The translations under genes were made by a program, and so were the position numbers. The notes under the pieces are model-generated. The model was not told where the DNA came from and made no database searches. It saw only the letters and a program-made list of their open reading frames with translations. Shown piece after piece: positions 1 through 64,000 of a stretch of DNA of 64,000 bases. The number at the start of each line of letters is the position of its first letter. Position 1 is the stretch's first letter. Source of the DNA: Escherichia coli (GTDB taxonomy: Bacteria > Pseudomonadota > Gammaproteobacteria > Enterobacterales > Enterobacteriaceae); the NCBI RefSeq assembly GCF_036507355.1, contig NZ_AP027877.1; one strand, written 5' to 3'.

Positions 1-338
1 CCGCTTTACCACATTATGGATGTTGCAAAACAAATGGAGAATAATTAATAACACGCCCTCTTAGCTCCAGTCTTAGCCTCCGTCTTATGACCTTAACAAA
101 GCACCCGACATAAATTCCTGTCGGGTTTGTCGTCATCATCATCTTCCCTTGCGAAAATCCTGGCATACGTGGTATGCGTCAGGGCATTAGCAATACCCTT
201 GATTATCAATAGCATAACCATAACCACTGAAAATTAAAAATTTCTATATATTTCATATTGTTAAATGATACTTAAATAAATTTCATCAGTAAATCATTGC
301 CATAGATAATCATTGGATGGCACAATCAATTTTCGCTA

Positions 339-2024
339 ATGATAACCATTCCCATTACGTTTTGTATGTTGATAGCAAAGTATCTCTGTCTGCTGAAGCC
401 CTTTTGGCTGCGTAAGAATAATAAAACTTCAGTGTTGTTAATCATTATTATCCTCGCCATGATCCTTGGCGTGGTTAAAATTCAGGTCTGGTTAAACGAC
501 TGGAATAATGATTTTTTCAATGCGCTAAGCCAGAAAGAAACCGATAAGCTTTGGCAGCTTGTCCTTTGGTTCCCTGCCCTGCTGGGGATCTTTGTATTAA
601 TATCCGTAAACAAAACATGGTTAATTAAACTGCTGACTATTCGCTGGCGCGAATGGTTAACAGATTACTACCTTAATCGCTGGTTTGCAGATAAAAACTA
701 CTACTTCACGCAGATCTACGGCGAGCATAAAAATACAGATAACCCTGACCAACGTATCGCTGAAGACATTCTCTTACTGATCAGCAAAACGCTCAGTCTT
801 TCATTTGGCTTCATCCAGTCACTTAGCATGCTGATCACCTTTACCGTTATTCTTTGGCAAAGCGCGGGTACGCTCTCATTCACTGTTGGTGGAACAGAAT
901 GGAATATCCAGGGGTATATGGTCTATACCGTCGTGCTCATTGTGATCGGTGGAACTTTATTTACCCATAAGGTGGGTAAACGTATTCGTCCGCTTAATGT
1001 GGAAAAACAACGTAGCGAAGCGACATTTCGAACTAATCTTGTGCAGCATAATAAACAGGCAGAACTGATTGCGCTAAGCAATGCTGAGTCTCTACAACGC
1101 CAGGAGTTGAGCGACAATTTTCACACCATTAAAGAGAACTGGCATCGTTTAATGAATCGTCAGCGGTGGCTTGATTACTGGCAGAATATTTATTCGCGTT
1201 CGCTTAGCGTTCTTCCGTACTTTCTGTTATTGCCGCAGTTTATTAGCGGACAGATCAATCTGGGCGGACTTATGAAATCGCGCCAGGCATTTATGCTGGT
1301 ATCGAACAATTTAAGCTGGTTTATTTATAAATATGATGAAATTGCTGAACTGGCTGCGGTTATCGATCGCTTGTATGAGTTCCATCAACTCACCGAACAG
1401 CGCCCTACGAATAAGCCTAAAAATTGCCAACATGCGGTACAAGTGGCTGACGCGAGTATTCGTACCCCTGATAATAAGATCATATTAGAGAACCTGAACT
1501 TTCATGTTCCGCCAGGCAAATGGCTATTACTGAAAGGTTACTCTGGTGCGGGAAAAACCACACTGCTTAAAACATTATCCCACTGCTGGCCGTGGTTTAA
1601 AGGTGATATTTCTTCTCCTGCCGACAGTTGGTATGTGTCACAAACACCGTTAATCAAAACCGGCTTACTGAAAGAGATTATTTGTAAAGCACTTCCTCTG
1701 CCCGTAGACGATAAATCGTTGAGCGAAATACTGCATCAGGTTGGTCTGGGGAAATTGGCTGCGCGTATTCATGACCACGATCGCTGGGGAGATATTCTTT
1801 CCAGCGGCGAAAAACAACGTATCGCCCTGGCACGATTAATTTTACGACGTCCGAAATGGATATTTCTTGACGAAACTACCTCTCATCTTGAGGAACAAGA
1901 GGCTATCCGCTTACTGCGTTTAGTGCGTGAAAAACTACCCACAAGCGGCGTCATTATGGTTACACATCAACCCGGTGTCTGGAACCTGGCCGATGATATT
2001 TGTGACATTAGCGCGGTTTTATAA
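339..2024 (+). CDS. yddA: ABC transporter, fused permease/ATPase (YddA)
   Basis: 561-aa ORF; hydrophobic N-terminal half, C-terminal Walker A (GYSGAGKT) and ABC signature (LSSGEKQR); matches recalled E. coli YddA. Confidence 0.9.
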   Translation: MITIPITFCMLIAKYLCLLKPFWLRKNNKTSVLLIIIILAMILGVVKIQVWLNDWNNDFFNALSQKETDKLWQLVLWFPALLGIFVLISVNKTWLIKLLTIRWREWLTDYYLNRWFADKNYYFTQIYGEHKNTDNPDQRIAEDILLLISKTLSLSFGFIQSLSMLITFTVILWQSAGTLSFTVGGTEWNIQGYMVYTVVLIVIGGTLFTHKVGKRIRPLNVEKQRSEATFRTNLVQHNKQAELIALSNAESLQRQELSDNFHTIKENWHRLMNRQRWLDYWQNIYSRSLSVLPYFLLLPQFISGQINLGGLMKSRQAFMLVSNNLSWFIYKYDEIAELAAVIDRLYEFHQLTEQRPTNKPKNCQHAVQVADASIRTPDNKIILENLNFHVPPGKWLLLKGYSGAGKTTLLKTLSHCWPWFKGDISSPADSWYVSQTPLIKTGLLKEIICKALPLPVDDKSLSEILHQVGLGKLAARIHDHDRWGDILSSGEKQRIALARLILRRPKWIFLDETTSHLEEQEAIRLLRLVREKLPTSGVIMVTHQPGVWNLADDICDISAVL

Positions 2025-2061
2025 AAACAATAAAAGCCCTGCTGTACGGAGATATAAATAA

Positions 2062-4434
2062 ATGAAGCGAGTTCTTATTCCTGGCGTCATTTTATGTGGC
2101 GCTGATGTGGCGCAGGCCGTCGATGACAAAAACATGTACATGCATTTTTTTGAAGAGATGACGGTCTATGCTCCTGTCCCTGTACCCGTAAACGGCAACA
2201 CGCATTACACCAGTGAAAGCATCGAGCGTTTACCGACCGGGAATGGCAATATCAGCGATCTGCTGAGAACCAACCCTGCGGTACGCATGGATTCAACGCA
2301 AAGTACCTCGTTGAACCAGGGAGATATTCGCCCGGAGAAAATCTCTATTCACGGTGCGTCGCCCTACCAGAATGCCTATTTGATTGATGGTATTAGTGCC
2401 ACTAATAACCTGAACCCAGCGAATGAGTCCGATGCCAGTAGTGCAACCAATATTAGCGGGATGTCACAGGGGTATTATCTTGATGTCAGCTTACTGGACA
2501 ATGTGACGCTTTATGACAGTTTTGTGCCGGTTGAATTCGGTCGCTTCAATGGCGGGGTAATTGATGCAAAGATCAAACGCTTCAACGCTGATGATAGCAG
2601 CGTGAAACTGGGTTATCGCACTACGCGTTCGGACTGGTTAACATCGCATATCGATGAGAATAACAAGAGCGCATTTAATCAAGGTTCTTCAGGAAGTACT
2701 TATTACTCTCCAGATTTTAAAAAGAACTTTTATACCTTGTCGTTTAATCAGGAACTCGCTGATAACTTTGGCGTTACCGCCGGTTTATCGCGCCGCCAGT
2801 CTGATATCACCCGTGCGGATTATGTTTCGAATGACGGCATTGTCGCCGGTCGGGCACAGTATAAAAACGTTATCGATACTGCATTGAGCAAATTTACCTG
2901 GTTTGCCAGCGACCGCTTTACCCACGATTTAACCTTAAAATATACCGGCTCCAGCCGTGATTATAATACCAGCACCTTCCCGCAGTCTGATCGCGAAATG
3001 GGTAATAAATCCTATGGTCTGGCATGGGATATGGATACGCAGCTCGCATGGGCCAAACTACGTACCACCGTTGGTTGGGATCATATTAGTGATTATACCC
3101 GTCACGATCATGACATCTGGTACACCGAACTTTCATGTACATATGGTGATATTACAGGGCGTTGCACCCGTGGCGGATTAGGACACATTTCCCAGGCTGT
3201 AGATAATTACACCTTCAAAACACGCCTGGACTGGCAAAAATTCGCCGTGGGTAATGTTTCGCATCAACCCTACTTCGGCGCGGAATACATCTATTCCGAT
3301 GCATGGACTGAACGCCATAACCAGTCTGAATCCTATGTGATTAATGCTGCCGGAAAGAAAACTAACCATACCATTTACCATAAAGGTAAAGGCAGCCTGG
3401 GAATTGACAACTACACACTGTATATGGCGGATCGCATTAGCTGGCGTAATGTGTCATTAATGCCCGGCGTGCGGTATGACTATGACAACTATCTGTCAAA
3501 CCACAATATCTCCCCGCGCTTTATGACGGAATGGGATATTTTTGCTGATCAAACCTCAATGATTACCGCAGGTTATAACCGTTACTATGGTGGGAATATT
3601 CTTGATATGGGATTACGTGATATCCGCAATAGCTGGACGGAATCGGTATCAGGCAATAAAACCCTGACGCGTTATCAGGATTTGAAAACGCCTTATAACG
3701 ATGAACTGGCAATGGGATTGCAGCAAAAAATCGGTAAGAACGTTATTGCGCGCGCAAACTATGTTTACCGTGAAGCGCATGATCAAATCAGCAAAAGCAG
3801 TCGTACCGACAGCGCGACTAAAACCACCATTACTGAATATAACAACGATGGCAAAACCAAAACGCATTCGTTCAACCTCAGTTTTGAGCTGGCCGAACCC
3901 CTGCATATCCGCCAGGTAGATATTAACCCACAAATTGTCTTTAGCTATATCAAGAGCAAGGGCAACTTGTCGTTAAACAATGGTTATGAGGAGAGCAATA
4001 CCGGTGATAATCAGGTGGTTTATAACGGTAATCTTGTCTCTTACGATAGCGTTCCAGTGGCAGATTTTAATAACCCATTAAAGATCTCCTTAAACATGGA
4101 TTTCACGCATCAACCGAGCGGGTTGGTGTGGGCGAATACGCTGGCCTGGCAAGAAGCGCGTAAAGCTCGCATTATCCTTGGTAAGACAAATGCGCAATAC
4201 ATCAGCGAATATTCAGATTACAAGCAGTATGTTGACGAAAAACTGGATAGCAGCCTGACCTGGGACACCCGCTTGTCCTGGACGCCACAATTTCTGAAAC
4301 AACAAAACCTGACGATCAGTGCCGATATTCTCAATGTACTGGATAGCAAAACCGCTGTTGATACAACGAATACCGGTGTGGCGACCTACGCCAGTGGCCG
4401 TACTTTCTGGCTTGATGTCAGCATGAAATTTTAA
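2062..4434 (+). CDS. yddB: TonB-dependent receptor-like outer membrane protein YddB
   Basis: 790-aa ORF, C-terminal aromatic residue (ends ...DVSMKF), beta-barrel-like composition; position between yddA and pqqL as in E. coli. Confidence 0.85.
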   Translation: MKRVLIPGVILCGADVAQAVDDKNMYMHFFEEMTVYAPVPVPVNGNTHYTSESIERLPTGNGNISDLLRTNPAVRMDSTQSTSLNQGDIRPEKISIHGASPYQNAYLIDGISATNNLNPANESDASSATNISGMSQGYYLDVSLLDNVTLYDSFVPVEFGRFNGGVIDAKIKRFNADDSSVKLGYRTTRSDWLTSHIDENNKSAFNQGSSGSTYYSPDFKKNFYTLSFNQELADNFGVTAGLSRRQSDITRADYVSNDGIVAGRAQYKNVIDTALSKFTWFASDRFTHDLTLKYTGSSRDYNTSTFPQSDREMGNKSYGLAWDMDTQLAWAKLRTTVGWDHISDYTRHDHDIWYTELSCTYGDITGRCTRGGLGHISQAVDNYTFKTRLDWQKFAVGNVSHQPYFGAEYIYSDAWTERHNQSESYVINAAGKKTNHTIYHKGKGSLGIDNYTLYMADRISWRNVSLMPGVRYDYDNYLSNHNISPRFMTEWDIFADQTSMITAGYNRYYGGNILDMGLRDIRNSWTESVSGNKTLTRYQDLKTPYNDELAMGLQQKIGKNVIARANYVYREAHDQISKSSRTDSATKTTITEYNNDGKTKTHSFNLSFELAEPLHIRQVDINPQIVFSYIKSKGNLSLNNGYEESNTGDNQVVYNGNLVSYDSVPVADFNNPLKISLNMDFTHQPSGLVWANTLAWQEARKARIILGKTNAQYISEYSDYKQYVDEKLDSSLTWDTRLSWTPQFLKQQNLTISADILNVLDSKTAVDTTNTGVATYASGRTFWLDVSMKF

Positions 4435-4478
4435 TAGTTCGGATTTTACTTAACCGGGTAAATTCGGCCGGTTTTCGC

Positions 4479-7274
4479 ATGGAGATAATTATGAGAAACC
4501 TCTGTTTCTTACTGACGTTAGTGGCAACTCTGTTGCTCCCCGGGCGGCTGATTGCCGCCGCCTTACCGCAGGATGAAAAGTTAATTACCGGGCAACTGGA
4601 CAATGGCTTGCGATATATGATTTATCCGCATGCTCATCCAAAGGATCAGGTAAATTTATGGCTGCAAATTCATACCGGTTCATTGCAGGAAGAAGACAAT
4701 GAGCGCGGCGTGGCTCATTTTGTAGAACATATGATGTTTAACGGCACAAAAACATGGCCGGGTAATAAAGTCATCGAAACATTTGAGTCAATGGGCCTGC
4801 GTTTTGGTCACGATGTTAATGCCTATACCAGCTATGACGAAACGGTGTATCAGGTGAGTTTGCCGACTACGCAGAAACAAAATCTGCAACAAGTGATGGC
4901 AATCTTCAGTGAATGGAGTAATGCCGCAACCTTTGAAAAACTCGAAGTAGACGCTGAACGCGGCGTAATTACTGAGGAATGGCGTGCCCATCAGGATGCG
5001 AAATGGCGCACCTCTCAGGCGCGCCGCCCTTTCCTGCTGGCAAATACCCGTAATTTAGACCGTGAACCTATCGGCCTGATGGATACTGTCGCCACGGTCA
5101 CACCGGCACAATTGCGCCAATTTTATCAACGCTGGTATCAACCAAATAATATGACCTTTATCGTGGTTGGCGATATCGACAGTAAAGAAGCGCTGGCGCT
5201 GATAAAGGATAATTTAAGTAAGCTTCCAGCTAACAAAGCAGCTGAAAATCGCGTCTGGCCGACAAAAGCCGAAAATCACCTGCGCTTTAATATCATTAAT
5301 GATAAAGAAAACCGGGTGAACGGCATCGCACTCTATTATCGCCTGCCAATGGTACAAGTGAACGATGAGCAAAGCTTTATCGAACAAGCTGAATGGAGCA
5401 TGTTAGTTCAGCTGTTCAATCAACGTCTGCAGGAACGCATACAGTCGGGCGAGTTGAAGACTATTTCTGGCGGCACTGCGCGCAGCGTTAAAATTGCACC
5501 CGATTATCAGTCGCTGTTTTTCCGTGTAAATGCACGAGACGATAATATGCAGGATGCTGCGAATGCATTAATGGCAGAGTTGGCAGCCATTGATCAGCAT
5601 GGTTTTTCTGCTGAAGAACTCGATGATGTCAAATCTACCCGCCTCACCTGGCTGAAAAATGCGGTTGATCAGCAAGCTGAACGTGATTTACGTATGCTGA
5701 CCAGTCGCCTGGCATCAAGCTCATTAAATAATACGCCGTTCTTGTCGCCGGAAGAGACATATCAACTTTCGAAACGTCTGTGGCAGCAAATTACCGTGCA
5801 AAGTCTGGCGGAAAAATGGCAGCAGTTAAGAAAGAACCAGGACGCATTTTGGGAGCAAATGGTAAACAATGAGCTTGCCGCCAAAAAAGCATTGTCTCCT
5901 GCGGCTATCCTGGCGCTGGAAAAAGAGTACGCCAACAAAAAGCTGGCGGCTTACATCTTCCCAGGCAGAAATTTATCGTTAACAGTAGACGCTGACCCAC
6001 AGGCGGAAATTAGCAGCAAAGAAACGCTGGCTGAGAATCTGACATCATTAACACTTTCCAATGGTGCCAAGGTTATTCTGGCAAAATCCGCGGGTGAAGA
6101 GCAAAAGCTACAAATTATTGCCGTATCGAATAAAGGCGATTTAAGTTTCCCTGCGCAGCAAAAATCACTTATCGCGCTGGCAAATAAAGCAGTTAGCGGA
6201 AGCGGCGTTGGCGAACTCTCCTCTTCCAGCCTGAAACGCTGGAGTGCGGAAAATTCGGTAACCATGAGCAGTAAAGTCAGTGGCATGAATACGTTGCTCT
6301 CCGTTAGCGCGCGGACTAATAACCCTGAACCTGGTTTTCAGTTGATTAACCAGCGAATCACCCACAGCACGATTAACGACAATATTTGGGCATCGCTACA
6401 AAATGCTCAAATTCAGGCGTTGAAAACGCTCGACCAGCGTCCAGCGGAGAAATTCGCCCAGCAGATGTATGAGACGCGCTATGCTGATGACCGCACGAAA
6501 TTACTGCAAGAAAATCAGATTGCACAGTTTACTGCCGCAGATGCGCTGGCTGCCGATCGCCAGTTGTTTTCATCTCCAGCGGATATCACGTTTGTCATTG
6601 TCGGTAATGTCGCAGAAGACAAACTCGTGGCGTTAATTACGCGTTACTTAGGCTCAATCAAACACTCTGATTCGCCATTAGCCGCAGGTAAACCATTAAC
6701 TCGCGCGACGGACAACGCATCGGTTACTGTAAAAGAACAAAATGAACCTGTGGCACAGGTTTCACAGTGGAAGCGTTATGATTCCCGGACACCTGTTAAT
6801 CTGGCGACGCGTATGGCGCTCGATGCTTTTAACGTCGCACTGGCAAAAGATCTACGCGTTAATATTCGTGAACAGGCATCTGGGGCATACAGCGTTTCTT
6901 CTCGCCTCTCGGTTGATCCTCAGGCTAAAGATATCAGTCATTTGCTGGCTTTTACTTGTCAACCAGAACGACATGATGAACTGTTAACGTTAGCGAATGA
7001 AGTGATGGTTAAGCGTCTGGCTAAAGGGATCAGTGAGCAAGAACTGAATGAATACCAGCAAAACGTTCAGCGCAGCCTCGATATCCAACAGCGTAGCGTT
7101 CAACAATTAGCGAACACTATTGTAAATAGTCTTATTCAATATGACGATCCTGCAGCATGGACTGAGCAGGAGCAATTGCTGAAACAAATGACGGTAGAGA
7201 ATGTTAACACTGCCGTTAAACAATATCTTTCTCATCCGGTAAATACTTATACCGGAGTATTATTGCCAAAATAA
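4479..7274 (+). CDS. pqqL: periplasmic M16-family zinc peptidase PqqL
   Basis: 931-aa ORF with signal peptide and inverted zinc-binding motif HFVEH (HxxEH) typical of pitrilysin/M16 peptidases. Confidence 0.9.
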   Translation: MEIIMRNLCFLLTLVATLLLPGRLIAAALPQDEKLITGQLDNGLRYMIYPHAHPKDQVNLWLQIHTGSLQEEDNERGVAHFVEHMMFNGTKTWPGNKVIETFESMGLRFGHDVNAYTSYDETVYQVSLPTTQKQNLQQVMAIFSEWSNAATFEKLEVDAERGVITEEWRAHQDAKWRTSQARRPFLLANTRNLDREPIGLMDTVATVTPAQLRQFYQRWYQPNNMTFIVVGDIDSKEALALIKDNLSKLPANKAAENRVWPTKAENHLRFNIINDKENRVNGIALYYRLPMVQVNDEQSFIEQAEWSMLVQLFNQRLQERIQSGELKTISGGTARSVKIAPDYQSLFFRVNARDDNMQDAANALMAELAAIDQHGFSAEELDDVKSTRLTWLKNAVDQQAERDLRMLTSRLASSSLNNTPFLSPEETYQLSKRLWQQITVQSLAEKWQQLRKNQDAFWEQMVNNELAAKKALSPAAILALEKEYANKKLAAYIFPGRNLSLTVDADPQAEISSKETLAENLTSLTLSNGAKVILAKSAGEEQKLQIIAVSNKGDLSFPAQQKSLIALANKAVSGSGVGELSSSSLKRWSAENSVTMSSKVSGMNTLLSVSARTNNPEPGFQLINQRITHSTINDNIWASLQNAQIQALKTLDQRPAEKFAQQMYETRYADDRTKLLQENQIAQFTAADALAADRQLFSSPADITFVIVGNVAEDKLVALITRYLGSIKHSDSPLAAGKPLTRATDNASVTVKEQNEPVAQVSQWKRYDSRTPVNLATRMALDAFNVALAKDLRVNIREQASGAYSVSSRLSVDPQAKDISHLLAFTCQPERHDELLTLANEVMVKRLAKGISEQELNEYQQNVQRSLDIQQRSVQQLANTIVNSLIQYDDPAAWTEQEQLLKQMTVENVNTAVKQYLSHPVNTYTGVLLPK

Positions 7275-7280
7275 TAACAG

Positions 7281-7310
7281 CCCCGTCAACACATCGTTGG
7301 CGGGGATTTT
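7281..7310 (+). terminator. putative intrinsic terminator after pqqL
   Basis: imperfect GC-rich hairpin (ccccgtcaac...gttggcgggg) followed by attttagc just after the pqqL stop. Confidence 0.35.
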
Positions 7311-7536
7311 AGCAATATTCGCTATTTTTATGTAATAATTTTATAAATGCGTTCAAAATAATAACCAAGTACTAATAGTGATATTTTAAGGTCTGATTTT
7401 TACGTGATAATTCAGGAGGCGCAGAAAGCGCATAAAAATAACAACATAAAACACCTTGCCACCACCCAAGAATTCTCTATTGCATTGTTTTTTAATGGAA
7501 AAATATTATTCCAACAACATCTCACGATAAATAACA

Positions 7537-7556
7537 TTAGGATTTTGTTATTTAAA
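7537..7556 (+). promoter_or_regulatory. GAD box (GadE/GadX-dependent activator site) upstream of gadB
   Basis: exact 20-mer ttaggattttgttatttaaa, which matches the GAD-box consensus as I recall it, about 80 bp upstream of the gadB start codon. Confidence 0.7.
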
Positions 7557-7635
7557 CCAGAGTCCTTTGCACTTGCTTACTTTATCGATAAATCCTACTT
7601 TTTTAATGCGATCCAATCATTTTAAGGAGTTTAAA

Positions 7636-9036
7636 ATGGATAAGAAGCAAGTAACGGATTTAAGGTCGGAACTACTCGATTCACGTTTTGGTGCGAAGTC
7701 TATTTCCACTATCGCAGAATCAAAACGTTTTCCGCTGCACGAAATGCGCGACGATGTCGCATTTCAGATTATCAATGATGAATTATATCTTGATGGCAAC
7801 GCTCGTCAGAACTTGGCCACTTTCTGCCAGACCTGGGACGACGAAAACGTCCACAAGTTGATGGATTTATCCATTAACAAAAACTGGATCGACAAAGAAG
7901 AATATCCGCAATCTGCAGCCATCGACCTGCGTTGCGTAAATATGGTTGCCGATCTGTGGCATGCGCCTGCGCCGAAAAATGGTCAGGCCGTTGGCACCAA
8001 CACCATTGGTTCTTCCGAGGCCTGTATGCTCGGCGGGATGGCGATGAAATGGCGTTGGCGCAAGCGTATGGAAGCTGCAGGCAAACCAACGAATAAACCA
8101 AACCTGGTGTGCGGTCCGGTGCAAATCTGCTGGCATAAATTCGCCCGCTACTGGGATGTGGAGCTGCGTGAGATCCCTATGCGCTCCGGTCAGTTGTTTA
8201 TGGATCCGAAACGCATGATTGAAGCCTGCGACGAAAATACCATCGGCGTGGTGCCGACTTTCGGCGTGACCTACACCGGTAACTATGAGTTCCCGCAACC
8301 GCTGCACGATGCGCTGGATAAATTCCAGGCCGACACCGGTATCGACATCGACATGCACATCGACGCCGCCAGCGGTGGCTTCCTGGCACCGTTCGTCGCC
8401 CCGGATATCGTCTGGGACTTCCGCCTGCCGCGTGTGAAATCGATCAGTGCTTCAGGCCATAAATTCGGTCTGGCTCCGCTGGGCTGCGGCTGGGTTATCT
8501 GGCGTGATGAAGAAGCGCTGCCGCAGGAACTGGTGTTCAACGTTGACTACCTCGGTGGTCAGATTGGTACTTTCGCCATCAACTTCTCCCGCCCGGCGGG
8601 TCAGGTAATTGCACAGTACTATGAATTCCTGCGCCTCGGTCGTGAAGGCTATACCAAAGTACAGAACGCCTCTTACCAGGTTGCCGCTTATCTGGCGGAT
8701 GAAATCGCCAAACTGGGGCCGTATGAGTTCATCTGTACCGGTCGCCCGGACGAAGGCATTCCGGCGGTTTGCTTCAAACTCAAAGATGGTGAAGATCCGG
8801 GATACACCCTGTATGACCTCTCTGAACGTCTGCGTCTGCGCGGCTGGCAGGTTCCGGCCTTCACTCTCGGCGGTGAAGCCACCGACATCGTGGTGATGCG
8901 CATTATGTGTCGTCGCGGCTTCGAAATGGACTTTGCTGAACTGTTGCTGGAAGACTACAAAGCCTCCCTGAAATATCTCAGCGATCACCCGAAACTGCAG
9001 GGTATTGCCCAACAGAACAGCTTTAAACATACCTGA
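7636..9036 (+). CDS. gadB: glutamate decarboxylase beta (PLP-dependent)
   Basis: protein begins [18 protein letters not shown]...; the ORF-track start at 7567 is an upstream extension; SD aaggag at 7624-7629 precedes ATG at 7636; 466 aa. Confidence 0.95.
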
Positions 9037-9056
9037 TAACGTTTAACGGTAACGGT

Positions 9057-9082
9057 GTCCCGAAACGAACCCGTTTCGGGAC
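9057..9082 (+). other. stem-loop in the gadB-gadC intergenic region
   Basis: perfect inverted repeat cccgaaacg / cgtttcggg with short loop; no T-tract, so more likely mRNA processing/stability element than terminator. Confidence 0.3.
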
Positions 9083-9191
9083 AATTTCCAAAGTCTGTTC
9101 ACTGGCATTAGCAACGGAAAATATTGTTCTGAATACGCTTCAGAACAAAACAGGTGCGGTTCCGACAGGAATACCGTTTTAGGGGGATAAT

Positions 9192-10727
9192 ATGGCTACA
9201 TCAGTACAGACAGGTAAAGCTAAGCAGCTCACATTACTCGGCTTTTTTGCCATAACGGCATCGATGGTAATGGCTGTTTATGAATACCCTACCTTCGCAA
9301 CATCGGGCTTTTCATTAGTCTTCTTCCTGCTATTAGGCGGGATTTTATGGTTTATTCCCGTGGGACTTTGTGCTGCGGAAATGGCCACCGTCGACGGCTG
9401 GGAAGAAGGTGGTGTCTTCACCTGGGTATCAAATACTCTGGGACCGAGATGGGGATTTGCAGCGATCTCATTTGGCTATCTGCAAATCGCCATTGGTTTT
9501 ATTCCGATGCTCTATTTCGTGTTAGGGGCACTCTCCTACATCCTGAAATGGCCAGCGCTGAATGAAGACCCCATTACCAAAACTATTGCAGCACTCATCA
9601 TTCTTTGGGCGCTGGCATTAACGCAGTTTGGTGGCACGAAATACACGGCGCGAATTGCTAAAGTTGGCTTCTTCGCCGGTATCCTGTTACCTGCATTTAT
9701 TTTGATCGCATTAGCGGCTATTTATCTGCACTCCGGTGCCCCCGTTGCTATCGAAATGGATTCGAAGACCTTCTTCCCTGACTTCTCTAAAGTGGGCACC
9801 CTGGTTGTATTTGTTGCCTTCATTTTGAGTTATATGGGCGTAGAAGCTTCCGCAACTCACGTCAATGAAATGAGCAACCCCGGGCGCGACTATCCACTGG
9901 CTATGTTACTGCTGATGGTGGCGGCAATCTGCTTAAGCTCTGTTGGCGGTTTGTCTATTGCGATGGTCATTCCGGGTAATGAAATCAACCTCTCCGCAGG
10001 GGTAATGCAAACCTTTACCGTTCTGATGTCCCATGTGGCACCGGAAATTGAGTGGACGGTTCGCGTGATCTCCGCACTGCTGTTGCTGGGTGTTCTGGCG
10101 GAAATCGCCTCCTGGATTGTTGGTCCTTCTCGCGGGATGTATGTCACAGCGCAGAAAAACCTGCTGCCAGCGGCATTCGCTAAAATGAACAAAAATGGCG
10201 TACCGGTAACGCTGGTCATTTCGCAGCTGGTGATTACTTCTATCGCGTTGATCATCCTCACCAATACCGGTGGCGGTAACAACATGTCCTTCCTGATCGC
10301 ACTGGCGCTGACGGTGGTGATTTATCTGTGTGCTTATTTCATGCTGTTTATTGGCTACATTGTGTTGGTTCTTAAACATCCTGACTTAAAACGCACATTT
10401 AATATCCCTGGTGGTAAAGGGGTGAAACTGGTCGTGGCTATTGTCGGTCTGCTGACTTCAATTATGGCGTTTATTGTTTCCTTCCTGCCGCCGGATAATA
10501 TCCAGGGTGACTCTACCGATATGTATGTTGAATTACTGGTCGTTAGTTTCCTGGTGGTACTTGCCCTGCCCTTTATTCTCTATGCTGTTCATGATCGTAA
10601 AGGCAAAGCGAATACCGGCGTCACTCTGGAGCCAATCAACAGTAAGAACGCACCAAAAGGTCACTTCTTCCTGCACCCGCGTGCACGTTCACCACACTAT
10701 ATTGTGATGAATGACAAGAAACACTAA
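9192..10727 (+). CDS. gadC: glutamate:GABA antiporter
   Basis: 511-aa polytopic membrane protein (APC family) immediately downstream of gadB; sequence matches recalled GadC. Confidence 0.95.
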
Positions 10728-10752
10728 CTATGTCTGAATGGTTATAAGATAA

Positions 10753-10780
10753 GGGAGCGATAATTCATCGCTCCCTTTTT
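10753..10780 (+). terminator. rho-independent terminator of gadBC
   Basis: hairpin gggagcga-(loop)-tcgctccc followed by ttttt. Confidence 0.7.
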
Positions 10781-10857
10781 CGTGCTTGCTGTCGTATTGA
10801 CTTAATCGGGATAAGTACGAGAATGAGCGCACATCTGTTTACCGGAAACCAGCACAT

Positions 10858-12177
10858 ATGGATATCTGCTCCCGAAACAAGAAATTAACGATTAGAAGAC
10901 CAGCGATACTGGTTGCACTGGCACTTTTACTGTGTAGTTGTAAAAGCACGCCTCCAGAGTCCATGGTGACACCACCAGCGGGTTCAAAGCCACCAGCCAC
11001 GACGCAACAATCGTCACAACCGATGCGTGGCATCTGGCTGGCCACGGTGTCTCGCCTCGACTGGCCACCGGTTTCCTCGGTTAACATTAGTAACCCCACC
11101 AGCCGGGCCCGTGTACAACAACAGGCGATGATCGACAAACTGGATCATCTGCAACGTCTCGGCATAAACACGGTCTTTTTCCAGGTCAAGCCGGACGGTA
11201 CCGCCCTGTGGCCATCGAAAATTTTGCCGTGGTCCGATCTTATGACCGGTAAGATTGGTGAAAATCCGGGTTACGATCCGCTGCAATTTATGCTCGACGA
11301 AGCCCACAAGCGTGGGATGAAAGTACACGCCTGGTTTAACCCCTATCGCGTATCGGTTAATACGAAGCCCGGTACTATCAGGGAACTGAATAGCACCCTG
11401 TCTCAACAACCGGCGAGCGTCTATGTGCAACACCGCGACTGGATCAGAACGTCCGGCGATCGCTTTGTCCTCGACCCGGGCATCCCTGAGGTTCAGGACT
11501 GGATCACATCAATAGTCGCAGAAGTGGTTTCCCGCTATCCGGTAGATGGCGTGCAGTTTGACGACTATTTCTATACTGAGTCACCGGGTTCACGGCTAAA
11601 TGATAACGAAACGTACCGCAAATACGGAGGCGCATTTGCGTCAAAAGCAGACTGGCGGCGCAACAATACTCAGCAGTTAATTGCAAAAGTATCGCACACC
11701 ATTAAAAGCATTAAGCCGGGAGTCGAATTTGGCGTTAGCCCGGCAGGCGTGTGGCGTAACCGATCACACGATCCGCTCGGCTCCGATACCCGAGGCGCGG
11801 CAGCCTATGACGAATCCTACGCTGACACTCGTCGATGGGTGGAACAAGGATTGCTGGATTACATTGCTCCCCAAATTTACTGGCCGTTCTCACGGAGTGC
11901 CGCGCGTTATGACGTGTTGGCAAAATGGTGGGCGGATGTCGTTAAACCGACCAGGACCCGCCTGTATATCGGTATCGCCTTCTATAAAGTGGGTGAACCT
12001 TCAAAGATAGAGCCAGACTGGATGATTAACGGCGGCGTACCGGAACTGAAAAAGCAGCTCGATCTTAACGATGCGGTACCAGAAATTAGCGGCACCATCT
12101 TGTTCCGTGAGGACTATCTGAATAAACCGCAGACTCAACAAGCGGTCAGCTATCTGCAAAGTCGTTGGGGCAGTTGA
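10858..12177 (+). CDS. yddW: outer-membrane lipoprotein glycoside hydrolase YddW (DigH)
   Basis: 439-aa ORF with lipobox (LLLCSC) and GH-like TIM-barrel composition; position between gadC and dosC. Confidence 0.85.
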   Translation: MDICSRNKKLTIRRPAILVALALLLCSCKSTPPESMVTPPAGSKPPATTQQSSQPMRGIWLATVSRLDWPPVSSVNISNPTSRARVQQQAMIDKLDHLQRLGINTVFFQVKPDGTALWPSKILPWSDLMTGKIGENPGYDPLQFMLDEAHKRGMKVHAWFNPYRVSVNTKPGTIRELNSTLSQQPASVYVQHRDWIRTSGDRFVLDPGIPEVQDWITSIVAEVVSRYPVDGVQFDDYFYTESPGSRLNDNETYRKYGGAFASKADWRRNNTQQLIAKVSHTIKSIKPGVEFGVSPAGVWRNRSHDPLGSDTRGAAAYDESYADTRRWVEQGLLDYIAPQIYWPFSRSAARYDVLAKWWADVVKPTRTRLYIGIAFYKVGEPSKIEPDWMINGGVPELKKQLDLNDAVPEISGTILFREDYLNKPQTQQAVSYLQSRWGS

Positions 12178-12553
12178 ACTCCCATTTTTACTTTGTAACA
12201 AGCCAGTGCTTTACCCACTGGCTTGTTACCCTCTTGAAATATCCCACTAGTAATCATGCTTACATAAGTCAAATTAACCACGCAATTAACGACACTTAGT
12301 TAAACAGCCATAATCCCCCTAATAAAAATGTATGAATATGAAAAACCATACGATATTCGCAGTCACCGAAAAATAATTACGATGGGCTATACTCTTCTGA
12401 AGAACAGTAGCGTAGATTGAAACTGTCCTAAGTCGCTTATTTCTTTTTAGTATATCTTCATATTTCAGGAGAATATGGTGCAGTTAGTCGATCTCGCACG
12501 TTGCGTTTCGTTTTGATTCCGTCTGATTTCCCAGCCTTATAAGGGTGTGAATT

Positions 12554-13936
12554 ATGGAGATGTATTTTAAAAGAATGAAAGATGAGTGGACCGGACTTGT
12601 CGAACAGGCAGATCCGCCCATTCGAGCTAAAGCCGCGGAAATTGCCGTTGCGCATGCTCATTATCTGAGTATTGAGTTTTATCGAATTGTCCGCATCGAC
12701 CCGCATGCCGAAGAATTCTTGAGTAATGAACAAGTTGAGCGGCAGTTGAAAAGTGCGATGGAACGCTGGATTATTAACGTGCTTTCTGCCCAGGTTGACG
12801 ATGTCGAAAGGCTAATACAAATCCAGCATACCGTCGCGGAAGTGCATGCCCGCATAGGAATTCCGGTAGAAATTGTCGAGATGGGGTTTCGGGTGCTGAA
12901 AAAGATCCTCTATCCGGTAATCTTCTCTTCGGATTATTCTGCCGCAGAAAAACTTCAGGTCTACCATTTCTCGATTAACAGTATTGATATCGCTATGGAA
13001 GTGATGACCCGCGCGTTTACCTTTAGTGACAGTAGTGCCTCAAAAGAAGATGAAAACTATCGTATCTTCTCGTTACTGGAAAACGCCGAAGAAGAAAAAG
13101 AACGGCAAATAGCCTCAATACTTTCATGGGAAATAGATATCATCTATAAAATCCTGCTGGATTCTGATTTAGGCAGTAGTTTGCCTTTAAGCCAGGCTGA
13201 TTTTGGCCTGTGGTTTAACCATAAAGGTCGACATTATTTCAGCGGCATTGCTGAAGTGGGCCATATCTCTCGTCTGATTCAGGATTTCGACGGTATTTTC
13301 AATCAAACCATGCGTAACACCAGGAATTTGAATAACAGAAGTCTGCGGGTGAAATTTCTATTACAGATAAGAAATACTGTATCGCAAATTATTACCTTGC
13401 TGCGTGAATTGTTTGAAGAAGTATCGCGCCACGAAGTCGGTATGGATGTACTGACGAAATTACTTAACCGCCGTTTCCTGCCGACTATCTTCAAACGCGA
13501 AATTGCCCATGCCAACCGGACCGGTACACCGCTGTCAGTGCTGATTATTGACGTTGATAAATTCAAAGAGATCAACGATACGTGGGGCCATAACACTGGT
13601 GATGAAATTCTGCGTAAAGTCTCTCAGGCCTTTTATGACAACGTCCGCAGTAGTGATTATGTTTTCCGCTACGGGGGCGATGAATTTATCATTGTTTTGA
13701 CTGAAGCTTCTGAAAACGAAACGTTACGTACCGCAGAACGTATTCGCAGTCGGGTGGAGAAAACCAAACTGAAAGCCGCAAACGGCGAAGATATTGCCCT
13801 CTCACTTTCCATCGGTGCCGCCATGTTTAATGGTCATCCTGACTATGAGCGCCTCATTCAAATAGCCGATGAAGCTCTGTATATCGCCAAAAGACGAGGT
13901 AGAAACCGTGTTGAACTCTGGAAAGCCAGTCTTTAG
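12554..13936 (+). CDS. dosC: globin-coupled diguanylate cyclase DosC
   Basis: 460-aa ORF; C-terminal GGDEF domain with RYGGDEF motif; N-terminal globin sensor region. Confidence 0.92.
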   Translation: MEMYFKRMKDEWTGLVEQADPPIRAKAAEIAVAHAHYLSIEFYRIVRIDPHAEEFLSNEQVERQLKSAMERWIINVLSAQVDDVERLIQIQHTVAEVHARIGIPVEIVEMGFRVLKKILYPVIFSSDYSAAEKLQVYHFSINSIDIAMEVMTRAFTFSDSSASKEDENYRIFSLLENAEEEKERQIASILSWEIDIIYKILLDSDLGSSLPLSQADFGLWFNHKGRHYFSGIAEVGHISRLIQDFDGIFNQTMRNTRNLNNRSLRVKFLLQIRNTVSQIITLLRELFEEVSRHEVGMDVLTKLLNRRFLPTIFKREIAHANRTGTPLSVLIIDVDKFKEINDTWGHNTGDEILRKVSQAFYDNVRSSDYVFRYGGDEFIIVLTEASENETLRTAERIRSRVEKTKLKAANGEDIALSLSIGAAMFNGHPDYERLIQIADEALYIAKRRGRNRVELWKASL

Positions 13937-13960
13937 ATGCGCCAGGATGCAGAGGTAATC

Positions 13961-16360
13961 ATGAAGCTAACCGATGCGGATAATGCCGCCGATGGCATTT
14001 TTTTCCCCGCCCTTGAGCAAAATATGATGGGTGCGGTGTTAATTAACGAAAATGATGAAGTGATGTTTTTCAACCCCGCCGCAGAGAAGCTCTGGGGGTA
14101 CAAACGTGAAGAAGTCATTGGCAATAACATTGATATGCTGATTCCGCGGGATTTGCGTCCTGCGCATCCTGAATACATTCGTCACAACCGTGAAGGCGGT
14201 AAAGCGCGCGTCGAGGGGATGAGTCGGGAGCTGCAGCTGGAGAAAAAAGACGGCAGTAAAATCTGGACCCGTTTTGCGCTATCGAAAGTGAGCGACGAGG
14301 GGAAAGTTTATTACCTGGCGCTGGTACGGGATGCCAGCGTAGAAATGGCGCAAAAAGAACAGACCAGACAATTGATTATTGCCGTTGACCATCTCGACCG
14401 ACCGGTGATTGTCCTCGATCCGGAACGCCATATTGTGCAGTGCAATCGCGCATTTACCGAAATGTTTGGTTACTGCATTAGCGAAGCCAGCGGTATGCAG
14501 CCCGATACACTCCTGAACATTCCTGAATTCCCTGCCGATAACCGCATTCGTTTACAACAGTTGCTATGGAAAACCGCCCGCGATCAGGACGAATTTCTGC
14601 TGTTGACGCGCACCGGTGAAAAAATCTGGATTAAAGCCTCTATCAGCCCGGTTTATGACGTGCTCGCGCATCTGCAGAACCTGGTAATGACTTTCTCGGA
14701 TATCACCGAAGAACGGCAGATCCGCCAGCTTGAAGGCAATATTCTCGCCGCCATGTGCAGCAGCCCGCCATTTCATGAAATGGGGGAAATCATTTGTCGT
14801 AACATCGAATCTGTTCTCAACGAATCGCATGTTTCGCTGTTCGCACTGCGCAACGGGATGCCGATACACTGGGCGTCATCTTCGCACGGTGCAGAAGTTC
14901 AAAATGCGCAAAGCTGGTCAGCGACCATTCGTCAGCGTGATGGCGCGCCTGCGGGGATCCTGCAAATTAAAACCTCGTCAGGAGCAGAAACCAGCGCCTT
15001 TATCGAACGCGTGGCAGATATCAGCCAGCATATGGCCGCGCTGGCGCTGGAACAGGAAAAAAGCCGTCAGCATATTGAACAACTCATCCAATTTGATCCG
15101 ATGACCGGTCTGCCAAATCGCAATAACCTGCACAATTACCTCGATGACCTGATCGACAAAGCCGTCTCTCCGGTGGTGTATCTCATCGGTGTTGACCATA
15201 TTCAGGATGTGATTGATAGCCTTGGCTATGCGTGGGCCGATCAGGCATTGCTGGAAGTGGTCAATCGCTTTCGTGAAAAACTCAAACCGGATCAGTATCT
15301 CTGTCGTATCGAAGGTACGCAGTTTGTCCTCGTGAGCCTGGAAAACGACGTCAGTAACATTACCCAAATCGCCGATGAGCTACGGAATGTGGTCAGCAAG
15401 CCGATAATGATTGACGATAAACCCTTCCCGCTTACCTTGAGTATTGGCATCAGCTACGACGTGGGTAAAAACCGCGATTACCTGCTCTCCACTGCTCACA
15501 ATGCAATGGATTATATTCGCAAGAATGGGGGTAACGGCTGGCAGTTCTTCAGCCCGGCGATGAACGAAATGGTAAAAGAGCGTTTGGTTTTAGGCGCAGC
15601 GCTGAAAGAAGCGATTAGCAATAACCAACTGAAACTGGTTTACCAGCCGCAAATCTTCGCAGAAACGGGTGAACTCTACGGCATCGAAGCCCTTGCTCGC
15701 TGGCACGATCCCCAGCATGGTCATGTGCCCCCTTCACGGTTTATTCCTCTCGCAGAAGAGATTGGTGAAATCGAAAATATTGGGCGCTGGGTCATCGCGG
15801 AAGCTTGCCGTCAGTTAGCAGAATGGCGTAGCCAGAATATTCATATCCCGGCGTTATCCGTGAACTTGTCGGCGCTGCACTTTCGCAGTAATCAACTGCC
15901 TAATCAGGTGTCTGATGCAATGCAAGCCTGGGGTATTGACGGCCACCAGCTGACGGTGGAAATCACAGAAAGCATGATGATGGAACACGATACCGAAATC
16001 TTTAAGCGCATTCAGATCCTGCGTGATATGGGCGTGGGTTTATCGGTAGATGATTTTGGCACGGGCTTTTCCGGATTATCCCGCTTAGTCAGTCTTCCGG
16101 TAACGGAAATCAAAATTGACAAAAGTTTTGTCGATCGTTGTCTGACGGAAAAACGCATCCTTGCCTTACTTGAAGCCATTACCAGCATTGGGCAAAGCCT
16201 CAATTTAACCGTCGTGGCGGAAGGCGTCGAAACCAAAGAGCAATTTGAGATGCTACGTAAGATCCACTGTCGCGTTATTCAGGGATATTTCTTTTCCCGC
16301 CCCCTACCCGCCGAAGAAATTCCATGCTGGATGAGCAGCGTGTTACCGCTGAAAACCTGA
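13961..16360 (+). CDS. dosP: heme-PAS c-di-GMP phosphodiesterase DosP
   Basis: protein begins MKLTDADNAADGIFFPALEQ...; ATG at 13961; PAS domains, degenerate GGDEF and EAL domain; 799 aa; dosC stop lies 22 nt upstream (operon). Confidence 0.92.
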   Translation: MKLTDADNAADGIFFPALEQNMMGAVLINENDEVMFFNPAAEKLWGYKREEVIGNNIDMLIPRDLRPAHPEYIRHNREGGKARVEGMSRELQLEKKDGSKIWTRFALSKVSDEGKVYYLALVRDASVEMAQKEQTRQLIIAVDHLDRPVIVLDPERHIVQCNRAFTEMFGYCISEASGMQPDTLLNIPEFPADNRIRLQQLLWKTARDQDEFLLLTRTGEKIWIKASISPVYDVLAHLQNLVMTFSDITEERQIRQLEGNILAAMCSSPPFHEMGEIICRNIESVLNESHVSLFALRNGMPIHWASSSHGAEVQNAQSWSATIRQRDGAPAGILQIKTSSGAETSAFIERVADISQHMAALALEQEKSRQHIEQLIQFDPMTGLPNRNNLHNYLDDLIDKAVSPVVYLIGVDHIQDVIDSLGYAWADQALLEVVNRFREKLKPDQYLCRIEGTQFVLVSLENDVSNITQIADELRNVVSKPIMIDDKPFPLTLSIGISYDVGKNRDYLLSTAHNAMDYIRKNGGNGWQFFSPAMNEMVKERLVLGAALKEAISNNQLKLVYQPQIFAETGELYGIEALARWHDPQHGHVPPSRFIPLAEEIGEIENIGRWVIAEACRQLAEWRSQNIHIPALSVNLSALHFRSNQLPNQVSDAMQAWGIDGHQLTVEITESMMMEHDTEIFKRIQILRDMGVGLSVDDFGTGFSGLSRLVSLPVTEIKIDKSFVDRCLTEKRILALLEAITSIGQSLNLTVVAEGVETKEQFEMLRKIHCRVIQGYFFSRPLPAEEIPCWMSSVLPLKT

Positions 16361-16373
16361 CAAATTCCTCTCG

Positions 16374-16392
16374 CCCGCACTCGCGGGTTTTC
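16374..16392 (+). terminator. putative terminator after dosP
   Basis: short hairpin cccgc-actc-gcggg followed by ttttc. Confidence 0.4.
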
Positions 16393-16556
16393 ATTTAACG
16401 TGACACTGTCACTTAAATACTGTGATTTCAGCTACGATTCCGGGAGATTCCTTCCTTAACTTCCCCTCTTGCACCAAAACTGCACTACGCTGCACAAATG
16501 TTGATCAAAAGTTAAAAAATATAACTTTAAGCCAGCATTCTGGCGCTTATCCCGGC

Positions 16557-16574
16557 ATGGCATGAGATCTGCAT
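16557..16574 (+). promoter_or_regulatory. candidate sigma-54 (-24/-12) promoter upstream of ddpX
   Basis: tGGcatgagatctGCat: GG-N10-GC spacing, close to TGGCAC-N5-TTGCA consensus, about 45 bp upstream of the ddpX ATG. Confidence 0.35.
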
Positions 16575-16617
16575 AAGCGGAAAGCGCAGCAATTTTTGTC
16601 TTATACAGGAACCGTTT

Positions 16618-17199
16618 ATGTCGGATACCACCGAACTGGTTGATTTAGCCGTGATCTTCCCTGATCTGGAGATCGAATTGAAATACGCCTGCGCTGATAA
16701 CATCACAGGTAAAGCTATTTACCAGCAAGCGCGTTGTCTGTTACACAAGGATGCGATTACCGCGCTGGCGAAAAGTATCAGTATCGCCCAGCTATCAGGC
16801 TTACAACTGGTGATTTACGATGCGTATCGCCCACAACAAGCACAGGCGATGTTGTGGCAAGCCTGCCCAGACCCGCAATATGTTGTTGATGTGACGGTCG
16901 GTTCTAATCACAGCCGTGGCACGGCGATCGATCTGACGCTTCGTGATGAGCACGGGAACATCCTGGATATGGGCGCAGAGTTCGATGAAATGCACGAGCG
17001 CTCCCATGCCTATCACCCTTCCGTCCCGCCCGCCGCTCAGCGCAATCGGCTGTTGCTGAATGCGATTATGACTGGTGGCGGTTTTGTCGGTATCTCCAGC
17101 GAATGGTGGCACTTCGAATTACCCCAGGCAGCGAGTTACCCTCTGCTCGCTGATCAATTCACCTGTTTTATATCCCCTGGCACACAGCACGTCAGTTAA
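16618..17199 (+). CDS. ddpX: D-Ala-D-Ala dipeptidase (VanX homolog)
   Basis: 193-aa ORF with VanX-like zinc-ligand region (SNHSRGTAIDLT...EWWHFE); first gene of the ddp operon. Confidence 0.92.
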   Translation: MSDTTELVDLAVIFPDLEIELKYACADNITGKAIYQQARCLLHKDAITALAKSISIAQLSGLQLVIYDAYRPQQAQAMLWQACPDPQYVVDVTVGSNHSRGTAIDLTLRDEHGNILDMGAEFDEMHERSHAYHPSVPPAAQRNRLLLNAIMTGGGFVGISSEWWHFELPQAASYPLLADQFTCFISPGTQHVS

Positions 17200-17212
17200 T
17201 CAGGAAACTGTC

Positions 17213-18763
17213 ATGAAGAGATCGATATCGTTTCGTCCCACATTGCTCGCGCTCGTCCTTGCCACAACTTTCCCGGTTGCGCACGCCGCCGTACCGAAAG
17301 ATATGCTGGTGATCGGTAAAGCTGCCGATCCACAAACCCTCGACCCGGCAGTGACAATTGATAATAACGACTGGACGGTGACCTACCCGTCTTATCAGCG
17401 ACTGGTTCAGTACATAACGGACGGTGATAAAGGCTCAACCGACGTTGAAGGCGATCTGGCAAGTAGCTGGAAAGCGTCTGACGATCAAAAAGAGTGGACG
17501 TTCACCCTGAAGGACAATGCTAAATTTGCCGATGGCACACCGGTCACTGCCGAAGCAGTAAAACTCTCTTTTGAGCGGCTACTAAAAATCGGCCAGGGGC
17601 CAGCAGAAGCATTTCCCAAAGATTTAAAGATTGATGCTCCCGACGAACATACGGTGAAGTTTACCCTTAGCCAACCATTCGCACCGTTCCTCTACACGCT
17701 GGCGAATGACGGTGCATCCATTATCAATCCGGCGGTCTTAAAGGAACATGCAGCGGATGATGCTCGCGGCTTCCTCGCGCAAAATACCGCCGGTTCCGGA
17801 CCATTTATGCTGAAAAGCTGGCAAAAAGGTCAGCAATTAGTTCTGGTGCCAAATCCGCATTACCCAGGCAATAAACCGAACTTCAAACGGGTATCGGTAA
17901 AAATTATTGGTGAAAGTGCCTCCCGTCGCCTGCAGCTCTCCCGTGGCGACATTGACATTGCCGATGCGCTGCCGGTGGATCAACTCAACGCCCTGAAGCA
18001 GGAAAATAAAGTCAATGTGGCAGAGTATCCGTCACTGCGCGTCACCTATCTGTATCTGAATAACAGCAAAGCGCCTCTTAATCAGGCGGATCTGCGTCGG
18101 GCCATTTCCTGGTCTACCGATTATCAGGGCATGGTTAACGGCATTCTGAGTGGTAACGGAAAACAGATGCGCGGCCCGATTCCGGAAGGCATGTGGGGCT
18201 ACGATGCGACGGCAATGCAATACAACCATGACGAAACGAAAGCCAAAGCCGAATGGGATAAAGTGAAGAGCAAACCCACCAGCCTGACGTTTCTCTACTC
18301 CGATAACGATCCGAACTGGGAGCCTATTGCTCTGGCGACACAATCCAGTCTCAACAAGCTGGGCATCAATGTGAAGCTGGAAAAGCTGGCGAACGCCACC
18401 ATGCGCGACAGAGTGGGTAAAGGTGATTACGACATTGCGATTGGCAACTGGAGTCCGGATTTTGCCGACCCGTATATGTTTATGAATTACTGGTTTGAGT
18501 CAGACAAAAAAGGTCTGCCGGGTAACCGCTCGTTCTATGAAAACAGTGAGGTCGATAAGTTACTGCGCAATGCGCTCGCGACCACCGACCAGACGCAGCG
18601 TACCCGAGACTACCAGCAGGCACAGAAAATCGTCATTGATGACGCTGCTTATGTGTACCTGTTCCAGAAAAACTACCAACTGGCGATGAACAAAGAGGTG
18701 AAAGGCTTTGTGTTCAATCCCATGCTGGAACAGGTCTTCAATATCAATACCATGAGTAAATAA
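17213..18763 (+). CDS. ddpA: D,D-dipeptide ABC transporter periplasmic binding protein
   Basis: true start MKRSISFRPTLLALVLATTFPVAHA (signal peptide), ATG at 17213; family 5 solute-binding protein; 516 aa. Confidence 0.92.
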   Translation: MKRSISFRPTLLALVLATTFPVAHAAVPKDMLVIGKAADPQTLDPAVTIDNNDWTVTYPSYQRLVQYITDGDKGSTDVEGDLASSWKASDDQKEWTFTLKDNAKFADGTPVTAEAVKLSFERLLKIGQGPAEAFPKDLKIDAPDEHTVKFTLSQPFAPFLYTLANDGASIINPAVLKEHAADDARGFLAQNTAGSGPFMLKSWQKGQQLVLVPNPHYPGNKPNFKRVSVKIIGESASRRLQLSRGDIDIADALPVDQLNALKQENKVNVAEYPSLRVTYLYLNNSKAPLNQADLRRAISWSTDYQGMVNGILSGNGKQMRGPIPEGMWGYDATAMQYNHDETKAKAEWDKVKSKPTSLTFLYSDNDPNWEPIALATQSSLNKLGINVKLEKLANATMRDRVGKGDYDIAIGNWSPDFADPYMFMNYWFESDKKGLPGNRSFYENSEVDKLLRNALATTDQTQRTRDYQQAQKIVIDDAAYVYLFQKNYQLAMNKEVKGFVFNPMLEQVFNINTMSK

Positions 18764-18764
18764 C

Positions 18765-19787
18765 GTGACCTTCTGGAGTATTTTACGCCAACGCTGCTGG
18801 GGGCTGGTGCTCGTGGTGGCGGGCGTCTGCGTGATTACGTTTATTATCTCGCACCTGATCCCTGGCGATCCGGCGCGGTTACTGGCGGGTGACCGCGCCA
18901 GCGATGCTATCGTGGATAATATTCGCCAGCAACTGGGACTGGACCAGCCACTGTACGTACAGTTTTACCGCTACGTCAGCGACCTGTTTCAGGGTGACCT
19001 GGGAACATCCATTCGTACCGGGCGTCCGGTGCTGGAAGAGTTGCGCATATTTTTCCCGGCGACGCTGGAACTGGCTTTTTGTGCCCTGCTGCTGGCACTC
19101 CTGATTGGCATCCCACTGGGCATACTCTCTGCAGTATGGCGAAATCGCTGGCTGGATCATCTGGTGCGAATAATGGCCATTACCGGAATCTCCACACCTG
19201 CGTTCTGGCTTGGGCTGGGCGTCATTGTGCTGTTTTATGGTCATCTGCAAATTCTTCCCGGCGGCGGAAGGCTTGATGACTGGCTGGATCCGCCAACGCA
19301 CGTTACCGGCTTTTATCTGCTCGATGCGTTGCTTGAAGGCAACGGTGAAGTCTTCTTCAATGCGTTGCAACATCTCATCTTACCGGCATTAACGCTGGCG
19401 TTTGTTCACCTGGGGATTGTCGCCCGCCAGATCCGCTCAGCGATGCTGGAACAATTGAATGAAGACTACATTCGTACCGCCCGGGCCAGCGGCTTGCCCG
19501 GCTGGTATATCGTTCTATGTTATGCGCTACCCAATGCGTTGATCCCATCGATTACCGTATTGGGGCTGGCGCTGGGCGATTTGTTGTATGGCGCAGTGCT
19601 CACCGAAACCGTTTTTGCCTGGCCCGGAATGGGGGCATGGGTAGTGACATCAATACAGGCGCTCGACTTCCCGGCAGTGATGGGATTTGCCGTCGTGGTT
19701 TCGTTTGCTTATGTGCTGGTCAACCTGGTGGTGGATTTGCTCTATTTGTGGATTGATCCGCGTATCGGACGTGGAGGTGGTGAATGA
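18765..19787 (+). CDS. ddpB: D,D-dipeptide ABC transporter permease
   Basis: 340-aa membrane ORF, GTG start; DppB-type permease. Confidence 0.9.
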   Translation: MTFWSILRQRCWGLVLVVAGVCVITFIISHLIPGDPARLLAGDRASDAIVDNIRQQLGLDQPLYVQFYRYVSDLFQGDLGTSIRTGRPVLEELRIFFPATLELAFCALLLALLIGIPLGILSAVWRNRWLDHLVRIMAITGISTPAFWLGLGVIVLFYGHLQILPGGGRLDDWLDPPTHVTGFYLLDALLEGNGEVFFNALQHLILPALTLAFVHLGIVARQIRSAMLEQLNEDYIRTARASGLPGWYIVLCYALPNALIPSITVLGLALGDLLYGAVLTETVFAWPGMGAWVVTSIQALDFPAVMGFAVVVSFAYVLVNLVVDLLYLWIDPRIGRGGGE

Positions 19788-20680
19788 TGCTAAGCGAGGA
19801 AACGTCCGCCGTACGCCCACAAAAACAAACGCGATTTAACGGTGCAAAACTGGTATGGATGCTGAAAGGCAGTCCGCTCACCGTGACCGGCGCAGTCATC
19901 ATTGTATTAATGCTATTGATGATGATTTTTTCACCGTGGCTTGCGACGCATGATCCCAACGCCATTGATTTAACCGCCCGCCTTTTGCCGCCTTCTGCGG
20001 CGCACTGGTTTGGCACCGATGAAGTGGGACGCGATCTGTTTAGCCGCGTACTGGTCGGCAGTCAGCAATCAATTCTCGCCGGATTAGTGGTGGTCGCCAT
20101 TGCGGGTATGATTGGTTCGCTACTCGGATGTCTATCCGGTGTGCTTGGCGGACGCGCAGACGCCATCATCATGCGCATCATGGACATTATGCTGTCGATT
20201 CCTTCGTTGGTACTGACAATGGCACTGGCTGCTGCTCTCGGGCCGAGTTTATTTAACGCCATGCTGGCGATTGCTATTGTGCGAATTCCCTTTTATGTGC
20301 GCCTGGCGCGGGGGCAAGCATTAGTTGTACGCCAGTATACCTATGTTCAGGCGGCGAAAACCTTTGGCGCGTCTCGTTGGCATCTGATCAGCTGGCATAT
20401 TTTACGTAACTCCCTGCCGCCGCTGATCGTGCAGGCATCGCTGGATATCGGTAGCGCGATTTTAATGGCCGCCACGTTGGGATTTATTGGCTTGGGTGCT
20501 CAACAACCGAGTGCTGAATGGGGCGCGATGGTAGCAAATGGTCGCAACTATGTACTCGATCAGTGGTGGTATTGCGCATTTCCGGGGGCAGCGATTTTGC
20601 TTACCGCCGTCGGGTTTAATCTCTTTGGTGATGGTATTCGCGATCTGCTTGACCCGAAAGCAGGAGGAAAGCAGTCATGA
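19784..20680 (+). CDS. ddpC: D,D-dipeptide ABC transporter permease
   Basis: 298-aa membrane ORF overlapping ddpB stop by 4 nt; DppC-type permease. Confidence 0.9.
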   Translation: MMLSEETSAVRPQKQTRFNGAKLVWMLKGSPLTVTGAVIIVLMLLMMIFSPWLATHDPNAIDLTARLLPPSAAHWFGTDEVGRDLFSRVLVGSQQSILAGLVVVAIAGMIGSLLGCLSGVLGGRADAIIMRIMDIMLSIPSLVLTMALAAALGPSLFNAMLAIAIVRIPFYVRLARGQALVVRQYTYVQAAKTFGASRWHLISWHILRNSLPPLIVQASLDIGSAILMAATLGFIGLGAQQPSAEWGAMVANGRNYVLDQWWYCAFPGAAILLTAVGFNLFGDGIRDLLDPKAGGKQS

Positions 20681-21663
20681 CCCAACCCGTTCTGGACATT
20701 CAACAACTGCATTTGAGTTTCCCCGGTTTTAACGGTGATGTTCACGCGCTCAACAATGTGTCCTTGCAGATTAACCGCGGTGAAATTGTCGGTCTGGTGG
20801 GAGAATCCGGCTCAGGTAAATCAGTCACCGCAATGCTGATTATGCGTCTGCTACCGACGGGCAGTTATTGCGTACATCGGGGGCAGATTTCCCTGCTGGG
20901 AGACGATGTTCTTAACGCGCGGGAAAAACAGCTTCGTCAGTGGCGCGGCGCACGAGTGGCGATGATCTTTCAGGAACCGATGACCGCCCTCAATCCGACA
21001 CGTCGAATAGGTCTTCAGATGATGGACGTGATCCGCCATCATCAACCAATAAGTCGTCGGGAAGCCAGAGCTAAAGCGATTACCCTGCTGGAAGAGATGC
21101 AAATCCCGGATGCCGTGGAAGTTATGTCGCGCTATCCGTTTGAGCTTTCAGGTGGTATGCGCCAGCGGGTAATGATTGCGCTGGCATTCTCCTGCGAGCC
21201 GCAATTGATTATTGCCGACGAACCGACTACGGCGCTGGACGTCACGGTACAGTTGCAGGTACTGCGTTTGCTTAAACATAAAGCCCGCGCCAGTGGAACT
21301 GCGGTACTGTTCATCAGCCATGATATGGCCGTGGTGTCGCAACTGTGCGATAGCGTTTACGTGATGTATGCCGGAAGCGTAATTGAAAGCGGCGTGACGG
21401 CAGACGTTATCCATCATCCCCGGCATCCGTATACCATTGGTTTGCTGCAATGCGCACCAGAACATGGAGTACCACGCCAGCCATTACCCGCCATTCCAGG
21501 GACGGTACCAAACCTCACCCATTTGCCTGACGGCTGCGCTTTTCGCGATCGTTGCTATGCGGCAGGTGCACAGTGTGAAAACGTCCCGGCGCTGACAGCG
21601 TGTGGTGACAACAACCAGCGCTGCGCCTGTTGGTATCCGCAGCAGGAGGTCATAAGTGTCTGA
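20677..21663 (+). CDS. ddpD: D,D-dipeptide ABC transporter ATPase
   Basis: Walker A GESGSGKS, signature LSGGMRQR. Confidence 0.9.
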   Translation: MTQPVLDIQQLHLSFPGFNGDVHALNNVSLQINRGEIVGLVGESGSGKSVTAMLIMRLLPTGSYCVHRGQISLLGDDVLNAREKQLRQWRGARVAMIFQEPMTALNPTRRIGLQMMDVIRHHQPISRREARAKAITLLEEMQIPDAVEVMSRYPFELSGGMRQRVMIALAFSCEPQLIIADEPTTALDVTVQLQVLRLLKHKARASGTAVLFISHDMAVVSQLCDSVYVMYAGSVIESGVTADVIHHPRHPYTIGLLQCAPEHGVPRQPLPAIPGTVPNLTHLPDGCAFRDRCYAAGAQCENVPALTACGDNNQRCACWYPQQEVISV

Positions 21664-22582
21664 CACGTTATTAACGTTACGCGACGTCCATATCAATTTC
21701 CCGGTCCGTAAAAACTGGCTTGGTAAAACTACGGAACATGTTCATGCGATTAATGGTATTGATTTACAGATCCGCCGTGGTGAAACCTTAGGGATCGTCG
21801 GCGAGTCAGGCTGCGGCAAAAGCACCCTCGCACAGCTTTTAATGGGTATGCTGCAACCGAGCCACGGGCAGTACATCCGTTCTGGCTCACAACGCATTAT
21901 GCAGATGGTGTTTCAGGACCCGCTCTCTTCGCTCAATCCGCGCTTACCGGTGTGGCGCATCATCACAGAACCGCTCTGGATAGCTAAGCATAGTAGTGAA
22001 CAACAGCGGCGAGCGTTGGCAGAGGAGCTGGCTGTGCAGGTGGGTATTCGTCCGGAGTATCTCGACCGCCTGTCTCATGCGTTCTCCGGCGGGCAGCGGC
22101 AACGCATCGCCATTGCCAGAGCACTCTCTTCGCAGCCTGACGTGATTGTGCTTGATGAGCCAACCTCTGCGCTGGATATCTCCGTGCAGGCGCAGATCCT
22201 CAATTTACTGGTAACGCTACAGGAAAATCACGGGCTGACTTATGTGCTGATTTCACACAATGTCTCGGTGATATGTCATATGAGCGATCGGGTGGCGGTG
22301 ATGTATCTCGGGCAGATTGTAGAACTGGGCGACGCGCAGCAGGTGCTGACGGCACCTGCACATCCATACACCCGATTATTGCTGGATTCCCTCCCCGCCA
22401 TTAATAAACCGCTGGAGGAAGAATGGGCATTACGTAAAACGGATCTGCCGGGAAACCGCACGTTGCCGCAAGGCTGTTTTTTCCGCGAACGTTGCCCCCT
22501 TGCAACCAGCGGATGCGAAGTCCGGCAATCATTAACGACGCGGGCTGACGGACGTGAGATCCGTTGCTGGCGGGCGCTGTAG
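21656..22582 (+). CDS. ddpF: D,D-dipeptide ABC transporter ATPase
   Basis: Walker A GESGCGKS, signature FSGGQRQR; GTG start overlapping ddpD. Confidence 0.9.
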   Translation: MSDTLLTLRDVHINFPVRKNWLGKTTEHVHAINGIDLQIRRGETLGIVGESGCGKSTLAQLLMGMLQPSHGQYIRSGSQRIMQMVFQDPLSSLNPRLPVWRIITEPLWIAKHSSEQQRRALAEELAVQVGIRPEYLDRLSHAFSGGQRQRIAIARALSSQPDVIVLDEPTSALDISVQAQILNLLVTLQENHGLTYVLISHNVSVICHMSDRVAVMYLGQIVELGDAQQVLTAPAHPYTRLLLDSLPAINKPLEEEWALRKTDLPGNRTLPQGCFFRERCPLATSGCEVRQSLTTRADGREIRCWRAL

Positions 22583-22618
22583 GACGCGGCATCCGGCTAT
22601 TGCATGTCTGCGGAAACG

Positions 22619-23509
22619 TTATGCGTCATAGGTTTTTTTTAACGTTTCCATCAACGCCTGCGCCGCAGTAGAAAGCTTATGGTGTGACGAACGCAGTACG
22701 CCTACTCGTCGCTCAATCACTGGATTATCCAGTTCCAGACACACTGCGCCCAGTTCGCTCATCTGCCTGCGGCACAGCGCAGGCACAGCGCTTCCTCCCA
22801 AACCGTTTGCCACCAGCCGCCCAACCGTAACCAGTTGATGGCTTTCCAGCGCCACTTCCAGTTGCGTTCCACTTTGTGCCAACTGCTCCTCCAGCATCAA
22901 CCTGACGGCTGACGGTCGCTGGAGGGTGATAAAATCGAGCGTCAGCAAATCCCGCCAACTCACGCGTTGCCGATTTGCCAGTCGTGAATCTGCTGGAACA
23001 ATAGCGACAAACCGATCCACGCCCAGTGGGGTAAAATGCACATGGCCGCAATAGTCAGGTTCAAAGGCAATACCCATCTCCACACGCCCTTCGCTCACCA
23101 TTTCGATCACCTGCTCATTCACCACATCGTGCACGGTGACATTAATCCCTGAATAACAATCGCGGAAGGTTTTCAGCACCGGAGGCAGAACGTTGGCTGC
23201 AAATGACGGCATCGCTGCCACCGAGACTTTGCCCCGCCTGAGCGTGAATCGCTGACGCATGGCCTCCTCAGTGTTATCCCAGTCAGCCAGCAAAGGCCGT
23301 GCCATCGACAATAGCGTTTCCCCCTCCTGGGTTAATGTCACTTTTCGCGTAGTACGCAGCAGTAAAGCGCCCCCTAAGGCATCTTCCAGTCCTTTAATGG
23401 CAAGACTTAGCGCAGGCTGCGACATATTCAGCCGTTCACTGGCATGGGCAAAGTTCAGAGTGTGAGCTACCGCTAAAAACGCGCGTAACTGTTTGATGCT
23501 CATTTTCAT
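22619..23509 (-). CDS. LysR-family transcriptional regulator, divergent from catabolic operon
   Basis: 296-aa ORF; N-terminal HTH (KQLRAFLAVAHTLNFAHASERLNMSQPALSLAIKGLE) and LysR substrate-binding region. Confidence 0.85.
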   Translation of the reverse strand: MKMSIKQLRAFLAVAHTLNFAHASERLNMSQPALSLAIKGLEDALGGALLLRTTRKVTLTQEGETLLSMARPLLADWDNTEEAMRQRFTLRRGKVSVAAMPSFAANVLPPVLKTFRDCYSGINVTVHDVVNEQVIEMVSEGRVEMGIAFEPDYCGHVHFTPLGVDRFVAIVPADSRLANRQRVSWRDLLTLDFITLQRPSAVRLMLEEQLAQSGTQLEVALESHQLVTVGRLVANGLGGSAVPALCRRQMSELGAVCLELDNPVIERRVGVLRSSHHKLSTAAQALMETLKKTYDA

Positions 23510-23650
23510 CTGGCACTCCGTTAACCTACTGAATACATTTAATTAACATTATATTGATAAATAATACAAATGAATGAGTCACAAATTTAAAATTAACAAA
23601 TCATTTTTTGCCCTTAATGATGTTGAAAAGGACAACTGGAGGGCAACTGT

Positions 23651-24358
23651 ATGGCTGGGTTGGATAAACGGGTCGCTACGTATCACGAGGCGCTTGAAGG
23701 ACTTACCAATGAGATGACGATTCTGGCAGGAGGTTTTGGCCTGTGCGGCATCCCGGAGAATCTGATTGCTGAAGTTCGCCACCGTGGAGTAACCGGATTA
23801 ACGGTGGTTTCCAATAACTGTGGCGTAGATGGTTTTGGACTGGGTGTACTACTGGAAAGCCGACAGATCCGTAAAGTCGTCGCTTCTTATGTTGGCGAGA
23901 ATGCTTTGTTTGAAAAACAGGTGCTTAACGGCGAACTGGAGGCGATTCTCACACCACAAGGAACCCTGGCAGAACAACTGCGCGCAGGCGGCGCGGGTAT
24001 CCCGGCGTTCTTTACTGCCACCGGTTACGGTACTCCCGTTGCCGAAGGGAAAGAAGTCCGCGAATTCAACGGTCGCCCGTACATCATGGAACAGGCTATC
24101 ACCGGTGATTTTGCCCTGGTCAAAGGCTGGAAAGCCGACTGGTACGGCAACGTGATTTATCGTCATACCGCGCAAAACTTCAACCCACTGATGGCGGCTG
24201 CCGGAAAAATCACCGTGGTGGAAGTGGAAGAAATAGTGCCACCTGGTGAACTAGATCCTGCCGCTATCCATACCCCGGGGATTTTTGTTAATCGCGTCAT
24301 TCAGGGGCAATTTGAAAAACGCATTGAACAACGCACCCTTAGCCGCAAAGGAGCCTGA
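23651..24358 (+). CDS. 3-oxoacid CoA-transferase subunit A (AtoD/ScoA-like)
   Basis: 235-aa ORF with CoA-transferase A-subunit signatures ([18 protein letters not shown]). Confidence 0.85.
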
Positions 24359-24360
24359 CC

Positions 24361-25017
24361 ATGTTAACCCGTGAACAAATGGCGATGCGAGTCGCCCGCG
24401 AATTGCGCGATGGCTATTACGTCAATCTCGGAATTGGTATCCCGACCCTGGTGGCAAACTACATTCCTGACGGGATGGATGTGATGTTGCAGTCAGAAAA
24501 CGGTTTGCTGGGAATGGGCGCATTTCCTACGGAAGACGAACTGGACGCCGACATGATTAATGCCGGTAAACAAACCGTTACCGCGCGGAAAGGCGCGGCA
24601 ATTTTCGATTCGGCGCAATCATTCGCCATGATCCGTGGCGGTCATGTGGATCTGACTGTACTTGGCGCATTTGAAGTGGATGTGAATGGCAACATTGCCT
24701 CATGGATGATCCCCGGCAAGATGGTTAAAGGCATGGGCGGTGCCATGGATCTGGTTGCCGGTGCCGAGAATATTATTGTGGTAATGACCCACGCCTCGAA
24801 ATCCGGCGAATCCAAACTGCTTCCTGACTGTACCCTTCCGTTGACCGGCGCCGGATGCATCAAACGCGTCTTAACCGACCTTGCTCTGCTGGAAATTGCT
24901 GACGGAGTTTTCATTCTGCGCGAGCGCGCGCCGGGAATCAGCGTTGCGGAAATCATCGCCAAAACCGCCGGTAAGTTGTTTGTGCCGGAACATGTCCCGG
25001 AAATGCAATTCAACTGA
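24361..25017 (+). CDS. 3-oxoacid CoA-transferase subunit B (AtoA/ScoB-like)
   Basis: 218-aa ORF; conserved SENG motif region (MLQSENGLLGMG) of B-subunits. Confidence 0.85.
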   Translation: MLTREQMAMRVARELRDGYYVNLGIGIPTLVANYIPDGMDVMLQSENGLLGMGAFPTEDELDADMINAGKQTVTARKGAAIFDSAQSFAMIRGGHVDLTVLGAFEVDVNGNIASWMIPGKMVKGMGGAMDLVAGAENIIVVMTHASKSGESKLLPDCTLPLTGAGCIKRVLTDLALLEIADGVFILRERAPGISVAEIIAKTAGKLFVPEHVPEMQFN

Positions 25018-25026
25018 GGAATCACG

Positions 25027-26232
25027 ATGCAGGACGTTGTTATTGTTGCCGCTACGCGCACGCCGATTGGCTGTTTTCATGGCGCTCTCGCCCCACTTTC
25101 TGCGGTTGATCTCGGTGCTGCCACCATTCGTTCGTTGCTGGAGAAAACAGCACTTGCAGCAGAACAGATCGACGAAGTGATTTTTGGTCAGGTCCTGATC
25201 GCCGGAAGCGGACAAAACCCGGCACGACAATCGGCGCTCAAAGCCGGGTTAAGCCACAATACACCCGCCGTTACCATCAACCTGGTATGTGGTTCCGGTC
25301 TGAAAGCCGTACACCAGGCAGTGCAGGCGATCCGTTGCGGTGATGCACAGATAATTATCGCAGGTGGCCAGGAAAGCATGAGCAACGCGCCCTATTTTAT
25401 TGATGGCGCACGGGCAGGTTTACGCCTCGGGCATACCAGCATGAAAGACAGCGTGGTGCATGACGGACTATGGGACGCTTTCAATGATTACCACATGGGC
25501 ATTACTGCAGAAAACCTGGCGCAAAAATATGCCATCAGTCGCGAGCGACAGGACACATTCGCGCTACGTTCTCAGCAAAAAGCCGCTGCCGCAATGGAAG
25601 CCGGGCGCTTTGCAGACGAAATTACTCCGGTCAGCGTACCACAAGGTAAAAAACCACCACGCAGGGTAAATACCGACGAACAACCACGTTCCGGGACGCA
25701 ACTGGAAAAACTAGCACAACTGAAACCGGCCTTTCTTCCGGGGGCGGGAAGCGTCACCGCAGGAAATGCTTCTTCCATCAATGATGGTGCCGCCGCAGTC
25801 ATGTTAATGCGTGCCAGCAAAGCTGCCGAACTTGGCCTCCCAGTGCTGGCTCGGGTGGCTGGTTATGCCGTTTCTGGCGTCGATCCTGCCTTTATGGGCA
25901 TTGGTCCGGTCGCCGCTACCCGCGAATGTCTTAAGCGTTGCGGATGGACGCTGGAAGATATTGATCTTATTGAAGCCAACGAGGCTTTCGCAGCGCAGGC
26001 GCTGGCTGTTGGCGACGAACTGAACTGGGATTGCGACAAAGTGAATGTTAACGGCGGCGCAATCGCACTTGGGCATCCTATTGGCGCTTCCGGTTGCCGC
26101 ATTCTGGTCACTCTCATTTATGAAATGGCGCGACGTAATGCGCAAAAAGGGCTGGCGACGCTGTGCGTCGGTGGCGGTCAGGGCGTGGCGCTGACACTGG
26201 AAAGAACCACAGGAGAACACCATGCAAACTGA
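25027..26232 (+). CDS. acetyl-CoA C-acetyltransferase (thiolase II)
   Basis: 401-aa ORF; thiolase motifs ([10 protein letters not shown] active-site Cys region; C-terminal CVGGGQGVA). Confidence 0.9.
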
Positions 26233-27145
26233 ACAATTTGCGGTACTGGGCGCCGGATTGATGGGCGTGGGGATTGCCACTCATTTCGCCCGCTTTGGTC
26301 ATGATATCTGGCTGTACGATACCGAGCAGAGCCGGATTGCAGAAATCCACGTAGTTGCAGGCGGAATTCTTGATGAGCTGATTAGCTGCGAACAGTTTAC
26401 TGCCCCGGAAAAAGAGAATGTGCTTAAACGTCTGCACGGCACGACTTCTCTTGCAGACATCGCCGACTCGCAACTACTGATTGAGGCGATCCCGGAGCGA
26501 CTTGAACTAAAACACGCATTATATACCGAGCTTGAAACGCTTATTTCTCCTGAGGCCATTGTCGCCAGCAATACCAGCGGTCTGCCGCCCGATGATCTGG
26601 CCGCGAAGATGCGCTACCCGCAACGACTGCTGATCGCCCATTTCTGGCATCCGCCGCACTTCATTCCACTCGTGGAGATTATCCCCGGCAGCGTTACCGA
26701 GCCAAAGCATTTGCACTGGCTGCAACACTTGCTTGTGTCACTGCAACTGGAAGCAGTGTTGCTGGATCGCGCTGCGCCAGGATTTGTCGGCAACCGTCTG
26801 CAATTTGCACTGTTGCGTGAAGCCCTGCATATCGTAAAAAGCGGCATCGCCAGTGCAGAAGTGGTGGATCAGGTGATGCGCGCCTCGCTTGGGCGACGTT
26901 ATGCCATGGTCGGCCCGCTGGAGGCCGCCGACATGACCGGACTTTCGACGGTGCAGGATATTTGTCGCCATCTGCTCCCTGAACTAGCGACTGGCAGCGA
27001 CATGATGTCATTAGTTGCCGAAAAAGTGGAACGTGGAGACATCGGCGTACGTAGCGGTCAGGGATTTTACTGCTGGGATGAATCGCGGAAGCAGTACATC
27101 CAGCAGCGTCGGGAACATCAACTTCGCTTCGCCCTTAAACCATAA
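26222..27145 (+). CDS. 3-hydroxyacyl-CoA dehydrogenase family protein
   Basis: 307-aa ORF; N-terminal Rossmann GxGxxG (LGAGLMGVG); overlaps thiolase stop. Confidence 0.8.
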
Positions 27146-27190
27146 CTTCTCTCGCTGTACCCACTATAACAACGATATTGAGGAGTCCCG

Positions 27191-28582
27191 ATGAGTGTAT
27201 TAATCGCCCTTGCCGCGCTTGGGCTGCTAATGCTGGCAGCCTATCGCGGATACAGCGTTATCCTTTTTGCCCCCATCGCAGCATTAGGCGCTGTTCTTGT
27301 CACCGATCCGGGGGCCGTTGGCCCAGCATTTACCGGCCTGTTCATGGAAAAAATGGTCGGCTTCGTGAAATTGTACTTCCCGGTGTTTCTGCTCGGGGCC
27401 GTGTTCGGAAAACTGATTGAACTTTCAGGATTTTCTCGTTCGATTGTCGCTGCTGCAATCAACATTCTCGGCCGGCGGCATGCGATTCCGGTGATTGTGC
27501 TGGTATGTGCATTACTCACCTATGGCGGAGTGTCGCTGTTTGTGGTGGCATTTGCCGTTTATCCGTTCGCGGCTGAACTGTTCCGCCAGAGTAACATCCC
27601 AAAACGACTTATACCGGCAACGGTGGCCCTGGGGGCATTCTCTTTTACTATGGACGCTCTGCCCAGCACGCCACAAATTCAGAACATTATTCCTACCAGT
27701 TTCTTTGGCACCAACGCCTGGGCCGCGCCGTGGCTGGGGCTTATTGGTTCACTGTTTATCATTGCCGTCGGGCTTATCTATCTGGAGCGGCAGCGTCGTA
27801 AAGCGCAGGCAAAAAATGAAGGTTACGGCACAGAGTTACTTAATGAACCTGAAACACCAGATAACATCAATTTACCGAACCCACTCATTGCGATTTCACC
27901 ATTGATTCTGGTGGGGCTGTTGAACTTGTTGTTTACCTGGTGGATCCCTGTTTGGTACGGTGCGAGCCACCAACTGGAGTTGCCGGGACTTGCCGCCCCG
28001 ATTACCACAGATGTCGCCAAAATCACCGCAATCTGGGCCGTCGAAGCTGCGCTCATTGCCGGAATTTTGCTGGTAGTGATTTTTGGATATCGCAATATTC
28101 ATGGAAGACTGGCAGAAGGAAGCCGTACAGCGGTGGGCGGCGCAATTCTGGCTGCGATGAACACCGCCTCAGAATATGGCTTCGGTGCGGTTATCGCCGC
28201 CCTACCCGGTTTTCTGGTGCTCTCAAAGGCGCTGGCCGCCATTCCTGATCCATTACTCAACGAAGCCATCAGCATCACCACACTTGCCGGAATTACCGGT
28301 TCAGCGTCCGGCGGGATGAGTATTGCTCTTGCGGCTATGTCCGACACTTTTATTGCCGCTGCGCACGCTGCCAATATTCCACTGGAAGTTTTTCACCGCG
28401 TGGCATCTATGGCCAGTGGCGGCATGGATACATTGCCCCATAACGGCGCTGTGATCACCCTGCTGGCAATTACTGGGCTGAGTCACCGTCAGGCTTACGG
28501 CGGCATCTTCGCAATTACGATCATTAAAAGTCTGGCCGTGCTGTTTATCATCGGCGTGTACTACACCACCGGCATTGTCTAA
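27191..28582 (+). CDS. GntP-family permease (probable 3-hydroxybutyrate/short-chain hydroxy-acid transporter)
   Basis: 463-aa polytopic membrane ORF with GntP-like organisation; operon context. Confidence 0.7.
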   Translation: MSVLIALAALGLLMLAAYRGYSVILFAPIAALGAVLVTDPGAVGPAFTGLFMEKMVGFVKLYFPVFLLGAVFGKLIELSGFSRSIVAAAINILGRRHAIPVIVLVCALLTYGGVSLFVVAFAVYPFAAELFRQSNIPKRLIPATVALGAFSFTMDALPSTPQIQNIIPTSFFGTNAWAAPWLGLIGSLFIIAVGLIYLERQRRKAQAKNEGYGTELLNEPETPDNINLPNPLIAISPLILVGLLNLLFTWWIPVWYGASHQLELPGLAAPITTDVAKITAIWAVEAALIAGILLVVIFGYRNIHGRLAEGSRTAVGGAILAAMNTASEYGFGAVIAALPGFLVLSKALAAIPDPLLNEAISITTLAGITGSASGGMSIALAAMSDTFIAAAHAANIPLEVFHRVASMASGGMDTLPHNGAVITLLAITGLSHRQAYGGIFAITIIKSLAVLFIIGVYYTTGIV

Positions 28583-28593
28583 GGAAAATCATC

Positions 28594-29364
28594 ATGAATT
28601 TACAAGGTAAAACTGCGCTGGTGACGGGGTCCACCAGCGGTATCGGACTCGGTATTGCTCAGACACTGGCAAACGCTGGCGCGCAAGTGATCCTCAACGG
28701 CTTCGGTGATGTTGACGCGGCAATCAATGCGGTTTCTCGTATGGGTAAAACGCCTGGCTATCATGAGGCAGACCTCAGCGATGAATCGCAAATTATCAAC
28801 ATGGTGGCCTACGCATGGCGGGAATTTGGCGGTGTGGACATTCTGGTGAATAACGCCGGGATCCAGTATGTCTCCCCGGTTGAATCTTTCCCTGTAGAAA
28901 AATGGAACGCCATTATCGCTATCAATCTCTCTTCTGTCTTTCACACCACGCGTCTGGCACTGCCAGAAATGCGCACTCGTAACTGGGGTCGGATCATTAA
29001 CATTGCCTCTGTGCATGGGCTGGTAGCGTCGAAAGACAAATCAGCTTATGTTGCGGCAAAACATGGCGTGGTGGGACTCACAAAGACCATTGCTCTGGAA
29101 ACTGCGCAGACCGGTATTACCTGCAACGCGCTCTGCCCTGGCTGGGTGCTGACGCCGCTGGTACAACAGCAGATTGATAAGCGCATTGCGCAAGGCGAAG
29201 ATGCGGAAAGCGCGCGTGACGCCTTACTGGCAGAAAAACAGCCTTCTCGTGAATTTGTGACTCCGCAACAACTGGGTGAACTGGCGCTGTTTCTCTGTTC
29301 GGATGCGGCAGCACAAGTGCGTGGGGTGGCGTGGAATATGGATGGCGGTTGGGTAGCGCAGTAA
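28594..29364 (+). CDS. 3-hydroxybutyrate dehydrogenase (SDR family)
   Basis: 256-aa ORF; SDR cofactor motif TGSTSGIG and YxxxK catalytic region; strong resemblance to BdhA-type enzymes. Confidence 0.85.
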   Translation: MNLQGKTALVTGSTSGIGLGIAQTLANAGAQVILNGFGDVDAAINAVSRMGKTPGYHEADLSDESQIINMVAYAWREFGGVDILVNNAGIQYVSPVESFPVEKWNAIIAINLSSVFHTTRLALPEMRTRNWGRIINIASVHGLVASKDKSAYVAAKHGVVGLTKTIALETAQTGITCNALCPGWVLTPLVQQQIDKRIAQGEDAESARDALLAEKQPSREFVTPQQLGELALFLCSDAAAQVRGVAWNMDGGWVAQ

Positions 29365-29370
29365 GTGTTC

Positions 29371-29392
29371 GCCGGATGACGCGTCATCCGGC
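29371..29392. terminator. 22-bp perfect palindrome (REP-like), bidirectional terminator between the dehydrogenase gene and osmC
   Basis: gccggatgacg|cgtcatccggc between convergent genes. Confidence 0.5.
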
Positions 29393-29398
29393 AATGCT

Positions 29399-29830
29399 TT
29401 ACGATTTCAACTGGTAATCCAGCGTAATTTCCGCTTTCAGTACCTGAGAGACCGGGCATCCTGCTTTTGCTTTCTGGATGATGCCGTCAAAGGTAGAGGC
29501 ATCAATACCCGGCACCGCAACTTCACTCTTCAGTGCGATTTTCGTAATCGCAAAACCGGCATCCACTTTATCCAGCGACACATCGGCGGTGGTATCAATC
29601 GATGTTGGCGTGAATCCCGCTTCCCCCAGCATTAATGAAAGCGCCATTGAGAAACATGCGGCATGCGCTGCGCCAATCAGTTCTTCAGGGTTGGTTCCTT
29701 TTTCGCCTTCAAAACGCGTGTTAAATCCATACGGCTGTTGGTTCAGCACGCCACTCTCGGTGGATACTGTTCCCTTCCCGCGTTTGATATCGCCTTCCCA
29801 GTGTGCCTGACCTTTCTTATGGATTGTCAT
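29399..29830 (-). CDS. osmC: osmotically inducible peroxiredoxin OsmC
   Basis: 143-aa ORF matching recalled OsmC (MTIHKKGQAHWEGDIKRGKG...). Confidence 0.95.
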   Translation of the reverse strand: MTIHKKGQAHWEGDIKRGKGTVSTESGVLNQQPYGFNTRFEGEKGTNPEELIGAAHAACFSMALSLMLGEAGFTPTSIDTTADVSLDKVDAGFAITKIALKSEVAVPGIDASTFDGIIQKAKAGCPVSQVLKAEITLDYQLKS

Positions 29831-30174
29831 TGTTGCTCTCCTGTGGGCTTAAAAAGGAAATTATAGACTACGTGAGAAACCGCACGAGGATAAGCAGGAT
29901 ATTCCGAATAAAATACGGCGAAAATATTACTTCTGCACTTAAATTAAATTCCCACAATAGATAACCGGAAATATATATCTCAAGAGAGATTGCATCAATA
30001 TTAATCAACTCATCACAATAATAATACCTATCAATATCATGGGTTTAAAATATAAAAATCATCAACCAGGACTAATCTTAACAACGAAGCGGCAAATATT
30101 TGCCATGCTGAATGTGCTTTATAAATCTGCGATCCGTAGCAGACACTATAAATACACAGACACGGAGAATCGCT

Positions 30175-30390
30175 ATGTTTACTTATTATCAGGCAGAAAA
30201 TTCAACAGCAGAACCCGCTCTGGTTAATGCCATTGAGCAAGGCCTTCGGGCAGAGCACGGTGTTGTCACTGAAGATGACATTCTCATGGAGCTGACCAAA
30301 TGGGTGGAAGCTTCTGATAACGACATCCTCAGTGATATCTACCAGCAAACGATCAATTATGTGGTCAGTGGCCAGCACCCTACGCTTTAA
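30175..30390 (+). CDS. bdm: biofilm-dependent modulation protein Bdm
   Basis: 71-aa protein MFTYYQAENSTAEPALVNAIEQGL...; SD ggag then ATG at 30175; ORF-track start at 30112 is an upstream extension. Confidence 0.85.
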   Translation: MFTYYQAENSTAEPALVNAIEQGLRAEHGVVTEDDILMELTKWVEASDNDILSDIYQQTINYVVSGQHPTL

Positions 30391-30491
30391 GGTGCTATGC
30401 TTGATCGGCAACCTAATTTAGGGGTTTAGCACGTGTTTCTTCGCTACGGCGATGTTGTCCTTAAAACTAGCAACAGGATTGAGGAGTTAAA

Positions 30492-30629
30492 ATGAAATCG
30501 AACCGTCAGGCACGTCATATTCTTGGACTGGACCATAAAATTTCTAACCAGCGCAAAATAGTTACCGAAGGTGACAAATCCAGCGTGGTAAATAACCCAA
30601 CAGGCAGAAAACGCCCCGCTGAAAAGTAA
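30492..30629 (+). CDS. sra: stationary-phase ribosome-associated protein Sra (RpsV)
   Basis: 45-aa [48 protein letters not shown] with SD gaggag upstream; below the 60-aa cut-off of the ORF track. Confidence 0.85.
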
Positions 30630-30785
30630 TTCATAACCATCAGTCCTCAATGACGATTAAACACCATTGCCTGCGCAATGGTGTTTTTGTTTTTATCTGC
30701 TTTATACTTGGGGCCGACGCCCTGGCGGTAAAGCAAAGACGATAAAAGCGTGCCAGGGATGGATATTCAAAAAAGAGTGAGTGAC

Positions 30786-32483
30786 ATGGAACCAAAAACA
30801 AAAAAACAGCGTTCGCTTTATATCCCTTACGCTGGCCCTGTACTGCTGGAATTTCCGTTGTTGAATAAAGGCAGTGCCTTCAGCATGGAAGAACGCCGTA
30901 ACTTCAACCTGCTGGGGTTACTGCCGGAAGTGGTCGAAACCATCGAAGAACAAGCGGAACGAGCATGGATCCAGTATCAGGGATTCAAAACCGAAATCGA
31001 CAAACACATCTACCTGCGTAACATCCAGGACACTAACGAAACCCTCTTCTACCGTCTGGTAAACAATCATCTTGATGAGATGATGCCTGTTATTTATACC
31101 CCAACCGTCGGCGCAGCCTGTGAGCGTTTTTCTGAGATCTACCGCCGTTCACGCGGCGTGTTTATCTCTTACCAGAACCGGCACAATATGGACGATATTC
31201 TGCAAAACGTACCAAACCATAATATCAAAGTGATTGTGGTGACTGACGGTGAACGTATTCTGGGGCTTGGTGACCAGGGCATCGGCGGGATGGGCATTCC
31301 GATCGGTAAACTTTCGCTCTATACCGCCTGTGGCGGCATCAGCCCGGCGTATACCCTTCCGGTGGTGCTGGATGTCGGAACGAACAACCAACAGTTGCTT
31401 AACGATCCGCTGTATATGGGCTGGCGTAATCCGCGTATCACTGACGACGAATACTATGAATTCGTTGATGAATTTATCCAGGCTGTGAAACAACGCTGGC
31501 CGGACGTGCTGTTGCAGTTTGAAGACTTTGCTCAAAAAAATGCGATGCCGTTACTTAACCGCTATCGCAATGAAATTTGTTCTTTTAACGATGACATTCA
31601 GGGCACTGCGGCAGTAACAGTCGGCACACTGATCGCAGCCAGCCGCGCAGCAGGTGGTCAGTTAAGCGAGAAAAAAATCGTCTTCCTTGGCGCAGGTTCA
31701 GCGGGATGCGGCATTGCCGAAATGATCATCGCCCAGACTCAGCGTGAAGGATTAAGCGAGGAAGCGGCGCGGCAGAAAGTCTTTATGGTTGATCGCTTTG
31801 GCCTGCTGACCGACAAGATGCCGAACCTGCTGCCTTTCCAGACTAAACTGGTGCAGAAGCGCGAAAACCTCAGTGACTGGGATACCGACAGCGATGTGCT
31901 GTCACTGCTGGATGTGGTGCGCAATGTAAAACCAGATATTCTGATTGGCGTCTCAGGACAGACCGGGCTGTTTACGGAAGAGATCATCCGTGAGATGCAT
32001 AAACACTGTCCGCGTCCGATCGTGATGCCGCTGTCTAACCCGACGTCACGCGTGGAAGCCACACCGCAGGACATTATCGCCTGGACCGAAGGTAACGCGC
32101 TGGTCGCCACGGGCAGCCCGTTTAATCCAGTGGTATGGAAAGATAAAATCTACCCTATCGCCCAGTGTAACAACGCCTTTATTTTCCCGGGCATCGGCCT
32201 GGGTGTTATTGCTTCCGGCGCGTCACGTATCACCGATGAGATGCTGATGTCGGCAAGTGAAACGCTTGCACAGTATTCGCCGCTGGTCCTGAACGGCGAA
32301 GGTCTGGTACTACCGGAACTAAAAGATATTCAGAAAGTCTCCCGCGCAATTGCGTTTGCGGTTGGCAAAATGGCGCAGCAGCAAGGCGTGGCGGTGAAAA
32401 CGTCTGCCGAAGCCCTGCAACAGGCCATTGACGATAATTTCTGGCAAGCCGAATACCGCGACTACCGCCGTACCTCCATCTAA
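30786..32483 (+). CDS. maeA: NAD-dependent malic enzyme
   Basis: 565-aa protein beginning [23 protein letters not shown]...; malic enzyme signature region. Confidence 0.95.
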
Positions 32484-32616
32484 GCCTGCGCCCGGTAGTG
32501 AAGGCTACCGGGCAATTTCCCTCTCCCTTTTTCAGATCTCATCCATACTGGGTAGTGGCGAATAAATCTCATTTGCCTCACCTGCTATGCAGAACATCAT
32601 CCGAAAAGGAGGAACT

Positions 32617-33627
32617 ATGAAGGCTGCAGTTGTTACGAAGGATCATCATGTTGACGTTACGGATAAAACACTGCGCTCACTGAAACATGGCGAAGCCCTG
32701 CTGAAAATGGAGTGTTGTGGTGTATGTCATACCGATCTTCATGTTAAGAATGGCGATTTTGGTGACAAAACCGGCGTAATTCTGGGCCATGAAGGCATCG
32801 GTGTGGTGGCAGAAGTTGGCCCAGGTGTCACCTCATTAAAACCAAGCGATCGTGCCAGCGTGGCGTGGTTTTACGAAGGATGCGGTCATTGCGAATACTG
32901 TAACAGTGGTAACGAAACGCTCTGCCGTTCAGTTAAAAATGCCGGATACAGCGTTGATGGCGGGATGGCGGAAGAGTGCATCGTGGTCGCCGATTACGCG
33001 GTAAAAGTGCCAGATGGTCTGGACTCGGCGGCGGCCAGCAGCATTACCTGTGCGGGGGTCACCACCTACAAAGCCGTTAAACTGTCAAAAATTCGTCCCG
33101 GTCAGTGGATTGCTATCTACGGTCTTGGCGGTCTGGGTAACCTCGCCCTGCAATACGCGAAGAATGTCTTTAACGCGAAAGTGATCGCCATTGATGTCAA
33201 TGATGAGCAGTTAAAACTGGCAACCGAAATGGGTGCAGATTTAGCGATTAACTCACGCACCGAAGACGCCGCCAAAATTGTGCAGGAGAAAACCGGTGGC
33301 GCTCACGCTGCGGTGGTAACAGCGGTAGCTAAAGCTGCGTTTAACTCGGCAGTTGATGCTGTCCGTGCAGGTGGGCGTGTTGTGGCTGTCGGTCTGCCGC
33401 CGGAGTCTATGAGCCTGGATATCCCACGCCTTGTGCTGGATGGCATTGAAGTGGTCGGTTCGCTGGTTGGCACGCGCCAGGATTTAACTGAAGCCTTCCA
33501 GTTTGCCGCCGAAGGTAAAGTGGTGCCGAAAGTCGCCCTGCGTCCGTTAGCGGACATCAACACCATCTTTACCGAGATGGAAGAAGGCAAAATCCGTGGC
33601 CGCATGGTGATTGATTTCCGCCGCTAA
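32617..33627 (+). CDS. adhP: zinc-dependent alcohol dehydrogenase, propanol-preferring
   Basis: 336-aa protein [14 protein letters not shown]...; Zn-ADH motifs GHEGIGVV and CGHCEYC; SD aaggagg upstream of ATG at 32617. Confidence 0.95.
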
Positions 33628-33636
33628 GAGGCCTTT

Positions 33637-44236: not shown

Positions 44237-45625
44237 ATGGCACTGCAAAATGAGAAAAATAGTCGTTATCTTTTACGCGACTGGAAACCAGAAAATCCGG
44301 CCTTCTGGGAAAATAAAGGAAAACATATTGCTCGAAGAAACCTCTGGATATCAGTCAGTTGTCTACTTCTTGCCTTCTGTGTCTGGATGCTATTTAGCGC
44401 AGTTACCGTTAATCTCAATAAAATCGGTTTTAATTTTACTACCGATCAACTCTTTTTATTAACCGCATTACCCTCCGTTTCTGGCGCATTATTGCGTGTT
44501 CCCTACTCCTTTATGGTACCTATATTCGGTGGACGCCGATGGACGGTTTTTAGTACTGCAATCCTGATTATTCCTTGCGTCTGGCTCGGAATTGCCGTGC
44601 AGAATCCGAATACTCCTTTTGGGATCTTTATCGTTATCGCTTTGCTATGCGGTTTTGCAGGTGCGAACTTTGCTTCGAGCATGGGCAATATCAGTTTCTT
44701 CTTTCCAAAAGCCAGGCAAGGGAGCGCTCTTGGGATTAATGGCGGATTAGGAAACTTAGGTGTAAGTGTGATGCAGCTGGTTGCACCGCTGGTCATTTTT
44801 GTACCCGTATTTGCCTTTCTCGGCGTCAATGGCGTCCCGCAGGCCGACGGTTCGGTGATGTCGCTGGCGAATGCCGCATGGATTTGGGTACCGCTACTGG
44901 CGATTGCCACGATCGCCGCCTGGTCAGGGATGAATGATATCGCCAGTTCACGCGCGTCAATTACCGACCAGCTCCCTGTCTTACAACGCCTGCATCTCTG
45001 GCTGCTGAGCCTGCTTTACCTTGCCACCTTCGGTTCGTTTATCGGTTTTTCTGCGGGTTTTGCCATGCTGGCAAAAACCCAGTTCCCGGATGTGAATATT
45101 CTGCGCCTGGCGTTCTTTGGCCCATTTATCGGTGCCATCGCGCGGTCGGTTGGTGGTGCTATTTCCGATAAATTCGGCGGCGTGCGGGTGACGTTGATCA
45201 ACTTTATTTTTATGGCGATTTTCAGCGCCCTGCTGTTCCTTACCTTACCGGGCACAGGCTCCGGTAATTTCATCGCCTTTTACGCCGTATTTATGGGGCT
45301 GTTTCTGACCGCGGGTCTGGGAAGTGGTTCTACTTTCCAGATGATCGCCGTCATCTTTCGCCAGATAACCATTTATCGGGTGAAGATGAAAGGCGGTAGT
45401 GATGAGCAAGCTCAGAGAGAAGCCGTCACCGAAACGGCGGCGGCTCTGGGCTTTATCTCAGCCATTGGCGCAGTGGGCGGCTTTTTTATTCCGCAGGCGT
45501 TTGGCATGTCGCTCAATATGACCGGCTCTCCGGTAGGCGCAATGAAAGTGTTTTTAATCTTCTACATCGTTTGTGTGCTACTGACCTGGCTGGTTTATGG
45601 TCGGCGGAAGTTCAGCCAAAAATAA
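44237..45625 (+). CDS. narU: nitrate/nitrite transporter (MFS, NarK family)
   Basis: 462-aa protein MALQNEKNSRYLLRDWKPENPAFWENKGK...; ORF-track start at 44177 is an upstream extension. Confidence 0.92.
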   Translation: MALQNEKNSRYLLRDWKPENPAFWENKGKHIARRNLWISVSCLLLAFCVWMLFSAVTVNLNKIGFNFTTDQLFLLTALPSVSGALLRVPYSFMVPIFGGRRWTVFSTAILIIPCVWLGIAVQNPNTPFGIFIVIALLCGFAGANFASSMGNISFFFPKARQGSALGINGGLGNLGVSVMQLVAPLVIFVPVFAFLGVNGVPQADGSVMSLANAAWIWVPLLAIATIAAWSGMNDIASSRASITDQLPVLQRLHLWLLSLLYLATFGSFIGFSAGFAMLAKTQFPDVNILRLAFFGPFIGAIARSVGGAISDKFGGVRVTLINFIFMAIFSALLFLTLPGTGSGNFIAFYAVFMGLFLTAGLGSGSTFQMIAVIFRQITIYRVKMKGGSDEQAQREAVTETAAALGFISAIGAVGGFFIPQAFGMSLNMTGSPVGAMKVFLIFYIVCVLLTWLVYGRRKFSQK

Positions 45626-45633
45626 GAGATCGA

Positions 45634-45680
45634 TGCCTGACACGTCTTATCAGGCTACAACCGTGTCGCATCCTACAAGG
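45634..45680. repeat. REP-like palindromic element in the narU-narZ intergenic region
   Basis: gatgcctgacacgtcttatcaggctaca...gcatcctaca resembles REP consensus (GCCTGATGCGACG...CGTCTTATCAGGCCTAC). Confidence 0.5.
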
Positions 45681-45719
45681 CATCAGATCCCAATTCATTC
45701 CTGGAGCAGGAGTTATGTC

Positions 45720-48700
45720 ATGAGTAAACTTTTGGATCGCTTTCGCTACTTCAAACAAAAGGGCGAAACCTTTGCCGATGGTCACGGACAGGTGATGCAT
45801 AGCAACCGCGACTGGGAGGACAGCTATCGCCAGCGTTGGCAGTTCGACAAAATCGTGCGTTCCACCCACGGTGTTAACTGTACAGGCTCCTGTAGCTGGA
45901 AAATCTACGTTAAAAATGGTCTGGTGACCTGGGAAATCCAACAGACCGACTACCCGCGCACTCGCCCTGACCTGCCCAATCATGAACCTCGCGGCTGCCC
46001 GCGTGGCGCAAGTTACTCCTGGTATCTTTACAGCGCTAACCGCCTGAAATACCCGCTCATTCGTAAACGACTGATTGAACTGTGGCGCGAAGCCCTCAAA
46101 CAACACAGCGATCCGGTACTGGCGTGGGCATCGATTATGAACGATCCGCAAAAGTGCCTGAGCTACAAACAAGTGCGTGGGCGCGGCGGGTTTATCCGCT
46201 CCAACTGGCAGGAACTAAACCAGCTGATTGCCGCCGCTAACGTCTGGACCATCAAAACCTACGGCCCGGATCGCGTTGCCGGTTTCTCGCCGATCCCGGC
46301 GATGTCGATGGTTTCTTACGCCGCCGGAACACGTTATCTGTCACTATTAGGTGGCACCTGTTTAAGCTTCTACGACTGGTATTGCGACCTGCCGCCCGCC
46401 TCGCCGATGACCTGGGGCGAGCAAACCGACGTACCGGAATCTGCCGACTGGTATAACTCCAGTTACATCATCGCCTGGGGGTCTAACGTACCGCAGACAC
46501 GTACGCCGGACGCCCATTTCTTTACCGAAGTACGCTACAAAGGCACTAAAACCATCGCCATTACCCCTGACTACTCTGAAGTGGCCAAATTGTGCGACCA
46601 GTGGCTGGCACCGAAACAAGGCACTGATAGCGCCCTGGCGATGGCAATGGGCCATGTGATTTTAAAAGAGTTTCATCTCAATAATCCCAGCGACTACTTT
46701 ATCAACTACTGCCGCCGCTATAGCGACATGCCGATGCTGGTAATGCTGGAACCTCGCGACGATGGTAGCTACGTACCCGGGCGCATGATCCGTGCGTCTG
46801 ACCTGGTAGATGGACTAGGCGAAAGCAATAATCCGCAGTGGAAAACCGTGGCGGTTAATACCGCAGGTGAATTGGTAGTGCCGAATGGTTCGATTGGTTT
46901 CCGCTGGGGAGAAAAAGGCAAATGGAATCTGGAATCCATTGCCGCCGGTAAGGAAACCGAATTGTCGTTAACCCTGCTCGGTCAACATGACGCCGTTGCA
47001 GGCGTGGCTTTCCCCTACTTTGGCGGCATCGAAAATCCGCATTTTCGCAGCGTAAAACACAATCCTGTCCTGGTGCGTCAATTACCCGTTAAAAACCTGA
47101 CATTAGCCGATGGCAGCACCTGTCCAGTGGTCAGCGTTTATGATTTGGTACTGGCGAATTACGGCCTCGATCGCGGGCTGGAAGATGAAAACAGCGCGAA
47201 AGATTACGCTGAAATCAAACCGTACACCCCAGCCTGGGGTGAGCAAATTACCGGCGTACCGCGCCAGTATATTGAAACCATCGCCCGCGAATTTGCCGAT
47301 ACCGCCCATAAAACGCATGGGCGCTCAATGATTATCCTCGGTGCTGGCGTCAACCACTGGTATCACATGGATATGAACTACCGTGGGATGATCAATATGC
47401 TGATCTTCTGCGGTTGTGTCGGGCAAAGCGGCGGCGGCTGGGCGCATTATGTCGGTCAGGAAAAACTGCGCCCACAAACCGGCTGGTTGCCGCTGGCCTT
47501 TGCGCTCGACTGGAACCGCCCACCGCGCCAGATGAACAGTACCTCGTTTTTCTACAATCATTCCAGCCAATGGCGCTATGAAAAAGTCTCTGCGCAGGAG
47601 TTACTTTCACCGCTCGCCGATGCCAGTAAGTACAGCGGTCATCTGATTGATTTCAACGTTCGCGCCGAACGTATGGGCTGGCTACCTTCTGCGCCGCAGC
47701 TGGGGCGTAACCCGCTCGGGATTAAAGCTGAAGCCGACAAGGCCGGATTATCCCCCACAGAATTTACCGCCCAGGCGCTGAAATCGGGCGATTTACGTAT
47801 GGCCTGCGAACAACCAGATAGCGGCAGCAATCATCCGCGTAATTTGTTTGTCTGGCGTTCTAACCTGCTTGGCTCCTCCGGCAAAGGCCACGAGTATATG
47901 CAGAAGTATCTGCTGGGGACCGAAAGCGGGATTCAGGGCGAGGAACTCGGTGCCAGCGACGGGCTCAAACCGGAAGAAGTCGAGTGGCAAACTGCGGCGA
48001 TTGAAGGCAAGCTCGACCTGCTGGTGACGCTCGACTTCCGCATGTCCAGTACCTGCCTGTTCTCCGATATCGTTCTGCCCACCGCCACCTGGTATGAAAA
48101 AGACGATATGAACACCTCGGATATGCATCCGTTTATTCATCCGCTATCTGCGGCGGTCGATCCGGCCTGGGAATCACGCAGCGATTGGGAAATCTACAAA
48201 GGTATTACCAAAGCATTTTCGCAAGTGTGTGTGGGTCATCTTGGCAAAGAAACCGACGTGGTATTGCAACCACTGCTGCACGACTCTCCGGCAGAGCTCT
48301 CACAGCCGTGTGAAGTGCTCGACTGGCGCAAAGGCGAATGCGATCTGATTCCAGGTAAAACCGCGCCGAATATTGTGGCGGTGGAGCGCGACTACCCTGC
48401 TACGTATGAACGCTTTACCTCGCTCGGGCCATTGATGGACAAACTTGGCAACGGCGGTAAAGGGATTTCGTGGAATACGCAGGATGAAATCGATTTCCTC
48501 GGTAAACTCAATTACACCAAGCGTGATGGCCCAGCGCAGGGGCGTCCGCTGATTGACACCGCCATTGACGCTTCAGAAGTGATTCTGGCACTGGCACCAG
48601 AAACCAACGGTCATGTTGCAGTTAAAGCGTGGCAGGCGCTGGGCGAGATCACCGGACGCGAACATACCCATCTGGCGCTGCACAAAGAGGACGAGAAGAT

Positions 48701-49460
48701 TCGCTTTCGCGATATTCAGGCGCAGCCGCGTAAAATTATCTCCAGCCCCACATGGTCCGGTCTGGAAAGCGATCACGTATCCTATAACGCGGGATACACC
48801 AACGTTCATGAGTTAATTCCGTGGCGCACGCTGTCGGGACGCCAGCAGCTCTATCAGGATCATCCGTGGATACGTGCTTTTGGTGAAAGCCTGGTGGCTT
48901 ATCGCCCGCCTATCGACACCCGTAGCGTCAGTGAGATGCGCCAGATCCCGCCAAACGGCTTCCCGGAAAAAGCACTTAACTTCCTGACGCCGCACCAGAA
49001 ATGGGGCATTCACTCAACCTACAGTGAAAACCTGCTAATGCTGACACTCTCTCGCGGTGGACCGATTGTCTGGATCAGCGAAACAGATGCCCGAGAATTG
49101 ACCATTGTCGATAACGACTGGGTGGAAGTGTTTAACGCCAACGGCGCGCTGACTGCCCGCGCGGTGGTCAGCCAACGTGTACCGCCGGGTATGACCATGA
49201 TGTATCACGCTCAGGAACGCATTATGAATATTCCTGGTTCGGAAGTAACTGGCATGCGCGGCGGTATTCATAACTCGGTCACCCGCGTTTGTCCGAAACC
49301 AACGCATATGATTGGCGGTTACGCACAGCTGGCCTGGGGCTTTAACTACTACGGCACCGTCGGCTCGAACCGCGACGAATTCATCATGATCCGCAAGATG
49401 AAGAACGTTAACTGGCTGGATGATGAAGGTCGCGATCAGGTACAGGAGGCGAAAAAATGA
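45720..49460 (+). CDS. narZ: respiratory nitrate reductase Z alpha subunit
   Basis: 1246-aa protein MSKLLDRFRYFKQKGETFADGHGQ...; Mo-bisMGD catalytic subunit; ORF-track start at 45597 is an extension. Confidence 0.95.
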   Translation: MSKLLDRFRYFKQKGETFADGHGQVMHSNRDWEDSYRQRWQFDKIVRSTHGVNCTGSCSWKIYVKNGLVTWEIQQTDYPRTRPDLPNHEPRGCPRGASYSWYLYSANRLKYPLIRKRLIELWREALKQHSDPVLAWASIMNDPQKCLSYKQVRGRGGFIRSNWQELNQLIAAANVWTIKTYGPDRVAGFSPIPAMSMVSYAAGTRYLSLLGGTCLSFYDWYCDLPPASPMTWGEQTDVPESADWYNSSYIIAWGSNVPQTRTPDAHFFTEVRYKGTKTIAITPDYSEVAKLCDQWLAPKQGTDSALAMAMGHVILKEFHLNNPSDYFINYCRRYSDMPMLVMLEPRDDGSYVPGRMIRASDLVDGLGESNNPQWKTVAVNTAGELVVPNGSIGFRWGEKGKWNLESIAAGKETELSLTLLGQHDAVAGVAFPYFGGIENPHFRSVKHNPVLVRQLPVKNLTLADGSTCPVVSVYDLVLANYGLDRGLEDENSAKDYAEIKPYTPAWGEQITGVPRQYIETIAREFADTAHKTHGRSMIILGAGVNHWYHMDMNYRGMINMLIFCGCVGQSGGGWAHYVGQEKLRPQTGWLPLAFALDWNRPPRQMNSTSFFYNHSSQWRYEKVSAQELLSPLADASKYSGHLIDFNVRAERMGWLPSAPQLGRNPLGIKAEADKAGLSPTEFTAQALKSGDLRMACEQPDSGSNHPRNLFVWRSNLLGSSGKGHEYMQKYLLGTESGIQGEELGASDGLKPEEVEWQTAAIEGKLDLLVTLDFRMSSTCLFSDIVLPTATWYEKDDMNTSDMHPFIHPLSAAVDPAWESRSDWEIYKGITKAFSQVCVGHLGKETDVVLQPLLHDSPAELSQPCEVLDWRKGECDLIPGKTAPNIVAVERDYPATYERFTSLGPLMDKLGNGGKGISWNTQDEIDFLGKLNYTKRDGPAQGRPLIDTAIDASEVILALAPETNGHVAVKAWQALGEITGREHTHLALHKEDEKIRFRDIQAQPRKIISSPTWSGLESDHVSYNAGYTNVHELIPWRTLSGRQQLYQDHPWIRAFGESLVAYRPPIDTRSVSEMRQIPPNGFPEKALNFLTPHQKWGIHSTYSENLLMLTLSRGGPIVWISETDARELTIVDNDWVEVFNANGALTARAVVSQRVPPGMTMMYHAQERIMNIPGSEVTGMRGGIHNSVTRVCPKPTHMIGGYAQLAWGFNYYGTVGSNRDEFIMIRKMKNVNWLDDEGRDQVQEAKK

Positions 49461-51001
49461 AAATCCGTTCGCAAGTCGGCATGGTGCTTAATCTCGATAA
49501 ATGTATCGGCTGCCATACCTGTTCGGTGACCTGTAAAAACGTCTGGACCGGACGCGAAGGCATGGAGTACGCATGGTTTAACAACGTCGAAACCAAACCG
49601 GGCATTGGTTATCCGAAAAACTGGGAAGATCAGGAAGAGTGGCAAGGCGGCTGGGTCCGCGATGTGAATGGCAAGATACGCCCGCGTCTGGGCAGCAAGA
49701 TGGGCGTAATAACCAAAATCTTCGCCAACCCGGTGGTACCGCAGATTGATGATTACTACGAACCTTTCACCTTCGACTACGAACATTTGCATAGCGCACC
49801 GGAAGGCAAACATATCCCTACTGCTCGCCCGCGTTCGCTGATTGACGGTAAGCGGATGGACAAAGTGATCTGGGGGCCAAACTGGGAAGAACTGCTGGGC
49901 GGCGAGTTTGAAAAACGTGCCCGCGACCGCAACTTCGAGGCCATGCAAAAGGAGATGTACGGGCAGTTTGAAAACACCTTCATGATGTACCTGCCGCGCC
50001 TGTGCGAACACTGCCTCAATCCCAGCTGCGTGGCGACCTGCCCAAGCGGCGCTATCTACAAACGCGAAGAAGACGGCATTGTGCTGATTGATCAGGATAA
50101 ATGCCGTGGCTGGCGTTTGTGCATTAGCGGTTGTCCGTACAAAAAAATCTACTTCAACTGGAAAAGCGGCAAGTCAGAAAAATGTATCTTCTGTTACCCA
50201 CGAATTGAGTCCGGTCAACCGACCGTGTGCTCAGAAACCTGCGTGGGTCGCATCCGGTATCTGGGCGTGCTGCTTTACGACGCCGACCGCATCGAGGAAG
50301 CGGCGAGCACCGAGCGCGAAGTTGACCTCTATGAACGCCAGTGCGAAGTGTTCCTCGATCCACACGATCCCTCAGTGATCGAGGAAGCCCTGAAACAAGG
50401 TATTCCACAAAATGTGATTGACGCTGCCCAGCGTTCGCCAGTCTACAAAATGGCGATGGACTGGAAACTGGCACTACCGTTGCACCCTGAATACCGCACC
50501 CTGCCGATGGTCTGGTACGTTCCTCCGCTGTCACCGATTCAGTCCTACGCAGATGCGGGCGGTTTGCCGAAAAGCGAAGGCGTGCTGCCCGCCATCGAAA
50601 GCCTGCGTATTCCGGTGCAATATCTCGCCAATATGTTGAGTGCCGGCGATACCGGTCCGGTACTGCGGGCGCTGAAACGGATGATGGCGATGCGCCACTA
50701 TATGCGTTCACAAACCGTGGAAGGCGTTACTGATACCCGTGCCATCGACGAAGTAGGCCTGAGCGTCGCCCAGGTCGAAGAAATGTATCGCTATCTCGCC
50801 ATTGCCAACTATGAAGATCGTTTTGTTATCCCGACCAGCCATCGGGAAATGGCGGGCGATGCCTTCGCAGAACGCAACGGCTGCGGTTTTACCTTTGGCG
50901 ACGGTTGCCACGGTTCGGACAGTAAATTCAACCTGTTCAACAGTAGCCGTATCGATGCCATCAACATCACCGAAGTGCGCGACAAAGCGGAGGGCGAATA
51001 A
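49457..51001 (+). CDS. narY: nitrate reductase Z beta subunit (Fe-S)
   Basis: 514-aa ORF with multiple Cys clusters (CIGCHTCSVTC, CEHCLNPSCVATCPSGA, etc.). Confidence 0.95.
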   Translation: MKIRSQVGMVLNLDKCIGCHTCSVTCKNVWTGREGMEYAWFNNVETKPGIGYPKNWEDQEEWQGGWVRDVNGKIRPRLGSKMGVITKIFANPVVPQIDDYYEPFTFDYEHLHSAPEGKHIPTARPRSLIDGKRMDKVIWGPNWEELLGGEFEKRARDRNFEAMQKEMYGQFENTFMMYLPRLCEHCLNPSCVATCPSGAIYKREEDGIVLIDQDKCRGWRLCISGCPYKKIYFNWKSGKSEKCIFCYPRIESGQPTVCSETCVGRIRYLGVLLYDADRIEEAASTEREVDLYERQCEVFLDPHDPSVIEEALKQGIPQNVIDAAQRSPVYKMAMDWKLALPLHPEYRTLPMVWYVPPLSPIQSYADAGGLPKSEGVLPAIESLRIPVQYLANMLSAGDTGPVLRALKRMMAMRHYMRSQTVEGVTDTRAIDEVGLSVAQVEEMYRYLAIANYEDRFVIPTSHREMAGDAFAERNGCGFTFGDGCHGSDSKFNLFNSSRIDAINITEVRDKAEGE

Positions 51002-51696
51002 TGCAGATCCTCAAAGTGATCGGCCTGTTGATGGAGTATCCGGACGAGCTGTTGTGGGAATGCAAGGAGGACGCGCTGGCGTTGATCCGCCGCGACGCGC
51101 CGATGCTTACGGATTTCACCCGCAACCTGCTTAACGCGCCGCTGCTGGATAAACAGGCCGAATGGTGCGAAGTGTTTGACCGCGGGCGCACCACGTCGCT
51201 GCTGCTGTTCGAACATGTTCATGCCGAGTCCCGCGATCGCGGCCAGGCAATGGTGGACCTGCTGGCGGAGTATGAAAAGGTCGGCCTGCAGCTGGATTGT
51301 CGGGAACTGCCCGATTATCTACCGCTGTATCTGGAGTATTTAAGCGTACTGCCTGACGATCAGGCGAAAGAAGGATTGCTCAATGTTGCGCCGATCCTCG
51401 CCCTGCTTGGCGGTCGCTTAAAACAACGCGAAGCTCCGTGGTATTCGTTGTTTGACGCCCTGCTGCATCTGGCGGGAAGCATACTTTCAAGTGACAGTGT
51501 CACAAAACAAGTGAATAGCGAGGAGCGCGATGACACCCGCCAGGCGCTGGATGCGGTGTGGGAAGAGGAACAGGTGAAGTTTATTGAAGATAACGCCACG
51601 GCGTGTGACAGCTCGCCGCTTAATCAATATCAGCGACGCTTTAGCCAGGATGTCGCGCCGCAATATGTCGACATCAGTGCGGGAGGTGGGAAATGA
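51001..51696 (+). CDS. narW: nitrate reductase Z assembly chaperone
   Basis: 231-aa ORF, NarJ/NarW family, overlaps narY stop. Confidence 0.9.
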
Positions 51697-52373
51697 TTCA
51701 GTATCTGAACGTCTTTTTTTACGATATCTACCCGTACATTTGTGCGACGGTGTTTTTCCTCGGCAGCTGGCTGCGCTACGACTACGGCCAGTACACCTGG
51801 CGCGCCTCCTCAAGTCAAATGCTCGATAAACGCGGGATGGTGATATGGTCGAATCTGTTCCATATTGGCATTTTGGGGATTTTCTTCGGGCACCTGTTCG
51901 GCATGTTAACGCCGCACTGGATGTACGCGTGGTTTTTGCCGGTGGCAGCGAAACAACTAATGGCGATGGTGCTCGGAGGCATTTGCGGTGTGTTGACGTT
52001 GATTGGTGGCGCAGGACTGCTGTGGCGCAGGCTGACAAATCAGCGCGTGCGTGCCACTTCCACTACGCCGGATATCATCATCATGAGCATTTTGCTGGTC
52101 CAGTGTCTGTTGGGGCTAAGCACCATACCGTTTTCAGCACAGTATCCTGATGGTAGCGAAATGATGAAGCTGGTGGGTTGGGCGCAAAGCATTGTCACTT
52201 TCCGTGGTGGATCGTCAGAGATGCTTAACGGTGTAGCGTTCGTCTTCCGCCTGCATCTGGTGTTGGGAATGACCATCTTCCTGCTCTTCCCGTTCACCCG
52301 ACTGGTGCATGTGTGGAGCGCCCCGTTTGAGTACTTTACTCGTCGGTATCAGATTGTGCGCTCGCGGCGATAA
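51693..52373 (+). CDS. narV: nitrate reductase Z gamma subunit (cytochrome b)
   Basis: 226-aa membrane ORF, NarI family. Confidence 0.9.
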
Positions 52374-52451
52374 TTTCACCCTGGCCGGATAGCCCTTCGC
52401 TCTCCGGCCACTTGCAGGCTATGATAGTTCTCCAGTCACAGGAGAACGTTA

Positions 52452-53345
52452 ATGAAACCGCAGGTTTACCACGTCGATGCTTTTACCTCTCAACCATTTC
52501 GCGGCAATTCTGCCGGTGTTGTTTTCCCCGCCGATAATCTTAGCGAAGCGCAAATGCAGCTTATCGCCCGCGAATTAGGTCATTCGGAAACTGCTTTTCT
52601 GCTGCACAGCGACGACAGCGATGTGCGCATCCGCTACTTTACGCCAACGGTTGAAGTTCCGATTTGTGGTCACGCGACAGTAGCTGCACACTATGTACGT
52701 GCGAAGGTGTTAGGTTTAGGAAATTGCACGGTCTGGCAAACATCGCTGGCAGGAAAACATCGCGTGACTATCGAAAAGCACCACGATGGTTATCGTATTT
52801 CGCTGGAACAAGGTACGCCGGGCTTTGAGCCACCGCTGGAGGGTGAAACACGTGCGGCGATTATCAACGCGCTTCATCTCACTGAGGACGATATTCTGCC
52901 AGGCTTGCCAATTCAGGTGGCAACAACAGGACACTCAAAAGTGATGATCCCGTTGAAACCAGAAGTGGATATCGACGCCCTTTCGCCTGATCTTGCTGCG
53001 CTGAGCGCTATCAGCAAACAGATTGGCTGCAATGGTTTCTTCCCGTTTCAGATCCGCCCTGGCAAAAACGAAACCGATGGTCGCATGTTCTCGCCTGCGA
53101 TTGGTATTGTGGAAGATCCGGTGACTGGCAATGCCAATGGCCCTATGGGTGCATGGTTGGTACATCACAACGTATTGCCCCACGATGGCAACGTGTTGCG
53201 TGTTAAAGGCCATCAGGGGCGCGCATTGGGGCGTGACGGCATGATTGAAGTGACGGTGACAATTCGTGATAACCAACCGGAAAAAGTCACCATTTCAGGC
53301 ACAGCGGTGATTTTGTTTCATGCCGAATGGGCAATTGAACTCTGA
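52452..53345 (+). CDS. yddE: PhzF-family isomerase YddE
   Basis: 297-aa ORF, PhzF-like (MKPQVYHVDAFTSQPFRGNSAGVVF...). Confidence 0.85.
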   Translation: MKPQVYHVDAFTSQPFRGNSAGVVFPADNLSEAQMQLIARELGHSETAFLLHSDDSDVRIRYFTPTVEVPICGHATVAAHYVRAKVLGLGNCTVWQTSLAGKHRVTIEKHHDGYRISLEQGTPGFEPPLEGETRAAIINALHLTEDDILPGLPIQVATTGHSKVMIPLKPEVDIDALSPDLAALSAISKQIGCNGFFPFQIRPGKNETDGRMFSPAIGIVEDPVTGNANGPMGAWLVHHNVLPHDGNVLRVKGHQGRALGRDGMIEVTVTIRDNQPEKVTISGTAVILFHAEWAIEL

Positions 53346-53351
53346 AACCGT

Positions 53352-53433
53352 TGTCTGATGCGCTTCGCCTGTCAGGTCTACAACCGGGCTAATGTATGCC
53401 GGATAAGGCGTTTACGCCGCATCCGGCAACCTG
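53352..53433. repeat. BIME: pair of REP elements between yddE and nhoA
   Basis: tgtctgatgcgcttcgcctgtcaggtctaca and gccggataaggcgtttacgccgcatccggca (classic REP palindromes) between convergent genes. Confidence 0.65.
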
Positions 53434-53440
53434 ACATAAA

Positions 53441-54286
53441 TTATTTTCCCGCCTCCGGGTGCGTATCAAACGCCGCCATCACCAGCGCTAACTCATCCAC
53501 GGTAAAGCCATGTTTCGCATCATCCACGCCCAGACCAAACTGTTCTTGCATCACGGCATATAACGACGCCACATCCGGTAGATTTCGCTGCTCCACCGCG
53601 TGCCCATTTTCATAATGGGTAAAATGAAAATTGGGCAGTGTCAGCTTGCCGCCGTCCGGTAAATGGCGGCACATCAGCAAATGATGGCGAAAATGCGACT
53701 GCGGCCAGTGCGCCGACCAGAAATTGCCCATCACATAATCGCTTTGTTGCTGCTCGCAGAGATCAAAACGGTACATCGACTGCCAGTGCTGATGATGATT
53801 AAACTGCAACACCCAATCATCACCCTCCTGCAACAACCGATACTCTCCGTGTGGCGTGGTCTGCACGAGATCGGGAACTAAACGAATCGGCGCGGTTAGC
53901 GTCTGCCCACCGAAACCGACATCAGCAATCCATTTTTCCTCTTCCAGTTCCACCAACAGCAAACGATGGGTGCGCGGCGGTAATGCTGGCGGATTTGATA
54001 ACACTACGCGCCCTAACAAGCTGCGAACGTTAAACCCCAGCTCGCGTAACACCCGCTCAAACACGCCATTCTGCTCAAAACAGTAACCGCCACGACGGGC
54101 TATCACCAGTTTCTCTTCCAGCGATTGATCATCAAGCTGTATTTCCCTCGGCAGCAAAACGTCAAGGTTTTCAAACGGAATGGTGCAATTGTGTTTCAGG
54201 TGCAATGCACGAAGCGTATCAATATTGACCGCAGCAGCTCCCGACCAGTTAATACGGGCAAAATAGTGATTCAGAATGGGCGTCAT
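53441..54286 (-). CDS. nhoA: N-hydroxyarylamine O-acetyltransferase
   Basis: 281-aa ORF; arylamine N-acetyltransferase catalytic Cys region RRGGYCFEQN. Confidence 0.9.
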   Translation of the reverse strand: MTPILNHYFARINWSGAAAVNIDTLRALHLKHNCTIPFENLDVLLPREIQLDDQSLEEKLVIARRGGYCFEQNGVFERVLRELGFNVRSLLGRVVLSNPPALPPRTHRLLLVELEEEKWIADVGFGGQTLTAPIRLVPDLVQTTPHGEYRLLQEGDDWVLQFNHHQHWQSMYRFDLCEQQQSDYVMGNFWSAHWPQSHFRHHLLMCRHLPDGGKLTLPNFHFTHYENGHAVEQRNLPDVASLYAVMQEQFGLGVDDAKHGFTVDELALVMAAFDTHPEAGK

Positions 54287-54458
54287 CAGGCGTTTCCCTT
54301 AGTGGTTTTCTCAACTTATAACCTGGAATAGACGCCGCACCGGCTATTTTGTGCGATCGCGGACATGCATCACGTTCGCAAATCGCCAATCCCGTTAATT
54401 TCGTTACTTATTGCGTTACGGACTACGCTTAAAAAAACCTTCTTCGCGAGGCGATACC

Positions 54459-55028
54459 ATGAGCCGATTCATCCCCATAGAATTACACCATGCCAGCCGT
54501 CTGTTAAATCATGGCCCAACTGTCTTGATCACCAGTTTCGATGAGCAATCCCAGCGGCGTAACATTATGGCTGCAGCCTGGTCAATGCCGGTGGAGTTTG
54601 AACCTCCACGCGTGGCGATTGTGGTAGATAAATCGACATGGACCAGGGAGTTGATTGAACATAACGGTAAATTTGGCATCGTTATCCCGGGCGTTGCAGC
54701 AACTAACTGGACGTGGGCGGTGGGAAGTGTGTCGGGGCGTGATGAAGATAAATTTAATTGCTATGGCATTCCGGTTGTGAGAGGCCCGGTATTTGGTTTG
54801 CCTCTGGTCGAGGAAAAATGTCTGGCGTGGATGGAGTGTCGATTGCTACCTGCGACTTCTGCGCAAGAAGAATACGACACGCTGTTTGGCGAAGTAGTAT
54901 CAGCAGCGGCAGACGCACGGGTATTTGTCGAAGGCCGCTGGCAGTTTGATGATGATAAGCTCAATACATTGCATCATTTAGGTGCTGGCACGTTTGTTAC
55001 TAGCGGCAAGCGTGTTACGGCGGGTTAA
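54459..55028 (+). CDS. yddH: flavin reductase-like protein YddH
   Basis: 189-aa protein MSRFIPIELHHASRLLNHGPTVLITS... Confidence 0.85.
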   Translation: MSRFIPIELHHASRLLNHGPTVLITSFDEQSQRRNIMAAAWSMPVEFEPPRVAIVVDKSTWTRELIEHNGKFGIVIPGVAATNWTWAVGSVSGRDEDKFNCYGIPVVRGPVFGLPLVEEKCLAWMECRLLPATSAQEEYDTLFGEVVSAAADARVFVEGRWQFDDDKLNTLHHLGAGTFVTSGKRVTAG

Positions 55029-55031
55029 GCA

Positions 55032-55259
55032 TTACATGCTGTAACCAGGTTTCTTTATCAAAGCCTCCATTTGGGGCGCGATTTCGGCATCCCAGATAGC
55101 TTGCCATGATTCTGGTTGAATCTGCTGTAGAGAAATGCTTATCGAGCTATCTTTACTGTTCAGATGGCGAATAATAACGTCGGTAATATCTGCAGCAAGT
55201 GCTGCTTTTTGTTGTTCGTCCAGTTCACGCGGAAAACATTTAATGTCGATGTGCGGCAT
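55032..55259 (-). CDS. pptA: tautomerase PptA (4-oxalocrotonate tautomerase family)
   Basis: 75-aa protein [33 protein letters not shown]... with catalytic Pro after initiator Met. Confidence 0.85.
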
Positions 55260-55626
55260 GATTGTGCTCCTTTTGAAAGATGTCAGTAAAATTAACACAC
55301 ATTGTGAATGTCGTGTGTCCGGTAATGCGTTTTTACGACAATAATGCCTGCTTGAAATTGTAGATATTTGCACTACACCCTTTTAAATAAAGCACCAACA
55401 AATCTTCAAATTGCAGGACATATTCTTCTGCCAATATACCATTAAGAAAACATCAAGTTCCCGGCTTGCCAATTTATTAACGCCCATTATAGACGCTGAA
55501 ACAAGCCACGGACAAAGAAGATGCCAAAATTACCGGCAATGCAGAAAAACTCAACGAACTGTTAGGTTAAATGGATAATTTTGAATTTTGGTTCAATATA
55601 GTGACACTATAAAATTACTTTGTATC

Positions 55627-55649
55627 GGGCAGGTGCCCTGCCCTTTTTT
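55627..55649 (+). terminator. intrinsic terminator-like hairpin in non-coding spacer
   Basis: gggcagg-tgc-cctgccc followed by tttttt. Confidence 0.5.
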
Positions 55650-55712
55650 AGTTAAAAAGGGCTGAAAGAAGAAATACGCATCATTCATGGAAAACTCGCC
55701 GCGATATGGTAA

Positions 55713-56015
55713 TTCGCGGCATGGCAATTAACTTGCCAGTCAGAGGATATTGTTGTCCGTTATGGTAGCGAAGATTTTGCCATCAAACTTTTTAATGCAA
55801 CATTGCCGGAAGCAGAGACGGTAGCAGCCAGAGTGAAACAAGAACTTAAACTGGCAGCTATCCCGCATCAGGCATCTGCTGTTAGTGCGTTCGTTACGGT
55901 TAGTCACGGGATTACCTGGTCTGCTCCCGCCAAAACGGCTGAACAAATTATTTCAGATGCCGACGCCGCGTTATACCGGGCGAAAGCAAGTGGGCGAAAT
56001 CGATGGGCTTTATAA
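55713..56015 (+). pseudogene. C-terminal fragment of a GGDEF-domain diguanylate cyclase (no start codon, N-terminus absent)
   Basis: open frame translating ...EDIVVRYGSEDFAIKLFNATLPEAETVAARVKQEL...DADAALYRAKASGRNRWAL: degenerate RYGGEEF-type motif and typical GGDEF C-terminal end, but only about 100 codons and no upstream ATG. Confidence 0.6.
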
Positions 56016-56078
56016 CTATTAGGGGACTGGCTAGATTACGTATCTTCGCTCTTAACAAGGACTGACGGCAGGGCAAGA

Positions 56079-56570
56079 TTACGAAAGCCCGCTCCCCGCA
56101 AGGACTGACGCCAGATAGTTTCTGTCCATGGCTGCTTTTCGCATCTTATGTCTTAACCCTGCCTTGAATACCTTATCATTCGTCAAAATATTAATAGCAA
56201 TGTGCCGTATCCCTGGAAATAATTCTGCTGCATTTCCTCTTCTTATTTTGCAGTCGTCTTCATTCATTACCACGTCCAGACGCCAGTGCAGCTTATTCTC
56301 CACGTGCCAGTGGTTTCGGATTGCTGTGGCGAACTTCTCTGCGGTTAAATCAGCAGAACTGATATAATATCTGACCGTCATTTCTGGCTCTTTCTTTTGT
56401 TCTGCTATTATGGACCGAAAGGAGACTGCCACGCATAATTTCTTCAGCCCTTTCCATTCAAACGTGAAATCAATAAGTTCATCAGGAACATCGCAAACAA
56501 TATGAAGACGGATTTCTTCTCTGCCGTGACTAAAATGCGAATTATTTAGTACAAAAAAAGCGGCGCACCT
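56079..56570 (-). pseudogene. ISAs1-family (H-repeat-associated) transposase, 3' remnant
   Basis: translation ...[78 protein letters not shown]... matches C-terminal part of YdcC/YhhI-type H-repeat proteins; upstream part missing (upper limit approximate). Confidence 0.7.
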
Positions 56571-56636
56571 TGTTCTTTCCCAGATTCCTAATATGGCAAC
56601 TTTAAGTTATCGCCGTCTATACTTATAGAAATTTCA

Positions 56637-57092
56637 TCAGGGGTGACATAAATAGAATTTTTTTTCATCCTCAATTGCCCATAACTGATTAATAAAAAAG
56701 TGTTTTTTATCATCTAATAACAAATCATCACATGTAGTAAAATTATTAATATCAAAAAAATCATCAGCACAATTAATTTTTAAATTTAAAAAATAAAGAA
56801 AAATATTATTGATTGATTTGAGTGTAAACCACTTGTCATTAACAAATTTATAGCCAGATGATTTTATAAAATAATAATTATCTCCTGGTATAAAGGCATA
56901 CATATCATTTAAGGTTATACTCAACAAAAAACTACGACCTGGTTTAATAGTATTCCAGCGTTCAGGATTCGTATTAATTTCAAAAGGACATGAACCACCT
57001 AAGTAGTCCAACGTGATATTCCCAGAGTTGATCCTGGATGGTTTTTTGCATATCGCATCATATTCATCTCCTTTTCCATCTTTTACTTTCAT
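56637..57092 (-). CDS. hypothetical protein, AT-rich; candidate immunity/accessory protein
   Basis: 151-aa ORF; start ATG overlaps stop of upstream ORF (ATGA); no recognisable domain. Confidence 0.4.
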   Translation of the reverse strand: MKVKDGKGDEYDAICKKPSRINSGNITLDYLGGSCPFEINTNPERWNTIKPGRSFLLSITLNDMYAFIPGDNYYFIKSSGYKFVNDKWFTLKSINNIFLYFLNLKINCADDFFDINNFTTCDDLLLDDKKHFFINQLWAIEDEKKFYLCHP

Positions 57093-57379
57093 AGGTAGAT
57101 AATATTTAGAAAAAAATACGTGGTAGAGCTATTGTTAGTAAAGGTTATGTTAGCAAAAATCCTGTTATTTTTTTTACTCATAGCTAATTGAGCATTGACA
57201 TCCGCTATATAATTTATATGATTACATTTTTTCTTACACTCATCATAATTTTCGATAGGATAAATTAATGGCCTTCCTTTGATATCTCTCTCAAGCCCAA
57301 ACCCGTATTTTTTTATTAAAACCATTTCATCCGCAGTCGATTGAAAGGAATAGAAAAATATAATATTTACGATTGTCAT
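57089..57379 (-). CDS. hypothetical small protein, candidate immunity protein for the upstream HExxH toxin
   Basis: 96-aa ORF directly downstream of the metallopeptidase-like gene; hydrophobic N-terminus; AT-rich. Confidence 0.35.
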   Translation of the reverse strand: MTIVNIIFFYSFQSTADEMVLIKKYGFGLERDIKGRPLIYPIENYDECKKKCNHINYIADVNAQLAMSKKNNRIFANITFTNNSSTTYFFLNIIYL

Positions 57380-57431
57380 TATTATGATTTTTTTATAGCT
57401 TGCAGCATTAATATATTTCTCGACTTATTAG

Positions 57432-58223
57432 TTAATGGAGAAGTGTTTTTTCTAATTCCGCTATTTTTTTCTTAACTGAATTGCTTAATATTTCATCATT
57501 AATCGAGTCTATCTCACTTTCAATTAATCTTATTTCAAAATATCTTTCTATGTTATATGCATTCTCAAATATTTGATCTTTTTGTTTAGAGATCAGTTTA
57601 GTTGCAATACGGATATGTTCGTCATATGAAACTTCATCCTCTTTGCACGTTGAATATTTATCAGTAGTTGTATAATCCTGTGACCACATACCACCTTTTT
57701 TATTATCCCCATAATACCACTGAATATGAGACATTTCATGACATAAAGTAGCAACATGAGAATCCTTTCCCGTTACTGGATTTTTTTTGCCATCTCTATA
57801 CTCAAATTTTGCGCCTATGTTAATTATATAGGGCATATCCTTACTTGGGCTGACGAATGCTGCAAATTCATTACAACCTGTATAATTTATAAAACTGCTC
57901 ATTGTTAAATCATTAGCTATAATCATTAATCTTCTCACGCCATCCATCATAAGAAATCTAGCATTCATGCGCCTACCTGTATTATGTCCATATTTTCTTA
58001 TATTAACTTCCTTATTTCCTTTAACACCAAAGATCTTACTGAAATAATATTCCTCCTGTGCTCCCCATCTCAAAAGATCATCTGCTCTTTTTATCAAAAC
58101 CAACTTTTGTGCCTTACGAGCCTTATCAATCATTATTTTAAAATGATCAGTTATTTTTTGCTCTTTCACACATTCTTCTGGCTCTGGCTTTGGTTGTCCA
58201 GAAGTTTGATTATTATCGTCCAT
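57432..58223 (-). CDS. HExxH zinc-metallopeptidase-like putative toxin (orphan effector module)
   Basis: ORF 57432..58280; likely start at Met20 (MDDNNQ..., 58223) with SD ggaagga upstream; motif ATLCHEMSHIQWYYGD (HExxH); very AT-rich; sits in T6SS cargo island. Confidence 0.55.
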   Translation of the reverse strand: MDDNNQTSGQPKPEPEECVKEQKITDHFKIMIDKARKAQKLVLIKRADDLLRWGAQEEYYFSKIFGVKGNKEVNIRKYGHNTGRRMNARFLMMDGVRRLMIIANDLTMSSFINYTGCNEFAAFVSPSKDMPYIINIGAKFEYRDGKKNPVTGKDSHVATLCHEMSHIQWYYGDNKKGGMWSQDYTTTDKYSTCKEDEVSYDEHIRIATKLISKQKDQIFENAYNIERYFEIRLIESEIDSINDEILSNSVKKKIAELEKTLLH

Positions 58224-58410
58224 AGTGTCCTTCCATTGAGAGAAAATCATCATTCGCAAATAGCAACTAAAAAGCAGCATTACTTGACCTTTCCCTGCAT
58301 AACAATATTTATAAAATAATACGTTTTATGATCTCACCTTGGGCTCCCAACAAGATAATTTCAGTTTTAAAGACTTTCACGAAAAAAATATAGAAATACC
58401 TCACCACCCT

Positions 58411-58701
58411 TCACTTACCAATTAATCTCACAGGAAATCCAACTTCCTTACCACAAATACAATCCCAAGTAACACCTCCCAAAATTTTTGATACTTTAGG
58501 CTGCAATGGCATTATTGACATTATAAATTTATCAAGTTCTTCGCTATATTTAATTCCCTTTATATTTCTTATTATTGATATTCTAGCAGTAAAGATAGCC
58601 GTCTCTCCATCTACACTAAAAGTGTAATTACAATTTTTTGTAATCTCATCAAATTCAACCGATAACAAATCAATATTATGGTTTGTAAACACTATGCCCA
58701 T
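58411..58701 (-). CDS. small protein, candidate cognate immunity protein
   Basis: 96-aa ORF whose start overlaps the 3' end of the effector gene by 26 nt; no signal peptide evident. Confidence 0.45.
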   Translation of the reverse strand: MGIVFTNHNIDLLSVEFDEITKNCNYTFSVDGETAIFTARISIIRNIKGIKYSEELDKFIMSIMPLQPKVSKILGGVTWDCICGKEVGFPVRLIGK

Positions 58702-60115
58702 TCCATACCTCCTTAAATTCCTGTTCAGTCATCAGATATCGACTCCCTTGATATGGATCATATATTATCACATTCCCAGCATCATCAACACCCTTAACAA
58801 GTACCCAATGCCCTACTTTACTTCCAGAATCCCACATCATTGCTCCCCATGAACCAGTATTACTGAGGGCATATAAACTAGATTCGCTCACTGCATTCCC
58901 TTCCCAGCCGACATCAAATTTATTAAGCTTGTTTGCCAGCGACGTCATAGATGTTAATTCTGTTCCAATTACATTTTGCGTGACAAAAATATACCTATCC
59001 CTAAGCAACATTTCCCCACAGGCCGCTCCACAGCCTGTTAAAGTCAATTGCTTTATTACATTTGAATCTAAAACCTCATCAAATACTGTCCAATTGCCAC
59101 CAGCACCACCTTCTAAAACTACCGGCTCTACAAATACTTTCCCAGAGATATTTTCTTCTGGTATTTTTGCGGGTATCATAAAGCCCCATAAAAAGCTGGC
59201 AAAATGCTCCAGAGCAATCTGATCACCATTATTTGCATCCATTATCATTTTTTTAAGTGCATCCCATGCTTGCCCATTTATCAATGAATCACTAATATTA
59301 AATAAAGCCTGTTCTTTTTCGTTTAAATTTATATTTGCCTGTTCACATAACCCATCTTCGCCTATCGGGCAAGCAACCGTTGCCGTTGCCGTATCTAACA
59401 GAGCATCGAATGTAACTAAGGCTAAATCCGCCACACCATGTAAAGTGGTGATTGCTCCATTCCCCATTTGAGTAAGTGTGTTCTCTACAAACCATTCTCT
59501 AATTTGAGATTTATCTCCTTCAATATCATTCCTGAGAGATTCTCTGATATTCTTTATTGAAAAAAACTCCCCCCATGATTGGTCAGGATCTTTTATTTGG
59601 AATAAATCATTTTTAACCTCAGGTGAAATATCTCCGTCAAAAATATTACCAACAGAGAGGAGATCCTTCAGAAGCAGTAAATCGTGTATTACTTCAGCAG
59701 TCCTTTCATAATTAAAAGTTCTATCAATGACAGAAATCATTGGTGATTTTATTTTGGTATATAATTTACCAAGGCAGTTATGGTTATTAATCCCAACAAC
59801 TGAACCATGATAAGCGACAGGTCTCCCCTCTATTGTTACAGTCGGACTTCCCGTTAAAATAACGCAGTCACCTGTTCCTTGAGATGTACCAGATATGACA
59901 CCTTTACCGGCATTACTTTGAGTTCCAGCAATCACTGAACCAACATTTAAAGCTCTGCATCCACGCGCCCATACCGTTGAACTGTACTGCCTTTCACTAT
60001 CTAAAGTCTGGTAACTGTCAAAAGGAACCTTGTCACCTCCTACTTCACATACATCTGGTGAAGAGCACACGACTTTAAATCTACATTCACCATCCCCGAT
60101 ATGATAGCTACCCAT
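58676..60115 (-). CDS. T6SS effector candidate: N-terminal PAAR-like (DUF4150-type) domain fused to C-terminal papain/C39-like cysteine peptidase domain
   Basis: 479-aa ORF; N-terminus contains SPDVC and GDCVILTGSPTVTIEGRPVAYHGS segments typical of PAAR-like domains; C-terminus has GCGAACGEML (candidate nucleophile Cys) and GHWVLVKGVDDAGNVIIYDPYQG (His/Asp), the order seen in Peptidase_C39-like/papain-fold domains. Confidence 0.6.
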   Translation of the reverse strand: MGSYHIGDGECRFKVVCSSPDVCEVGGDKVPFDSYQTLDSERQYSSTVWARGCRALNVGSVIAGTQSNAGKGVISGTSQGTGDCVILTGSPTVTIEGRPVAYHGSVVGINNHNCLGKLYTKIKSPMISVIDRTFNYERTAEVIHDLLLLKDLLSVGNIFDGDISPEVKNDLFQIKDPDQSWGEFFSIKNIRESLRNDIEGDKSQIREWFVENTLTQMGNGAITTLHGVADLALVTFDALLDTATATVACPIGEDGLCEQANINLNEKEQALFNISDSLINGQAWDALKKMIMDANNGDQIALEHFASFLWGFMIPAKIPEENISGKVFVEPVVLEGGAGGNWTVFDEVLDSNVIKQLTLTGCGAACGEMLLRDRYIFVTQNVIGTELTSMTSLANKLNKFDVGWEGNAVSESSLYALSNTGSWGAMMWDSGSKVGHWVLVKGVDDAGNVIIYDPYQGSRYLMTEQEFKEVWNGHSVYKP

Positions 60116-60698
60116 AATATTTTTTTCCTATACATTCAGGAATAATACAACTCAGCACTCCTTCTTTCATTCCAAAAAAATCAGGTATTGTCAATCTCCA
60201 GGTAAGGTATATTTCCTGTCGATTTAAATCGATAACCATTGTATCCGCAACAGGTAAGAACATATGAGATGTATTATGCTTGGTTTTTAATATAAGTACA
60301 GGTCGTATACCTGGCAATTTTGTCTTAACAACCTGTTCAAATTTAAAAAAACCTTCAAGAGTGATGTTTTCATCGCCAGAGAGAAACCCCGCGTATATCA
60401 TATCCGGATGAGCACTATTGTAGAACCTCTCATCAAAATCATCCGGCAAATAGGGATAGCGCTTTTCACGCCATACTTCATTGTAGGTTCCTGCATACTG
60501 GAGGCGACTTTTCCACCATCGAGATACAGGGCCAACGCCTTGAAAAAAGTCAGATTCCCCATTAAAAATGGTAGCGTTTTCTGACAAAGCAGAGCTGGTT
60601 ATTTGTGGGAGTTTATATTGACAACTTGTATTAAGTTGGGAAATATCAGGATAATATCCACAACCTACAGGGTTTGCTGAAAAAACCAATTTTCCCAT
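60108..60698 (-). CDS. hypothetical protein, possibly 5'-truncated adaptor (DUF2169-like) for the downstream PAAR-like effector
   Basis: 196-aa ORF between vgrG and the PAAR-like effector; frame stays open upstream of the annotated Met without a start; assignment by gene-order analogy only. Confidence 0.3.
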   Translation of the reverse strand: MGKLVFSANPVGCGYYPDISQLNTSCQYKLPQITSSALSENATIFNGESDFFQGVGPVSRWWKSRLQYAGTYNEVWREKRYPYLPDDFDERFYNSAHPDMIYAGFLSGDENITLEGFFKFEQVVKTKLPGIRPVLILKTKHNTSHMFLPVADTMVIDLNRQEIYLTWRLTIPDFFGMKEGVLSCIIPECIGKKYYG

Positions 60699-61517
60699 AC
60701 CATCTGGTTGCCAAATACCACCGTAAGCAAGCTCATAGCGTAGAGGAATATTAATAATTTTATCGTGAGATGCTGATCGTTCGCTACCACAATCTTCTGA
60801 TCATGACTGCCTTCCTTCTTACTCCCAACATTCACCGTCTGACCCACACCCACCGTAATTTTCTGGTTATTGGTTATGGTTTCCGTGTGGTCGTGTTTCA
60901 CCGTCGTCGTCCGGTCATTCAGCACCTCCGTATCCATGTTCTTCTGCGCATGGATATACACCTGCTCATTACTGGTGGCGTCTTCAAACCGCAGCTCGTT
61001 AAATCCGCTTCCTTTATAGGTTTTTGACCGGATGGTCATCTGCGTCTTCGTTCCCGGCAGGTCGCCCGGCGAACGGTTGTCCTCATGGTAGGTCCGCCCC
61101 ATGATTATCGGCTGGTCCGGGTCGCCGTTCAGAAAATCAACAATCACCTCCTGGCCCACCCGCGGTATCGCCAGGTTACCGAACCCCGGCCCCGCCCACG
61201 CCTGCGATACCCGCACCCAGCATGAACTCGCCTCCGTCATCCCGTGATAACGGTCCCAGTGGAACTTCACCCGTACCCGGCCATGTTCATCGCAGAAGAT
61301 TTCCTCTCCCGCAGGCCCGGTGACAATGGCACTCTGCGGCCCGTCCACCTTCGGTTTGCTTTGCAGCCGTGGACGCCACGTCCGGTCCGCCGGTATCACC
61401 TCTAACTGATTTCCCAGCGTGGTTCCTCTCCCTTGGCTGCCGTGCAGCGCCTGCGGCTGGTTTCCTGACAGAATGCTCTGTACCACCTGCCATTCACGGT
61501 TCAGCATCTTCTGCGGA
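60665..61517 (-). pseudogene. vgrG: vgrG (T6SS spike), distal part, downstream of IS insertion; 3' end abruptly AT-rich
   Basis: translation ...PQKMLNREWQVVQSILSGNQPQALHGSQGRGTTLGNQLEVIPADRTWRPRLQSKPKVDGPQSAIVTGPAGEEIFCDEHGRVRVKFHWDR... (gp5-like region); continues the reading frame of the proximal part across the insertion. Confidence 0.85.
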
Positions 61518-61560
61518 TGAGGTGTACTGGCAATAGCGGACACTACCATTTGTTCTTTTT

Positions 61561-62379
61561 TTAAGCAGCCATCTGATGATATTTTTCCCTGAAGGCTGCC
61601 GGGGAGATATTCCCCAGACGAGAGTGACGACGCTGACGATTGTAGAAAATCTCAATGTATTCCCGTATTACTGAGATGGCTTCATCCCGGTTATTAAAAC
61701 GATAGTGGCTCAGGCTCTCATTTTTCAGCGTTCCCCAGAAGCTTTCCATCGGAGCGTTGTCGTAACAGTTACCTTTACGCGACATTGATGTTTTCAGACC
61801 AAACTGCTCCTGTATGACCCGGTAATCGTATGCGCAGTACTGTGAACCTCGATCAGAGTGGTGGATTAGCCCGGCAGGTGGGCGCTGTCTCCTGAGCGCC
61901 ATAAACAGGGCTTTACCTGTCAGCTCTTTTGTCATGCGCTCTCCCATGGCGTAGCCGACAATTTCGCACGTATAAACATCTTTGATGCCAGCGAGGTACA
62001 ACCATCCCTCCTGTGTGGCAACATACGTCAGGTCCGCCACCCAGACCTGATTTGGTGCTGTAGGAGCGAACGTCTGGTTCAGCAGATTTGGCGCAACTGG
62101 CAGATTGTGGTTCGAGTTCGTAGTCGCTCTGAACTTGCGTTTCTGCTTACAGCGTAGCCTTAGCTCCTTACGAAGACGTGCCAGTCGGTCACGACCAACG
62201 ATGATGCCATTCTCTGCCAGCTCCGTCTGGAGCCGCCGGGTTCCATATGTTTCGCGAGTGCGGATATGTGCCACCTTAATCTCCAGTTTTAGCCGCTCAT
62301 CACTTTGTTTTCTGTCTGAGGGTTCATGCTGTACCCAGTTGTAATAACCGCTCCTGGATACACCAAATACCTGACACAT
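61561..62379 (-). CDS. IS3-family transposase OrfB (DDE integrase domain; expressed as OrfAB by -1 frameshift)
   Basis: 272-aa ORF with DDE-type region (...VWVADLTYV...HHSDRGSQY...CYDNAPMESFW...). Confidence 0.85.
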   Translation of the reverse strand: MCQVFGVSRSGYYNWVQHEPSDRKQSDERLKLEIKVAHIRTRETYGTRRLQTELAENGIIVGRDRLARLRKELRLRCKQKRKFRATTNSNHNLPVAPNLLNQTFAPTAPNQVWVADLTYVATQEGWLYLAGIKDVYTCEIVGYAMGERMTKELTGKALFMALRRQRPPAGLIHHSDRGSQYCAYDYRVIQEQFGLKTSMSRKGNCYDNAPMESFWGTLKNESLSHYRFNNRDEAISVIREYIEIFYNRQRRHSRLGNISPAAFREKYHQMAA

Positions 62380-62414
62380 CGCTTCAATGGGAAATTGTTG
62401 TCGCCATTGTTCGA

Positions 62415-62717
62415 TTAACGCGTATTTTTCAGCGACTCCTGTGCAAAATACGCTGTTGCTTTTTTTAATATATCTCGCTCAAGGCGAGCTTCATTTAACG
62501 CCTTACGCAGTTGCAGAATTTCAGATTCCAGTTCAGCCACCGTGCGGGAACCAGGAGTACCGAGCCCTTTTCTGGCGGCGGTAACCCATTGTCCTAAAGT
62601 GCCTTCAGGAAGAGATAATCGGGAAGCGCCTTCACTGATCGAAAGTTGATTTTCAAGAACCGTTCTGACAGCTTCGGCTTTGAACTCTTTAGAGTAACGT
62701 TGGGTTTTTCTGCTCAT
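62415..62717 (-). CDS. IS3-family transposase OrfA (HTH)
   Basis: 100-aa ORF MSRKTQRYSKEFKAEAVRTVLENQLSISEGASRLSLPEGTLGQW...; slippery heptamer at about 62449-62456 near its 3' end. Confidence 0.85.
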   Translation of the reverse strand: MSRKTQRYSKEFKAEAVRTVLENQLSISEGASRLSLPEGTLGQWVTAARKGLGTPGSRTVAELESEILQLRKALNEARLERDILKKATAYFAQESLKNTR

Positions 62718-62781
62718 TATTAGCTCCTTCTGATGCCATTCTATTTCAGGAAGGAGTGTCCGTTAAACTCAGGCTACCTCA

Positions 62782-63707
62782 GGATGCCCCGTCAGCGTAA
62801 ACCGCGTTCCCGGCCACAGCCTCGGCGAATTACTCTGCCCTGTGGCCTTTTCCGCATCACTGCGCAGGCTCTCCATCTGGTACAGCGTGAAATCCTTGCC
62901 GTGCTGCTCATCCTTGAACCTTCCCGGATAATCAAATATTTCATACTGCGCCAGCTGTCCGTTCAGGTTCTCACCCTGCTGCTCATACATCCCCGGCCAG
63001 TCCGGCACCTTAAACGTGTAATCCTGGCTCTGCACCGACGACGGGCGGACATGCGCCTCATAACGGAACATACTGAGACACTCCGTCTCCGCTCCTGCCG
63101 ATGTGTCCGGGTTAAACGGAAGCTCTCCCGCCTGTGACAGCCCCGCCACATCGTCGCACAGCGTCAGCTTCTGCTCCGGACTGTCCGCCGCAAACCGCTC
63201 AAAGAAGAAAATTCCCTCCTCCGCCCACAGCCGGGACAGAAACGCCAGGTCGCTTTCCCCGTACTGGACACAGAACTCCCGCGCCGGATGGTCCTCATAA
63301 AACAGCGGCGTCCACTCCGTGACGCCGTTCTCGTTCAGTAACGTGGCCGATATCGTCCGGATATCCTGCTGCTGGAAGATACGGAAGTTCTGCCGCAGCC
63401 CGCACCGCCATAACGGCGGCTCAATACGCAGGTGATAACGCATCTGCCAGCCGTTATTCTCCTGCATACCAAAACCCGCCACCACGCCGGTGACATAACG
63501 CTGCGCCACTGCGCCCTGCCAGATGGTCAGCGTCGCCTTCTTCTCCAGCAGCATCTCCGCCGTCTGCATAAAAGAGTCGCTGGCAACATCCACACTCATC
63601 ACAAACGGATATGACTGGCTCTGGATTAACCGGAAGCTCACCACTGCAAAGGTGTCCGGCTCCTGGCCGTCAACCTCCAGCGTAAAGCGAAGACCTTTTA
63701 ATGACAT
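62782..63707 (-). pseudogene. vgrG: vgrG (T6SS spike), proximal part (gp27-like), upstream of IS insertion
   Basis: MSLKGLRFTLEVDGQEPDTFAVVSFRLIQSQS... typical VgrG N-terminus; reading frame runs into the IS end (adds EVA then stop). Confidence 0.85.
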
Positions 63708-63726
63708 AAATACCTCTCAGACATAT

Positions 63727-64000: not shown

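Follow-up and report, generated by a model that had tools for sequence, protein, structure and literature searches.

Organization of the gadBC locus and its promoter

The window, i.e., the whole 64-kb stretch of Escherichia coli DNA that was analyzed, carries a gadBC operon in which a full-length gadB is followed by a full-length gadC, placed in the context pqqL–gadB–gadC–digH (Table 1). The order of genes in this region (yddA-yddB-pqqL-gadB-gadC-digH-dosC-dosP-ddp) is the same as in K-12 and other E. coli. The ORFs of gadB and gadC contain no internal stop codons, and none were found in the 14 genes compared with strain A30. The predicted GadB and GadC proteins differ from their K-12 counterparts by two substitutions each (D153N and P184S in GadB; A77T and Q485K in GadC). 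Both GadB substitutions (D153N, GAT to AAT, positions 8092-8094; P184S, CCC to TCC, positions 8185-8187) also distinguish the protein from K-12 GadA and from the corresponding proteins of three other strains. A 56-mer spanning GadB codon 153 or codon 184 had no identical match in 5,423 complete E. coli genomes, containing approximately 10,800 gad copies, and the two substitutions appear to be private to this lineage.

Table 1. Features of the pqqL–gadC region of the window.
Feature	Position	Strand	Remarks
pqqL	4479-7274	+	from the mechanical ORF list
Stem-loop just 3' of the pqqL stop codon (AUUUU follows)	7281-7305	+	10-bp GC-rich stem
GadX/GadW-like motif AGGTCTGATTTTTACGTGAT	7389-7408	+	1 mismatch to the ChIP-exo motif AKGKCTGWTWTTWWYMYVAK
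GAD box TTAGGATTTTGTTATTTAAA	7537-7556	+	20/20 identity to the published box
Gap between box and -35	7557-7572	+	16 bp; 7557-7559 polymorphic, CCA here and CAC in K-12
-35-like hexamer TTGCTT	7573-7578	+	weak; inferred from spacing and K-12 identity
Spacer between -35 and -10	7579-7595	+	17 bp; holds the RcsB box, includes CGATAAATCC
RcsB box CGATAAATCCTA, putative repressive site abutting -10	7586-7597	+	approximate limits, after the description in PMC2887963
-10-like hexamer TACTTT	7596-7601	+	17 bp 3' of -35; predicted by homology and spacing
Shine-Dalgarno sequence AAGGAGT	7624-7630	+	
gadB start codon ATG	7636	+	
gadB, glutamate decarboxylase B, intact	7636-9036	+	466 aa; translation, matching annotations
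gadC, glutamate:GABA antiporter, intact, co-transcribed with gadB	9192-10727	+	511 aa

The GAD box is located within the pqqL–gadB intergenic spacer (361 bp, 7275-7635), which is very AT-rich around the box and aligns to the K-12 sequence with zero gaps. Between the box and the gadB start codon, only two bases, immediately 3' of the box, distinguish the two sequences. The -35 and -10 elements of gadBC in this strain were assigned by homology and spacing, and we infer that transcription starts at about position 7609-7610, which is 26-27 nt before the ATG and would place the center of the box at -62.5 to -63.5. In the published description, the GAD box is a 20-bp element, situated 16 bp upstream of the -35 hexamer and centered 63 bp before the transcription start (PMC2887963); in the window, a 16-bp gap separates the box from TTGCTT, and the box lies at about -63 from the predicted start. 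The CTTGC core of the -35 region is common to the gadA and gadB promoters and is likewise conserved among Escherichia species. The same paper reports that gadB keeps the RcsB box directly upstream of the -10 hexamer, apart from a leftmost C in place of G (PMC2887963), and this difference between gadB (C) and gadA (G) was seen in our alignment. A generic sigma-70 scan of positions 7200-7700 missed the gadBC promoter and gave a single match, on the minus strand, which is fewer than in shuffled sequences; such a miss is expected, because the gadBC promoter is weak as well as activator- and RpoS-dependent.

Two further elements were distinguished in the spacer. The GadX/GadW motif AKGKCTGWTWTTWWYMYVAK, taken from the ChIP-exo study PMC4918353, has one match in the window, whose significance is weak (0.21 matches expected; at least one match in 20 of 100 shuffles). 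The matching sequence is unchanged in K-12, is situated approximately 200-220 bp upstream of the predicted gadB start and is likely to represent a distal GadX/W site. The second element is the hairpin that follows pqqL (-18.6 kcal/mol, z = -4.85); although not called by a simple terminator scan, it is probably the intrinsic terminator of pqqL, insulating the gadBC promoter from read-through. A mechanically predicted ORF overlapping the promoter (7404-7625, 73 aa, GTG start codon) was judged to be spurious and is annotated in none of the compared genomes. A small RNA was also considered as an explanation and dropped, as none of the Rfam families matched the pqqL–gadB spacer when the complete window was scanned.

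The initial annotation took the GAD box to mean that the regulatory architecture of acid resistance is intact in this strain. At gadBC this is correct with regard to (i) the cis elements, i.e., the box, the 16-bp gap, the -35 hexamer, the RcsB box, the -10 hexamer, the 5'UTR, the Shine-Dalgarno sequence and the distal GadX/W-like motif, all of which are intact, and (ii) the two structural genes, gadB and gadC, which are of full length. For the strain as a whole the statement can be only partly demonstrated, because gadE, rcsB, gadX, gadW and gadA are located outside the window.

Genetic background of the window

Over positions 1-25000, strain A30 (isolated from a baboon) has the closest match to the window among the 5,426 complete E. 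coli genomes, at no more than approximately 99.0% identity, and is followed by O145 strains. At this level of identity, the DNA is therefore derived from an E. coli-type lineage outside that collection. The divergence from A30 is uneven, with 61 nucleotide differences in pqqL, 44 in ddpF and 1 in yddA. The sequence of this region suggests a mosaic, recombinant background, originating from a lineage unrepresented among the complete genomes.

A gene cluster absent from K-12 is located between ddpF and osmC (22619-29364). It comprises genes for a LysR family regulator (minus strand), CoA transferase subunits A and B, acetyl-CoA C-acetyltransferase, 3-hydroxyacyl-CoA dehydrogenase, a GntP permease and 3-hydroxybutyrate dehydrogenase, and it is similarly annotated in O145 and baboon-derived strains. 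Within fdnG, an Rfam SECIS_3 element (38057-38115, minus strand, 84 bits) was identified, which is the expected selenocysteine signal of formate dehydrogenase-N; fdnG is split at a UGA codon in the ORF list because of this selenocysteine insertion signal.

Two tandem ORFs encoding leucine-rich-repeat proteins of 421 and 424 aa (Pfam LRR_4 and LRR_8) were found on the plus strand at 41333-43914, between narU and a gene annotated as ompC (porin) in an O145 genome. The closest O145 genome differs in this stretch and carries a 96-codon fragment labeled "incomplete; missing C-terminus", then a stretch without annotation and, after it, one full-length LRR gene. The distal part of the window contains a degraded, orphan type VI secretion cargo island (58676-63707, minus strand). 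It encodes a 479-aa protein with Tox-PAAR-like and Peptidase_C39 domains, a DUF2169 ORF cut to 196 aa, and a VgrG protein split by an IS3-family transposase gene (61561-62379) into an N-terminal part with a Phage_GPD domain (62769-63707) and a C-terminal part with a Gp5/OB domain (60665-61549). Coverage of at least 80% of the 45-64 kb region was observed in only 33 complete E. coli genomes.

Identity and conservation of the GAD box

A 20-bp match to the GAD box upstream of gadB was the core of the initial annotation, and it proved accurate in each respect: the site is the exact published 20-mer TTAGGATTTTGTTATTTAAA, its coordinates are right to the base, and the gene downstream is gadB. The sequence is that of the characterized asymmetric GadE site printed in PMC4918353. 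It is identical to the gadB box of K-12 (NC_000913.3, 1572125-1572144, minus strand) and, in all 20 bases, to the K-12 gadA box, so the proposed alignment with the gadA and gadB promoters disclosed no discrepancy with characterized GAD boxes. Since no base departs from the wild-type box, all three of its G residues (3/3) are kept, among them the conserved G that is altered in the M1 mutant described below. The box is the single match in the window when both strands are searched with up to 3 mismatches, and under the same threshold 100 dinucleotide-preserving shuffles of the window gave 0 matches.

In comparison with the K-12 gadBC promoter, the 20-mer, its position between pqqL and gadB, the -35 hexamer, the RcsB box, the -10 hexamer, the 5'UTR, the Shine-Dalgarno sequence and the distance to the ATG are all identical, and the differences are confined to the flanks of the box, namely the three-base variant 3' of it (Table 1) and several substitutions on its 5' side, within 7512-7518. 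With the exception of C at 7518, which is private among the nine alleles described below, these flank variants are common to other natural E. coli. The K-12 gadA promoter shares with the window the same 20-mer, the same 16-bp gap to the CTTGC core, the GATAAATCCTACTTTTTT RcsB-box/-10 block and the Shine-Dalgarno sequence, whereas the flanks of its box are unrelated on both sides to those of gadB in the window, the alignment resuming only at CTTGC. The genetic context of gadA is also different, since this gene belongs to the acid fitness island and neighbors gadXW.

The GadE motif obtained by ChIP-exo, TTARGAWWWWAAATA (hdeAB/hdeD and other targets; PMC4918353), has the left half TTAGGA(T/A)4 in common with the GAD box; the gadA and gadB boxes represent the strict, full-length form, as opposed to this looser motif. 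Its use as a box detector was abandoned: with up to 2 mismatches, the 15-nt motif gave 3 matches in the window versus 3.75 expected, none of them at the box, and it is non-discriminating in this DNA.

The conservation of the box was assessed in nine E. coli alleles of the gadB upstream region, chosen to span the range of identities to an 80-bp query. Of the 374 intergenic columns in the alignment, 35 are variable, and 0 of these fall within the box, while the positions directly beside it (7536 and 7557-7559) are variable. No variation at all was seen among the nine alleles in the core promoter (7560-7648), nor in the RcsB box. The probability that a fixed block of 20 columns is invariant by chance is 0.13 over the whole spacer, which is non-significant alone, and approximately 0.006 within 7419-7559, a stretch that was picked post hoc. 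The spacer was matched in 5,405 of the 5,426 complete E. coli genomes, and the GAD box is present in essentially every E. coli.

The exact 20-mer was also searched for in 298 Gb of GTDB species representatives (one genome per species), where 11 sites were found. Eight of the 11 are located upstream of gadA and/or gadB in Escherichia, i.e., in E. albertii, E. whittamii, Escherichia sp. E1V33 and the E. coli-named E69 and SCPM-O-B-8794, with strongly diverged flanks. Copies from other species were collected by an exact-match search, in which variant boxes are invisible, and the cross-species sample is therefore biased towards conservation. With this bias in the cross-species sample, the box is more conserved than the surrounding intergenic DNA, as is also the case in the nine E. 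coli alleles.

The remaining three of the 11 sites are chance matches on contigs of unrelated metagenome-assembled genomes (MAGs) of Bacteroidales and Lentisphaeria. Exact copies may thus arise by chance in a collection of 298 Gb, which is the one point in favor of regarding the site in the window as a functionless coincidence in AT-rich intergenic DNA. This explanation is rejected outright, as the shuffled sequences gave no match even when 3 mismatches were tolerated, the site occupies the orthologous position of the experimentally defined K-12 site, with the same spacing, and the box is invariant while both flanks vary.

A gadB promoter devoid of the GAD box was observed in a natural isolate, E. 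coli AR_0085 (NZ_CP029741.1, locus 1838-3089). In this strain the 80-bp query matches only the part 3' of the box, which abuts a C-terminally truncated gene of the sulfatase family adjacent to ydeO; this arrangement implies a deletion that starts in the sulfatase gene, takes in yddA, yddB and pqqL, and ends at the gadB core promoter.

The view that a canonical GAD-box activator site precedes gadBC is borne out by the identity of the sequence, its location and the synteny. We regard it as almost certain that 7537-7556 represents the GAD box in the promoter of the gadBC operon, i.e., a GadE–RcsB activator site, and nothing observed speaks against it.

Predicted regulation of gadBC and its significance

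The GAD box was first described in 2001, according to citations in PMC4918353 and PMC6128205. The published footprinting, EMSA and mutagenesis (PMC2887963) were performed on the K-12 gadA box, and these biochemical data may be extended to gadB because the two boxes are identical. GadE together with RcsB produces a DNase I footprint from -50 to -76, and EMSA with differently tagged proteins indicated that one GadE–RcsB heterodimer is bound, with an apparent Kd of approximately 10 nM. A single G-to-C mutation in the box (M1) abolishes both the complex and GadE-dependent activation in vivo. RcsB alone binds a separate box adjoining the -10 hexamer, at high concentration only, and at high levels it represses through this site (all PMC2887963).

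Binding of GadE–RcsB to the box of this strain, and the resulting activation, are deduced from the literature on the identical box. Under acid conditions or in stationary phase, a heterodimer of GadE (LuxR family) and RcsB (a response regulator) would bind 7537-7556 and, once bound, would activate the transcription of gadB, encoding glutamate decarboxylase, and of gadC, encoding the glutamate/GABA antiporter. High levels of RcsB would repress gadBC via the RcsB box that abuts the -10 hexamer. The proposed scheme also includes the putative distal GadX/W-like site, approximately 210 bp upstream of the gadBC start.

The initial annotation considered the site to be GadE-dependent, which is right and yet incomplete, since GadE binds the box as a heterodimer with RcsB (PMC2887963). 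An older model regards it as a site for GadE only, bound by a homodimer, with RcsB having no direct role. Binding of GadE to the box is described in earlier literature cited in PMC2887963 and PMC6128205, and the ChIP-exo study (PMC4918353) also treats the box as a GadE site. However, MBP-GadE alone neither protects nor shifts box DNA, and the earlier results were ascribed to contamination of the GadE preparations with RcsB (PMC2887963). The mixed-tag EMSA indicated a heterodimer, and the left half of the box is similar to an RcsB half-site (PMC2887963), which makes the homodimer model very improbable. The likeness to RcsB and RcsAB boxes (NarL/FixJ-type) concerns this left half, and RcsB is one subunit of the bound heterodimer; unlike an RcsB box, the GAD box is asymmetric and requires the GadE partner.

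It has also been considered that the 20-mer is conserved mainly as a target of the AraC-family proteins GadX and GadW, or of H-NS, serving chiefly in repression or anti-repression. PMC6128205 mentions reports that GadX and GadW can compete for gad-box sequences in some conditions, and the region is very AT-rich, as are H-NS targets. The GadX/W motif of the window is nevertheless situated away from the box, and a point mutation in the box abolishes activation by GadE (PMC2887963), which exceeds 50-fold, against less than 2-fold for GadX (PMC4918353). In addition, the conservation of 20 out of 20 positions amid polymorphic AT-rich flanks is unlike the loose binding requirements of H-NS. A primary role of the 20-mer in GadX/GadW or H-NS binding is thus extremely unlikely, even less probable than the homodimer model, and recognition by the GadE–RcsB heterodimer is strongly preferred.

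The variable positions 3' of the box (7557-7559) fall within the published -50 to -76 footprint of GadE–RcsB. The CCA variant, combined with D153N and P184S in GadB, could in principle tune gadBC induction or decarboxylase activity and confer quantitatively different acid resistance, which we consider improbable; the significance of the flank variants at 7557-7559 and of the two GadB substitutions is probably nil.

The GAD box of gadBC is a known textbook element, the copy in this strain does not depart from the reference, and its finding has little importance beyond annotation. Natural loss of the box does occur, by the predicted deletion in AR_0085, in contrast to the invariant box elsewhere. 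As an invariant 20-bp island with polymorphic bases on either side, the box illustrates purifying selection acting on a transcription-factor site.

Follow-up and report, generated by a model that had tools for sequence, protein, structure and literature searches.

Sigma-54 promoter ddpXp of the Escherichia coli ddpXABCDF operon and its probable descent from a regulator-containing operon of Enterobacterales

Is the short element that lies between dosP and ddpX in this Escherichia coli genome the promoter of the ddp operon, or does it resemble a sigma-54 (RpoN) site only by chance? The window, by which we mean the whole stretch of 64,000 nt that was analysed, carries the sequence ATGGCATGAGATCTGCAT at positions 16557-16574. 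A preliminary description had read this sequence as tGGcat-N5-cTGCat with GG-N10-GC spacing, about 45 bp before ddpX, and had proposed an NtrC/sigma-54 promoter for a nitrogen-regulated ddp operon. We come to the same reading and consider, with a probability of about 0.93, that this element is ddpXp, the sigma-54 promoter from which E. coli transcribes ddpXABCDF. It should be noted that ddpXp is already a published nitrogen-starvation (sigma-54/NtrC) promoter and that its identification is not new. Added here are the conservation of promoter and enhancer far beyond Escherichia and the observation that the NtrC sites of E. coli are unusually degenerate half-site arrays, while the proposal of an ancestral regulator-ddp operon with loss of the regulator in Escherichia is a modest point that is possibly new.

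The motif is present as described. TGGCAT (16558-16563) and CTGCAT (16569-16574) are separated by the five nucleotides GAGAT, and exactly 10 nt lie between the GG at -24/-25 (16559-16560) and the GC at -12/-13 (16571-16572), which is the spacing of sigma-54 promoters. The 17-mer at 16557-16573 reads ATGGCATGAGATCTGCA, and 43 nt separate the end of the motif from the ddpX ATG (16618), in good agreement with the distance first given. The features of the region are listed in Table 1.

Table 1 Features of the dosP-ddp region, with positions in the window.
Feature	Position	Strand	Basis and remarks
dosP ORF	13937-16360	+	ORF list and RefSeq annotation
dosP intrinsic terminator, GC-rich hairpin and T-run	16373..16395	+	terminator scan; stem 16373-16388, tail TTTCATTTAA
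Putative NtrC site I, TGCACCAAAACTGCACT	16470..16486	+	centre ~-106; 8/13 consensus positions; left half perfect, right half degenerate
Putative NtrC site II, TGCACAAATGTTGATCA	16491..16507	+	centre ~-85; 9/13 consensus positions
A/T-rich spacer (AAAGTTAAAAAATATAACTTTAAGCC...) between enhancer and promoter	16508..16556	+	sequence; not conserved between genera
Sigma-54 (-24/-12) promoter element ATGGCATGAGATCTGCAT	16557-16574	+	sequence; dosP-ddpX intergenic region
Predicted transcription start (+1, within 2 nt)	16584	+	rule: 12 nt past the C of GC
ddpX Shine-Dalgarno region ACAGGAA	16606..16612	+	sequence
ddpX, D-Ala-D-Ala dipeptidase, 193 aa, first gene of the operon	16618-17199	+	Pfam PF01427 (Peptidase_M15) E = 2e-79; RefSeq annotation of identical DNA
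ddpA	17213-18763	+	ORF matched to RefSeq annotation of ATCC 8739
ddpB	18765-19787	+	ORF matched to RefSeq annotation of ATCC 8739
ddpC	19784-20680	+	ORF matched to RefSeq annotation of ATCC 8739
ddpD	20677-21663	+	ORF matched to RefSeq annotation of ATCC 8739
ddpF	21656-22582	+	ORF matched to RefSeq annotation of ATCC 8739

The motif was scored at several levels of stringency. The bare GG-N10-GC pattern is uninformative, with 604 matches in the 64-kb window against 538 expected. The stricter pattern TGGCAY-N5-YTGCW has three matches in the window against 0.38 expected, and three or more were obtained in none of 100 shuffles. A position-specific scoring matrix (PSSM), built from the 41 other ChIP-verified intergenic sense sites of Bonocora et al. 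with ddpX left out, gave the ddpX site 15.87 bits, which is comparable to the verified sites (training-site median 16.13) and ranks third among the ~128,000 positions of the window. Since 0.7 sites per shuffled 64-kb window of the same composition are expected by chance at the 15.87-bit level, the motif alone is only suggestive and not significant window-wide. What makes it more than a chance match is its conservation together with its place: it is intergenic, correctly oriented and downstream of a terminator, with a leader of ~34 nt, in front of the first gene of an operon.

The immediate surroundings were examined further. The dosP terminator insulates ddpX from dosCP read-through. No sigma-70-like promoter was detected by the promoter scan in 16300-16700, and no family was matched by the Rfam scan of the dosP-ddpX intergenic region. 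By the spacing rule of Table 1, transcription would start at about 16584; the predicted leader of 34 nt (16618 minus 16584) equals the "Distance 34" given for ddpX by Bonocora et al. No mapped 5' end for ddpX was found in the literature searched. The genes ddpA-ddpB-ddpC-ddpD-ddpF (17213..22582, +) encode an ABC dipeptide transporter and are co-transcribed with ddpX.

The proposed control by NtrC and sigma-54 is supported by published ChIP-seq, gel-shift and induction experiments as well as by our comparative analysis. In the sigma-54 ChIP-seq of Bonocora 2015 (PMC4591121, Table 1), site OS16 is ATGGCATGAGATCTGCA, on the minus strand and assigned to b1488 ddpX, with a fold-above-threshold score of 10 and a distance of 34, and published ChIP-seq places sigma-54 on the ddpX element in non-starved cells. 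Zhao 2010 (PMC2831329, Table 2) listed the putative ddpX promoter ggcaTGGCATGAGATCTGCATAagcg at -60..-43 of ddpX, and reported that ddpX expression rises 2.7-fold when sigma-54 is overexpressed and drops 2.1-fold when rpoN is deleted. In nitrogen-starved cells, ddpXABCDF is NtrC ChIP-seq peak 6, at 24-fold (Brown 2014, PMC4066584). Furthermore, the ddpX site was recovered by genomic SELEX (gSELEX) with RpoN holoenzyme, and a ddpX probe was gel-shifted by either NtrC or RpoN holoenzyme and, in a ternary complex, by the two combined (Shimada 2021, PMC8743547). The same study reported induction upon nitrogen depletion of 104.5-fold for ddpX mRNA and 2.2-fold for ddpF; its RT-qPCR compared the wild type with mutants in rpoN and in ntrC, and both proteins were concluded to be needed for activation. 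The sigma-54 promoter set of RegulonDB includes ddpX, and a Xylella paper cites ddpX as nitrogen-induced with a potential sigma-54 promoter. Occupancy by sigma-54 and by NtrC, in vitro binding of both and the 104-fold induction are therefore established by the cited papers. The induction of ddpF was only 2.2-fold, and ddpXp therefore controls the operon unevenly; the difference between 104.5-fold for ddpX and 2.2-fold for ddpF points to strong polarity or to internal transcription within the operon. An "internal promoter" between ddpA and ddpB, recovered by gSELEX with RpoD holoenzyme, is on record in the literature.

Two further PSSM matches in the window lie within genes. The top match, CTGGCACTACCGTTGCA at 17.0 bits (50468-50484, +), is in the narY ORF (49457-51001) and coincides exactly with IS19, which has been published as a weak sigma-54 ChIP-seq site inside narY and lies 517 nt upstream of narW. 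The match ATGGCACGGCCTTTGCT (23289-23305, -) scores 16.7 bits and lies in the sense direction ~205 nt into a LysR-family ORF (22619-23509, -). K-12 does not have this LysR gene, so ATGGCACGGCCTTTGCT falls outside the coverage of the K-12 studies. No sigma-54 match of at least 11 bits was found at the position of ATGGCACGGCCTTTGCT in the Citrobacter LysR orthologue, and ATGGCACGGCCTTTGCT, inside a gene, is probably either fortuitous or non-productive. The LysR gene belongs to a set of genes that follows ddpF at ~22600-27000, comprising the LysR regulator (-), CoA-transferase subunits A and B, and an acetyl-CoA acetyltransferase. This LysR/CoA-transferase island is present in 230 of 5426 complete E. 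coli genomes, while in K-12-like strains osmC directly follows ddpF. The island looks ancestral rather than acquired, since the same gene order is found after ddpF in Citrobacter youngae.

Within E. coli, the 61-nt promoter region is present in 4274 of 5426 complete genomes, 3201 of which are identical over the region. The single-base variants that we inspected fall just outside TGGCAT-N5-CTGCAT and leave the core unchanged. About 1150 of the 5426 genomes do not have the whole ddpXABCDF operon, nor its promoter and enhancer; in an APEC O1:K1:H7 strain, for example, osmC directly follows dosP. In operon-less genomes, similarity to the window ends ~79 nt past the dosP stop codon (~16439), just upstream of the enhancer.

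Conservation extends to other genera. A scan of a genome collection with DdpX yielded 80 loci, from Citrobacter, Enterobacter, Raoultella, Serratia, Pantoea, Mixta, Brenneria, Erwinia and others, and 1500 nt upstream of each were searched for sigma-54 sites at a threshold of 13 bits. On the plus strand, 69 of the 80 loci have a site that reaches 13 bits or more, and its position hardly varies; on the minus strand the number is 10 of 80. These locus counts overstate the number of independent events because the 69 loci are phylogenetically related. The 72 orthologous promoters represent 37 distinct 17-mers; TGGCA and TGC show next to no variation among them, the spacer varies freely, and GG..GC is kept in 36 of the 37. 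Upstream NtrC-box matches of at least 11/13 positions occur in 11 of the 69 loci versus none of 345 control segments, examples being TGCACCTTCTTTGTGCA in Raoultella and TGCACCGATTTTGTGCA in L050. Judged from the sequences compared, the cross-genus pattern is that of a functional sigma-54/NtrC promoter. An earlier scan of only 300 nt upstream had made the promoter look specific to Escherichia. This result was an artefact, ruled out by the 1500-nt scan: the shorter scan was misleading because a regulator gene separates the promoter from ddpX in other genera.

In Citrobacter youngae, the gene immediately before ddpX (L086 8120-8986) encodes a 288-aa regulator of the RpiR/MurR family, and upstream of it lie TTGCACCAAAACTGAACTACGCTGCACAAATGTTGATCA and then ATGGCACGCGTCCTGCA, the latter scoring 16.3 bits. 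The regulator has a Pfam HTH_6 match, and NCBIfam likens it to SapR with a score of 374 bits, under the 500-bit cutoff. An ORF for a ~288-aa regulator follows the sigma-54 site in 64 of the 69 loci and ends 12-20 nt before ddpX; equivalent ORFs lie at ~520-1490 in most of L004-L081. The gene is absent, and the promoter stands directly before ddpX, in Escherichia (the window, L002 and L003) and in the metagenome-assembled genome (MAG) L037. In Escherichia the promoter thus abuts ddpX because the regulator gene is missing: ~27 nt stand in place of ~920 nt in Citrobacter, and homology to Citrobacter resumes at ~16602, the junction of the lost gene. No remnant of the regulator gene was found in the window by tblastn. 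The simplest reading is that a ~0.9-kb deletion in the Escherichia lineage removed the regulator gene.

The Enterobacterales MAG L037 (bin_230) is a second case of a promoter fused directly to ddpX. Its ddpX homologue (1330-1503, 67% identity) appears monocistronic, with the downstream neighbour on the opposite strand; CTGGCACAGACGCTGCA lies 39 nt before the ATG of this homologue, with the conserved block CACCAAAATGGGTAGCGCTGCACATTTGTTGAT upstream.

Taken together, these comparisons make it reasonably probable that ddpXp was originally the sigma-54/NtrC promoter of a seven-gene operon widespread in Enterobacterales, consisting of the RpiR/MurR-family, SapR-like regulator gene and ddpXABCDF, that the ~0.9-kb deletion in Escherichia fused this promoter to ddpX, and that the fusion in L037 may have been independent. 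The literature searched, a limited collection, yielded no paper linking ddpX with an RpiR/MurR-type regulator.

The region upstream of the promoter was searched for an NtrC enhancer, with a divided outcome. The canonical palindrome TGCACC-N4-TGGTGCA was not found upstream of ddpX in E. coli with three or fewer mismatches, and a check by hand for the refined NtrC core GCAnnAnnnTnnTGC (Shimada 2021) near ddpX gave partial matches only. The degenerate sites I and II of Table 1 are present, with their centres 21 bp (two helical turns) apart. In addition, same-strand TGCAC pentamers start at 16470, 16481 and 16491 and form the only such cluster of three in the 64-kb window. Control DNA often reaches 8-9/13 matches to the NtrC box, and the assignment of sites I and II to NtrC therefore rests on the published binding and on the cross-genus comparison; NtrC would bind within 16470-16507. 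NtrC-box-like sequences lie 85-150 nt upstream, degenerate in E. coli and near-consensus in Raoultella, and boxes of 10-12/13 stand at the same relative place in the promoters of Raoultella, Pantoea and Serratia. Site I falls within a 47-nt block that is 93.6% identical to Citrobacter, while the flanking DNA does not align. The block CGCTGCACA..TGTTGAT is invariant among E. coli, Escherichia sp. E1V33 and L037. The local alignment of the CGCTGCACA block at site II was beaten by 1 of 1000 shuffles, and the block is conserved also in Citrobacter and Enterobacter.

Two candidates in this region were considered separately. The A/T-rich spacer might possibly provide an intrinsic bend or a weak IHF site that aids looping. 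The IHF consensus (WATCAANNNNTTR), compared by hand with 16497-16530, has two mismatches on the plus strand and no match on the minus strand, and was rejected as evidence. The sequence CTTGCACCAAAACTGCA (16468-16484, +) overlaps putative site I and scores 12.9 bits with the sigma-54 PSSM despite TG in place of GG; it might be one reason why the ddpX probe of Shimada et al. gave multiple bands with RpoN holoenzyme.

The evidence above bears on three other explanations. Sigma-54 holoenzyme could bind the site non-productively, as it does at many intragenic sites, with ddp transcribed from elsewhere. Binding sites are indeed not necessarily promoters (Bonocora et al., PMC4591121), the two equally good motifs of the window (narY 50468; LysR ORF 23289) are intragenic, and the chance rate of 0.7 per window applies to this motif as well. 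However, the ddpX element lies between genes, in the right orientation and 34 nt ahead of the first gene; expression depends on rpoN and is induced 104-fold by nitrogen depletion; NtrC binds; the core keeps its position in dozens of genera; and no alternative promoter is recognisable. We therefore give a non-productive site almost no credence. A real sigma-54 promoter could also have a main activator other than NtrC, or the upstream block could be the operator of the RpiR/MurR-type regulator. This idea draws on the poor NtrC boxes of E. coli (none within three mismatches, the best at 8-9/13) and on the most conserved block, which precedes the regulator gene in other genera and could be an autoregulatory operator. 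It is opposed by the NtrC ChIP-seq peak and gel shift on the ddpX promoter, by an induction of ddpX that follows nitrogen depletion, by the boxes of 10-12/13 that occupy the corresponding position in Raoultella, Pantoea and Serratia, and by the retention of the block in E. coli despite loss of the regulator, and we consider it very improbable.

Alternatively, ddpX may be expressed mainly in stationary phase from a sigma-S or sigma-70 promoter in the same intergenic region, with the sigma-54 element secondary. Lessard et al. are said to have described, in 1998, RpoS-dependent stationary-phase expression of ddpX. An array study of E. coli O157:H7 places ddpXA among the RpoS-dependent genes, and another input therefore exists; nevertheless, the same table names RpoN and NtrC as known regulators, and 16300-16700 contains no sigma-70-type hexamer pair. 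The RpoS dependence may be indirect, because the stationary phase that was assayed overlaps with nutrient exhaustion, and the 104-fold nitrogen induction makes sigma-54 the dominant input where tested. A chiefly stationary-phase promoter thus has a small chance of being correct, and a sigma-54/NtrC promoter remains by far the preferred reading.

On this preferred reading, ddpXp would operate as follows. Sigma-54 holoenzyme would form a stable closed complex on the -24 GG and -12 GC of 16557-16574. Under nitrogen limitation, phosphorylated NtrC (GlnG) would bind the enhancer at about -85 to -115. This enhancer would be made up of a pair of degenerate 17-bp boxes spaced 21 bp apart, in both of which a TGCAC(C/A) half-site matches well. 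NtrC would then oligomerise, loop over the A/T-rich spacer and open the promoter using ATP. Transcripts would start near 16584 with a 34-nt leader, and the products, a D-Ala-D-Ala dipeptidase and a dipeptide ABC importer, would serve to scavenge cell-wall-derived D-Ala-D-Ala for nitrogen and carbon. The weak NtrC boxes suggest that activation may occur only at high NtrC-P.

The ddp operon is a standard member of the nitrogen-scavenging regulon of E. coli, and its promoter is already catalogued; the present case illustrates that a real sigma-54 promoter can be recognised from raw sequence. If the ancestral operon is as proposed, E. coli shed a probable substrate-specific control, perhaps one sensing a cell-wall-derived ligand, and kept nitrogen control alone. 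That ddp in E. coli seems to be governed by nitrogen alone could be due to loss of the regulator, which also offers a simple natural experiment on the rewiring of an operon.

Compared with known systems, the element is the same as ddpXp of K-12 (ddpXABCDF, b1488-b1483; RegulonDB, Bonocora 2015, Zhao 2010, Shimada 2021). Over the 280 nt that run from the dosP stop codon into ddpX, the window and K-12 MG1655 share 100% identity. The window strain has no promoter difference from K-12 and differs downstream only, by the LysR/CoA-transferase/thiolase island after ddpF. The promoter resembles glnAp2 in its -24/-12 element, in an NtrC enhancer ~100 nt upstream and in its activation by nitrogen limitation. 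In glnAp2 the enhancer consists of two palindromic NtrC boxes close to consensus, at about -140 and -108, whereas ddpXp has only degenerate boxes (8-9/13) at ~-106 and ~-85. This difference suggests that ddpXp may have low affinity and, as is the case for other Ntr scavenging operons, may fire only when NtrC-P is high. The promoters of the regulator-ddpXABCDF operons in Citrobacter, Enterobacter, Raoultella, Serratia, Pantoea and further genera have a homologous enhancer block and the same sigma-54 core as ddpXp, but in these operons the ~288-aa regulator gene lies between promoter and ddpX, whereas Escherichia lacks it.

Follow-up and report, generated by a model that had tools for sequence, protein, structure and literature searches.

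Escherichia coli K-12 MG1655 carries ddpF and osmC 55 bp apart, an adjacency that the first-pass annotation of the present sequence had stated correctly. In the 64,000-nucleotide stretch of E. coli DNA analyzed here (the window), seven genes lie between them, which raises the question of what these genes do and whether this strain gained them or K-12 lost them. The analysis points with good confidence to a functional, LysR-controlled operon for the use of C4 ketone bodies that has long occupied the ddpF-osmC interval, was deleted once, and has since recombined among lineages.

Layout and control of the cluster

The left flanking core gene is ddpF (21656..22582, + strand; ABC_tran and oligo_HPY domains), whose protein is 96% identical to that of K-12, and the right flanking core gene is osmC (29399..29830, - strand; TIGR03562, 204 bits), whose protein is 100% identical. 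An intergenic spacer of 36 bp (22583..22618) separates the stop codon of ddpF from that of a LysR-type transcriptional regulator gene (22619..23509, - strand); the window shares it unchanged with E. coli A30 and Escherichia sp. E1V33, and it only loosely resembles the K-12 spacer on the side nearer ddpF. Beyond an AT-rich control region of 141 bp (23510..23650), six genes follow on the + strand, encoding subunits A (23651..24358) and B (24361..25017) of a 3-oxoacid CoA-transferase (ScoA/PcaI and ScoB/PcaJ types), an acetoacetyl-CoA thiolase (25027..26232), a 3HCDH-family NAD-dependent dehydrogenase (26222..27145), a permease of 463 aa (27191..28582), and an (R)-3-hydroxybutyrate dehydrogenase of the SDR type (bdh; 28594..29364). 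The arrangement of six co-directional genes and a divergent regulator is the one first described, and the gaps between the six (2, 9, -11, 45, and 11 bp, the negative value being the overlap of the 3HCDH-family gene with the thiolase gene) are compatible with a single operon. The genes are already individually named in RefSeq, and the cluster is an ordinary catabolic operon.

It is extremely unlikely that the cluster is a decaying relic without function in this strain. Most E. coli have lost it, and one strain shows a further deletion running from the permease gene to maeA, as decay would have it; however, all seven open reading frames are intact, full length, and in agreement with the RefSeq models, the promoter blocks are conserved, and every gene is under purifying selection (dN/dS of approximately 0.03-0.12 compared to Escherichia SCPM-O-B-8794).

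The regulator has an N-terminal HTH_1 domain (PF00126, 73 bits) followed by a LysR substrate-binding domain (PF03466, 141.9 bits), is divergent from the operon, and reached the cut-off of no NCBIfam equivalog. A promoter scan of the 141-bp region found a promoter-like site (-35 TTAACA at 23593-23598, -10 AATGAT at 23616-23621), with a ribosome-binding site, GGAGG, at 23638-23642 upstream of the gene for CoA-transferase subunit A. A footprint that takes in 14 species and extends from E. coli as far as Pseudomonas shows GTTAAC, TTAACA, ATTRATAA, TCACAAATT, AAAATTAACAAATCA, and AATGAT to be conserved. The conserved blocks containing TTAAC are candidate LysR sites, and inspection of them by eye gave no clean T-N11-A dyad. 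Presumably, the LysR protein responds to 3-hydroxybutyrate or acetoacetate by activating the conserved promoter.

At its other end, the cluster finishes, as previously noted, in a perfect 22-bp palindrome, GCCGGATGACGCGTCATCCGGC, located exactly at 29371-29392, where bdh and osmC converge. The palindrome is unique within the window even when three mismatches are allowed, and approximately 0.015 perfect 22-bp palindromes of any sequence would be expected by chance in 64 kb (64,000 x 4^-11). It forms a GC-rich hairpin whose folding energy is predicted at -23 kcal/mol on one strand and -21 kcal/mol on the other (z-scores of -2.8 and -3.1), and an equivalent hairpin was found in every occupied Escherichia and Citrobacter locus compared. 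Identification as an intrinsic (rho-independent) terminator was rejected, since neither strand has the T-run that would give a U-tract and a consensus scan did not report the hairpin; nor is it the boundary of an element, being rather a conserved hairpin between convergent genes. It may stabilize mRNA 3' ends or terminate weakly.

Predicted route from 3-hydroxybutyrate to acetyl-CoA

Gene families were assigned with NCBIfam and Pfam, and family membership suggests the following route. The permease would import 3-hydroxybutyrate, the SDR dehydrogenase would use NAD+ to oxidize the (R)-enantiomer to acetoacetate, the two-subunit class I CoA-transferase would make acetoacetyl-CoA, with succinyl-CoA as the probable donor because the enzyme is of the ScoAB type, and the thiolase would split acetoacetyl-CoA into two acetyl-CoA. 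The SDR dehydrogenase exceeds the cut-offs of both NF009093 (369.9 versus 258) and TIGR01963 (342.1 versus 307), and scores 486 bits against the solved 3-hydroxybutyrate dehydrogenase PDB 5yss and 388 bits against 2q2q. CoA-transferase subunits A (TIGR02429, 244.8 versus a cut-off of 128.5) and B (TIGR02428, 325.7 versus 243.55) are likewise well placed, and the gene set contains a two-subunit class I 3-oxoacid CoA-transferase with its catalytic glutamate, the SENG motif of subunit B aligning with that of AtoA. The thiolase is well above the cut-off of TIGR01930 (499.7 versus 240.55) and just under that of the narrower NF004206 (674.4 versus 688); the active-site Cys/His/Cys motifs, including LCVGGGQG, are kept relative to AtoB.

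The permease was initially called a GntP-family permease. That name holds by transitive homology and by the fold of the ion transporter (IT) superfamily, and does not hold as a direct match to the family model (PF02447 / TC 2.A.8): the protein itself matched neither PF02447 (even at E<=10) nor any other Pfam or NCBIfam model, while 36 of 48 homologues (31-70% identical) match PF02447, with a best E-value of 1.1e-17. Its AlphaFold2 model (pLDDT of 92.5) retrieved MleN, TRAP SiaQM, VcINDY, and YdaH in Foldseek at E-values of 1e-8 to 1e-4. The protein is best described as a divergent GntP/IT-superfamily member and a putative 3-hydroxybutyrate importer.

The remaining enzyme had been labeled a 3-hydroxyacyl-CoA dehydrogenase and counted as part of a complete route from 3-hydroxybutyrate to acetyl-CoA. 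Such a route is encoded by Bdh, the CoA-transferase, and the thiolase; the 3HCDH-family enzyme is unnecessary for it and stands outside it. Membership in the 3HCDH family is sound (PF02737, 158 bits; PF00725, 68.6 bits), and the protein can be placed at that level only; its best characterized relative uses a free acid. The protein falls under every NCBIfam equivalog cut-off, including those of the FHMPC dehydrogenase model, its best (220 versus 500), the Hbd model NF004474 (180.9 versus 408), and, by a wide margin, the carnitine dehydrogenase models (112-142). Among solved structures it scores 170 bits against 4om8, the free-acid enzyme FHMPC dehydrogenase, with which it shares the two-domain fold; Hbd-type enzymes, which act on CoA esters, score only slightly lower (139 bits for 4kug). 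The Ser/His/Glu/Asn catalytic positions (NTS, H(F)W, LVE, GNR) align with both structures, and the motifs H-x3-PPH-x-IP and NR-x3-ALLREA are common to the cluster protein and 4om8 and absent from Hbd. Other free-acid members of the family, for which the cluster protein is also far below equivalog cut-offs, include L-carnitine dehydrogenase and lambda-crystallin/L-gulonate 3-dehydrogenase (EC 1.1.1.45), which is described as oxidizing other L-3-hydroxyacids too; a 2022 study in Applied and Environmental Microbiology reportedly added an (S)-3-hydroxybutyrate dehydrogenase of anaerobes. The enzyme probably serves the (S)-enantiomer, and would oxidize either free (S)-3-hydroxybutyrate or (S)-3-hydroxybutyryl-CoA made by the transferase, feeding the same pathway.

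The closest counterpart in K-12 is the atoSC-atoDAEB system, which likewise converts acetoacetate to acetoacetyl-CoA with a two-subunit class I CoA-transferase carrying the SENG glutamate motif and then applies a thiolase. Identity to the K-12 proteins is 39% for AtoD (subunit A), 50% for AtoA (subunit B), and 57% for AtoB (thiolase). Nevertheless, the cluster is not an ato system: subunit A scores below the AtoD equivalog cut-off (198.9 versus 315), the permease has no similarity to AtoE, and control lies with a LysR-type regulator instead of the AtoSC two-component system. The ato genes do not include a 3-hydroxybutyrate dehydrogenase and therefore cannot start from 3-hydroxybutyrate.

Comparable functions are found in Pseudomonas. 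In P. aeruginosa the PA1998-PA2005 region holds genes for (R)-3-hydroxybutyrate and acetoacetate, and bdhA is reportedly controlled, in work that PMC13390443 cites, by a sigma-54 enhancer-binding protein. The Pseudomonas silvicola cluster has approximately 70% nucleotide identity to the window and promoter blocks in common with it, but lacks the 3HCDH gene. P. putida differs from the single cluster seen here in that the functions are split over several loci, namely hbdH (PP_3073), atoAB (PP_3122/3123), and a PP_2047-2051 operon controlled by the LysR-type PP_2046. This operon likewise includes a 3-hydroxyacyl-CoA dehydrogenase, and its deletion had no effect on growth of P. putida on (R)-3-hydroxybutyrate.

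It is conceivable, at a low probability, that the operon serves another substrate or direction, such as butyrate or another short-chain fatty acid, acetoacetate from another pathway, or the reductive formation and export of 3-hydroxybutyrate. Every reaction is reversible, a 3HCDH-family enzyme is present, and the CoA-transferase and thiolase are paralogous to the short-chain acid enzymes AtoDA and AtoB; acetoacetate is also released in carnitine catabolism, as by the dhc genes of P. aeruginosa. However, the cluster includes no acyl-CoA dehydrogenase, crotonase, carnitine dehydrogenase, or beta-keto-acid cleavage enzyme, while its SDR dehydrogenase exceeds curated cut-offs for 3-hydroxybutyrate dehydrogenase and many bacteria keep the permease-bdh pair together as a unit.

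Distribution and origin in Escherichia and its relatives

Comparison of the ddpF-osmC interval bears out the expectation that the cluster is strain-variable: of 5,426 complete E. coli genomes, 231 (4.3%) carry it on the chromosome and 4,057 have a contiguous, empty site of the K-12 type, with no plasmid copies identified among the 5,426. Carriers include O145:H28, while the O157:H7 genome examined has an empty site. One E. coli genome holds an allele of the cluster at 80-90%, and the deletion from the permease gene to maeA mentioned above was seen in a single strain. Outside E. coli, more than 20 Citrobacter genomes of many species and two other Escherichia species show the same order, ddpD-ddpF-[cluster]-osmC-maeA. 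The internal order lysR<->scoA-scoB-thiolase-3HCDH-permease-bdh is the same in Citrobacter, Klebsiella pneumoniae, Raoultella, Serratia marcescens, and Enterobacter (62-96% protein identity). Citrobacter also shares the chromosomal position, whereas the Klebsiella and Raoultella clusters are located elsewhere, adjoining the bud (acetoin/butanediol) genes. In these genera the cluster looks like a common species trait, in contrast to its rarity in E. coli, and K. pneumoniae clones largely utilize DL-beta-hydroxybutyrate (PMC2656620). In the literature library searched, no paper on this cluster turned up, nor any genetic characterization of the orthologous enterobacterial clusters.

Rarity in E. 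coli, together with low diversity among carriers and the occurrence of similar clusters elsewhere in Klebsiella, Raoultella, and Serratia chromosomes and on large replicons, is what would be expected if the cluster were an island recently acquired from an unrelated donor such as Klebsiella or Pseudomonas, with K-12 representing the ancestral empty state. This explanation is very unlikely. The many Citrobacter genomes and the two other Escherichia species have the cluster at this same insertion point and in this gene order, and it has diverged about as much as its flanks: compared to Citrobacter, nucleotide identity is 72-82% for the island and 71-85% for the flanks, and dS compared to SCPM-O-B-8794 is 0.25-0.44 and 0.36-0.55, respectively. 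Because dS to Citrobacter is saturated, the case for vertical descent there is limited to synteny and comparable identity. At the nucleotide level, the Klebsiella copy is no more than approximately 73% identical. A mobile genomic island was also rejected on content, as there is no integrase, transposase, tRNA, or att-type repeat and the GC content of the cluster (0.46-0.57) is like that of the flanks. The only flanking repeat, the 27-nt "direct repeat" D3, lies inside ddpF and is 74% identical, and is therefore unable to explain the K-12 junction.

The empty sites themselves suggest loss. K-12, O157:H7, and a B2 strain have the same junction, in which only the osmC-proximal 16 of the 22 palindrome bases remain, while the complete hairpin occurs only in occupied sites. 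This shared remnant points to one old deletion, although the scar could have spread by recombination instead of descent. The synteny in Citrobacter and other Escherichia species makes K-12 the derived state, one of deletion, and speaks against an insertion in the present strain. K-12 and most other strains thus appear, from comparison of these sites, to have deleted the cluster, rather than this strain having gained it.

How the present carriers came to hold the cluster is a separate matter. The osmC-proximal half of the hairpin is identical in carriers and K-12, and the site is ancestral and syntenic, so the E. coli copies might represent a long-maintained ancestral polymorphism in lineages that never deleted the cluster, with nothing reintroduced by recombination. 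This is improbable, as a polymorphism predating the phylogroups would be expected to show no less diversity than its flanks, and the island is 2-10 times less diverse (0.13-0.89% compared to 0.7-2.8% among seven E. coli carriers). In addition, the copy of another species, Escherichia sp. E1V33, is nearly identical (dS of 0.03-0.10, versus 0.35-0.43 in the flanks), and O145:H28 is occupied where the examined O157:H7 is empty. The low diversity and the near-identity to E1V33 together argue that homologous recombination moved the cluster between lineages. Divergence of ddpF among E. coli carriers reaches 4.75% at the nucleotide level, and the 3' part of this gene is a recombination breakpoint zone. 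In the history favored here, the cluster would have occupied the interval in the Escherichia/Citrobacter lineage for a long time, a single old deletion, visible as the truncated hairpin, would have taken it from the majority of E. coli, and the carriers (approximately 4% of E. coli) would share one haplotype of low diversity that homologous recombination has passed around, also to or from another Escherichia species.

Implications for E. coli

A specialist would find nothing surprising in this locus, and its evolutionary interest is modest; it offers an example of a "strain-specific island" that is really an ancestral segment, apparently deleted once, leaving a scar, and shuffled back by homologous recombination. 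A stronger combination, namely that the product of the 3HCDH gene is a dehydrogenase of free L-(S)-3-hydroxybutyrate and that the E. coli haplotype entered recently by introgression from a cryptic Escherichia lineage, is put forward tentatively and is doubtful as a whole. If true, an enterobacterial operon would pair two stereo-complementary dehydrogenases so that both enantiomers of 3-hydroxybutyrate are used, and introgression would have brought back a ketone-body niche trait that had been lost ancestrally, the cattle-associated O145:H28 STEC lineage being one example. More directly, the cluster is predicted to give a clear strain-specific carbon-source trait to E. coli, including the O145:H28 Shiga-toxin lineage. 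Since 3-hydroxybutyrate occurs in hosts as a ketone body and is also set free as the monomer of bacterial PHB, this trait could matter for fitness in the gut or the environment and for strain-resolved metabolic models.

Gene layout and predicted pathway

Open reading frame listing and profile searches placed seven genes between ddpF (21656-22582, plus strand) and osmC (29399-29830, minus strand): a LysR regulator (22619-23509, minus strand) and, all on the plus strand, CoA-transferase subunits A (23651-24358) and B (24361-25017), a thiolase (25027-26232), a 3HCDH-family dehydrogenase (26222-27145), a 463-aa permease (27191-28582, from the open reading frame listing), and an SDR-type 3-hydroxybutyrate dehydrogenase (bdh; 28594-29364). 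This layout, with six co-directional genes and a divergent lysR, is the one described in the first-pass annotation, which had also given ddpF and osmC as neighbors in K-12; the two genes are indeed 55 bp apart in MG1655. The co-directional genes are separated by 2, 9, -11, 45, and 11 bp, spacing that fits a single transcription unit. Each of the seven genes shows purifying selection, at dN/dS values of approximately 0.03-0.12. RefSeq gene names exist for all cluster genes in 231 of the 231 carrier genomes, and no publication on the E. coli cluster, '3SHBDH', or the permease turned up in literature searches.

In profile searches, Bdh exceeded both curated 3-hydroxybutyrate dehydrogenase cut-offs. 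Against solved structures, it scored 486 bits with 5yss and 388 bits with the Pseudomonas putida BDH 2q2q. The transferase subunits exceeded the ScoA/PcaI and ScoB/PcaJ subfamily cut-offs and did not reach the AtoD equivalog cut-off. Compared to the E. coli ato system, the transferase subunits share 39% identity with AtoD and 50% with AtoA and keep the SENG glutamate motif; the thiolase shares 57% identity with AtoB, and its active-site motifs are intact. These assignments support the earlier claim that a complete route to acetyl-CoA is encoded, in which 3-hydroxybutyrate would be oxidized to acetoacetate, converted to acetoacetyl-CoA, and split into two acetyl-CoA; the predicted route is complete without the 3HCDH gene.

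The lysR-scoA spacer is 141 bp long and AT-rich. A promoter scan identified a promoter-like site (-35 element TTAACA at 23593-23598, a 17-bp spacer, and AATGAT at 23616-23621), and a GGAGG ribosome-binding site lies 8 nt ahead of the ATG. In a 14-species alignment, the promoter-like elements and several TTAAC-containing blocks are kept from E. coli to Pseudomonas, which fits a candidate LysR recognition site together with an activation site that overlaps the -35 element. No clean T-N11-A dyad could be defined in this spacer.

Distribution in E. coli and the empty junction

A search of 5,426 complete E. coli genomes found the 6.8-kb segment in 231, chromosomal in every case, and 226 of these copies share at least 99% identity with the window. 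A contiguous K-12-type empty junction, where ddpF meets osmC without the cluster, was present in 4,057 complete genomes, confirming strain-variable presence, and most of the remaining genomes, neither occupied nor of the K-12 empty type, matched the osmC half only. In APEC O18, the sole B2 strain examined, the ddpXABCDF operon is gone entirely and dosP adjoins osmC. The closest complete E. coli genomes to positions 12000-36000 of the window are O145:H28 strains; since even this best match reaches only 98.9% over 24 kb, the source strain and its lineage are missing from the 5,426 complete genomes. Elsewhere in the neighborhood, a RelE/ParE toxin gene adjoins yddM (higA), 3' of adhP, in strains A30 (L004 17231-17793) and APEC O18 (L039 10458-11020) and is absent from the carriers O145:NM, EC1515, JNEC-KY204, and E300082 (L042-L045).

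As the first-pass annotation had stated, the cluster ends in a perfect 22-bp palindrome, GCCGGATGACGCGTCATCCGGC, at 29371-29392, which occurs once in the window at up to 3 mismatches (chance expectation for a perfect 22-bp palindrome, approximately 0.015 per 64 kb). In all occupied Escherichia and Citrobacter loci, bdh and osmC converge on a hairpin of the GCCGGAT...ATCCGGC type, and the window copy folds stably, with -23 and -21 kcal/mol on the two strands (z-scores of -2.8 and -3.1). It was rejected as an intrinsic terminator because it has no U-tract and the consensus scan was silent; it may instead terminate transcription weakly in both directions or stabilize 3' ends. An Rfam scan of 21000-31000 matched no family.

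The empty junctions of K-12, O157:H7, and the B2 strain APEC O18 read ...ACGCATCAGGCATTCA(C/T)GCGCC joined to TGACGCGTCATCCGGCAA(T/C)GCT and then the stop codon of osmC. At these sites the palindrome is cut down to its 16 osmC-proximal nt, fused to other sequence, and the portion of the K-12 spacer nearest ddpF loosely resembles the left spacer of the window. In APEC O18 (L039 5853-6048), the osmC-proximal junction matches that of K-12 and O157:H7 despite the loss of the ddp operon. Phylogroups as far apart as A, E, and B2 share this junction, which argues for one ancient deletion event or else for the spread of one deletion allele; the K-12 state would represent loss of the cluster, with the junction as its deletion scar. 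BEC1-S17-ESBL-07 (L040 9609-10394) shows a further, independent, and secondary deletion from within the permease gene to maeA, which has removed bdh, osmC, bdm, sra, and maeA; a truncated cluster remains.

Residence at the ddpF-osmC site and recombination

A search with the 3HCDH protein against a single genome for each GTDB species yielded 33 loci. Gene-order mapping recovered the order ddpD-ddpF-[lysR, scoA, scoB, thiolase, 3HCDH, permease, bdh]-osmC-maeA in Citrobacter youngae, C. portucalensis, C. werkmanii, C. amalonaticus, C. gillenii, C. braakii, and several unnamed Citrobacter species; in C. sedlakii, ddp genes were not detected at the locus and osmC and maeA still follow the cluster. 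The full ddpD-to-maeA arrangement also occurs in the representatives of two other Escherichia species: Escherichia sp. E1V33, and SCPM-O-B-8794, which is labelled E. coli but stands for a separate GTDB species. Klebsiella, Raoultella, Serratia, Enterobacter, and Pluralibacter carry the same seven genes at other sites, next to the bud genes in K. pneumoniae. The window and Citrobacter are 72-82% identical at the nucleotide level across the cluster and 71-85% across the flanks, with dS saturated. To SCPM-O-B-8794, dS is 0.25-0.44 for the cluster genes and 0.36-0.55 for the flanks.

A mobile island was rejected: no integrase, transposase, or tRNA was found at the cluster, the GC profile is flat across it, and no meaningful direct repeat was identified. 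The 27-nt D3 repeat (22512-22538 and 29378-29404, 74% identical) lies inside ddpF and could not generate the K-12 junction, so it was taken as a chance repeat. Plasmid origin was likewise rejected, as no plasmid copy occurs in E. coli and plasmid-collection matches are approximately 73% identical or less. Several of these matches are mislabelled chromosomes or megaplasmids; the PLSDB 'plasmid' CP125156.1 (L002), at 5.37 Mb, is evidently a K. pneumoniae chromosome, and such matches are therefore no proof of plasmid carriage. By its position and divergence, the cluster appears to be an old resident of the ddpF-osmC site.

Sequence divergence indicates that the cluster has been exchanged. Among seven E. 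coli carriers of varied backgrounds (the window, A30, O145:NM, EC1515, JNEC-KY204, E300082, and BEC1), mean divergence is 0.13-0.89% in the cluster compared to 0.7-2.8% in the flanks, so the cluster copies have a more recent common ancestor than their flanks. Between the window and E1V33, dS is 0.03-0.10 for cluster genes, 0.17 for ddpF, and 0.35-0.43 for ddpC, ddpD, and osmC. This lower cluster dS indicates that one haplotype crossed the species boundary, in either direction, by homologous recombination. The most divergent neighborhood gene among carriers is ddpF (21656-22582; up to 4.75% at the nucleotide level, dS 0.12-0.15), adjoining a cluster that diverges by less than 1%; ddpF looks like a breakpoint zone, and the other breakpoint would lie at the hairpin. 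With the SCPM-type allele as query, copies in complete E. coli genomes were 90-95% identical, and no complete E. coli genome has that allele. A third, divergent allele is suggested by one complete 'E. coli' genome, whose copy is only 80-90% identical to the window as well as to the SCPM allele.

Roles of the 3HCDH protein and the permease

The 3HCDH protein contains both 3HCDH domains and the Ser/His/Glu/Asn catalytic positions, and falls below all NCBIfam equivalog cut-offs. Its closest characterized relative is FHMPC dehydrogenase, whose substrate is a free acid and not a CoA ester (170 bits to 4om8), followed by Hbd enzymes (approximately 139 bits) and lambda-crystallin/L-gulonate 3-dehydrogenase (113-117 bits). 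The motifs H-x3-PPH-x-IP and NR-x3-ALLREA are common to the 3HCDH protein and 4om8 and missing from Hbd. Enzymes of EC 1.1.1.45 oxidize other L-3-hydroxyacids as well, and a 3HCDH-family (S)-3-hydroxybutyrate dehydrogenase has reportedly been described in anaerobes. Taken together, these points make it probable that the gene gives the (S)-enantiomer entry to the pathway, whether as free acid or CoA ester. The best 120 homologue matches are all enterobacterial, so gene context is uninformative on its substrate. Cluster versions in Pseudomonas silvicola, Pantoea, and Azospirillum differ in having no 3HCDH gene. In P. putida, an (R)-3-hydroxybutyrate-induced, LysR-controlled operon includes a 3-hydroxyacyl-CoA dehydrogenase, and its deletion left growth on the (R)-form unchanged (PMC13390443).

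The 'GntP family' label given to the permease held only through distant homologues and fold: no Pfam-A model, NCBIfam model, or PDB sequence matched the window protein directly, while 36 of 48 relatives (31-70% identity) matched PF02447 GntP_permease (best E-value 1.1e-17). The confident AlphaFold2 model (pLDDT 92.5) resembles the ion-transporter-superfamily proteins MleN, TRAP SiaQM, VcINDY, and YdaH, and the label is thus acceptable as distant membership. The missed detection reflects a gap in the profile libraries, not a new fold. The E. coli permease shares 81-84% identity with its Pseudomonas and Pantoea counterparts, and we infer its substrate from gene context only.

The closest relatives of the cluster are orthologous enterobacterial clusters and Pseudomonas 3-hydroxybutyrate/acetoacetate genes, whereas E. 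coli ato is a paralogous system. DL-beta-hydroxybutyrate is used by most K. pneumoniae clones (PMC2656620). The interpretation of the cluster as a ketone-body catabolic operon is supported, with the roles of the 3HCDH protein and the permease less settled than their labels imply. To that first reading, the present analysis adds that the K-12 state appears to be a loss and that the cluster has moved by recombination.

Follow-up and report, generated by a model that had tools for sequence, protein, structure and literature searches.

Are three palindromes that lie between the genes of an Escherichia coli chromosome segment members of the REP family, and what might they do there? A sequence-only reading had called all three REP/BIME-like and had suggested that they act as terminators or mRNA stabilisers. 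Our analysis indicates that they are very probably three different objects, namely the BIME REP118, the fossil of another BIME and a unique palindrome that is not a REP, all of them RNA hairpins at the 3' ends of genes. The family label was right for the first, which is annotated in K-12, fits the second in a historical sense only, and had to be withdrawn for the third. Nothing in this set departs from known biology: REP118 is already catalogued, strains are well known to differ in which REPs they carry, and the decay of REPs is likewise well documented. The outcome is of little consequence beyond annotation.

The window and the REP yardstick

The stretch of DNA analysed here (64,000 nucleotides, hereafter the window) is a segment of the E. 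coli chromosome from ddp to nhoA, in reverse-complemented orientation relative to K-12. Its gene order is ddpABCDF, a LysR regulator with a six-gene ketone-body cluster, osmC, bdm, sra, maeA, adhP, yddM, fdnIHG, narU, narZYWV, yddE and nhoA. The three palindromes are present at 45634-45680 (site A, narU-narZ), 53352-53433 (site B, yddE/nhoA) and 29371-29392 (site C, between the 3-hydroxybutyrate dehydrogenase gene, bdh, and osmC), and all of them are intergenic, with genes taken either from the annotation or from open reading frames. The window contains six perfect stems of 11 bp or more, where dinucleotide shuffles would give 0.15.

REPs are defined by a GTAG tetranucleotide 5' of the hairpin foot and by an imperfect palindrome with a conserved AA/GC bulge; those of E. 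coli fall into types y, z1 and z2, number about 600 copies per genome and are often paired in opposite orientation as BIMEs (PMC8266576, PMC3333891, PMC3479197). As a yardstick we built profile HMMs from 252 kb of K-12 sequence in six regions, using the canonical ybcF-purK BIME for seeds. The training units were 30 K-12 REPs from other loci (nine long y, five short y and 16 z), with the units of REP118 excluded; one profile was made for each set (y-long, y-short and z), and the window was scanned with all of them. Names of K-12 REPs follow the supplement of bioRxiv 10.64898/2026.03.23.713779. The RefSeq annotation of MG1655, in the copy consulted, showed no repeat_region features, even near 5.5 kb, where our profile search gave a two-unit REP (5565-5670).

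The profiles recognised both units of site B over their full length, matched site A in part and scored site C at chance level (Table 1). Simpler searches were less informative. A fixed-spacing consensus pattern had zero matches in the window, because REP loop lengths vary, and a 14-mer head-arm pattern matched the z unit of site B alone. At gathering thresholds, Rfam returned only the fdnG SECIS element in the window; as Rfam has no general REP family, naRNA4 (RF02564, a two-unit model derived from REP325) was used as a proxy. Two further HMM matches, at 55863-55874 and 24850-24881, were dismissed as chance level, the former being ordinary sequence with no surrounding palindrome. The BIME layout, i.e., two opposite REPs joined by a linker, was found in the window at site B, and at narU-narZ in outgroups only (E. 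albertii and others).

Table 1. Positions of the three sites, their parts and neighbouring features in the window
Feature	Position	Strand	Evidence or remark
Repeat GACGCGGCATCCGGC, directly after the ddpF stop codon	22583..22597	+	14/15 direct repeat of 29378-29392 (GACGCGTCATCCGGC)
Site C, perfect palindrome GCCGGATGACGCGTCATCCGGC, 22 nt (11+11)	29371..29392	.	Inverted-repeat search; fold; shuffles
Site C, right part and flank TGACGCGTCATCCGGCAATGCTT	29377..29399	.	Common to island-free E. coli; K-12 and SaT040 alleles
Site C, best match to z profile	29385-29393	+	3.3 bits, E 8; 9-mer CATCCGGCA only; chance level
Site A, outer inverted repeat, 5' arm GATCGATGCCT	45628..45638	+	Inverted-repeat search; fold
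Site A, truncated y-type REP	45635..45658	-	y-long HMM 45655-45631, 16.7 bits, E 3e-4, model positions 5-28 of 38 only
Site A, linker AACCGTGTCGCATCC and scar of lost z-type REP	45659..45677	+	Outgroup spacers
Site A, outer inverted repeat, 3' arm AGGCATCAGATC	45678..45689	+	Inverted-repeat search; folds
Site B, left unit, short y-type REP	53353..53381	-	y-short HMM 18.7 bits, E 9e-5, full length
Site B, linker AACCGGGCTAAT, head-to-head, 12 nt	53382..53393	.	Read from sequence
Site B, right unit, z-type REP GTATGCCGGATAAGGCGTTTACGCCGCATCCGGCA	53394..53428	+	z HMM 43.1 bits, E 2.6e-12, full length
In-vitro Rho-binding (rut) peak, projected	53479..53609	+	K-12 1534703-1534833 (- strand), Table S16 of bioRxiv 10.64898/2026.03.23.713779

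A true BIME at yddE/nhoA and an eroded one at narU-narZ

Site B (53353-53428) is a true BIME, the REP118 of K-12, in which a short inverted y-type REP is joined by its linker to a z-type REP. Its sequence is 100% identical to that of K-12, as is the surrounding interval (53270-53520) to K-12-type strains. The HMM matches correspond to K-12 coordinates 1534882-1534957, and the supplement of bioRxiv 10.64898/2026.03.23.713779 lists REP118 of MG1655 at 1534884..1534958 as 'convergent, yddE/nhoA'. The y unit reads GTAGACCTGACAGGCGAAGCGCATCAGAC on the minus strand, which places it in the inverted (iREP) orientation on the plus strand, and begins 7 nt past the yddE stop codon (53343-53345). Its GTAG is intact (CTAC at 53378-53381 on the plus strand), and its stem is weakened by four substitutions relative to the y-short consensus. 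An AACCG(G) motif following the CTAC of the y unit is common to site B, ybcF-purK and site A. The z unit, which ends 12 nt short of the nhoA stop codon (53441-53443, minus strand), carries the canonical AA/GC bulge, visible as an internal loop in the fold, and its hairpin core matches the crystallised REP GTAGGACGGATAAGGCGTTTACGCCGCATCCG (PMC3479197). It aligns to half of the naRNA4 model, scoring 39.9 bits (E 8e-6) where the gathering threshold is 59.5 bits. The y unit has a median of seven similar places per genome and the z unit at least 40 among the matches listed (megablast median 23).

REP118 is a core-genome BIME between the convergent genes yddE and nhoA; at least 5,149 of 5,426 complete genomes (95%) have it there in full, with 90.8-100% identity and constant length. 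In sequence, position and architecture site B is the same as REP118, a member of the E. coli REP/BIME family as classified by Gilson and Bachellier (Y, Z1, Z2; Ton-Hoang et al. 2012, PMC3333891). Its y unit, with GTAG, and its z unit, with the AA/GC bulge, stand head-to-head across a short linker, between convergent genes as is the case for about 60% of REPs. It differs from the canonical form in its eroded y stem and in its z unit, which has GTAT (53394-53397) in place of the conserved GTAG. The E. coli REP transposase is reported to tolerate no mutation of GTAG (PMC8266576, PMC3479197), and REP118 is therefore probably immobile. From the same sequence features we would predict that TnpA-REP/RAYT acts poorly or not at all on sites A and C and on the z unit of site B.

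Site A differs from the family more deeply, in that only a partial y unit is left. By its sequence it is a decayed BIME remnant, REP-derived, no longer a REP and unable to form the REP hairpin. On the plus strand the unit reads GCCTGA, CACGTCTTATCAGGC and TAC-AACCG, against the canonical TGCCTGATGCGACGCTTGACGCGTCTTATCAGGCCTAC-AACCGG of ybcF-purK. The head arm, the CTAC (45655-45658) and the flanking AACCG have been kept, and the loop, the inner tail arm and one C of GGCCTAC have been lost. This 1-nt deletion moves CTAC into the stem, and a 6-bp GCCUGA/UCAGGC stem is the only one that the y remnant can still form. No match to naRNA4 was obtained for site A, and its sequence has a median of two copies per genome. 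The scar of the z unit lies between 45673 and 45674, the loss having occurred exactly between CGCMTCC direct repeats. T45674 is a private G-to-T change of the window, every other genome having G, and the best full-length matches to site A are all 98.2% identical.

Comparison across genomes allowed us to follow this decay. Among 5,422 records the narU-narZ spacer occurs in two length classes only, a long allele of 219 nt (1,860 records, about 34%), which is that of the window, and a short allele of 206 nt (3,562), which is that of K-12 and retains the relic GCCTGATG followed by TAC-AACCG. Because CACGTCTTATCAGGC in the long allele and GCCTGATG in the short one cannot be derived from each other, the two alleles represent independent deletions from a full unit. 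The spacers of sister species, anchored on the narZ start codon in one genome per species, retain the missing parts. In E. whittamii the inverted y unit is complete (25.9 bits) and a z unit is absent; in E. albertii the y unit has decayed and the z unit is complete (GTAGGTCGGATAAGGCATTAACGCCGCATCCGACA, 38.1 bits); and in the divergent 'E. coli' E69 the y unit is almost gone and the z unit is complete (30.7 bits). These spacers suggest that the Escherichia ancestor carried a BIME at narU-narZ, made of an inverted y REP, a linker and a z REP, that E. coli lost the z unit, and that its y unit was gutted by one or the other of the two internal deletions. Citrobacter and Klebsiella carry REP/BIME elements of their own in the homologous spacer, which makes it a recurrent REP landing site. 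With intact units kept in sister species, the narU-narZ spacer offers a small, clean example of BIME erosion by independent deletions.

What has outlasted the REPs at this locus is the 11-nt inverted repeat around them, GATC(G/T)GATGCCT, which is kept in all Escherichia versions and closes the minimum-energy fold. The 5' arm begins 3 nt past the narU stop codon (45623-45625) and the 3' arm lies 30 nt before the narZ start codon (45720). The two arms pair as the same outer stem when either E. coli allele, E. whittamii or E. albertii is folded; the fold energy is -20 kcal/mol for both E. coli alleles and -31 to -40 kcal/mol for the species with intact units. No covariation was found in the outer stem, and its conservation could reflect low divergence alone. 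Through the outer repeat, the remnant (45628-45689) folds into a hairpin within the narUZYWV operon, at about -20 kcal/mol.

A unique palindrome at the edge of the ketone-body island

Site C is a genuine, non-random hairpin and is not a REP. It is among the six long perfect stems counted above; as RNA it forms a 9-bp stem with a 4-nt loop, and its fold of -18 to -21 kcal/mol has a z-score of -4.8 to -5.7. It sits midway between the stop codons of bdh (29362-29364, plus strand) and osmC (29399-29401, minus strand), 6 nt from each. With the REP family it shares arm words of 8-9 nt and none of the defining features: its flanks are GTTC and AATG, with neither GTAG nor CTAC, its palindrome has no mismatch bulge, it scores 13.4 bits against naRNA4 (E 4.4), and it is single-copy, with a median of one per genome. 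It is closer in kind to the hairpins without a U-tract at convergent gene ends that the broad RepRanger definition admits as 'putative REPs' (PMC12306157), being stable, intergenic and close to two stop codons; it differs from them in being unique in the genome and in having its perfect form only in the few genomes that bear the island.

The sequence-only reading had also placed this palindrome at the boundary of a strain-specific ketone-body operon, and this was borne out. The full palindrome was found in 228 genomes (4%), in all of which bdh adjoins osmC. Another 4,870 or so genomes match only from 29377 onward (query positions 14-36), within GCGCCTGACGCGTCATCCGGCAATGC adjoining osmC, and the left arm (29371-29376) is confined to island-bearing genomes. 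Since the sequence from 29377 onward is common to island-free strains, the island boundary runs through the palindrome itself. Site C consists of a right arm and loop that are ordinary osmC 3' flank, and a left arm that is present only where the ketone-body island abuts it. In island-bearing genomes the site C query has a second BLAST place: the direct repeats GACGCG[G/T]CATCCGGC flank the LysR gene and ketone-body island of about 6.8 kb, at 22583-22597 and 29378-29392.

The alternative in which all three sites are functional E. coli REPs, recognised by the REP-associated transposase and by REP-binding proteins, has appearances on its side, in that all three are intergenic, G+C-rich and palindromic and contain short words common in REP arms (GCCGGATG and CATCCGGCA at site C, GCCTGA...TCAGGC at site A), and the RepRanger definition of an intergenic palindrome lacking a T-rich tail takes in all of them. 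We nonetheless give it a very slight probability, as site C is a perfect, bulge-free palindrome occurring once per genome with a profile score expected by chance, site A lacks its tail arm and covers only 24 of the 38 positions of the profile, and even the strongest unit, the z unit of site B, carries a tetranucleotide that the E. coli enzyme would not tolerate. More generally, a 'REP-like' call made by eye needs to be checked for GTAG, bulge and copy number, and one of the three palindromes considered here fails on every count. A second alternative is that the elements act mainly on DNA, site C and the repeat next to ddpF being recombination sites for gain and loss of the island, and sites A and B being neutral debris with no role in RNA. 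Consistent with this, the 14/15 repeat bracketing the island looks like a z-type REP tail, and the empty site has one copy of it; the REP content of the region is highly polymorphic, with two narU-narZ alleles, several ddpF-osmC alleles and the BIME REP120, located between yddM and fdnI in K-12, missing from the window; and the effects of REPs on mRNA are weak or context-dependent genome-wide. However, the empty site of K-12 carries an additional 34 nucleotides that separate the repeat from the ddpF stop codon. It is not what simple recombination would leave, and it is not explained by simple deletion or by simple insertion involving the two 15-nt repeats. The island annotation contains neither an integrase nor a transposase, the repeat has a mismatch and is partly a common REP-arm word, such that it could be a coincidence, and the full-length retention of REP118 in 95% of genomes speaks against pure debris. 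We therefore regard a mainly DNA-level role as unlikely.

It is tempting to speculate that the 15-nt REP-tail-like repeats are footprints of REP-mediated gain or loss of the island and that the site C palindrome is a junction product, an idea to which we assign a slim chance. If it were true, REP-like hairpins would be entry points for a metabolic island that lacks an integrase. A milder and similarly speculative variant is that the two narU-narZ remnant alleles might set different narU:narZ expression ratios across E. coli phylogroups.

Putative roles of the hairpins at RNA 3' ends

With the three sites read as different objects, what they have in common is their place in the transcript, each hairpin being G+C-rich and beginning 3-12 nt past a stop codon. 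Most REPs have no poly-U and are not intrinsic terminators, and they are described as barriers to 3'-exonucleases and as partial Rho-dependent terminators, depending on context (bioRxiv 10.64898/2026.03.23.713779). In published genome-wide data REPs do not uniformly lengthen mRNA half-lives, and fragments of two to four REP hairpins gave no detectable Rho dependence. Liang et al. 2015, as cited in PMC12306157, reported lower translation where a REP is fewer than 16 nt away from a stop codon. By analogy, a function of the three sites as terminators or mRNA stabilisers is plausible and in line with the published view of REPs, and the most likely form of it would be an exonuclease barrier combined with partial, Rho-assisted termination. 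The anatomy of the hairpins, together with the analogy, suggests that they most likely block 3'-to-5' exonucleases and in this way make the upstream mRNA more stable. Another possible effect is a pause of RNA polymerase that lets Rho terminate nearby; at REP118 a rut site has been mapped just downstream, and we converted its coordinates by means of the alignment between window and K-12. According to bioRxiv 10.64898/2026.03.23.713779, REP118 is followed at a distance of 18-51 nt by the rut peak and by a bicyclomycin-sensitive transcript, downstream of yddE and antisense to nhoA. Finally, as the hairpins lie within 15 nt of a stop codon, translation of the gene before them may be slightly lowered, by analogy with published REPs.

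Site A is subject to a further constraint. As narU and narZYWV behave as one operon, the site must let transcription through, and its hairpin cannot be a strong terminator. The layout recalls the intra-operon REPs of malE-malF and yjdM-yjdN (REP325), which are mRNA stabilisers and partial Rho-dependent terminators, in having a hairpin after the upstream stop codon and between co-transcribed genes. Those loci contain arrays of canonical units; at site A there is one degenerate hairpin, at about -20 kcal/mol.

The same considerations bear on a third alternative, that the hairpins are Rho-independent (intrinsic) terminators, those at sites B and C serving their convergent gene pairs in both directions. 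The position at the 3' ends of convergent genes, the stable stems (-18 to -36 kcal/mol) and the moderately U-rich tail of site C on the plus strand (AAUGCUUUACGAUUU) would fit, and other perfect hairpins in the window, e.g., 34058-34085 and 30659-30686, do look like true terminators. Against this, a scan for a hairpin followed by a T-tract on both strands of the three sites called no terminator and found no U-tract, the genes downstream of site A, in the same operon, respond to the promoter upstream of it, and an absence of poly-U is the rule among REPs. Intrinsic termination thus seems improbable, and we favour an exonuclease barrier with Rho-assisted pausing.

Mapped 3' ends in K-12 were compared with these positions. 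Term-seq tables list no 3' ends for narU, narZ, yddE and nhoA, which low expression could explain. For osmC they give an end at 1557103/1557105, 46-48 nt past the stop codon. This end follows a second hairpin (CGCGTCAGGC...GCCTGATGCG), which in the window is replaced by the island; the osmC end mapped in K-12 is thus not at the homologue of site C. K-12 expression data for osmC should not be transferred uncritically to island-bearing strains, because the 3'-end hairpin differs there: in these strains the 3' ends of osmC and bdh share one hairpin, unlike that of osmC in K-12.

Ancestry of the narU-narZ region

The segment spanning the yddE-nhoA spacer (53270-53520) is 100% identical to K-12-type strains; the narU-narZ spacer 8 kb away (45540-45760) carries the non-K-12 allele, and its best-matching strains, SK1144 and Seattle 1946 among them, reach 99.5% identity. 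Together these matches suggest a mosaic ancestry for the region. Within the narU-narZ spacer, the REP content is enclosed by an 11-nt inverted repeat, GATC(G/T)GATGCCT, with arms at 45628-45638 and 45678-45689, and this bracket is common to E. coli, E. whittamii and E. albertii regardless of what lies between the arms. The repeat could be an older hairpin that received the BIME (a pair of REP units), or it could be a component of the element itself. Position 45674 is a T in the window versus a G in all 5,400-odd database genomes as well as the outgroups (CATCCTACAAGG versus CATCCGACAAGG). This T is a substitution private to the window, or else an error of sequencing.

Beyond Escherichia, many species of Citrobacter and Klebsiella have REP/BIME units of their own in the homologous narK/narU-narG/narZ spacer (L009-L070, the set of such spacers compared across other Enterobacteriaceae). 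Kluyvera, Enterobacter, Raoultella and others have, in place of such units, a shared motif, GAGCAGTGTAACCACGGGG...CCCCGTCAGGAG, that is conserved immediately upstream of the start codon.

REP content of the window and the yddM-fdnI spacer

The REP density of the 64-kb window is low: it holds two intact REP units and one relic, compared with approximately 33 units in 252 kb of sampled K-12 sequence. The yddM-fdnI spacer is a REP presence/absence polymorphism between the window and K-12. In the K-12 comparison sequence (L001 21990-22410), this spacer contains two tandem copies of a 178-bp unit, which consists of the hairpin found once in the window together with a BIME that pairs a short y unit with a z unit; the first BIME of the tandem is annotated as REP120. 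The window's hairpin, with its A and T tracts, looks like a bidirectional terminator. The only Rfam family to exceed its gathering score in the window was SECIS_3, a known and expected element of fdnG.

Features in the window and in comparison strains
Feature	Coordinates	Location	Remarks
Perfect 10-bp hairpin, single copy	window 34058-34085	yddM-fdnI spacer	A and T tracts on flanks
SECIS_3 (selenocysteine insertion element)	window 38057-38115 (-)	fdnG	Rfam, 84.3 bits
GCTGTAGAGATGCTAAC tandem repeats	L072 300-410 (strain 26561); L073 300-425 (Survcare045)	ddpF-osmC spacer	
Extra hairpin GCCTGATGTG...CGCATCAGGC	L071 2340-2560 (strain SaT040)	dosP-osmC spacer	two REP tail-like arms

The ketone-body island and the ddpF-osmC junction

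The ~6.8-kb island encodes a LysR regulator, CoA transferase A/B, a thiolase, a 3-hydroxyacyl-CoA dehydrogenase, a GntP permease and a 3-hydroxybutyrate dehydrogenase, with no integrase or transposase among its annotated genes, and is carried by only 228 of the 5,426 complete genomes. It is flanked on both sides by a direct repeat, GACGCG[G/T]CATCCGGC, matching at 14 of 15 positions (22583-22597 and 29378-29392).

The ddpF-osmC junction also varies in other ways. Some strains have two or three tandem copies of a 17-nt unit that includes the ddpF stop codon, and in ~1,350 genomes the ddp operon lies away from osmC. The osmC-side neighbour in strain SaT040 is dosP, not the ddp operon; the extra hairpin of this strain lies upstream of the same GCGCCTGACGCGTCATCCGGC flank.

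Follow-up and report, generated by a model that had tools for sequence, protein, structure and literature searches.

A probable non-functional scar left by deletions at the pptA edge of a variable vgrG/rhs island in Escherichia coli

A stretch of 64,000 nucleotides of Escherichia coli DNA (hereafter the window) was analysed beyond pptA, where, as read from the sequence, a non-functional scar very probably forms the pptA edge of a variable vgrG/rhs island. Three separate deletions would account for it: one of 1926 bp, which removed most of a sulfatase gene, one of 740 bp, which shifted the frame of a cyclase gene, and one of 776 bp in the interior and 5' part of an ISAs1 insertion sequence (IS). 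The locus is a scar of an already known kind, the same fragments being annotated as pseudogenes by NCBI in related genomes; it contains no new kind of element and leaves no open question. It starts at 55491|55492 (junction J1), earlier than position 55713, where a first-pass annotation had begun it. The comparison set consisted of 5426 complete E. coli genomes, which were searched by megablast with 55380-56640 as the query, and blastn and the reading of junctions relied on the loci of OkiPb01695 (L001), PM06121 (L002), K-12 (L003) and PapRG-04-4 (L004). At the DNA level, annotated genes of complete E. coli genomes match the fragments with 92-98% identity. The coordinates of the fragments are given in Table 1.

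Table 1. Features of the scar and its surroundings, in window positions, with the evidence on which each assignment is based.
Feature	Positions	Strand	Evidence
pptA (tautomerase), intact core gene bordering the scar	55032..55259	-	Pfam Tautomerase E=2e-15; aligns with annotated pptA of K-12, OkiPb01695 and PM06121
pptA/sulfatase intergenic region, ending at J1	55260..55491	.	blastn, window 55002-55492 = L002 4584-5074
Sulfatase 3' tail, ~121 nt (40 codons + stop)	55492..55612	+	blastn, window 55491-55738 = L002 7001-7249
Terminator-like hairpin and T-run, retained sulfatase terminator	55627..55653	+	consensus scan
Native ATG and first 11 codons of the MASE5-GGDEF cyclase	55706..55738	+	base-by-base alignment with L002 7217-7249, annotated start of WP_021555416.1
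Cyclase 3' end, 277 nt (91 codons + stop)	55739..56015	+	blastn, window 55730-56073 = L002 7981-8323, 92.4%
Solo ISAs1 right terminus, degenerate, lying in tandem with the actual IS end	56026..56068	.	direct repeat D1; L002 8290-8323 aligns
Internally deleted ISAs1-family element (H-repeat, ISEc1/ISEc5-like), 515 bp of the original 1291 bp, both termini kept	56069..56583	-	comparison with K-12, L003 7673-8963
ISAs1 transposase 3' end (ydcC homologue), 453 nt (150 codons + stop)	56079..56531	-	NCBIfam transpos_ISAs1; blastn to L002 8473-8935 and K-12 ydcC
IS left terminal 52 nt, first 27 nt as in full-length copies, then a variant end	56532..56583	-	27/27 to L002 9712-9738; 35 nt to L001 10928-10961
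AT-rich T6SS cargo beside the scar	56584..60764	-	98.8% identical to PapRG-04-4; Pfam; RefSeq annotation of the relative

Between 51 and 55.3 kb, the window follows the E. coli K-12 gene order narV-yddE-nhoA-yddH-pptA at 97-98% identity (blastn), and the best identity to complete genomes over the 15 kb of adjacent core was 98.6%. Beyond pptA comes a ydcC homologue, as in K-12 (narV-yddE-nhoA-yddH-pptA-ydcC...rhsE), which places the scar at the rhsE-equivalent site by synteny. In relatives with the same cargo, the far edge of the island is yncG-ansP, and rhsE of K-12 lies between yncG/yncH and pptA. The locus is the K-12 rhsE/H-rptE site in another allelic state, the K-12 occupants being rhsE-ydcD-yncI-ydcC, and the earlier proposal of an rhsE-equivalent locus agrees with the alignment and synteny of the K-12 pptA-ydcC-rhsE region. 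The equivalence is one of position: no Rhs core gene (YD-repeat protein) was found in 56.6-64.0 kb, the visible part of an island that runs past the end of the window. The GC content, ~0.52 as far as 54.5 kb, decreases to 0.39-0.47 in 55-56.5 kb and to 0.28-0.29 beyond 56.5 kb, and this drop confirms that the fragments lie, as had been proposed, at the boundary between core genes and an AT-rich island. A search for known RNA families gave no Rfam match in 54.5-58.5 kb, and a promoter scan found promoter-like sites at the locus to be not commoner than in shuffled controls. The scar is presumably not expressed.

PM06121 carries, in this order, pptA, a gene for an alkyl/aryl-sulfatase (658 aa), a gene for a MASE5-GGDEF protein (349 aa, WP_021555416.1), the ydcC ISAs1 transposase gene (378 aa), the T6SS cargo and yncG. 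The ancestral order read from such genomes is pptA, alkyl/aryl sulfatase, MASE5-GGDEF cyclase, ISAs1 and T6SS cargo, an arrangement which is intact in ~8% of complete E. coli genomes. According to Pfam, the intact sulfatase (L002 CDS 5146-7122) is composed of Lactamase_B, Alkyl_sulf_dimr and Alkyl_sulf_C, the intact cyclase has a MASE5 membrane sensor at residues 9-190 (E=5e-44) followed by a complete GGDEF domain at 191-346 with the motif GGEEF, and the intact transposase contains DDE_Tnp_1_assoc at 8-94 and DDE_Tnp_1 at 102-343. The full-length cyclase gene was recovered in 437 of the 5426 genomes, the copies being nearly all at least 99% identical to one another, and is an accessory gene in E. 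coli. We take WP_021555416.1 to be probably the accessory membrane-bound cyclase DgcY, a MASE5-GGDEF protein which is said to have been given this name by Povolotsky & Hengge in 2016 and to be treated also by Hengge et al. in the same year. Full-text literature searches on DgcY or MASE5 in E. coli returned nothing relevant and did not contain these two key papers, and the names of the protein clusters to which the MASE5-GGDEF protein belongs were generic only.

At J1, the 1926 bp corresponding to L002 5075-7000 are missing, with a 2-bp AG microhomology at the junction. The deletion begins 72 bp before the sulfatase start codon (L002 5146) and spares the last ~121 nt of the gene, in which a nonsense codon (TAT>TAA at 55568-55570) was noted on reading the sequence. 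The hairpin that follows at 55627-55643 (7-bp stem with 6 GC pairs, then TTTTTT) is a consensus match only.

The frame 55713-56015 (+) comprises 100 amino acids without the stop, has an in-frame stop directly upstream, and matches positions 70-161 of the 161 of Pfam GGDEF (PF00990; E=7.4e-19, 68.5 bits), which is the C-terminal 40% of a GGDEF domain. At J2 (~55735-55738), L002 7250-7989 (740 bp) is missing, with a GCCA microhomology, and cyclase codons 12-258 are lost. As 740 leaves a remainder of 2 on division by 3, the cyclase frame is shifted and the last 91 codons no longer share the frame of the start; the cyclase ATG at 55706 now opens a 20-codon ORF (55706-55768, stop at 55766-55768) with the product MVIRGMAINLPVRGYCCPLW. 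Compared with WP_021555416.1, the last 91 codons are 92.4% identical in DNA and the first 11 are present, whereas the sensor, the complete GGDEF domain and the GGEEF motif of the intact protein are all lacking: codons 1-11 are all that survives upstream of and within MASE5, the N-terminal half of GGDEF lies inside the 740-bp deletion, and the active-site motif reads RYGSEDF in the window and in OkiPb01695, as opposed to RYGGEEF in PM06121. No complete GGDEF domain, GG(D/E)EF motif, MASE5 or start in frame with the catalytic domain was thus found. The first-pass annotation had described a GGDEF fragment without start and sensor, and this holds for MASE5, for the deleted first half of GGDEF and for the absence of a usable start; it has to be corrected in that the ATG at 55706 has survived together with 11 codons. 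A 5' truncation of the cyclase gene was accordingly ruled out, the lesion being an internal deletion. A 70-aa ORF starting from TTG at 55803 remains and is translatable in principle. The cyclase itself could hardly be made any longer, with the sensor and the first catalytic half gone, the frame broken after codon 11 and the motif drifted to GSEDF.

The cyclase remnant differs from the intact allele by 9 non-synonymous and 6 synonymous codons, versus 30 non-synonymous and 78 synonymous differences in pptA, yddH, nhoA and yddE together (Fisher p=0.018). The remnant is under relaxed selection, as indicated by this excess of non-synonymous change and by the replacement of GGEEF by GSEDF, the nonsense codon of the sulfatase tail being cited as well.

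The transposase remnant matches positions 201-314 of the 314 of the NCBIfam model transpos_ISAs1 (NF033564) with E=1e-36 and 126.7 bits, against a cut-off of 70, and the translation of 56079-56600 (-) matches positions 139-200 of the 200 of Pfam DDE_Tnp_1. With these scores for GGDEF and ISAs1, far beyond chance, both fragments of the first-pass annotation are found where it had placed them, and the transposase is indeed without its N-terminal region, which accounts for 228 of the 378 codons. The right terminus of the IS, CAGGGCAAGATTACG..., begins at J3 (56068|56069) and is identical to the end of K-12 H-rptE. At J4 (56531|56532), L002 8936-9711 (776 bp) is missing, that is, the N-terminal 228 codons together with 92 bp of the 5' leader. 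The two termini of the IS agree at 9 of their first 11 positions and form an imperfect inverted repeat. No target-site duplication was detected, the IS flanks AACAAGGACTGACGG and ATTCCTAATATGGCA showing no direct repeat, as would be expected if the flanks had been rearranged later. Membership of the ISAs1 family is supported by homology to the family model and by the presence of both termini with their imperfect inverted repeats; a complete ORF of ~378 aa with DDE_Tnp_1_assoc and the full DDE domain is lacking, and so is the target-site duplication. The transposase could probably not be made, as its gene has lost the promoter-proximal leader, the start and 228 codons, and with them DDE_Tnp_1_assoc and most of DDE, and the 515-bp relic would thus be fixed in place with both ends still present. 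A 117-aa ORF from GTG at 56432 remains and is translatable in principle. Just outside the right end of the IS lies the direct repeat D1 (56029-56071 versus 56072-56114, 74% over 43 nt). In PM06121, the same solo relic of an IS end is also present behind the intact cyclase gene, which indicates that an ISAs1 end has been adjacent to the cyclase gene for a long time.

Among complete E. coli genomes, the site was found in five different junction configurations, in line with the old rearrangement point that had been proposed. The right terminus of the IS abuts the window equivalent of 56068 in the window and in OkiPb01695, lies 150 bp further in PM06121, and abuts 55559 in PapRG-04-4 and 55348 in K-12 and O145:H28 (at least 2347 genomes in all); in EPEC E2348/69, J1 is present, the IS is absent and another cargo begins at ~55589. 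K-12 H-rptE/ydcC (b1460, ISAs1 family, ISEc1- or ISEc5-like in RefSeq) occupies the same site beside pptA, in the same orientation and with the same right terminus, and is 98.3% identical in DNA to the relic over the retained 463 bp. However, the K-12 element is complete, at 1291 bp and with its 378-aa ORF intact, whereas 776 bp are missing from the interior of the window copy, whose left end is a variant; the K-12 right end abuts DNA upstream of pptA, and K-12 contains neither sulfatase nor cyclase remnants. OkiPb01695, the single genome with J2, resembles the window on the core side: its pseudogene ACZ5DF_RS08655, annotated in RefSeq as 'diguanylate cyclase domain-containing protein, incomplete, missing N-terminus', has the same J1, J2 and GSEDF, with 3 nucleotide differences in 277. 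Unlike the window, OkiPb01695 has kept ydcC in full length, and beyond it lie a group II intron and an RHS core gene in place of the window's cargo.

J4 with the same left flank was found in 218 of the 5426 genomes, including O145:H28 (100%) and PapRG-04-4. The ISAs1 pseudogenes of PapRG-04-4 (G6Z99_RS12530) and O145:H28 (e.g. ECRM12581_RS09695), described in RefSeq as 'ISAs1 family transposase, incomplete, missing N-terminus', share J4 and the left flank at up to 100% over 211 bp, and are followed by the same T6SS cargo as in the window (98.8% over 4.7 kb for PapRG-04-4). In contrast to the window, these genomes have no GGDEF remnant, their IS right ends lying at the 55559 and 55348 equivalents, respectively. 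J4 is consequently joined to three different pptA-side junctions, those of the window, of PapRG-04-4 and of O145:H28, so that recombination within the IS or later deletions are needed. J1, J2 and J4 occur together in none of the 5426 complete genomes.

A trivial origin of the truncations, in which sequencing or assembly errors would conceal genes that are intact in the real genome, was given practically no credence. The lesions are deletions of 740, 776 and 1926 bp and not single-base frameshifts, the same junctions recur in independently finished genomes (161, 1 and 218 of 5426 for J1, J2 and J4), and NCBI calls the fragments partial pseudogenes in genomes that share them; assembly error was rejected on account of this recurrence. 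Intact genes behind sequencing errors, or a lack of homology to ISAs1 and GGDEF, had been named beforehand as grounds against a scar; homology to both was detected, and the truncations are not sequencing errors. It could also be that the ISAs1 gene was cut by the insertion or replacement of the AT-rich island rather than by an internal deletion, in agreement with the end of megablast IS homology at 56531 in most genomes and with the only partial resemblance of the next 52 nt to the K-12 left end. However, 56531-56557 agrees at 27 of 27 positions with the left-terminal part of full-length copies, which in L002 is found 93 bp before the ydcC ATG, and it also matches L001. The sequence then extends as far as 56583, where it reads ...TTCTTTCCCAG, a variant form of ...GATCTTTCCCTG, the left end in K-12, and the drop in GC starts only after 56583. 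Moreover, 515 and 776 bp together give the 1291 bp of the K-12 element, which indicates that the IS was internally deleted and not cut by the island. With the left terminus present, a cut through the IS at the island boundary was judged very unlikely. What had been presented as truncations of two genes is therefore right in that both are incomplete; the lesions are internal deletions and not end truncations, the left terminus of the IS being preserved at 56532-56583.

The remnants might still have a role, the relic as a non-autonomous element mobilised in trans or as a homology arm for T6SS cassettes, or the truncated GGDEF or transposase peptides as regulators, which we consider unlikely, if less so than a cut by the island. 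Both IS ends are kept as an imperfect inverted repeat, and a genome contains a median of 4 ISAs1-homologous places. The identical J4 relic with the same cargo is found beside three pptA-side junctions, which fits recombination through the IS. In a MAFFT alignment, relic SNPs near J4 (56385 and 56487) are common to J4 carriers only, and at 56115 the relic groups with L001, L002 and the J4 carrier L004, unlike K-12 or L005; with just ~4 informative sites, these SNPs are too few to carry the argument. Against a residual role, the J4 relic occurs once per genome, at the pptA-side locus, in every genome listed, and is devoid of a target-site duplication. The GGDEF piece is without half of the catalytic domain and without the GG motif, and as it is common to only one other genome, there is no sign of selection for it. 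A non-functional scar produced by internal deletions thus remains the preferred reading, and no observation speaks against pseudogenes.

With regard to the way in which these deletions may have occurred, the microhomologies at the junctions (1-2 to 4-5 bp) are short enough to be due to chance; they may point to RecA-independent slippage or illegitimate recombination, possibly promoted by the IS in the case of the nested endpoints. The endpoints nested at one IS right end look like IS-adjacent deletions, and J1, J2 and J4, which are away from the IS ends, look like microhomology-mediated deletions. Tentatively, and with considerable doubt on our side, the site may be seen as a nested deletion series anchored at one ISAs1 right terminus, where the relic may serve mainly as a homology arm exchanging whole T6SS effector cassettes and where the DgcY-like cyclase would be repeatedly lost as a by-product of cassette traffic or under selection during it.

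For annotation, these results mean that the ORF fragments should be treated as pseudogenes and that the strain should not be counted as a carrier of the accessory diguanylate cyclase. The locus also provides a worked example of an IS-flanked hotspot that erodes adjacent accessory genes by successive small deletions, and shows that one and the same combination of T6SS cargo and IS relic can have different junctions on its core side.

Beside the scar, the T6SS cargo comprises small ORFs, an M35-like peptidase ORF, a truncated DUF2169 gene (Pfam DUF2169), a putative immunity gene (96 aa, 58411-58701) and a PAAR-like/C39 toxin gene (58676-60115; Pfam Tox-PAAR-like and Peptidase_C39), and the cargo visible in the island includes vgrG, DUF2169 and the PAAR-like toxin. 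The adjacent T6SS island is also decaying, with IS600 in vgrG, joined to it at 61518, and an 803-bp microhomology deletion; the number of IS600 copies would suit a Shigella-like or IS-rich lineage. NCBIfam gave no names to the cargo ORFs.

The ISAs1 right terminus was also found as a degenerate solo copy, in tandem with the true terminus of the internally deleted ISAs1 relic and immediately 3' of the stop codon of the diguanylate cyclase gene, and the same copy is present in PM06121, in which the cyclase and sulfatase genes are intact. This tandem arrangement suggests that ISAs1 has been active repeatedly at this spot, and also that the sulfatase-cyclase module was itself bounded by IS sequences. 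In PM06121, a second, solo ISAs1 left-end fragment was noticed between the PAAR gene and yncG. It shares the 'AAAAAAAGCAGCG...CTTTCCCTG' variant left end and sits beyond the T6SS island, on its yncG side; ISAs1 left-end sequences of like orientation thus flank the PM06121 cargo on both sides. In OkiPb01695, which carries a full-length ISAs1 copy, a group II intron with a frameshifted ltrA interrupts the left end of this copy about 17 nt past the AGTACAAAAAA motif.

Coordinates of the features described in the text (strand given where assigned).
Feature	Location	Strand	Size
Degenerate solo ISAs1 right terminus	window 56026-56068; PM06121 locus (L002) 8290-8323		43 nt (window)
Solo ISAs1 left-end fragment	PM06121 locus (L002) 15091-15151
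ISAs1 left end interrupted by group II intron	OkiPb01695 locus (L001) 10962-12900
Two small AT-rich ORFs	window 56637-57379	-	151 aa and 96 aa
Overlap of the two small ORFs	window 57089-57092
Apparent effector/immunity pair	window 58411-60115	-
Deletion junction	window, between 60764 and 60765		803 bp missing
vgrG, two parts	window 60665-61549 and 62769-63707
IS600	window 61518-62781		1264 bp
Core segment compared	window 40000-55340		15 kb
Insertion between ddpF and osmC	window 22583-29376		6.8 kb
yddL/yddK region	window 40353-42851		~2.5 kb

Within the cargo, the T6SS effector/immunity pair is apparently intact. The effector (479 aa) combines an N-terminal PAAR-like toxin domain with a C-terminal C39-like cysteine peptidase, and a 96-aa ORF overlaps the end of its gene; homologues in other strains are named 'cysteine peptidase family C39' and 'cysteine protease immunity protein Cpi1' in RefSeq. 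The two small ORFs adjoining the IS relic correspond to one hypothetical gene of 219 aa in PapRG-04-4 and to one of 113 aa in O145:H28, two relatives with the same IS deletion junction. The frameshift in this cargo gene differs from strain to strain.

Compared with PapRG-04-4, the window's DUF2169 gene has also lost its 5' part, and vgrG its 3' end, through a deletion whose junction shows a 7-bp microhomology (TTTTATC); this leaves both the adaptor gene and the spike gene of the T6SS broken. In addition, vgrG is cut in two by an IS600 element flanked by a 3-bp target duplication (GGA), with orfA (100 aa) and orfB (272 aa) on the minus strand. No IS600 insertion at this vgrG site was found among the 5426 complete E. 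coli genomes of the collection. The highest identity of the core segment to any of these genomes was only 98.6%, indicating that the lineage of the window falls outside them. Taken with the IS600 element, this low identity points to a possible origin in Shigella or in some other IS-rich Escherichia lineage.

Two differences from K-12 were also observed. The insertion between ddpF and osmC encodes a LysR regulator, CoA-transferase subunits A and B, a thiolase, a 3-hydroxyacyl-CoA dehydrogenase, a short-chain dehydrogenase and a 463-aa protein with no Pfam match, and looks like a cluster for short-chain ketone/hydroxy-acid utilisation. The yddL/yddK region aligns only in part with K-12, and is annotated in relatives as a full-length porin ('ompC: porin OmpC') and a leucine-rich repeat protein.

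Follow-up and report, generated by a model that had tools for sequence, protein, structure and literature searches.

An M35/aspzincin-like type VI secretion effector cassette in Escherichia coli, probably a relic stranded by recombination

Peptidases of MEROPS family M35, the aspzincins, are secreted zymogens with an N-terminal inhibitory propeptide. Two M35-type proteins of E. coli have been described as periplasmic toxins in work on type VI secretion systems (T6SS). The first report states that the M35-peptidase of strain BCE049 (FQU84_13640; module 5, VgrG-O2) was toxic when equipped with a PelB leader, but not in the cytoplasm (Front Vet Sci 2021, PMC7904677). The second protein, M35-PAR (AKO63_2955 of E. 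coli PAR), is reported as a periplasmic toxin which is neutralised by AKO63_2956 and which bound the C-terminal part of VgrG in a pull-down (Commun Biol 2023, PMC10673891). A comparable arrangement is known for Tpe1/VgrG2b-Cter and PA0261, a VgrG-associated HExxH peptidase with periplasmic action and its exported immunity protein (Wood et al. 2019, PMC6899460).

The cassette considered here lies in a stretch of 64,000 nucleotides of E. coli DNA (contig NZ_AP027877.1), hereafter called the window. It is very probably the relic of a unit consisting of a stand-alone, periplasm-acting T6SS cargo effector with an M35 fold and its exported immunity protein. The features of the region were as follows.

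56066-56540, minus strand: ISAs1-family (H-repeat) transposase remnant bounding the cassette, as in EAEC 042
56588-57408, minus strand: partner (immunity) gene, a pseudogene in the window, intact form 273 aa (comparison with EAEC 042 and locus L013)
56658-56665, minus strand: frameshift 3, A8 in place of the normal A7; same indel in BCE049
57111-57117, minus strand: frameshift 2, T7 in place of the normal T8; same indel in BCE049
57389-57395, minus strand: frameshift 1, A7 in place of the normal A8; common to NZ_OZ282453
57432-58223, minus strand: M35/aspzincin-like T6SS cargo effector gene, 263 aa, intact (homolog alignment)
58213-58268, minus strand: relic of the 3' end of the cognate vgrG, last 17 codons (LLFANDDFLSMEGHYGR) plus stop (comparison with EAEC 042/L012)
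58224-58280, minus strand: spurious 19-codon N-terminal extension of the 282-aa ORF, vgrG relic read in the wrong frame
58269-58410, minus strand: spacer of about 142 nt, sequence normally found 3' of cpi1 in the T6SS2-type module
58411-58701, minus strand: cpi1, immunity gene for Cpe1, part of the incoming module
58676-60115, minus strand: cpe1, PAAR-like papain-like cysteine protease effector, 479 aa, full length
60108-60764, minus strand: DUF2169 adaptor gene, 3' part
60758-61519, minus strand: vgrG middle fragment; the gene resumes at 62782 and runs to 63716 or beyond
61520-62781, minus strand: IS3-family insertion sequence inside vgrG

The original prediction described a HExxH protein of 263 to 282 aa in very AT-rich DNA. 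The minus-strand ORF of 282 aa (57432-58280) does carry the motif (ATLCHEMSHIQWYYGD), its product is devoid of PAAR, Rhs and signal-peptide regions as claimed, and the GC content at 56-59 kb is 0.31-0.37 compared with about 0.53 in the nar/yddE flank. Only the shorter length holds: every homolog starts at the position of the ATG at 58223, which yields 263 aa, and the 19 additional codons belong to the out-of-frame vgrG relic. This ATG is preceded by a Shine-Dalgarno-like GGAAGG. The N-terminus of the family is conserved from residue 1 in the homolog alignment, and the toxin has no cis propeptide. The HExxH residues H162, E163 and H166, whose lack of conservation had been named as grounds for refuting the prediction, were invariant in all 19 aligned homologs, and so were C161, D183 and the C-terminal NAYNIERYF. 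D183 is a candidate third zinc ligand.

The toxin is a member of a small Enterobacterales family with the M35/aspzincin zinc-endopeptidase fold. It matched the fold of the aspzincin catalytic domain, and a search with the profile of the toxin family retrieved AsaP1 at 1.8e-6 and GfMEP at 1.3e-3, in agreement with M35/aspzincin being among the families initially suggested. The Pfam model Aspzincin_M35 (PF14521) recognized the window protein alone weakly (E 0.0054); a precomputed match to it is present in a few relatives. D183 follows the second histidine of HExxH at +17 in the window clade and the equivalent Asp at +9 in short-loop members, the latter being the spacing in the AsaP1 fragment. 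The aspzincin motif GTxDxxYG is only partly kept, with an invariant Asp while G, T, Y and G are not conserved. A novel or unidentifiable family, at first thought possible, is contradicted by the RefSeq annotation of the effector as 'peptidase M35' and by the earlier tests of the BCE049 ortholog and the PAR relative as periplasmic toxins. When the toxin, the two small ORFs, Cpe1 and Cpi1 were scanned with NCBIfam and PADLOC, ISAs1 was the only match. Assignment to NleD/Peptidase_M91 (PF14891), another of the initial candidates, was rejected: the match reached an E value of 0.03 only and no M91 structure was among the fold matches. A housekeeping peptidase, named beforehand as an outcome that would overturn the prediction, was likewise rejected, the gene being accessory, of low GC content and always T6SS-linked.

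The two small ORFs downstream of the toxin (57089-57379, 96 aa, and 56637-57092, 151 aa) are joined by an ATGA overlap, as had been noticed, but they are not two genes. Both are fragments of one 273-aa partner gene disrupted by three single-base indels. EAEC 042 (EC042_RS08395) and L013 carry it intact, with a product that has a Sec signal peptide (MLQAIKKIIIMTIVNIIFFYSFQSTA, ending before DE) and two invariant cysteines. Intact orthologs and all diverged homologs are each one protein with a length of about 260-310 aa; across genomic contexts these partners are homologous (1e-20 to 1e-77) and carry signal peptides and the two invariant cysteines. Frameshift 1 costs the partner its first 10 codons, corresponding to the n-region of the signal peptide. 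Frameshift 2 divides the gene in two, with the ATGA overlap as a by-product, and frameshift 3 exchanges the conserved C-terminus, which reads ...IDGRQVKLPY in Salmonella, for KFYLCHP. Homopolymer indels may be sequencing errors; the same indels recur in independent assemblies. Over the partner-gene stretch no complete genome was identical to the window (best 99.4%). Pfam detected no domain in the partner alignment, and a word-indexed search with this alignment returned close relatives only, with no annotated domain. In the few lineages examined, slippage at homopolymers has damaged the partner gene more often than the toxin. This pattern of immunity decaying first runs against the common view that it is orphan immunity genes which are kept.

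The region upstream of the effector is a mosaic. Identity of 98-99% to the PAAR-vgrG-M35-immunity locus of EAEC 042/L012 extends only up to 58268, where homology to EAEC 042 stops, and from 58266 the sequence is homologous to the APEC T6SS2 cluster, which places the recombination junction at about 58266-58268. Upstream of it follows the cpi1-cpe1-DUF2169 module from the T6SS2 cluster. The vgrG relic, which runs 11 nt into the effector gene, is identical to the vgrG tail of L012/L013 (Salmonella counterpart: LLFANNNYNTSEGHYGR). Within the incoming module, a deletion of about 800 bp removed the 5' part of the DUF2169 gene together with the 3' end of vgrG, and a 5-bp target duplication of the IS3-family element was deduced from overlapping reference coordinates. 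An AT-rich spacer of 130 bp with a promoter of its own had been proposed ahead of the toxin. The gap in front of the 282-aa ORF is present (58281-58410), the full distance being made up of the spacer of about 142 nt and the 56-nt vgrG relic. The promoter found no support: the coding strand of 58269-58410 contained neither a promoter-like site nor a terminator, and the number of promoter-like sites in the region was not above chance (19 versus 13.8 +/- 3.3 in shuffles).

In its usual setting the M35 gene follows vgrG. The order vgrG, M35, partner was found in 10 of 10 diverged contexts; eight show an overlap of 8-14 nt between vgrG stop and M35 start, and gaps of 1 and 5 nt occur in the other two. 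Among 5,426 complete E. coli genomes, about 514 have the M35 gene, 480 with the direct vgrG-M35 junction and 34 with the orphan junction of the window type. Carriers include EAEC, STEC O145 and ExPEC strains. Since vgrG is cut to 17 codons in the window but full in the 480 genomes and the ten diverged contexts, the window copy is taken as the displaced member. The idea of an orphan toxin-immunity cassette displaced by recombination is thus borne out by the comparison of sequences for what appears to be a T6SS cassette, and the junction illustrates, to the base pair, how a vgrG island can exchange its effector module and leave the earlier cassette behind. The cognate vgrGs of M35 genes share a segment of roughly 60 C-terminal residues, the likely effector docking site. 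Fusions of the M35 domain to VgrG, PAAR and Rhs, which the prediction had recommended looking for, exist among distant relatives; the close homologs are complete stand-alone cargo genes 3' of vgrG.

We propose that a VgrG spike with the docked effector would deliver the toxin into a neighbouring Gram-negative cell. Docking at the VgrG C-terminus is presumed for the window family and agrees with the pull-down available for its relative M35-PAR. The toxin would be harmful in the periplasm only, as published for the 98.9%-identical BCE049 ortholog. The product of the next gene, a Sec-exported and probably disulfide-bonded beta-sandwich, would protect the producer; neutralisation by the partner is published for the PAR homolog, and the partner may act by binding and blocking the peptidase. 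At the present locus, a vgrG-DUF2169-cpe1-cpi1 module from the T6SS2 cluster presumably recombined in and replaced the cognate vgrG save its last 17 codons. The incoming vgrG would then have been cut by the IS3-family element and the 800-bp deletion, and the immunity gene broken by the three homopolymer frameshifts, with the toxin ORF still intact. The cell could tolerate an intact toxin beside a broken immunity gene, since the toxin does no harm in the cytoplasm and lacks a signal peptide. If the cassette is still expressed, transcription reading through from cpe1-cpi1 is the most likely source. The window toxin could still be delivered if another VgrG with the cognate C-terminal segment is encoded elsewhere in the genome.

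Three other explanations were weighed against that of a displaced relic. The cassette might be a working, self-contained module with its own promoter in the spacer, in which the two small ORFs encode two functional proteins, for instance a two-part immunity or an adaptor plus immunity. The intact toxin ORF with all catalytic residues, the Shine-Dalgarno-like sequence ahead of its ATG and the occurrence of the same two-ORF split in BCE049 are in keeping with it. However, intact orthologs and diverged homologs encode one partner protein, the window partner is without the conserved C-terminus and the signal-peptide n-region, the coding strand of the spacer offers no promoter-like site, and the docking vgrG is down to 17 codons. 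The alignment appears to have largely refuted a working module, which we regard as most improbable. A role mainly as an anti-eukaryotic virulence effector, suggested by the host-directed AsaP1, which is toxic to fish, and fungal M35 enzymes and by the pathotypes among the carriers, is very unlikely as well. The constant pairing with a Sec-exported partner is a signature of periplasm-acting antibacterial effectors. According to the reports, the BCE049 ortholog was toxic to E. coli itself, in the periplasm only, deletion of BCE049 effector locus 1 had no effect on mouse survival (PMC7904677), and the PAR homolog was neutralised by the product of its downstream gene (PMC10673891). Some trans-kingdom activity may nevertheless exist.

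Membership of the Tpe1/VgrG2b C-terminal metallopeptidase family is implied by the Commun Biol 2023 report (PMC10673891), which equates M35-PAR with the VgrG2b toxin domain. The logic of the two systems is the same, with a VgrG link, a HExxH motif, toxicity in the periplasm and an exported immunity protein. VgrG2b-Cter, however, is a thermolysin-like gluzincin of the DUF4157 type in which Glu983 serves as third ligand, and its immunity protein is small, whereas the window family has an invariant Asp and gave no sequence or fold match to it. The equation probably conflates two unrelated zincin families, and we give this membership next to no likelihood.

Within the preferred reading, that of a relic of a T6SS effector-immunity pair, the structure of the partner deserves attention. 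Its model, with a core pLDDT of 85-95, had the AsaP1 proenzyme as best match. The immunity protein may, tentatively, correspond to the aspzincin propeptide but be made as an independent protein exported by Sec, and the pair may be a 'split zymogen', although we hold this to be somewhat short of an even chance. The T6SS would fire the catalytic domain, and the separately encoded propeptide-like beta-sandwich would block the active site in the periplasm. A search of the partner profile against the PDB gave spurious hemocyanin matches only, and the partner HMM detected no propeptide signal in any of the collected M35-domain proteins, the longer of which proved to be fusions to PAAR, Rhs or VgrG and not zymogens. 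The split-zymogen idea was not met in the literature searched, and a search for literature pairing aspzincin or peptidase M35 with type VI secretion found none. A propeptide-like immunity protein would offer a testable mechanism for the M35 effector family. As to the substrate, Glu157 of GfMEP is a specificity residue (PMC11985622), and the invariant E226 of NAYNIERYF aligns with it by motif. If this Glu keeps a P1'-Lys-type specificity, one might speculate that Lys- or mDAP-containing bonds of the envelope are candidate targets, for example the C-terminal Lys link of Lpp or the D-iGlu-mDAP bond.

Among described proteins, the BCE049 M35-peptidase is almost the same protein, with 260 of 263 residues identical to the window toxin. 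It is encoded at the same chromosomal locus (yncG ... yddH), next to the same ISAs1 relic, and two of the homopolymers affected in the window carry frameshifts in its partner gene as well. In BCE049 the gene lies directly 3' of a full-length vgrG (801 aa), its start overlapping the vgrG stop, while in the window 17 codons of vgrG are left and the cpe1-cpi1 module sits ahead of the toxin. M35-PAR, for which AKO63_2955 was assigned to a 262-aa gene by position in the RefSeq record and not via old locus tags, is more distant (30% identity to the window toxin, E 5e-32). It lacks the 34-aa C-terminal helical tail, has internal insertions and is encoded in the main metV T6SS cluster, where a DUF2345-type VgrG precedes it; its tested immunity protein AKO63_2956 (308 aa) is homologous to the window partner (E 2e-20). 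The cassette family is therefore already known, and the window holds a decaying copy of a known E. coli T6SS weapon. As a gene it is of small import, since more than 500 complete E. coli genomes have an annotated copy and an ortholog has been tested.

Compared with the MEROPS M35 aspzincins (peptidyl-Lys metalloendopeptidase 1G12, AsaP1 2X3A, deuterolysin 1EB6), the toxin is without signal peptide and cis propeptide, and the window clade inserts 7-10 residues ahead of the Asp. It would be delivered by the T6SS, with an inhibitor encoded separately; in place of a zymogen architecture, the partner protein has a predicted propeptide-like fold. Tpe1/VgrG2b resembles it in motif, VgrG association, site of action and exported immunity and is found either as cargo or fused to VgrG or PAAR, but is set apart by its gluzincin ligand and small immunity protein. 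The orphan modules of Rhs and CDI loci, to which the cassette had been likened, share with it a displaced toxin-immunity pair located 3' of a more recent module, a short piece of the delivery gene left at the junction, here the vgrG relic, and a nearby ISAs1 (H-repeat) relic. The likeness ends at the toxin itself, which is not a detached C-terminal tip but a complete gene with its own start and a conserved N-terminus, and in the window it is the immunity gene that decays while the toxin ORF persists.

The HExxH feature is a real orphan T6SS metallopeptidase toxin-immunity cassette, and the copy in the window is a relic. The cassette is already annotated and its ortholog has already been tested. 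The open reading frame at 57432-58280 was found with its HExxH motif as originally described, and of the proposed length range of 263-282 aa only the lower bound stood. The start methionines of all 19 aligned homologs correspond to the ATG at 58223, and a 56-nt stretch ending 11 nt inside the toxin gene reads in another frame as LLFANDDFLSMEGHYGR followed by a stop codon. This peptide matches exactly the C-terminus of the vgrG preceding the M35 gene in other E. coli loci (L012 and L013), and the Salmonella vgrG ends in the nearly identical LLFANNNYNTSEGHYGR. The 282-aa reading thus adds 19 spurious codons, and the toxin is a 263-aa protein.

Homolog searches against 5.8 billion clusters and 1.84 billion representatives showed the family to be small: at 50% identity, some 25 clusters scored below 1e-30. 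All were stand-alone proteins of 190-306 aa, and the members with a named source came from Escherichia, Salmonella, Buttiauxella, Franconibacter and Rahnella. The residues C161, H162, E163, H166 and D183 and the motif NAYNIERYF were invariant in 19 aligned homologs, and the family profile matched AsaP1 (1.8e-6) and peptidyl-Lys metalloendopeptidase (1.3e-3). The toxin is therefore an aspzincin-fold protein. The family had been thought unidentifiable by eye and possibly novel, a view that the AsaP1 match and the existing RefSeq label 'peptidase M35' do not bear out. The suggested search for homologs fused to PAAR, Rhs or VgrG N-termini was positive among distant domain copies (E 1e-15 to 1e-7), which were located C-terminally in a VgrG (P0100), in PAAR proteins (13 representatives) and at Rhs tips. 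The M35-like domain thus counts as a polymorphic-toxin domain. Membership in the VgrG2b/Tpe1 family, a DUF4157 gluzincin group with Glu as third ligand, was considered and rejected; this family was absent from all sequence and fold results for the toxin.

Experiments on close and more distant relatives have been published. In PMC7904677, the 'M35-peptidase' of strain BCE049 (module 5, VgrG-O2, 'effector locus 1') was toxic to E. coli when provided with a PelB leader and not toxic when kept in the cytoplasm. The BCE049 effector locus (FQU84_13600-13645) occupies the same yncG ... yddH site as the window, and its M35 protein is identical to the window toxin in 260 of 263 positions. PMC10673891 showed M35-PAR (AKO63_2955) to be toxic in the periplasm, to be neutralised by AKO63_2956 and to bind its VgrG in the C-terminal (DUF2345) part. 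Mapped by position in the PAR genome, M35-PAR is a family member that shares 99% identity with P0023 and 30% with the window toxin, and the 308-aa PAR immunity protein is homologous to the window partner. The same paper equates M35-PAR with the C-terminal toxin domain of VgrG2b (PMC6899460); by sequence and fold the two belong to different zincin families, the former being aspzincin-like with Asp and the latter a DUF4157 gluzincin.

Ten independent contexts of diverged members were examined: Salmonella, the E. coli metV T6SS cluster (two tandem modules in PAR), an E. coli T6SS2-type cluster, the yncG locus, Buttiauxella, Franconibacter, Rahnella and two metagenomic contigs. In all ten the M35 gene directly followed vgrG, with the vgrG stop and M35 start overlapping by 8-14 nt in eight contexts and gaps of 1 and 5 nt in the remaining two (L024, L026). 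The next gene invariably encoded a 203-308-aa protein without Pfam match. These partners are homologous to one another (BLASTP E 1e-20 to 1e-77) and carry N-terminal signal peptides and two invariant cysteines. The VgrGs upstream of M35 fall into two broad types, gp5-trimer and DUF2345. A comparison of vgrG 3' ends (loci L003, L006, L009, L012, L014, L020 and L023-L026) showed that all share a homologous C-terminal segment of ~60 aa (G-x-TD-x-x-G-x-TE-x-F ... I-K-V-x-LL; E 1e-13 to 1e-25 across the two types). A helical C-terminal tail of 34-47 aa was present only in toxins accompanying gp5-trimer-type VgrGs. From these alignments we infer that the segment would be the M35 docking site, travelling with the effector and immunity genes; segment and toxin look like a co-inherited docking pair.

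The PAR metV cluster (L020, NZ_CP012379.1 2965770-2974429) contains two tandem paralogous modules. In one, vgrG is accompanied by an M35 of 246 aa and a partner of 203 aa; in the other the vgrG is frameshifted, and M35 and partner measure 262 and 308 aa. RefSeq lists this frameshifted vgrG as a pseudogene, and its 3' half appears to correspond to the 'stand-alone DUF2345 gene' of PMC10673891. Some E. coli records (P0179, P0182) encode fusions in which VgrG Pfam domains run into the immunity protein's C-terminal two-thirds, which implies deletions that took out the M35 gene.

The window is E. coli chromosome, in which the flank narU-narZYWV-yddE-nhoA-yddH-pptA is followed by a low-GC island on the minus strand (GC 0.31-0.41 versus ~0.53 in the flank). 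It is situated between pptA and the PAAR/yncG side, a place occupied in K-12 by the rhsE region. Another gene remnant bordering the island, 70 C-terminal residues of a GGDEF diguanylate cyclase (55803-56015, plus strand; TIGR00254, 9.6e-10), sits between pptA and an ISAs1 relic. A second low-GC patch (0.32-0.35) with two ORFs of ~420 aa lies just upstream of narU (41333-43914, plus strand); the gene at this position is annotated in NZ_OZ282453 as EspR1, a T3SS leucine-rich-repeat effector.

The window copy is a composite of two sources. Positions 56066-58268 share 98% identity with the EAEC 042 locus PAAR-vgrG-M35-immunity-ISAs1, and 58266-60764 share 98.6% with the APEC T6SS2 cluster; the latter stretch takes in cpi1 with 145 nt more, cpe1 and the 3' portion of a DUF2169 gene. 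The incoming side includes:

58411-60115, minus strand: cpe1 and cpi1, directly upstream of the M35 cassette, identity with the APEC T6SS2-cluster copy ~98.6%
61520-62781, minus strand: IS3-family insertion in vgrG (orfA 62415-62717, orfB 61561-62379)

Cpe1 and Cpi1 are a known effector-immunity pair, Cpe1 being a PAAR-like, papain-like cysteine protease that targets GyrB/ParE (PMC12136450). In the window cpe1 is full length (479 aa) and cpi1 encodes 96 aa. The original prediction of a cassette displaced by recombination was right in substance; the junction lies at 58266-58268, and the comparison identifies the cpe1-cpi1 module as the displacing element. Through an ~800-bp deletion relative to APEC E18055 (window ~60758-60764) the DUF2169 adaptor gene breaks off midway and is fused to the vgrG interior, leaving Cpe1 also without an intact adaptor and spike gene. 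A 5-bp target duplication of the IS3-family element was deduced from overlapping reference coordinates. Among 5,426 complete genomes, 480 have the direct vgrG-M35 junction and 34 have that of the window type; some of these 34 (O145:H28 strains, NZ_OZ282453) bear a further deletion from 59177 to 60967.

The two small downstream ORFs (96 and 151 aa) proved to be pieces of a single gene. The partner DNA of EAEC 042 and L013 is ~98-99% identical to the window and encodes one 273-aa protein. Relative to this intact form the window has three frameshifts, all in homopolymers:

near 57395, minus strand: A7 instead of A8
near 57117, minus strand: T7 instead of T8
near 56665, minus strand: A8 instead of A7

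The C-terminus of the intact E. coli partner is the conserved form, matching that of Salmonella (...IDGRQVKLPY), so the window partner is the derived, broken form. Four partner homopolymers and one toxin homopolymer were compared at six loci (window 56588-57408, L001, L002, L021, L029 and L013). All were intact in EAEC 042 and L013. NZ_OZ282453 had one partner frameshift, the window and BCE049 three each, two of them common to both despite different SNP backgrounds, and O145 at least one together with a toxin frameshift. The toxin ORF was intact in the window, BCE049 and NZ_OZ282453 and broken in O145. The A/T-run length changes that inactivate the partner differ in their combination among these four lineages. 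Homopolymer sequencing errors could produce such indels, an explanation that is less likely given their recurrence in independent assemblies. In this small sample of six loci the immunity gene was broken more often than the toxin, which makes sense if the leaderless toxin is harmless in the cytoplasm and kin cells no longer fire it.

Neither a promoter-like site on the coding strand nor a terminator-like site was found in the spacer upstream of the toxin, where the cassette's own promoter had been envisaged, and promoter-like counts in the region did not exceed the shuffled expectation. Read-through from cpe1-cpi1 would be the likeliest source of any M35 cassette transcript.

M35 enzymes are zymogens with inhibitory propeptides of ~15 kDa (PMC11985622). 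This suggests, tentatively, that the immunity protein may be a propeptide-like inhibitor with a gene of its own; profile and HMM searches gave no sequence-level support for relating it to the propeptide. The main value of the locus lies in this lead and in the well-resolved history of module replacement. Orphan modules usually retain their immunity genes; at the six loci compared here the M35 cassette shows the reverse, with the immunity gene decaying.

Follow-up and report, generated by a model that had tools for sequence, protein, structure and literature searches.

Two overlapping small reading frames beside an M35-like toxin gene of Escherichia coli are very probably the fragments of one frameshifted immunity gene

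The 64,000-nt stretch of DNA analysed in this study (Escherichia coli, GCF_036507355.1, NZ_AP027877.1; referred to as the window, with positions counted from its first letter) contains the E. coli core genes narI, yddE, nhoA, yddH and pptA, followed by an ISAs1 remnant and a low-GC island of T6SS cargo genes. The following features are found in and next to this island:

55803-56015, plus strand: 70-aa ORF within a segment of ~720 bp, ending in ...ALYRAKASGRNRWAL
56079-56432, minus strand: C-terminal remnant of an ISAs1-family (H-repeat) transposase, directly downstream of the broken gene described below
56637..57092, minus strand: 151-aa ORF from the mechanical ORF list, consisting of ancestral residues 107-250 and 7 out-of-frame residues (KFYLCHP)
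57089..57092, minus strand: ATGA, in which the codon for internal residue Met107 of the ancestral protein (ATG) overlaps the first stop of the shifted frame (TGA), as seen in the three-frame translation
57089..57379, minus strand: 96-aa ORF from the mechanical ORF list, consisting of ancestral residues 11-100 and 6 out-of-frame residues (LNIIYL)
57432..58223, minus strand: HEMSH M35-like (aspzincin-fold) toxin gene, apparently intact, 263 codons from the ATG at 58223
58411-58701 and 58676-60115, minus strand: a 96-aa ORF without family match and a 479-aa PAAR-like protein with a C-terminal peptidase C39-like domain, overlapping by 26 nt
60108-60698, 60665-61549 and 61561-62379, minus strand: DUF2169 remnant (C-terminal 196 residues only) and vgrG in at least two ORF pieces

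The 96-aa ORF ending at 57089 and the 151-aa ORF have exactly four bases in common, the ATG occupying 57092-57090 and the TGA 57091-57089 of the minus strand (t-c-a-t on the plus strand at 57089-57092 in a direct read). This ATGA overlap had been described in a first-pass annotation and is confirmed by both the sequence read and the ORF list. The surroundings are likewise as described there, since both ORFs follow, on the same strand, an HExxH ORF (HEMSH; 57432..58280, minus strand) in an AT-rich region, the GC content of the gene region being 28.1% compared to 48.7% for the window. The exact 96-aa product is on record as BED22483.1 and was seen on 38 contigs. The exact 151-aa product (BED22482.1) was found on one contig only, that of the window's own genome. 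A downstream product of 167 aa, a length that corresponds to Met107 up to the intact C-terminus, is annotated on 170 contigs.

Two explanations had been offered for the overlap, either translational coupling of two immunity-like proteins or a single gene split by a frameshift. The coding strand of the 821-nt stretch covering both ORFs contains 15 ATGA tetranucleotides and 29 ATG triplets, and the overlap is no more than expected by chance. The ATG at 57092 has no Shine-Dalgarno-like sequence ahead of it, the sequence upstream being ATTTTTTTCTAAATATTATCTACCTATG. A promoter and terminator scan of 56400-58500 gave counts no higher than in shuffled sequence and did not point to a separate promoter for the 151-aa ORF.

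A single gene covering both ORFs is found in other genomes. In the closest complete genome, NZ_OZ282453, one CDS of 263 aa is annotated across both of them, and E. coli LF82 has a 273-aa ORF at this locus. The protein search yielded a form of 273 aa (P0001), which starts ten codons farther upstream than the 263-aa CDS and belongs to a cluster of 833 member sequences that also includes a 273-aa protein of Salmonella enterica subsp. arizonae and indica. The start is shared by P0001, LF82 and Salmonella (MLQAIKKIIIMTIV...). The ancestral gene and its lesions are located in the window as follows:

56588..57408, minus strand: remains of the ancestral 273-codon gene, 821 nt here compared to 822 nt in the intact form (base-for-base alignment with L001, L010 (LF82) and P0001)
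57406..57408, minus strand: ancestral ATG start (MLQAIKK...), which opens only an 8-codon ORF in the window (MLQAIKKS*)
57388..57394, minus strand: run of 7 (A on the coding strand), 8 in the intact form; cuts off the true start together with the charged n-region of the signal peptide
57110..57116, minus strand: run of 7 (T on the coding strand), 8 in the intact form; the frameshift that makes the 96/151 split
56658..56665, minus strand: run of 8 (A on the coding strand), 7 in the intact form; replaces the conserved C-terminal 23 residues
56588..56636, minus strand: ancestral 3' end including the stop TAG at 56588-56590 (direct read), now out of frame and untranslated

Compared to the intact LF82 allele, the window copy differs by substitutions and by three single-base length changes, all of which are located in homopolymer runs. 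At the splitting run, the intact TAT TTT TTT TCT AAA TAT TAT CTA CCT ATG AAA (YFFSKYYLPMK) has become TAT TTT TTT CTA AAT ATT ATC TAC CTA TGA (YFFLNIIYL*), with the TGA nine codons past the run. The first-pass annotation had proposed to look for indels in homopolymer runs between 57.0 and 57.2 kb, and the run at 57110-57116 lies inside this interval. The 23 C-terminal residues lost at the third run include one of the best-conserved motifs of the family. With three frame-breaking changes relative to LF82 and P0001, no uninterrupted frame for the full protein is left in the window, and its copy is a pseudogene of the immunity family rather than a working member. The ATGA overlap is a by-product of this frameshift decay and not a coupling signal.

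Allele frequencies were obtained with 63-nt queries centred on each run, applied to the complete E. coli records carrying the locus. The splitting 7-base allele at 57110-57116 was present in 41 of 626 records, and the other sampled records all span 64 nt, corresponding to the 8-base run, which makes the in-frame allele the majority (about 585 records). The 7-base allele at 57388-57394 had an exact match in 26 of 622 records, and the same length was seen in approximately 10 of 60 evenly sampled records. For the 8-base allele at 56658-56665 no exact match was found among 627 records, and its length recurred in one sampled record only; this change is either private or a base-calling error, and one or more of the three run lengths could be such errors.

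Ten E. coli alleles were further compared with the window in a base-for-base alignment. Six runs of at least 7 bases are located in the 821 nt of the gene, corresponding to 7.3 per kb compared to 0.45 per kb in the window (sixteen-fold), and all six vary in length among the 11 alleles. The polymorphic indel sites (seven variable sites) are all situated at or next to the A/T homopolymer runs of the gene. Only the LF82 allele is fully intact, while several have three frameshifts, like the window, or four, like L003. The only difference between L003 and L004 within the gene is at the 57110-57116 run, and run-length states are scattered across the groups defined by SNPs (homoplasic). The ratio of indels to substitutions was 8:49 and 2:13 in the island compared to 0:52 and 1:77 in the flanking core genes. 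This pattern is that of a run-rich gene under relaxed selection, to which base-calling error could contribute at individual sites.

If all three run-length differences were homopolymer sequencing or assembly errors, the gene would be intact in the organism. Such errors would be in line with the position of all three in A/T runs of 7-8 bases, with the 56658-56665 allele having no exact match among 627 records, with the far higher proportion of indels in the island than in the core genes and with the scattering of run lengths over SNP-defined groups. It is nevertheless quite unlikely that the gene is intact, which would require every one of the three to be an error: the exact 96-aa product, which needs the short alleles at both 57388-57394 and 57110-57116, has been recorded on 38 contigs of several different sources, 41 complete genomes carry the splitting allele, and the neighbouring vgrG and DUF2169 genes are truncated by larger lesions outside homopolymers. 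An artefact is possible for the private third change and unlikely for all three. The runs might also serve as a contingency (phase variation) device or as sites of transcriptional or ribosomal slippage, by which some full-length protein would still be made. Variation of all six long runs among only 11 alleles, their homoplasic states and the difference between L003 and L004 at a single run are in favour of this, but a single slip cannot restore the frame of alleles with several simultaneous frameshifts such as the window and L003, the runs are short (7-8) with no single tract acting as a switch, and the flanking island is decaying, all of which makes a device of this kind very improbable.

An exhaustive phmmer search of 1.84 billion representatives resulted in 88 hits, of which approximately 50 are, E. 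coli fragments apart, distant full-length homologues with 21-39% identity. The 48 aligned sequences (251-317 aa) align end to end with the 273-aa query, the junction of the two ORFs included. No two-gene form was found among the distant homologues, and all 47 that were aligned are single chains over the junction. A methionine occupies the junction column in only 5 of the 48 sequences; the Met codon used as start of the 151-aa ORF is therefore not conserved. The search for fused homologues proposed in the first-pass annotation thus yielded 263-aa and 273-aa fusions and about 50 distant single-chain relatives. With fused forms in existence, the in-frame allele in the majority and homologues spanning both halves, a single gene split by a frameshift is the explanation supported.

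Scans of the ORFs, the intact orthologue and the 48 family members against Pfam and NCBIfam gave no usable match, and in Pfam (E up to 0.01, BsuPI included) no family member was matched beyond three isolated weak DUF hits. The family HMM (A1 profile) had no match among PDB sequences at E up to 10. Two features are common to most members. A hydrophobic N-terminal segment followed by small residues (e.g. QSTA|DE) is present in 40 of the 48, and the cysteines at positions 121, 141, 214 and 227 are conserved in 43-45 of them. Taken together, these sequence features point to a putative exported, disulfide-bonded protein. The predicted signal peptide of the intact orthologue has no lipobox cysteine. 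The 151-aa ORF has no signal peptide, yet all four conserved cysteines lie inside it.

The toxin gene upstream ends with its stop at 57432, while the ancestral immunity ATG is at 57408, which leaves a spacer of 23 nt. Its open frame extends to 58280, corresponding to an ORF of 282 aa. The window toxin is 98.9% identical to that of LF82, its frame is still open, and it has no signal peptide. Both the HExxH motif and the aspzincin catalytic fold are present, and the toxin model resembles mature M35 peptidases. With the Pfam model Aspzincin_M35 the window toxin scores 18.8 bits, which is below the cut-off of 30, and the M35-like toxin of E. coli PAR (M35PAR) scores 19.3 bits. A protein with the M35-like motif HE[LM][ST]H, 29-94% identical to the window toxin, is encoded directly upstream of the family member in L016, L018, L020, L021, L023 and L025/L026. 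This synteny covers four metagenomic or draft contigs, Salmonella and E. coli PAR. Most of the M35-like homologues also have a conserved (N/S)YNIE(R/K)YF motif near the C-terminus. The gene order in Salmonella is Hcp, VgrG, toxin and then the 273-aa gene. Among the contexts with enough upstream sequence, L012 is the exception, in which a family member is not preceded by an M35-like gene.

The Salmonella toxin (L025/L026) is 271 aa long and shares one base of its stop codon with the start of the immunity gene; the E. coli window toxin ends 8 codons earlier, which gives the 23-nt spacer (57409-57434 region). The contig L011 harbors two family members, each preceded by toxin remnants. In L005, L006 and L008 (E. 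coli 95-3322, H22 and EcN), a second 'peptidase M35' gene, followed by a hypothetical gene of 684-822 bp, is located upstream. Going by their gene content, these extra M35 genes and L011 appear to be tandem arrays of M35 toxin/immunity modules.

A counterpart of the toxin and its downstream gene is found in E. coli PAR, where the T6SS cluster at metV has the order VgrG, DUF2345, a 262-aa M35-like ORF and a 308-aa ORF. This is the same gene order as in the layout published for AKO63_2953-2956 (PMC10673891), and the 308-aa protein was matched to AKO63_2956 by this order. M35PAR kills E. coli, and its immunity protein prevents the killing (PMC10673891). M35PAR and the window toxin share 30% identity over their full length (E 7e-33), and the 308-aa protein aligns to the family profile with an hhalign probability of 100% (E 1e-63). 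Via the intact orthologue P0001, full-length homology to this family of M35-like-effector immunity proteins (AKO63_2956-like) is established for the window gene. The pair M35PAR/AKO63_2956 thus consists of a homologous toxin and a downstream gene of the same family in the same order and on the same strand as in the window. In contrast to the window, it is located inside the main T6SS cluster at metV, directly after VgrG/DUF2345, and the PAR immunity copy is intact with 308 aa and ~32% identical over the core, while the window copy is broken in three places. The label 'immunity-like' given to the two ORFs by the first-pass annotation is borne out by the PAR family member and the adjacent M35-like toxins (PMC10673891). 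Another stretch of the PAR locus (L016, 20770-24636) contains a second intact vgrG and after it two hypothetical genes (246 and 203 aa), which may form a further effector-immunity pair.

The site of action of such toxins has been described for related systems. The M35 peptidase of a T6SS effector module from a phylogroup-B2 E. coli had to be directed to the periplasm to be toxic, and homologues of the window toxin are harmless in the cytoplasm (PMC7904677). The C-terminal metallopeptidase of VgrG2b from P. aeruginosa, with the toxin domain of which M35PAR has been equated (PMC10673891), is a periplasmic toxin neutralised by a DsbA-dependent immunity protein bearing a signal peptide (PMC6899460). 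VgrG2b/PA0261 follows the same logic as the pair in the window, a T6SS metallopeptidase toxic in the periplasm and an immunity protein with signal peptide and cysteines (PMC6899460). The systems differ in that the VgrG2b toxin is fused to VgrG, whereas the window toxin is encoded by a separate gene. PA0261 is a small ORF with lipoproteins as enterobacterial homologues (PMC6899460), whereas the family in the window has 251-317 aa and an ordinary signal peptide; the two are set apart here by description. Periplasmic immunity to the adjacent toxin is the best-supported function: it has been shown for a family member, and for the window orthologue it is suggested by the signal peptide present on this protein but not on the toxin, by the synteny and by the PAR experiment.

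The fold of the immunity protein was predicted with AlphaFold2 from the 48-sequence alignment and resulted in a confident single model (pLDDT 86.5, pTM 0.77) consisting of a signal helix, a beta-sandwich (residues ~71-190), two helices and a C-terminal hairpin. The two ORFs meet at 106/107, between strands 98-101 and 107-110 of one beta-sandwich. Among M35 peptidases, the immunity model alone matches the structure of AsaP1 from Aeromonas salmonicida (PDB 2X3A/2X3B/2X3C) and not the mature-only M35 structures. Of the 293 ordered residues of AsaP1, ~165-170 are catalytic, and the match covers 123 residues. From these residue counts, the matched region is deduced to be the propeptide part, and it is the inhibitory propeptide part of AsaP1 that the predicted fold most resembles. 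The AsaP1 propeptide reportedly inhibits the enzyme intramolecularly.

The resemblance of the fold to the beta-sandwich of M35 propeptides and BsuPI-like inhibitors is structural only. The AsaP1 propeptide has no detectable sequence similarity to the immunity protein, which is a separate, separately exported polypeptide and has extra helices and the C-terminal hairpin. The Bacillus subtilis intracellular proteinase inhibitor (PDB 3ISY) is cytoplasmic and has 117 aa, unlike the exported immunity family. A model of toxin, glycine linker and immunity protein (pTM 0.57), based on a partly paired alignment, gave two confident domains, the relative placement of which is uninformative; AsaP1 aligns to this linker-fused model over 165 residues, which is one domain only, and the zymogen pose is not reproduced. 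A literature search for a propeptide-like T6SS immunity protein gave nothing relevant. N-terminal propeptides keep M35 zymogens latent (PMC11985622). As judged from the model, the immunity protein would most likely block the toxin cleft as a propeptide does. A more far-reaching proposal, put forward tentatively and with some doubt, is that toxin and immunity protein form a 'split zymogen', in which the M35 catalytic domain would be paired with an exapted M35 propeptide-type inhibitor that has its own signal peptide. If so, self-protection from a T6SS effector would be achieved by the same cleft-blocking that keeps M35 zymogens latent. The predicted fold suggests a relationship between the family and the inhibitory propeptide of the proteases to which its own toxin belongs, and provides a testable mechanism for an immunity family that is without a database model.

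Translational coupling, in which two genuine small immunity-like genes would be expressed by termination-reinitiation at the ATGA, could draw on the reality of the overlap and on the 96-aa product on 38 contigs and the 167-aa downstream product on 170. It is given next to no credence here, since each of the 47 aligned distant homologues spans the junction as one chain, the frame is kept at the splitting run in about 585 of 626 E. coli records, the junction lies inside one predicted beta-sandwich and the window copy carries two further frameshifts. The proposed downstream protein would be without a signal peptide but would hold all four conserved cysteines, and each piece makes up only part of one fold. 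Instead of homologues with separate genes and independent starts, fused forms were found, and an ATGA pair with conserved separate starts is contradicted by the missing Shine-Dalgarno sequence and the variable methionine. The coupling suggested in the first-pass annotation was consequently abandoned. A different question is whether the intact 273-aa protein confers immunity at all, or whether it assists the toxin in some other way, for instance as chaperone or adaptor, or is a periplasmic protein with no relation to it. Such a non-immunity role seems unlikely, even though neither Pfam nor NCBIfam has a match for it and one member (L012) has no adjacent M35 gene. A signal peptide on the protein and none on the toxin is the pattern expected for immunity to a periplasmic toxin (PMC6899460, PMC7904677), the place immediately downstream of the toxin is kept across homologues with 21-39% identity, the PAR family member matches a protein reported to neutralise M35PAR, and the fold resembles protease-inhibitory domains.

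The 96-aa and 151-aa ORFs are accordingly regarded as, very probably, the fragments of one pseudogenised immunity gene of the neighbouring M35-type T6SS toxin. For this gene the following course may be proposed. The intact protein (~250 residues when secreted) would be exported by its signal peptide and form disulfides via the four conserved cysteines, and its beta-sandwich would bind and block the incoming toxin, probably like the propeptide of M35 zymogens. The toxin, encoded 23 nt upstream, would be an M35-type zinc-metallopeptidase delivered by the T6SS and acting in the periplasm. In the window, the change at 57388-57394 severs the start codon from the gene body, the one at 57110-57116 shifts the frame and brings a TGA over the Met107 codon, thereby generating the ATGA 'overlap', and the one at 56658-56665 swaps out the conserved C-terminus. 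The 96-aa fragment has no charged signal-peptide start and ends inside the sandwich, and the conserved C-terminal hairpin is lost from the copy. Since neither fragment can adopt the fold or get to the periplasm, the gene is considered non-functional.

Decay of the vgrG island around the gene may be the reason why loss of immunity was tolerated; given the truncated vgrG and DUF2169 genes, this loss should be free of cost. The open toxin ORF beside a broken immunity gene speaks to some extent against this reading, which requires that the toxin is not delivered between sister cells. The immunity gene can evidently go while the toxin ORF stays open, and the locus exemplifies the decay by slippage of low-GC, run-rich T6SS cargo that is out of use. 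In itself, the frameshifting of an immunity gene within a decaying vgrG island is ordinary, and M35-type T6SS effector-immunity pairs are already known. For annotation, the 'hypothetical proteins' BED22482.1 and BED22483.1, with the locus tags VEE46_22500/22510, should be merged and flagged as one pseudogene, and the many fragments called at this locus in E. coli databases derive from the decay of one immunity gene.

The best-preserved relative of the island is that of PapRG-04-4 (L017), which encodes PAAR, VgrG, DUF2169, a 479-aa PAAR-like/C39 effector, a 96-aa gene, peptidase M35 and the immunity gene, followed by the ISAs1 remnant. Compared to PapRG-04-4, part of the vgrG-DUF2169 segment has been lost from the window. 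Low GC, an ISAs1 remnant and truncated vgrG/DUF2169 genes are shared by the window with degraded 'orphan' effector-immunity modules known from vgrG/Rhs islands beside ISAs1, and tandem toxin remnants and extra immunity genes occur in related loci of the island (L011; L005/L006/L008), which make it a typical example of a degraded module. The 479-aa C39 protein and the 96-aa ORF next to it presumably represent a second pair of effector and immunity genes; many E. coli retain no more of the C39 protein than its last 111 codons.

Further rearrangements were observed in and around related islands. Two proteins of other E. coli (P0006 and P0009) are in-frame deletion fusions, in which the middle of VgrG (...NMDTEVL) is joined to residue ~100 of the immunity protein (FSKYYLPMKV...); both carry the annotation 'partial VgrG' and show a further way in which the same island decays. 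Between pptA and the ISAs1 remnant, the window contains ~720 bp (55349-56068) that are absent from NZ_OZ282453, and the end of the 70-aa ORF encoded there (55803-56015) is presumably the C-terminus of a GGDEF diguanylate cyclase, which it appears to resemble. In P0145, a distant member of the family, the ISAs1 transposase tail that follows the broken gene in the window is joined in frame to the immunity protein, and the junction between immunity gene and transposase thus recurs elsewhere.
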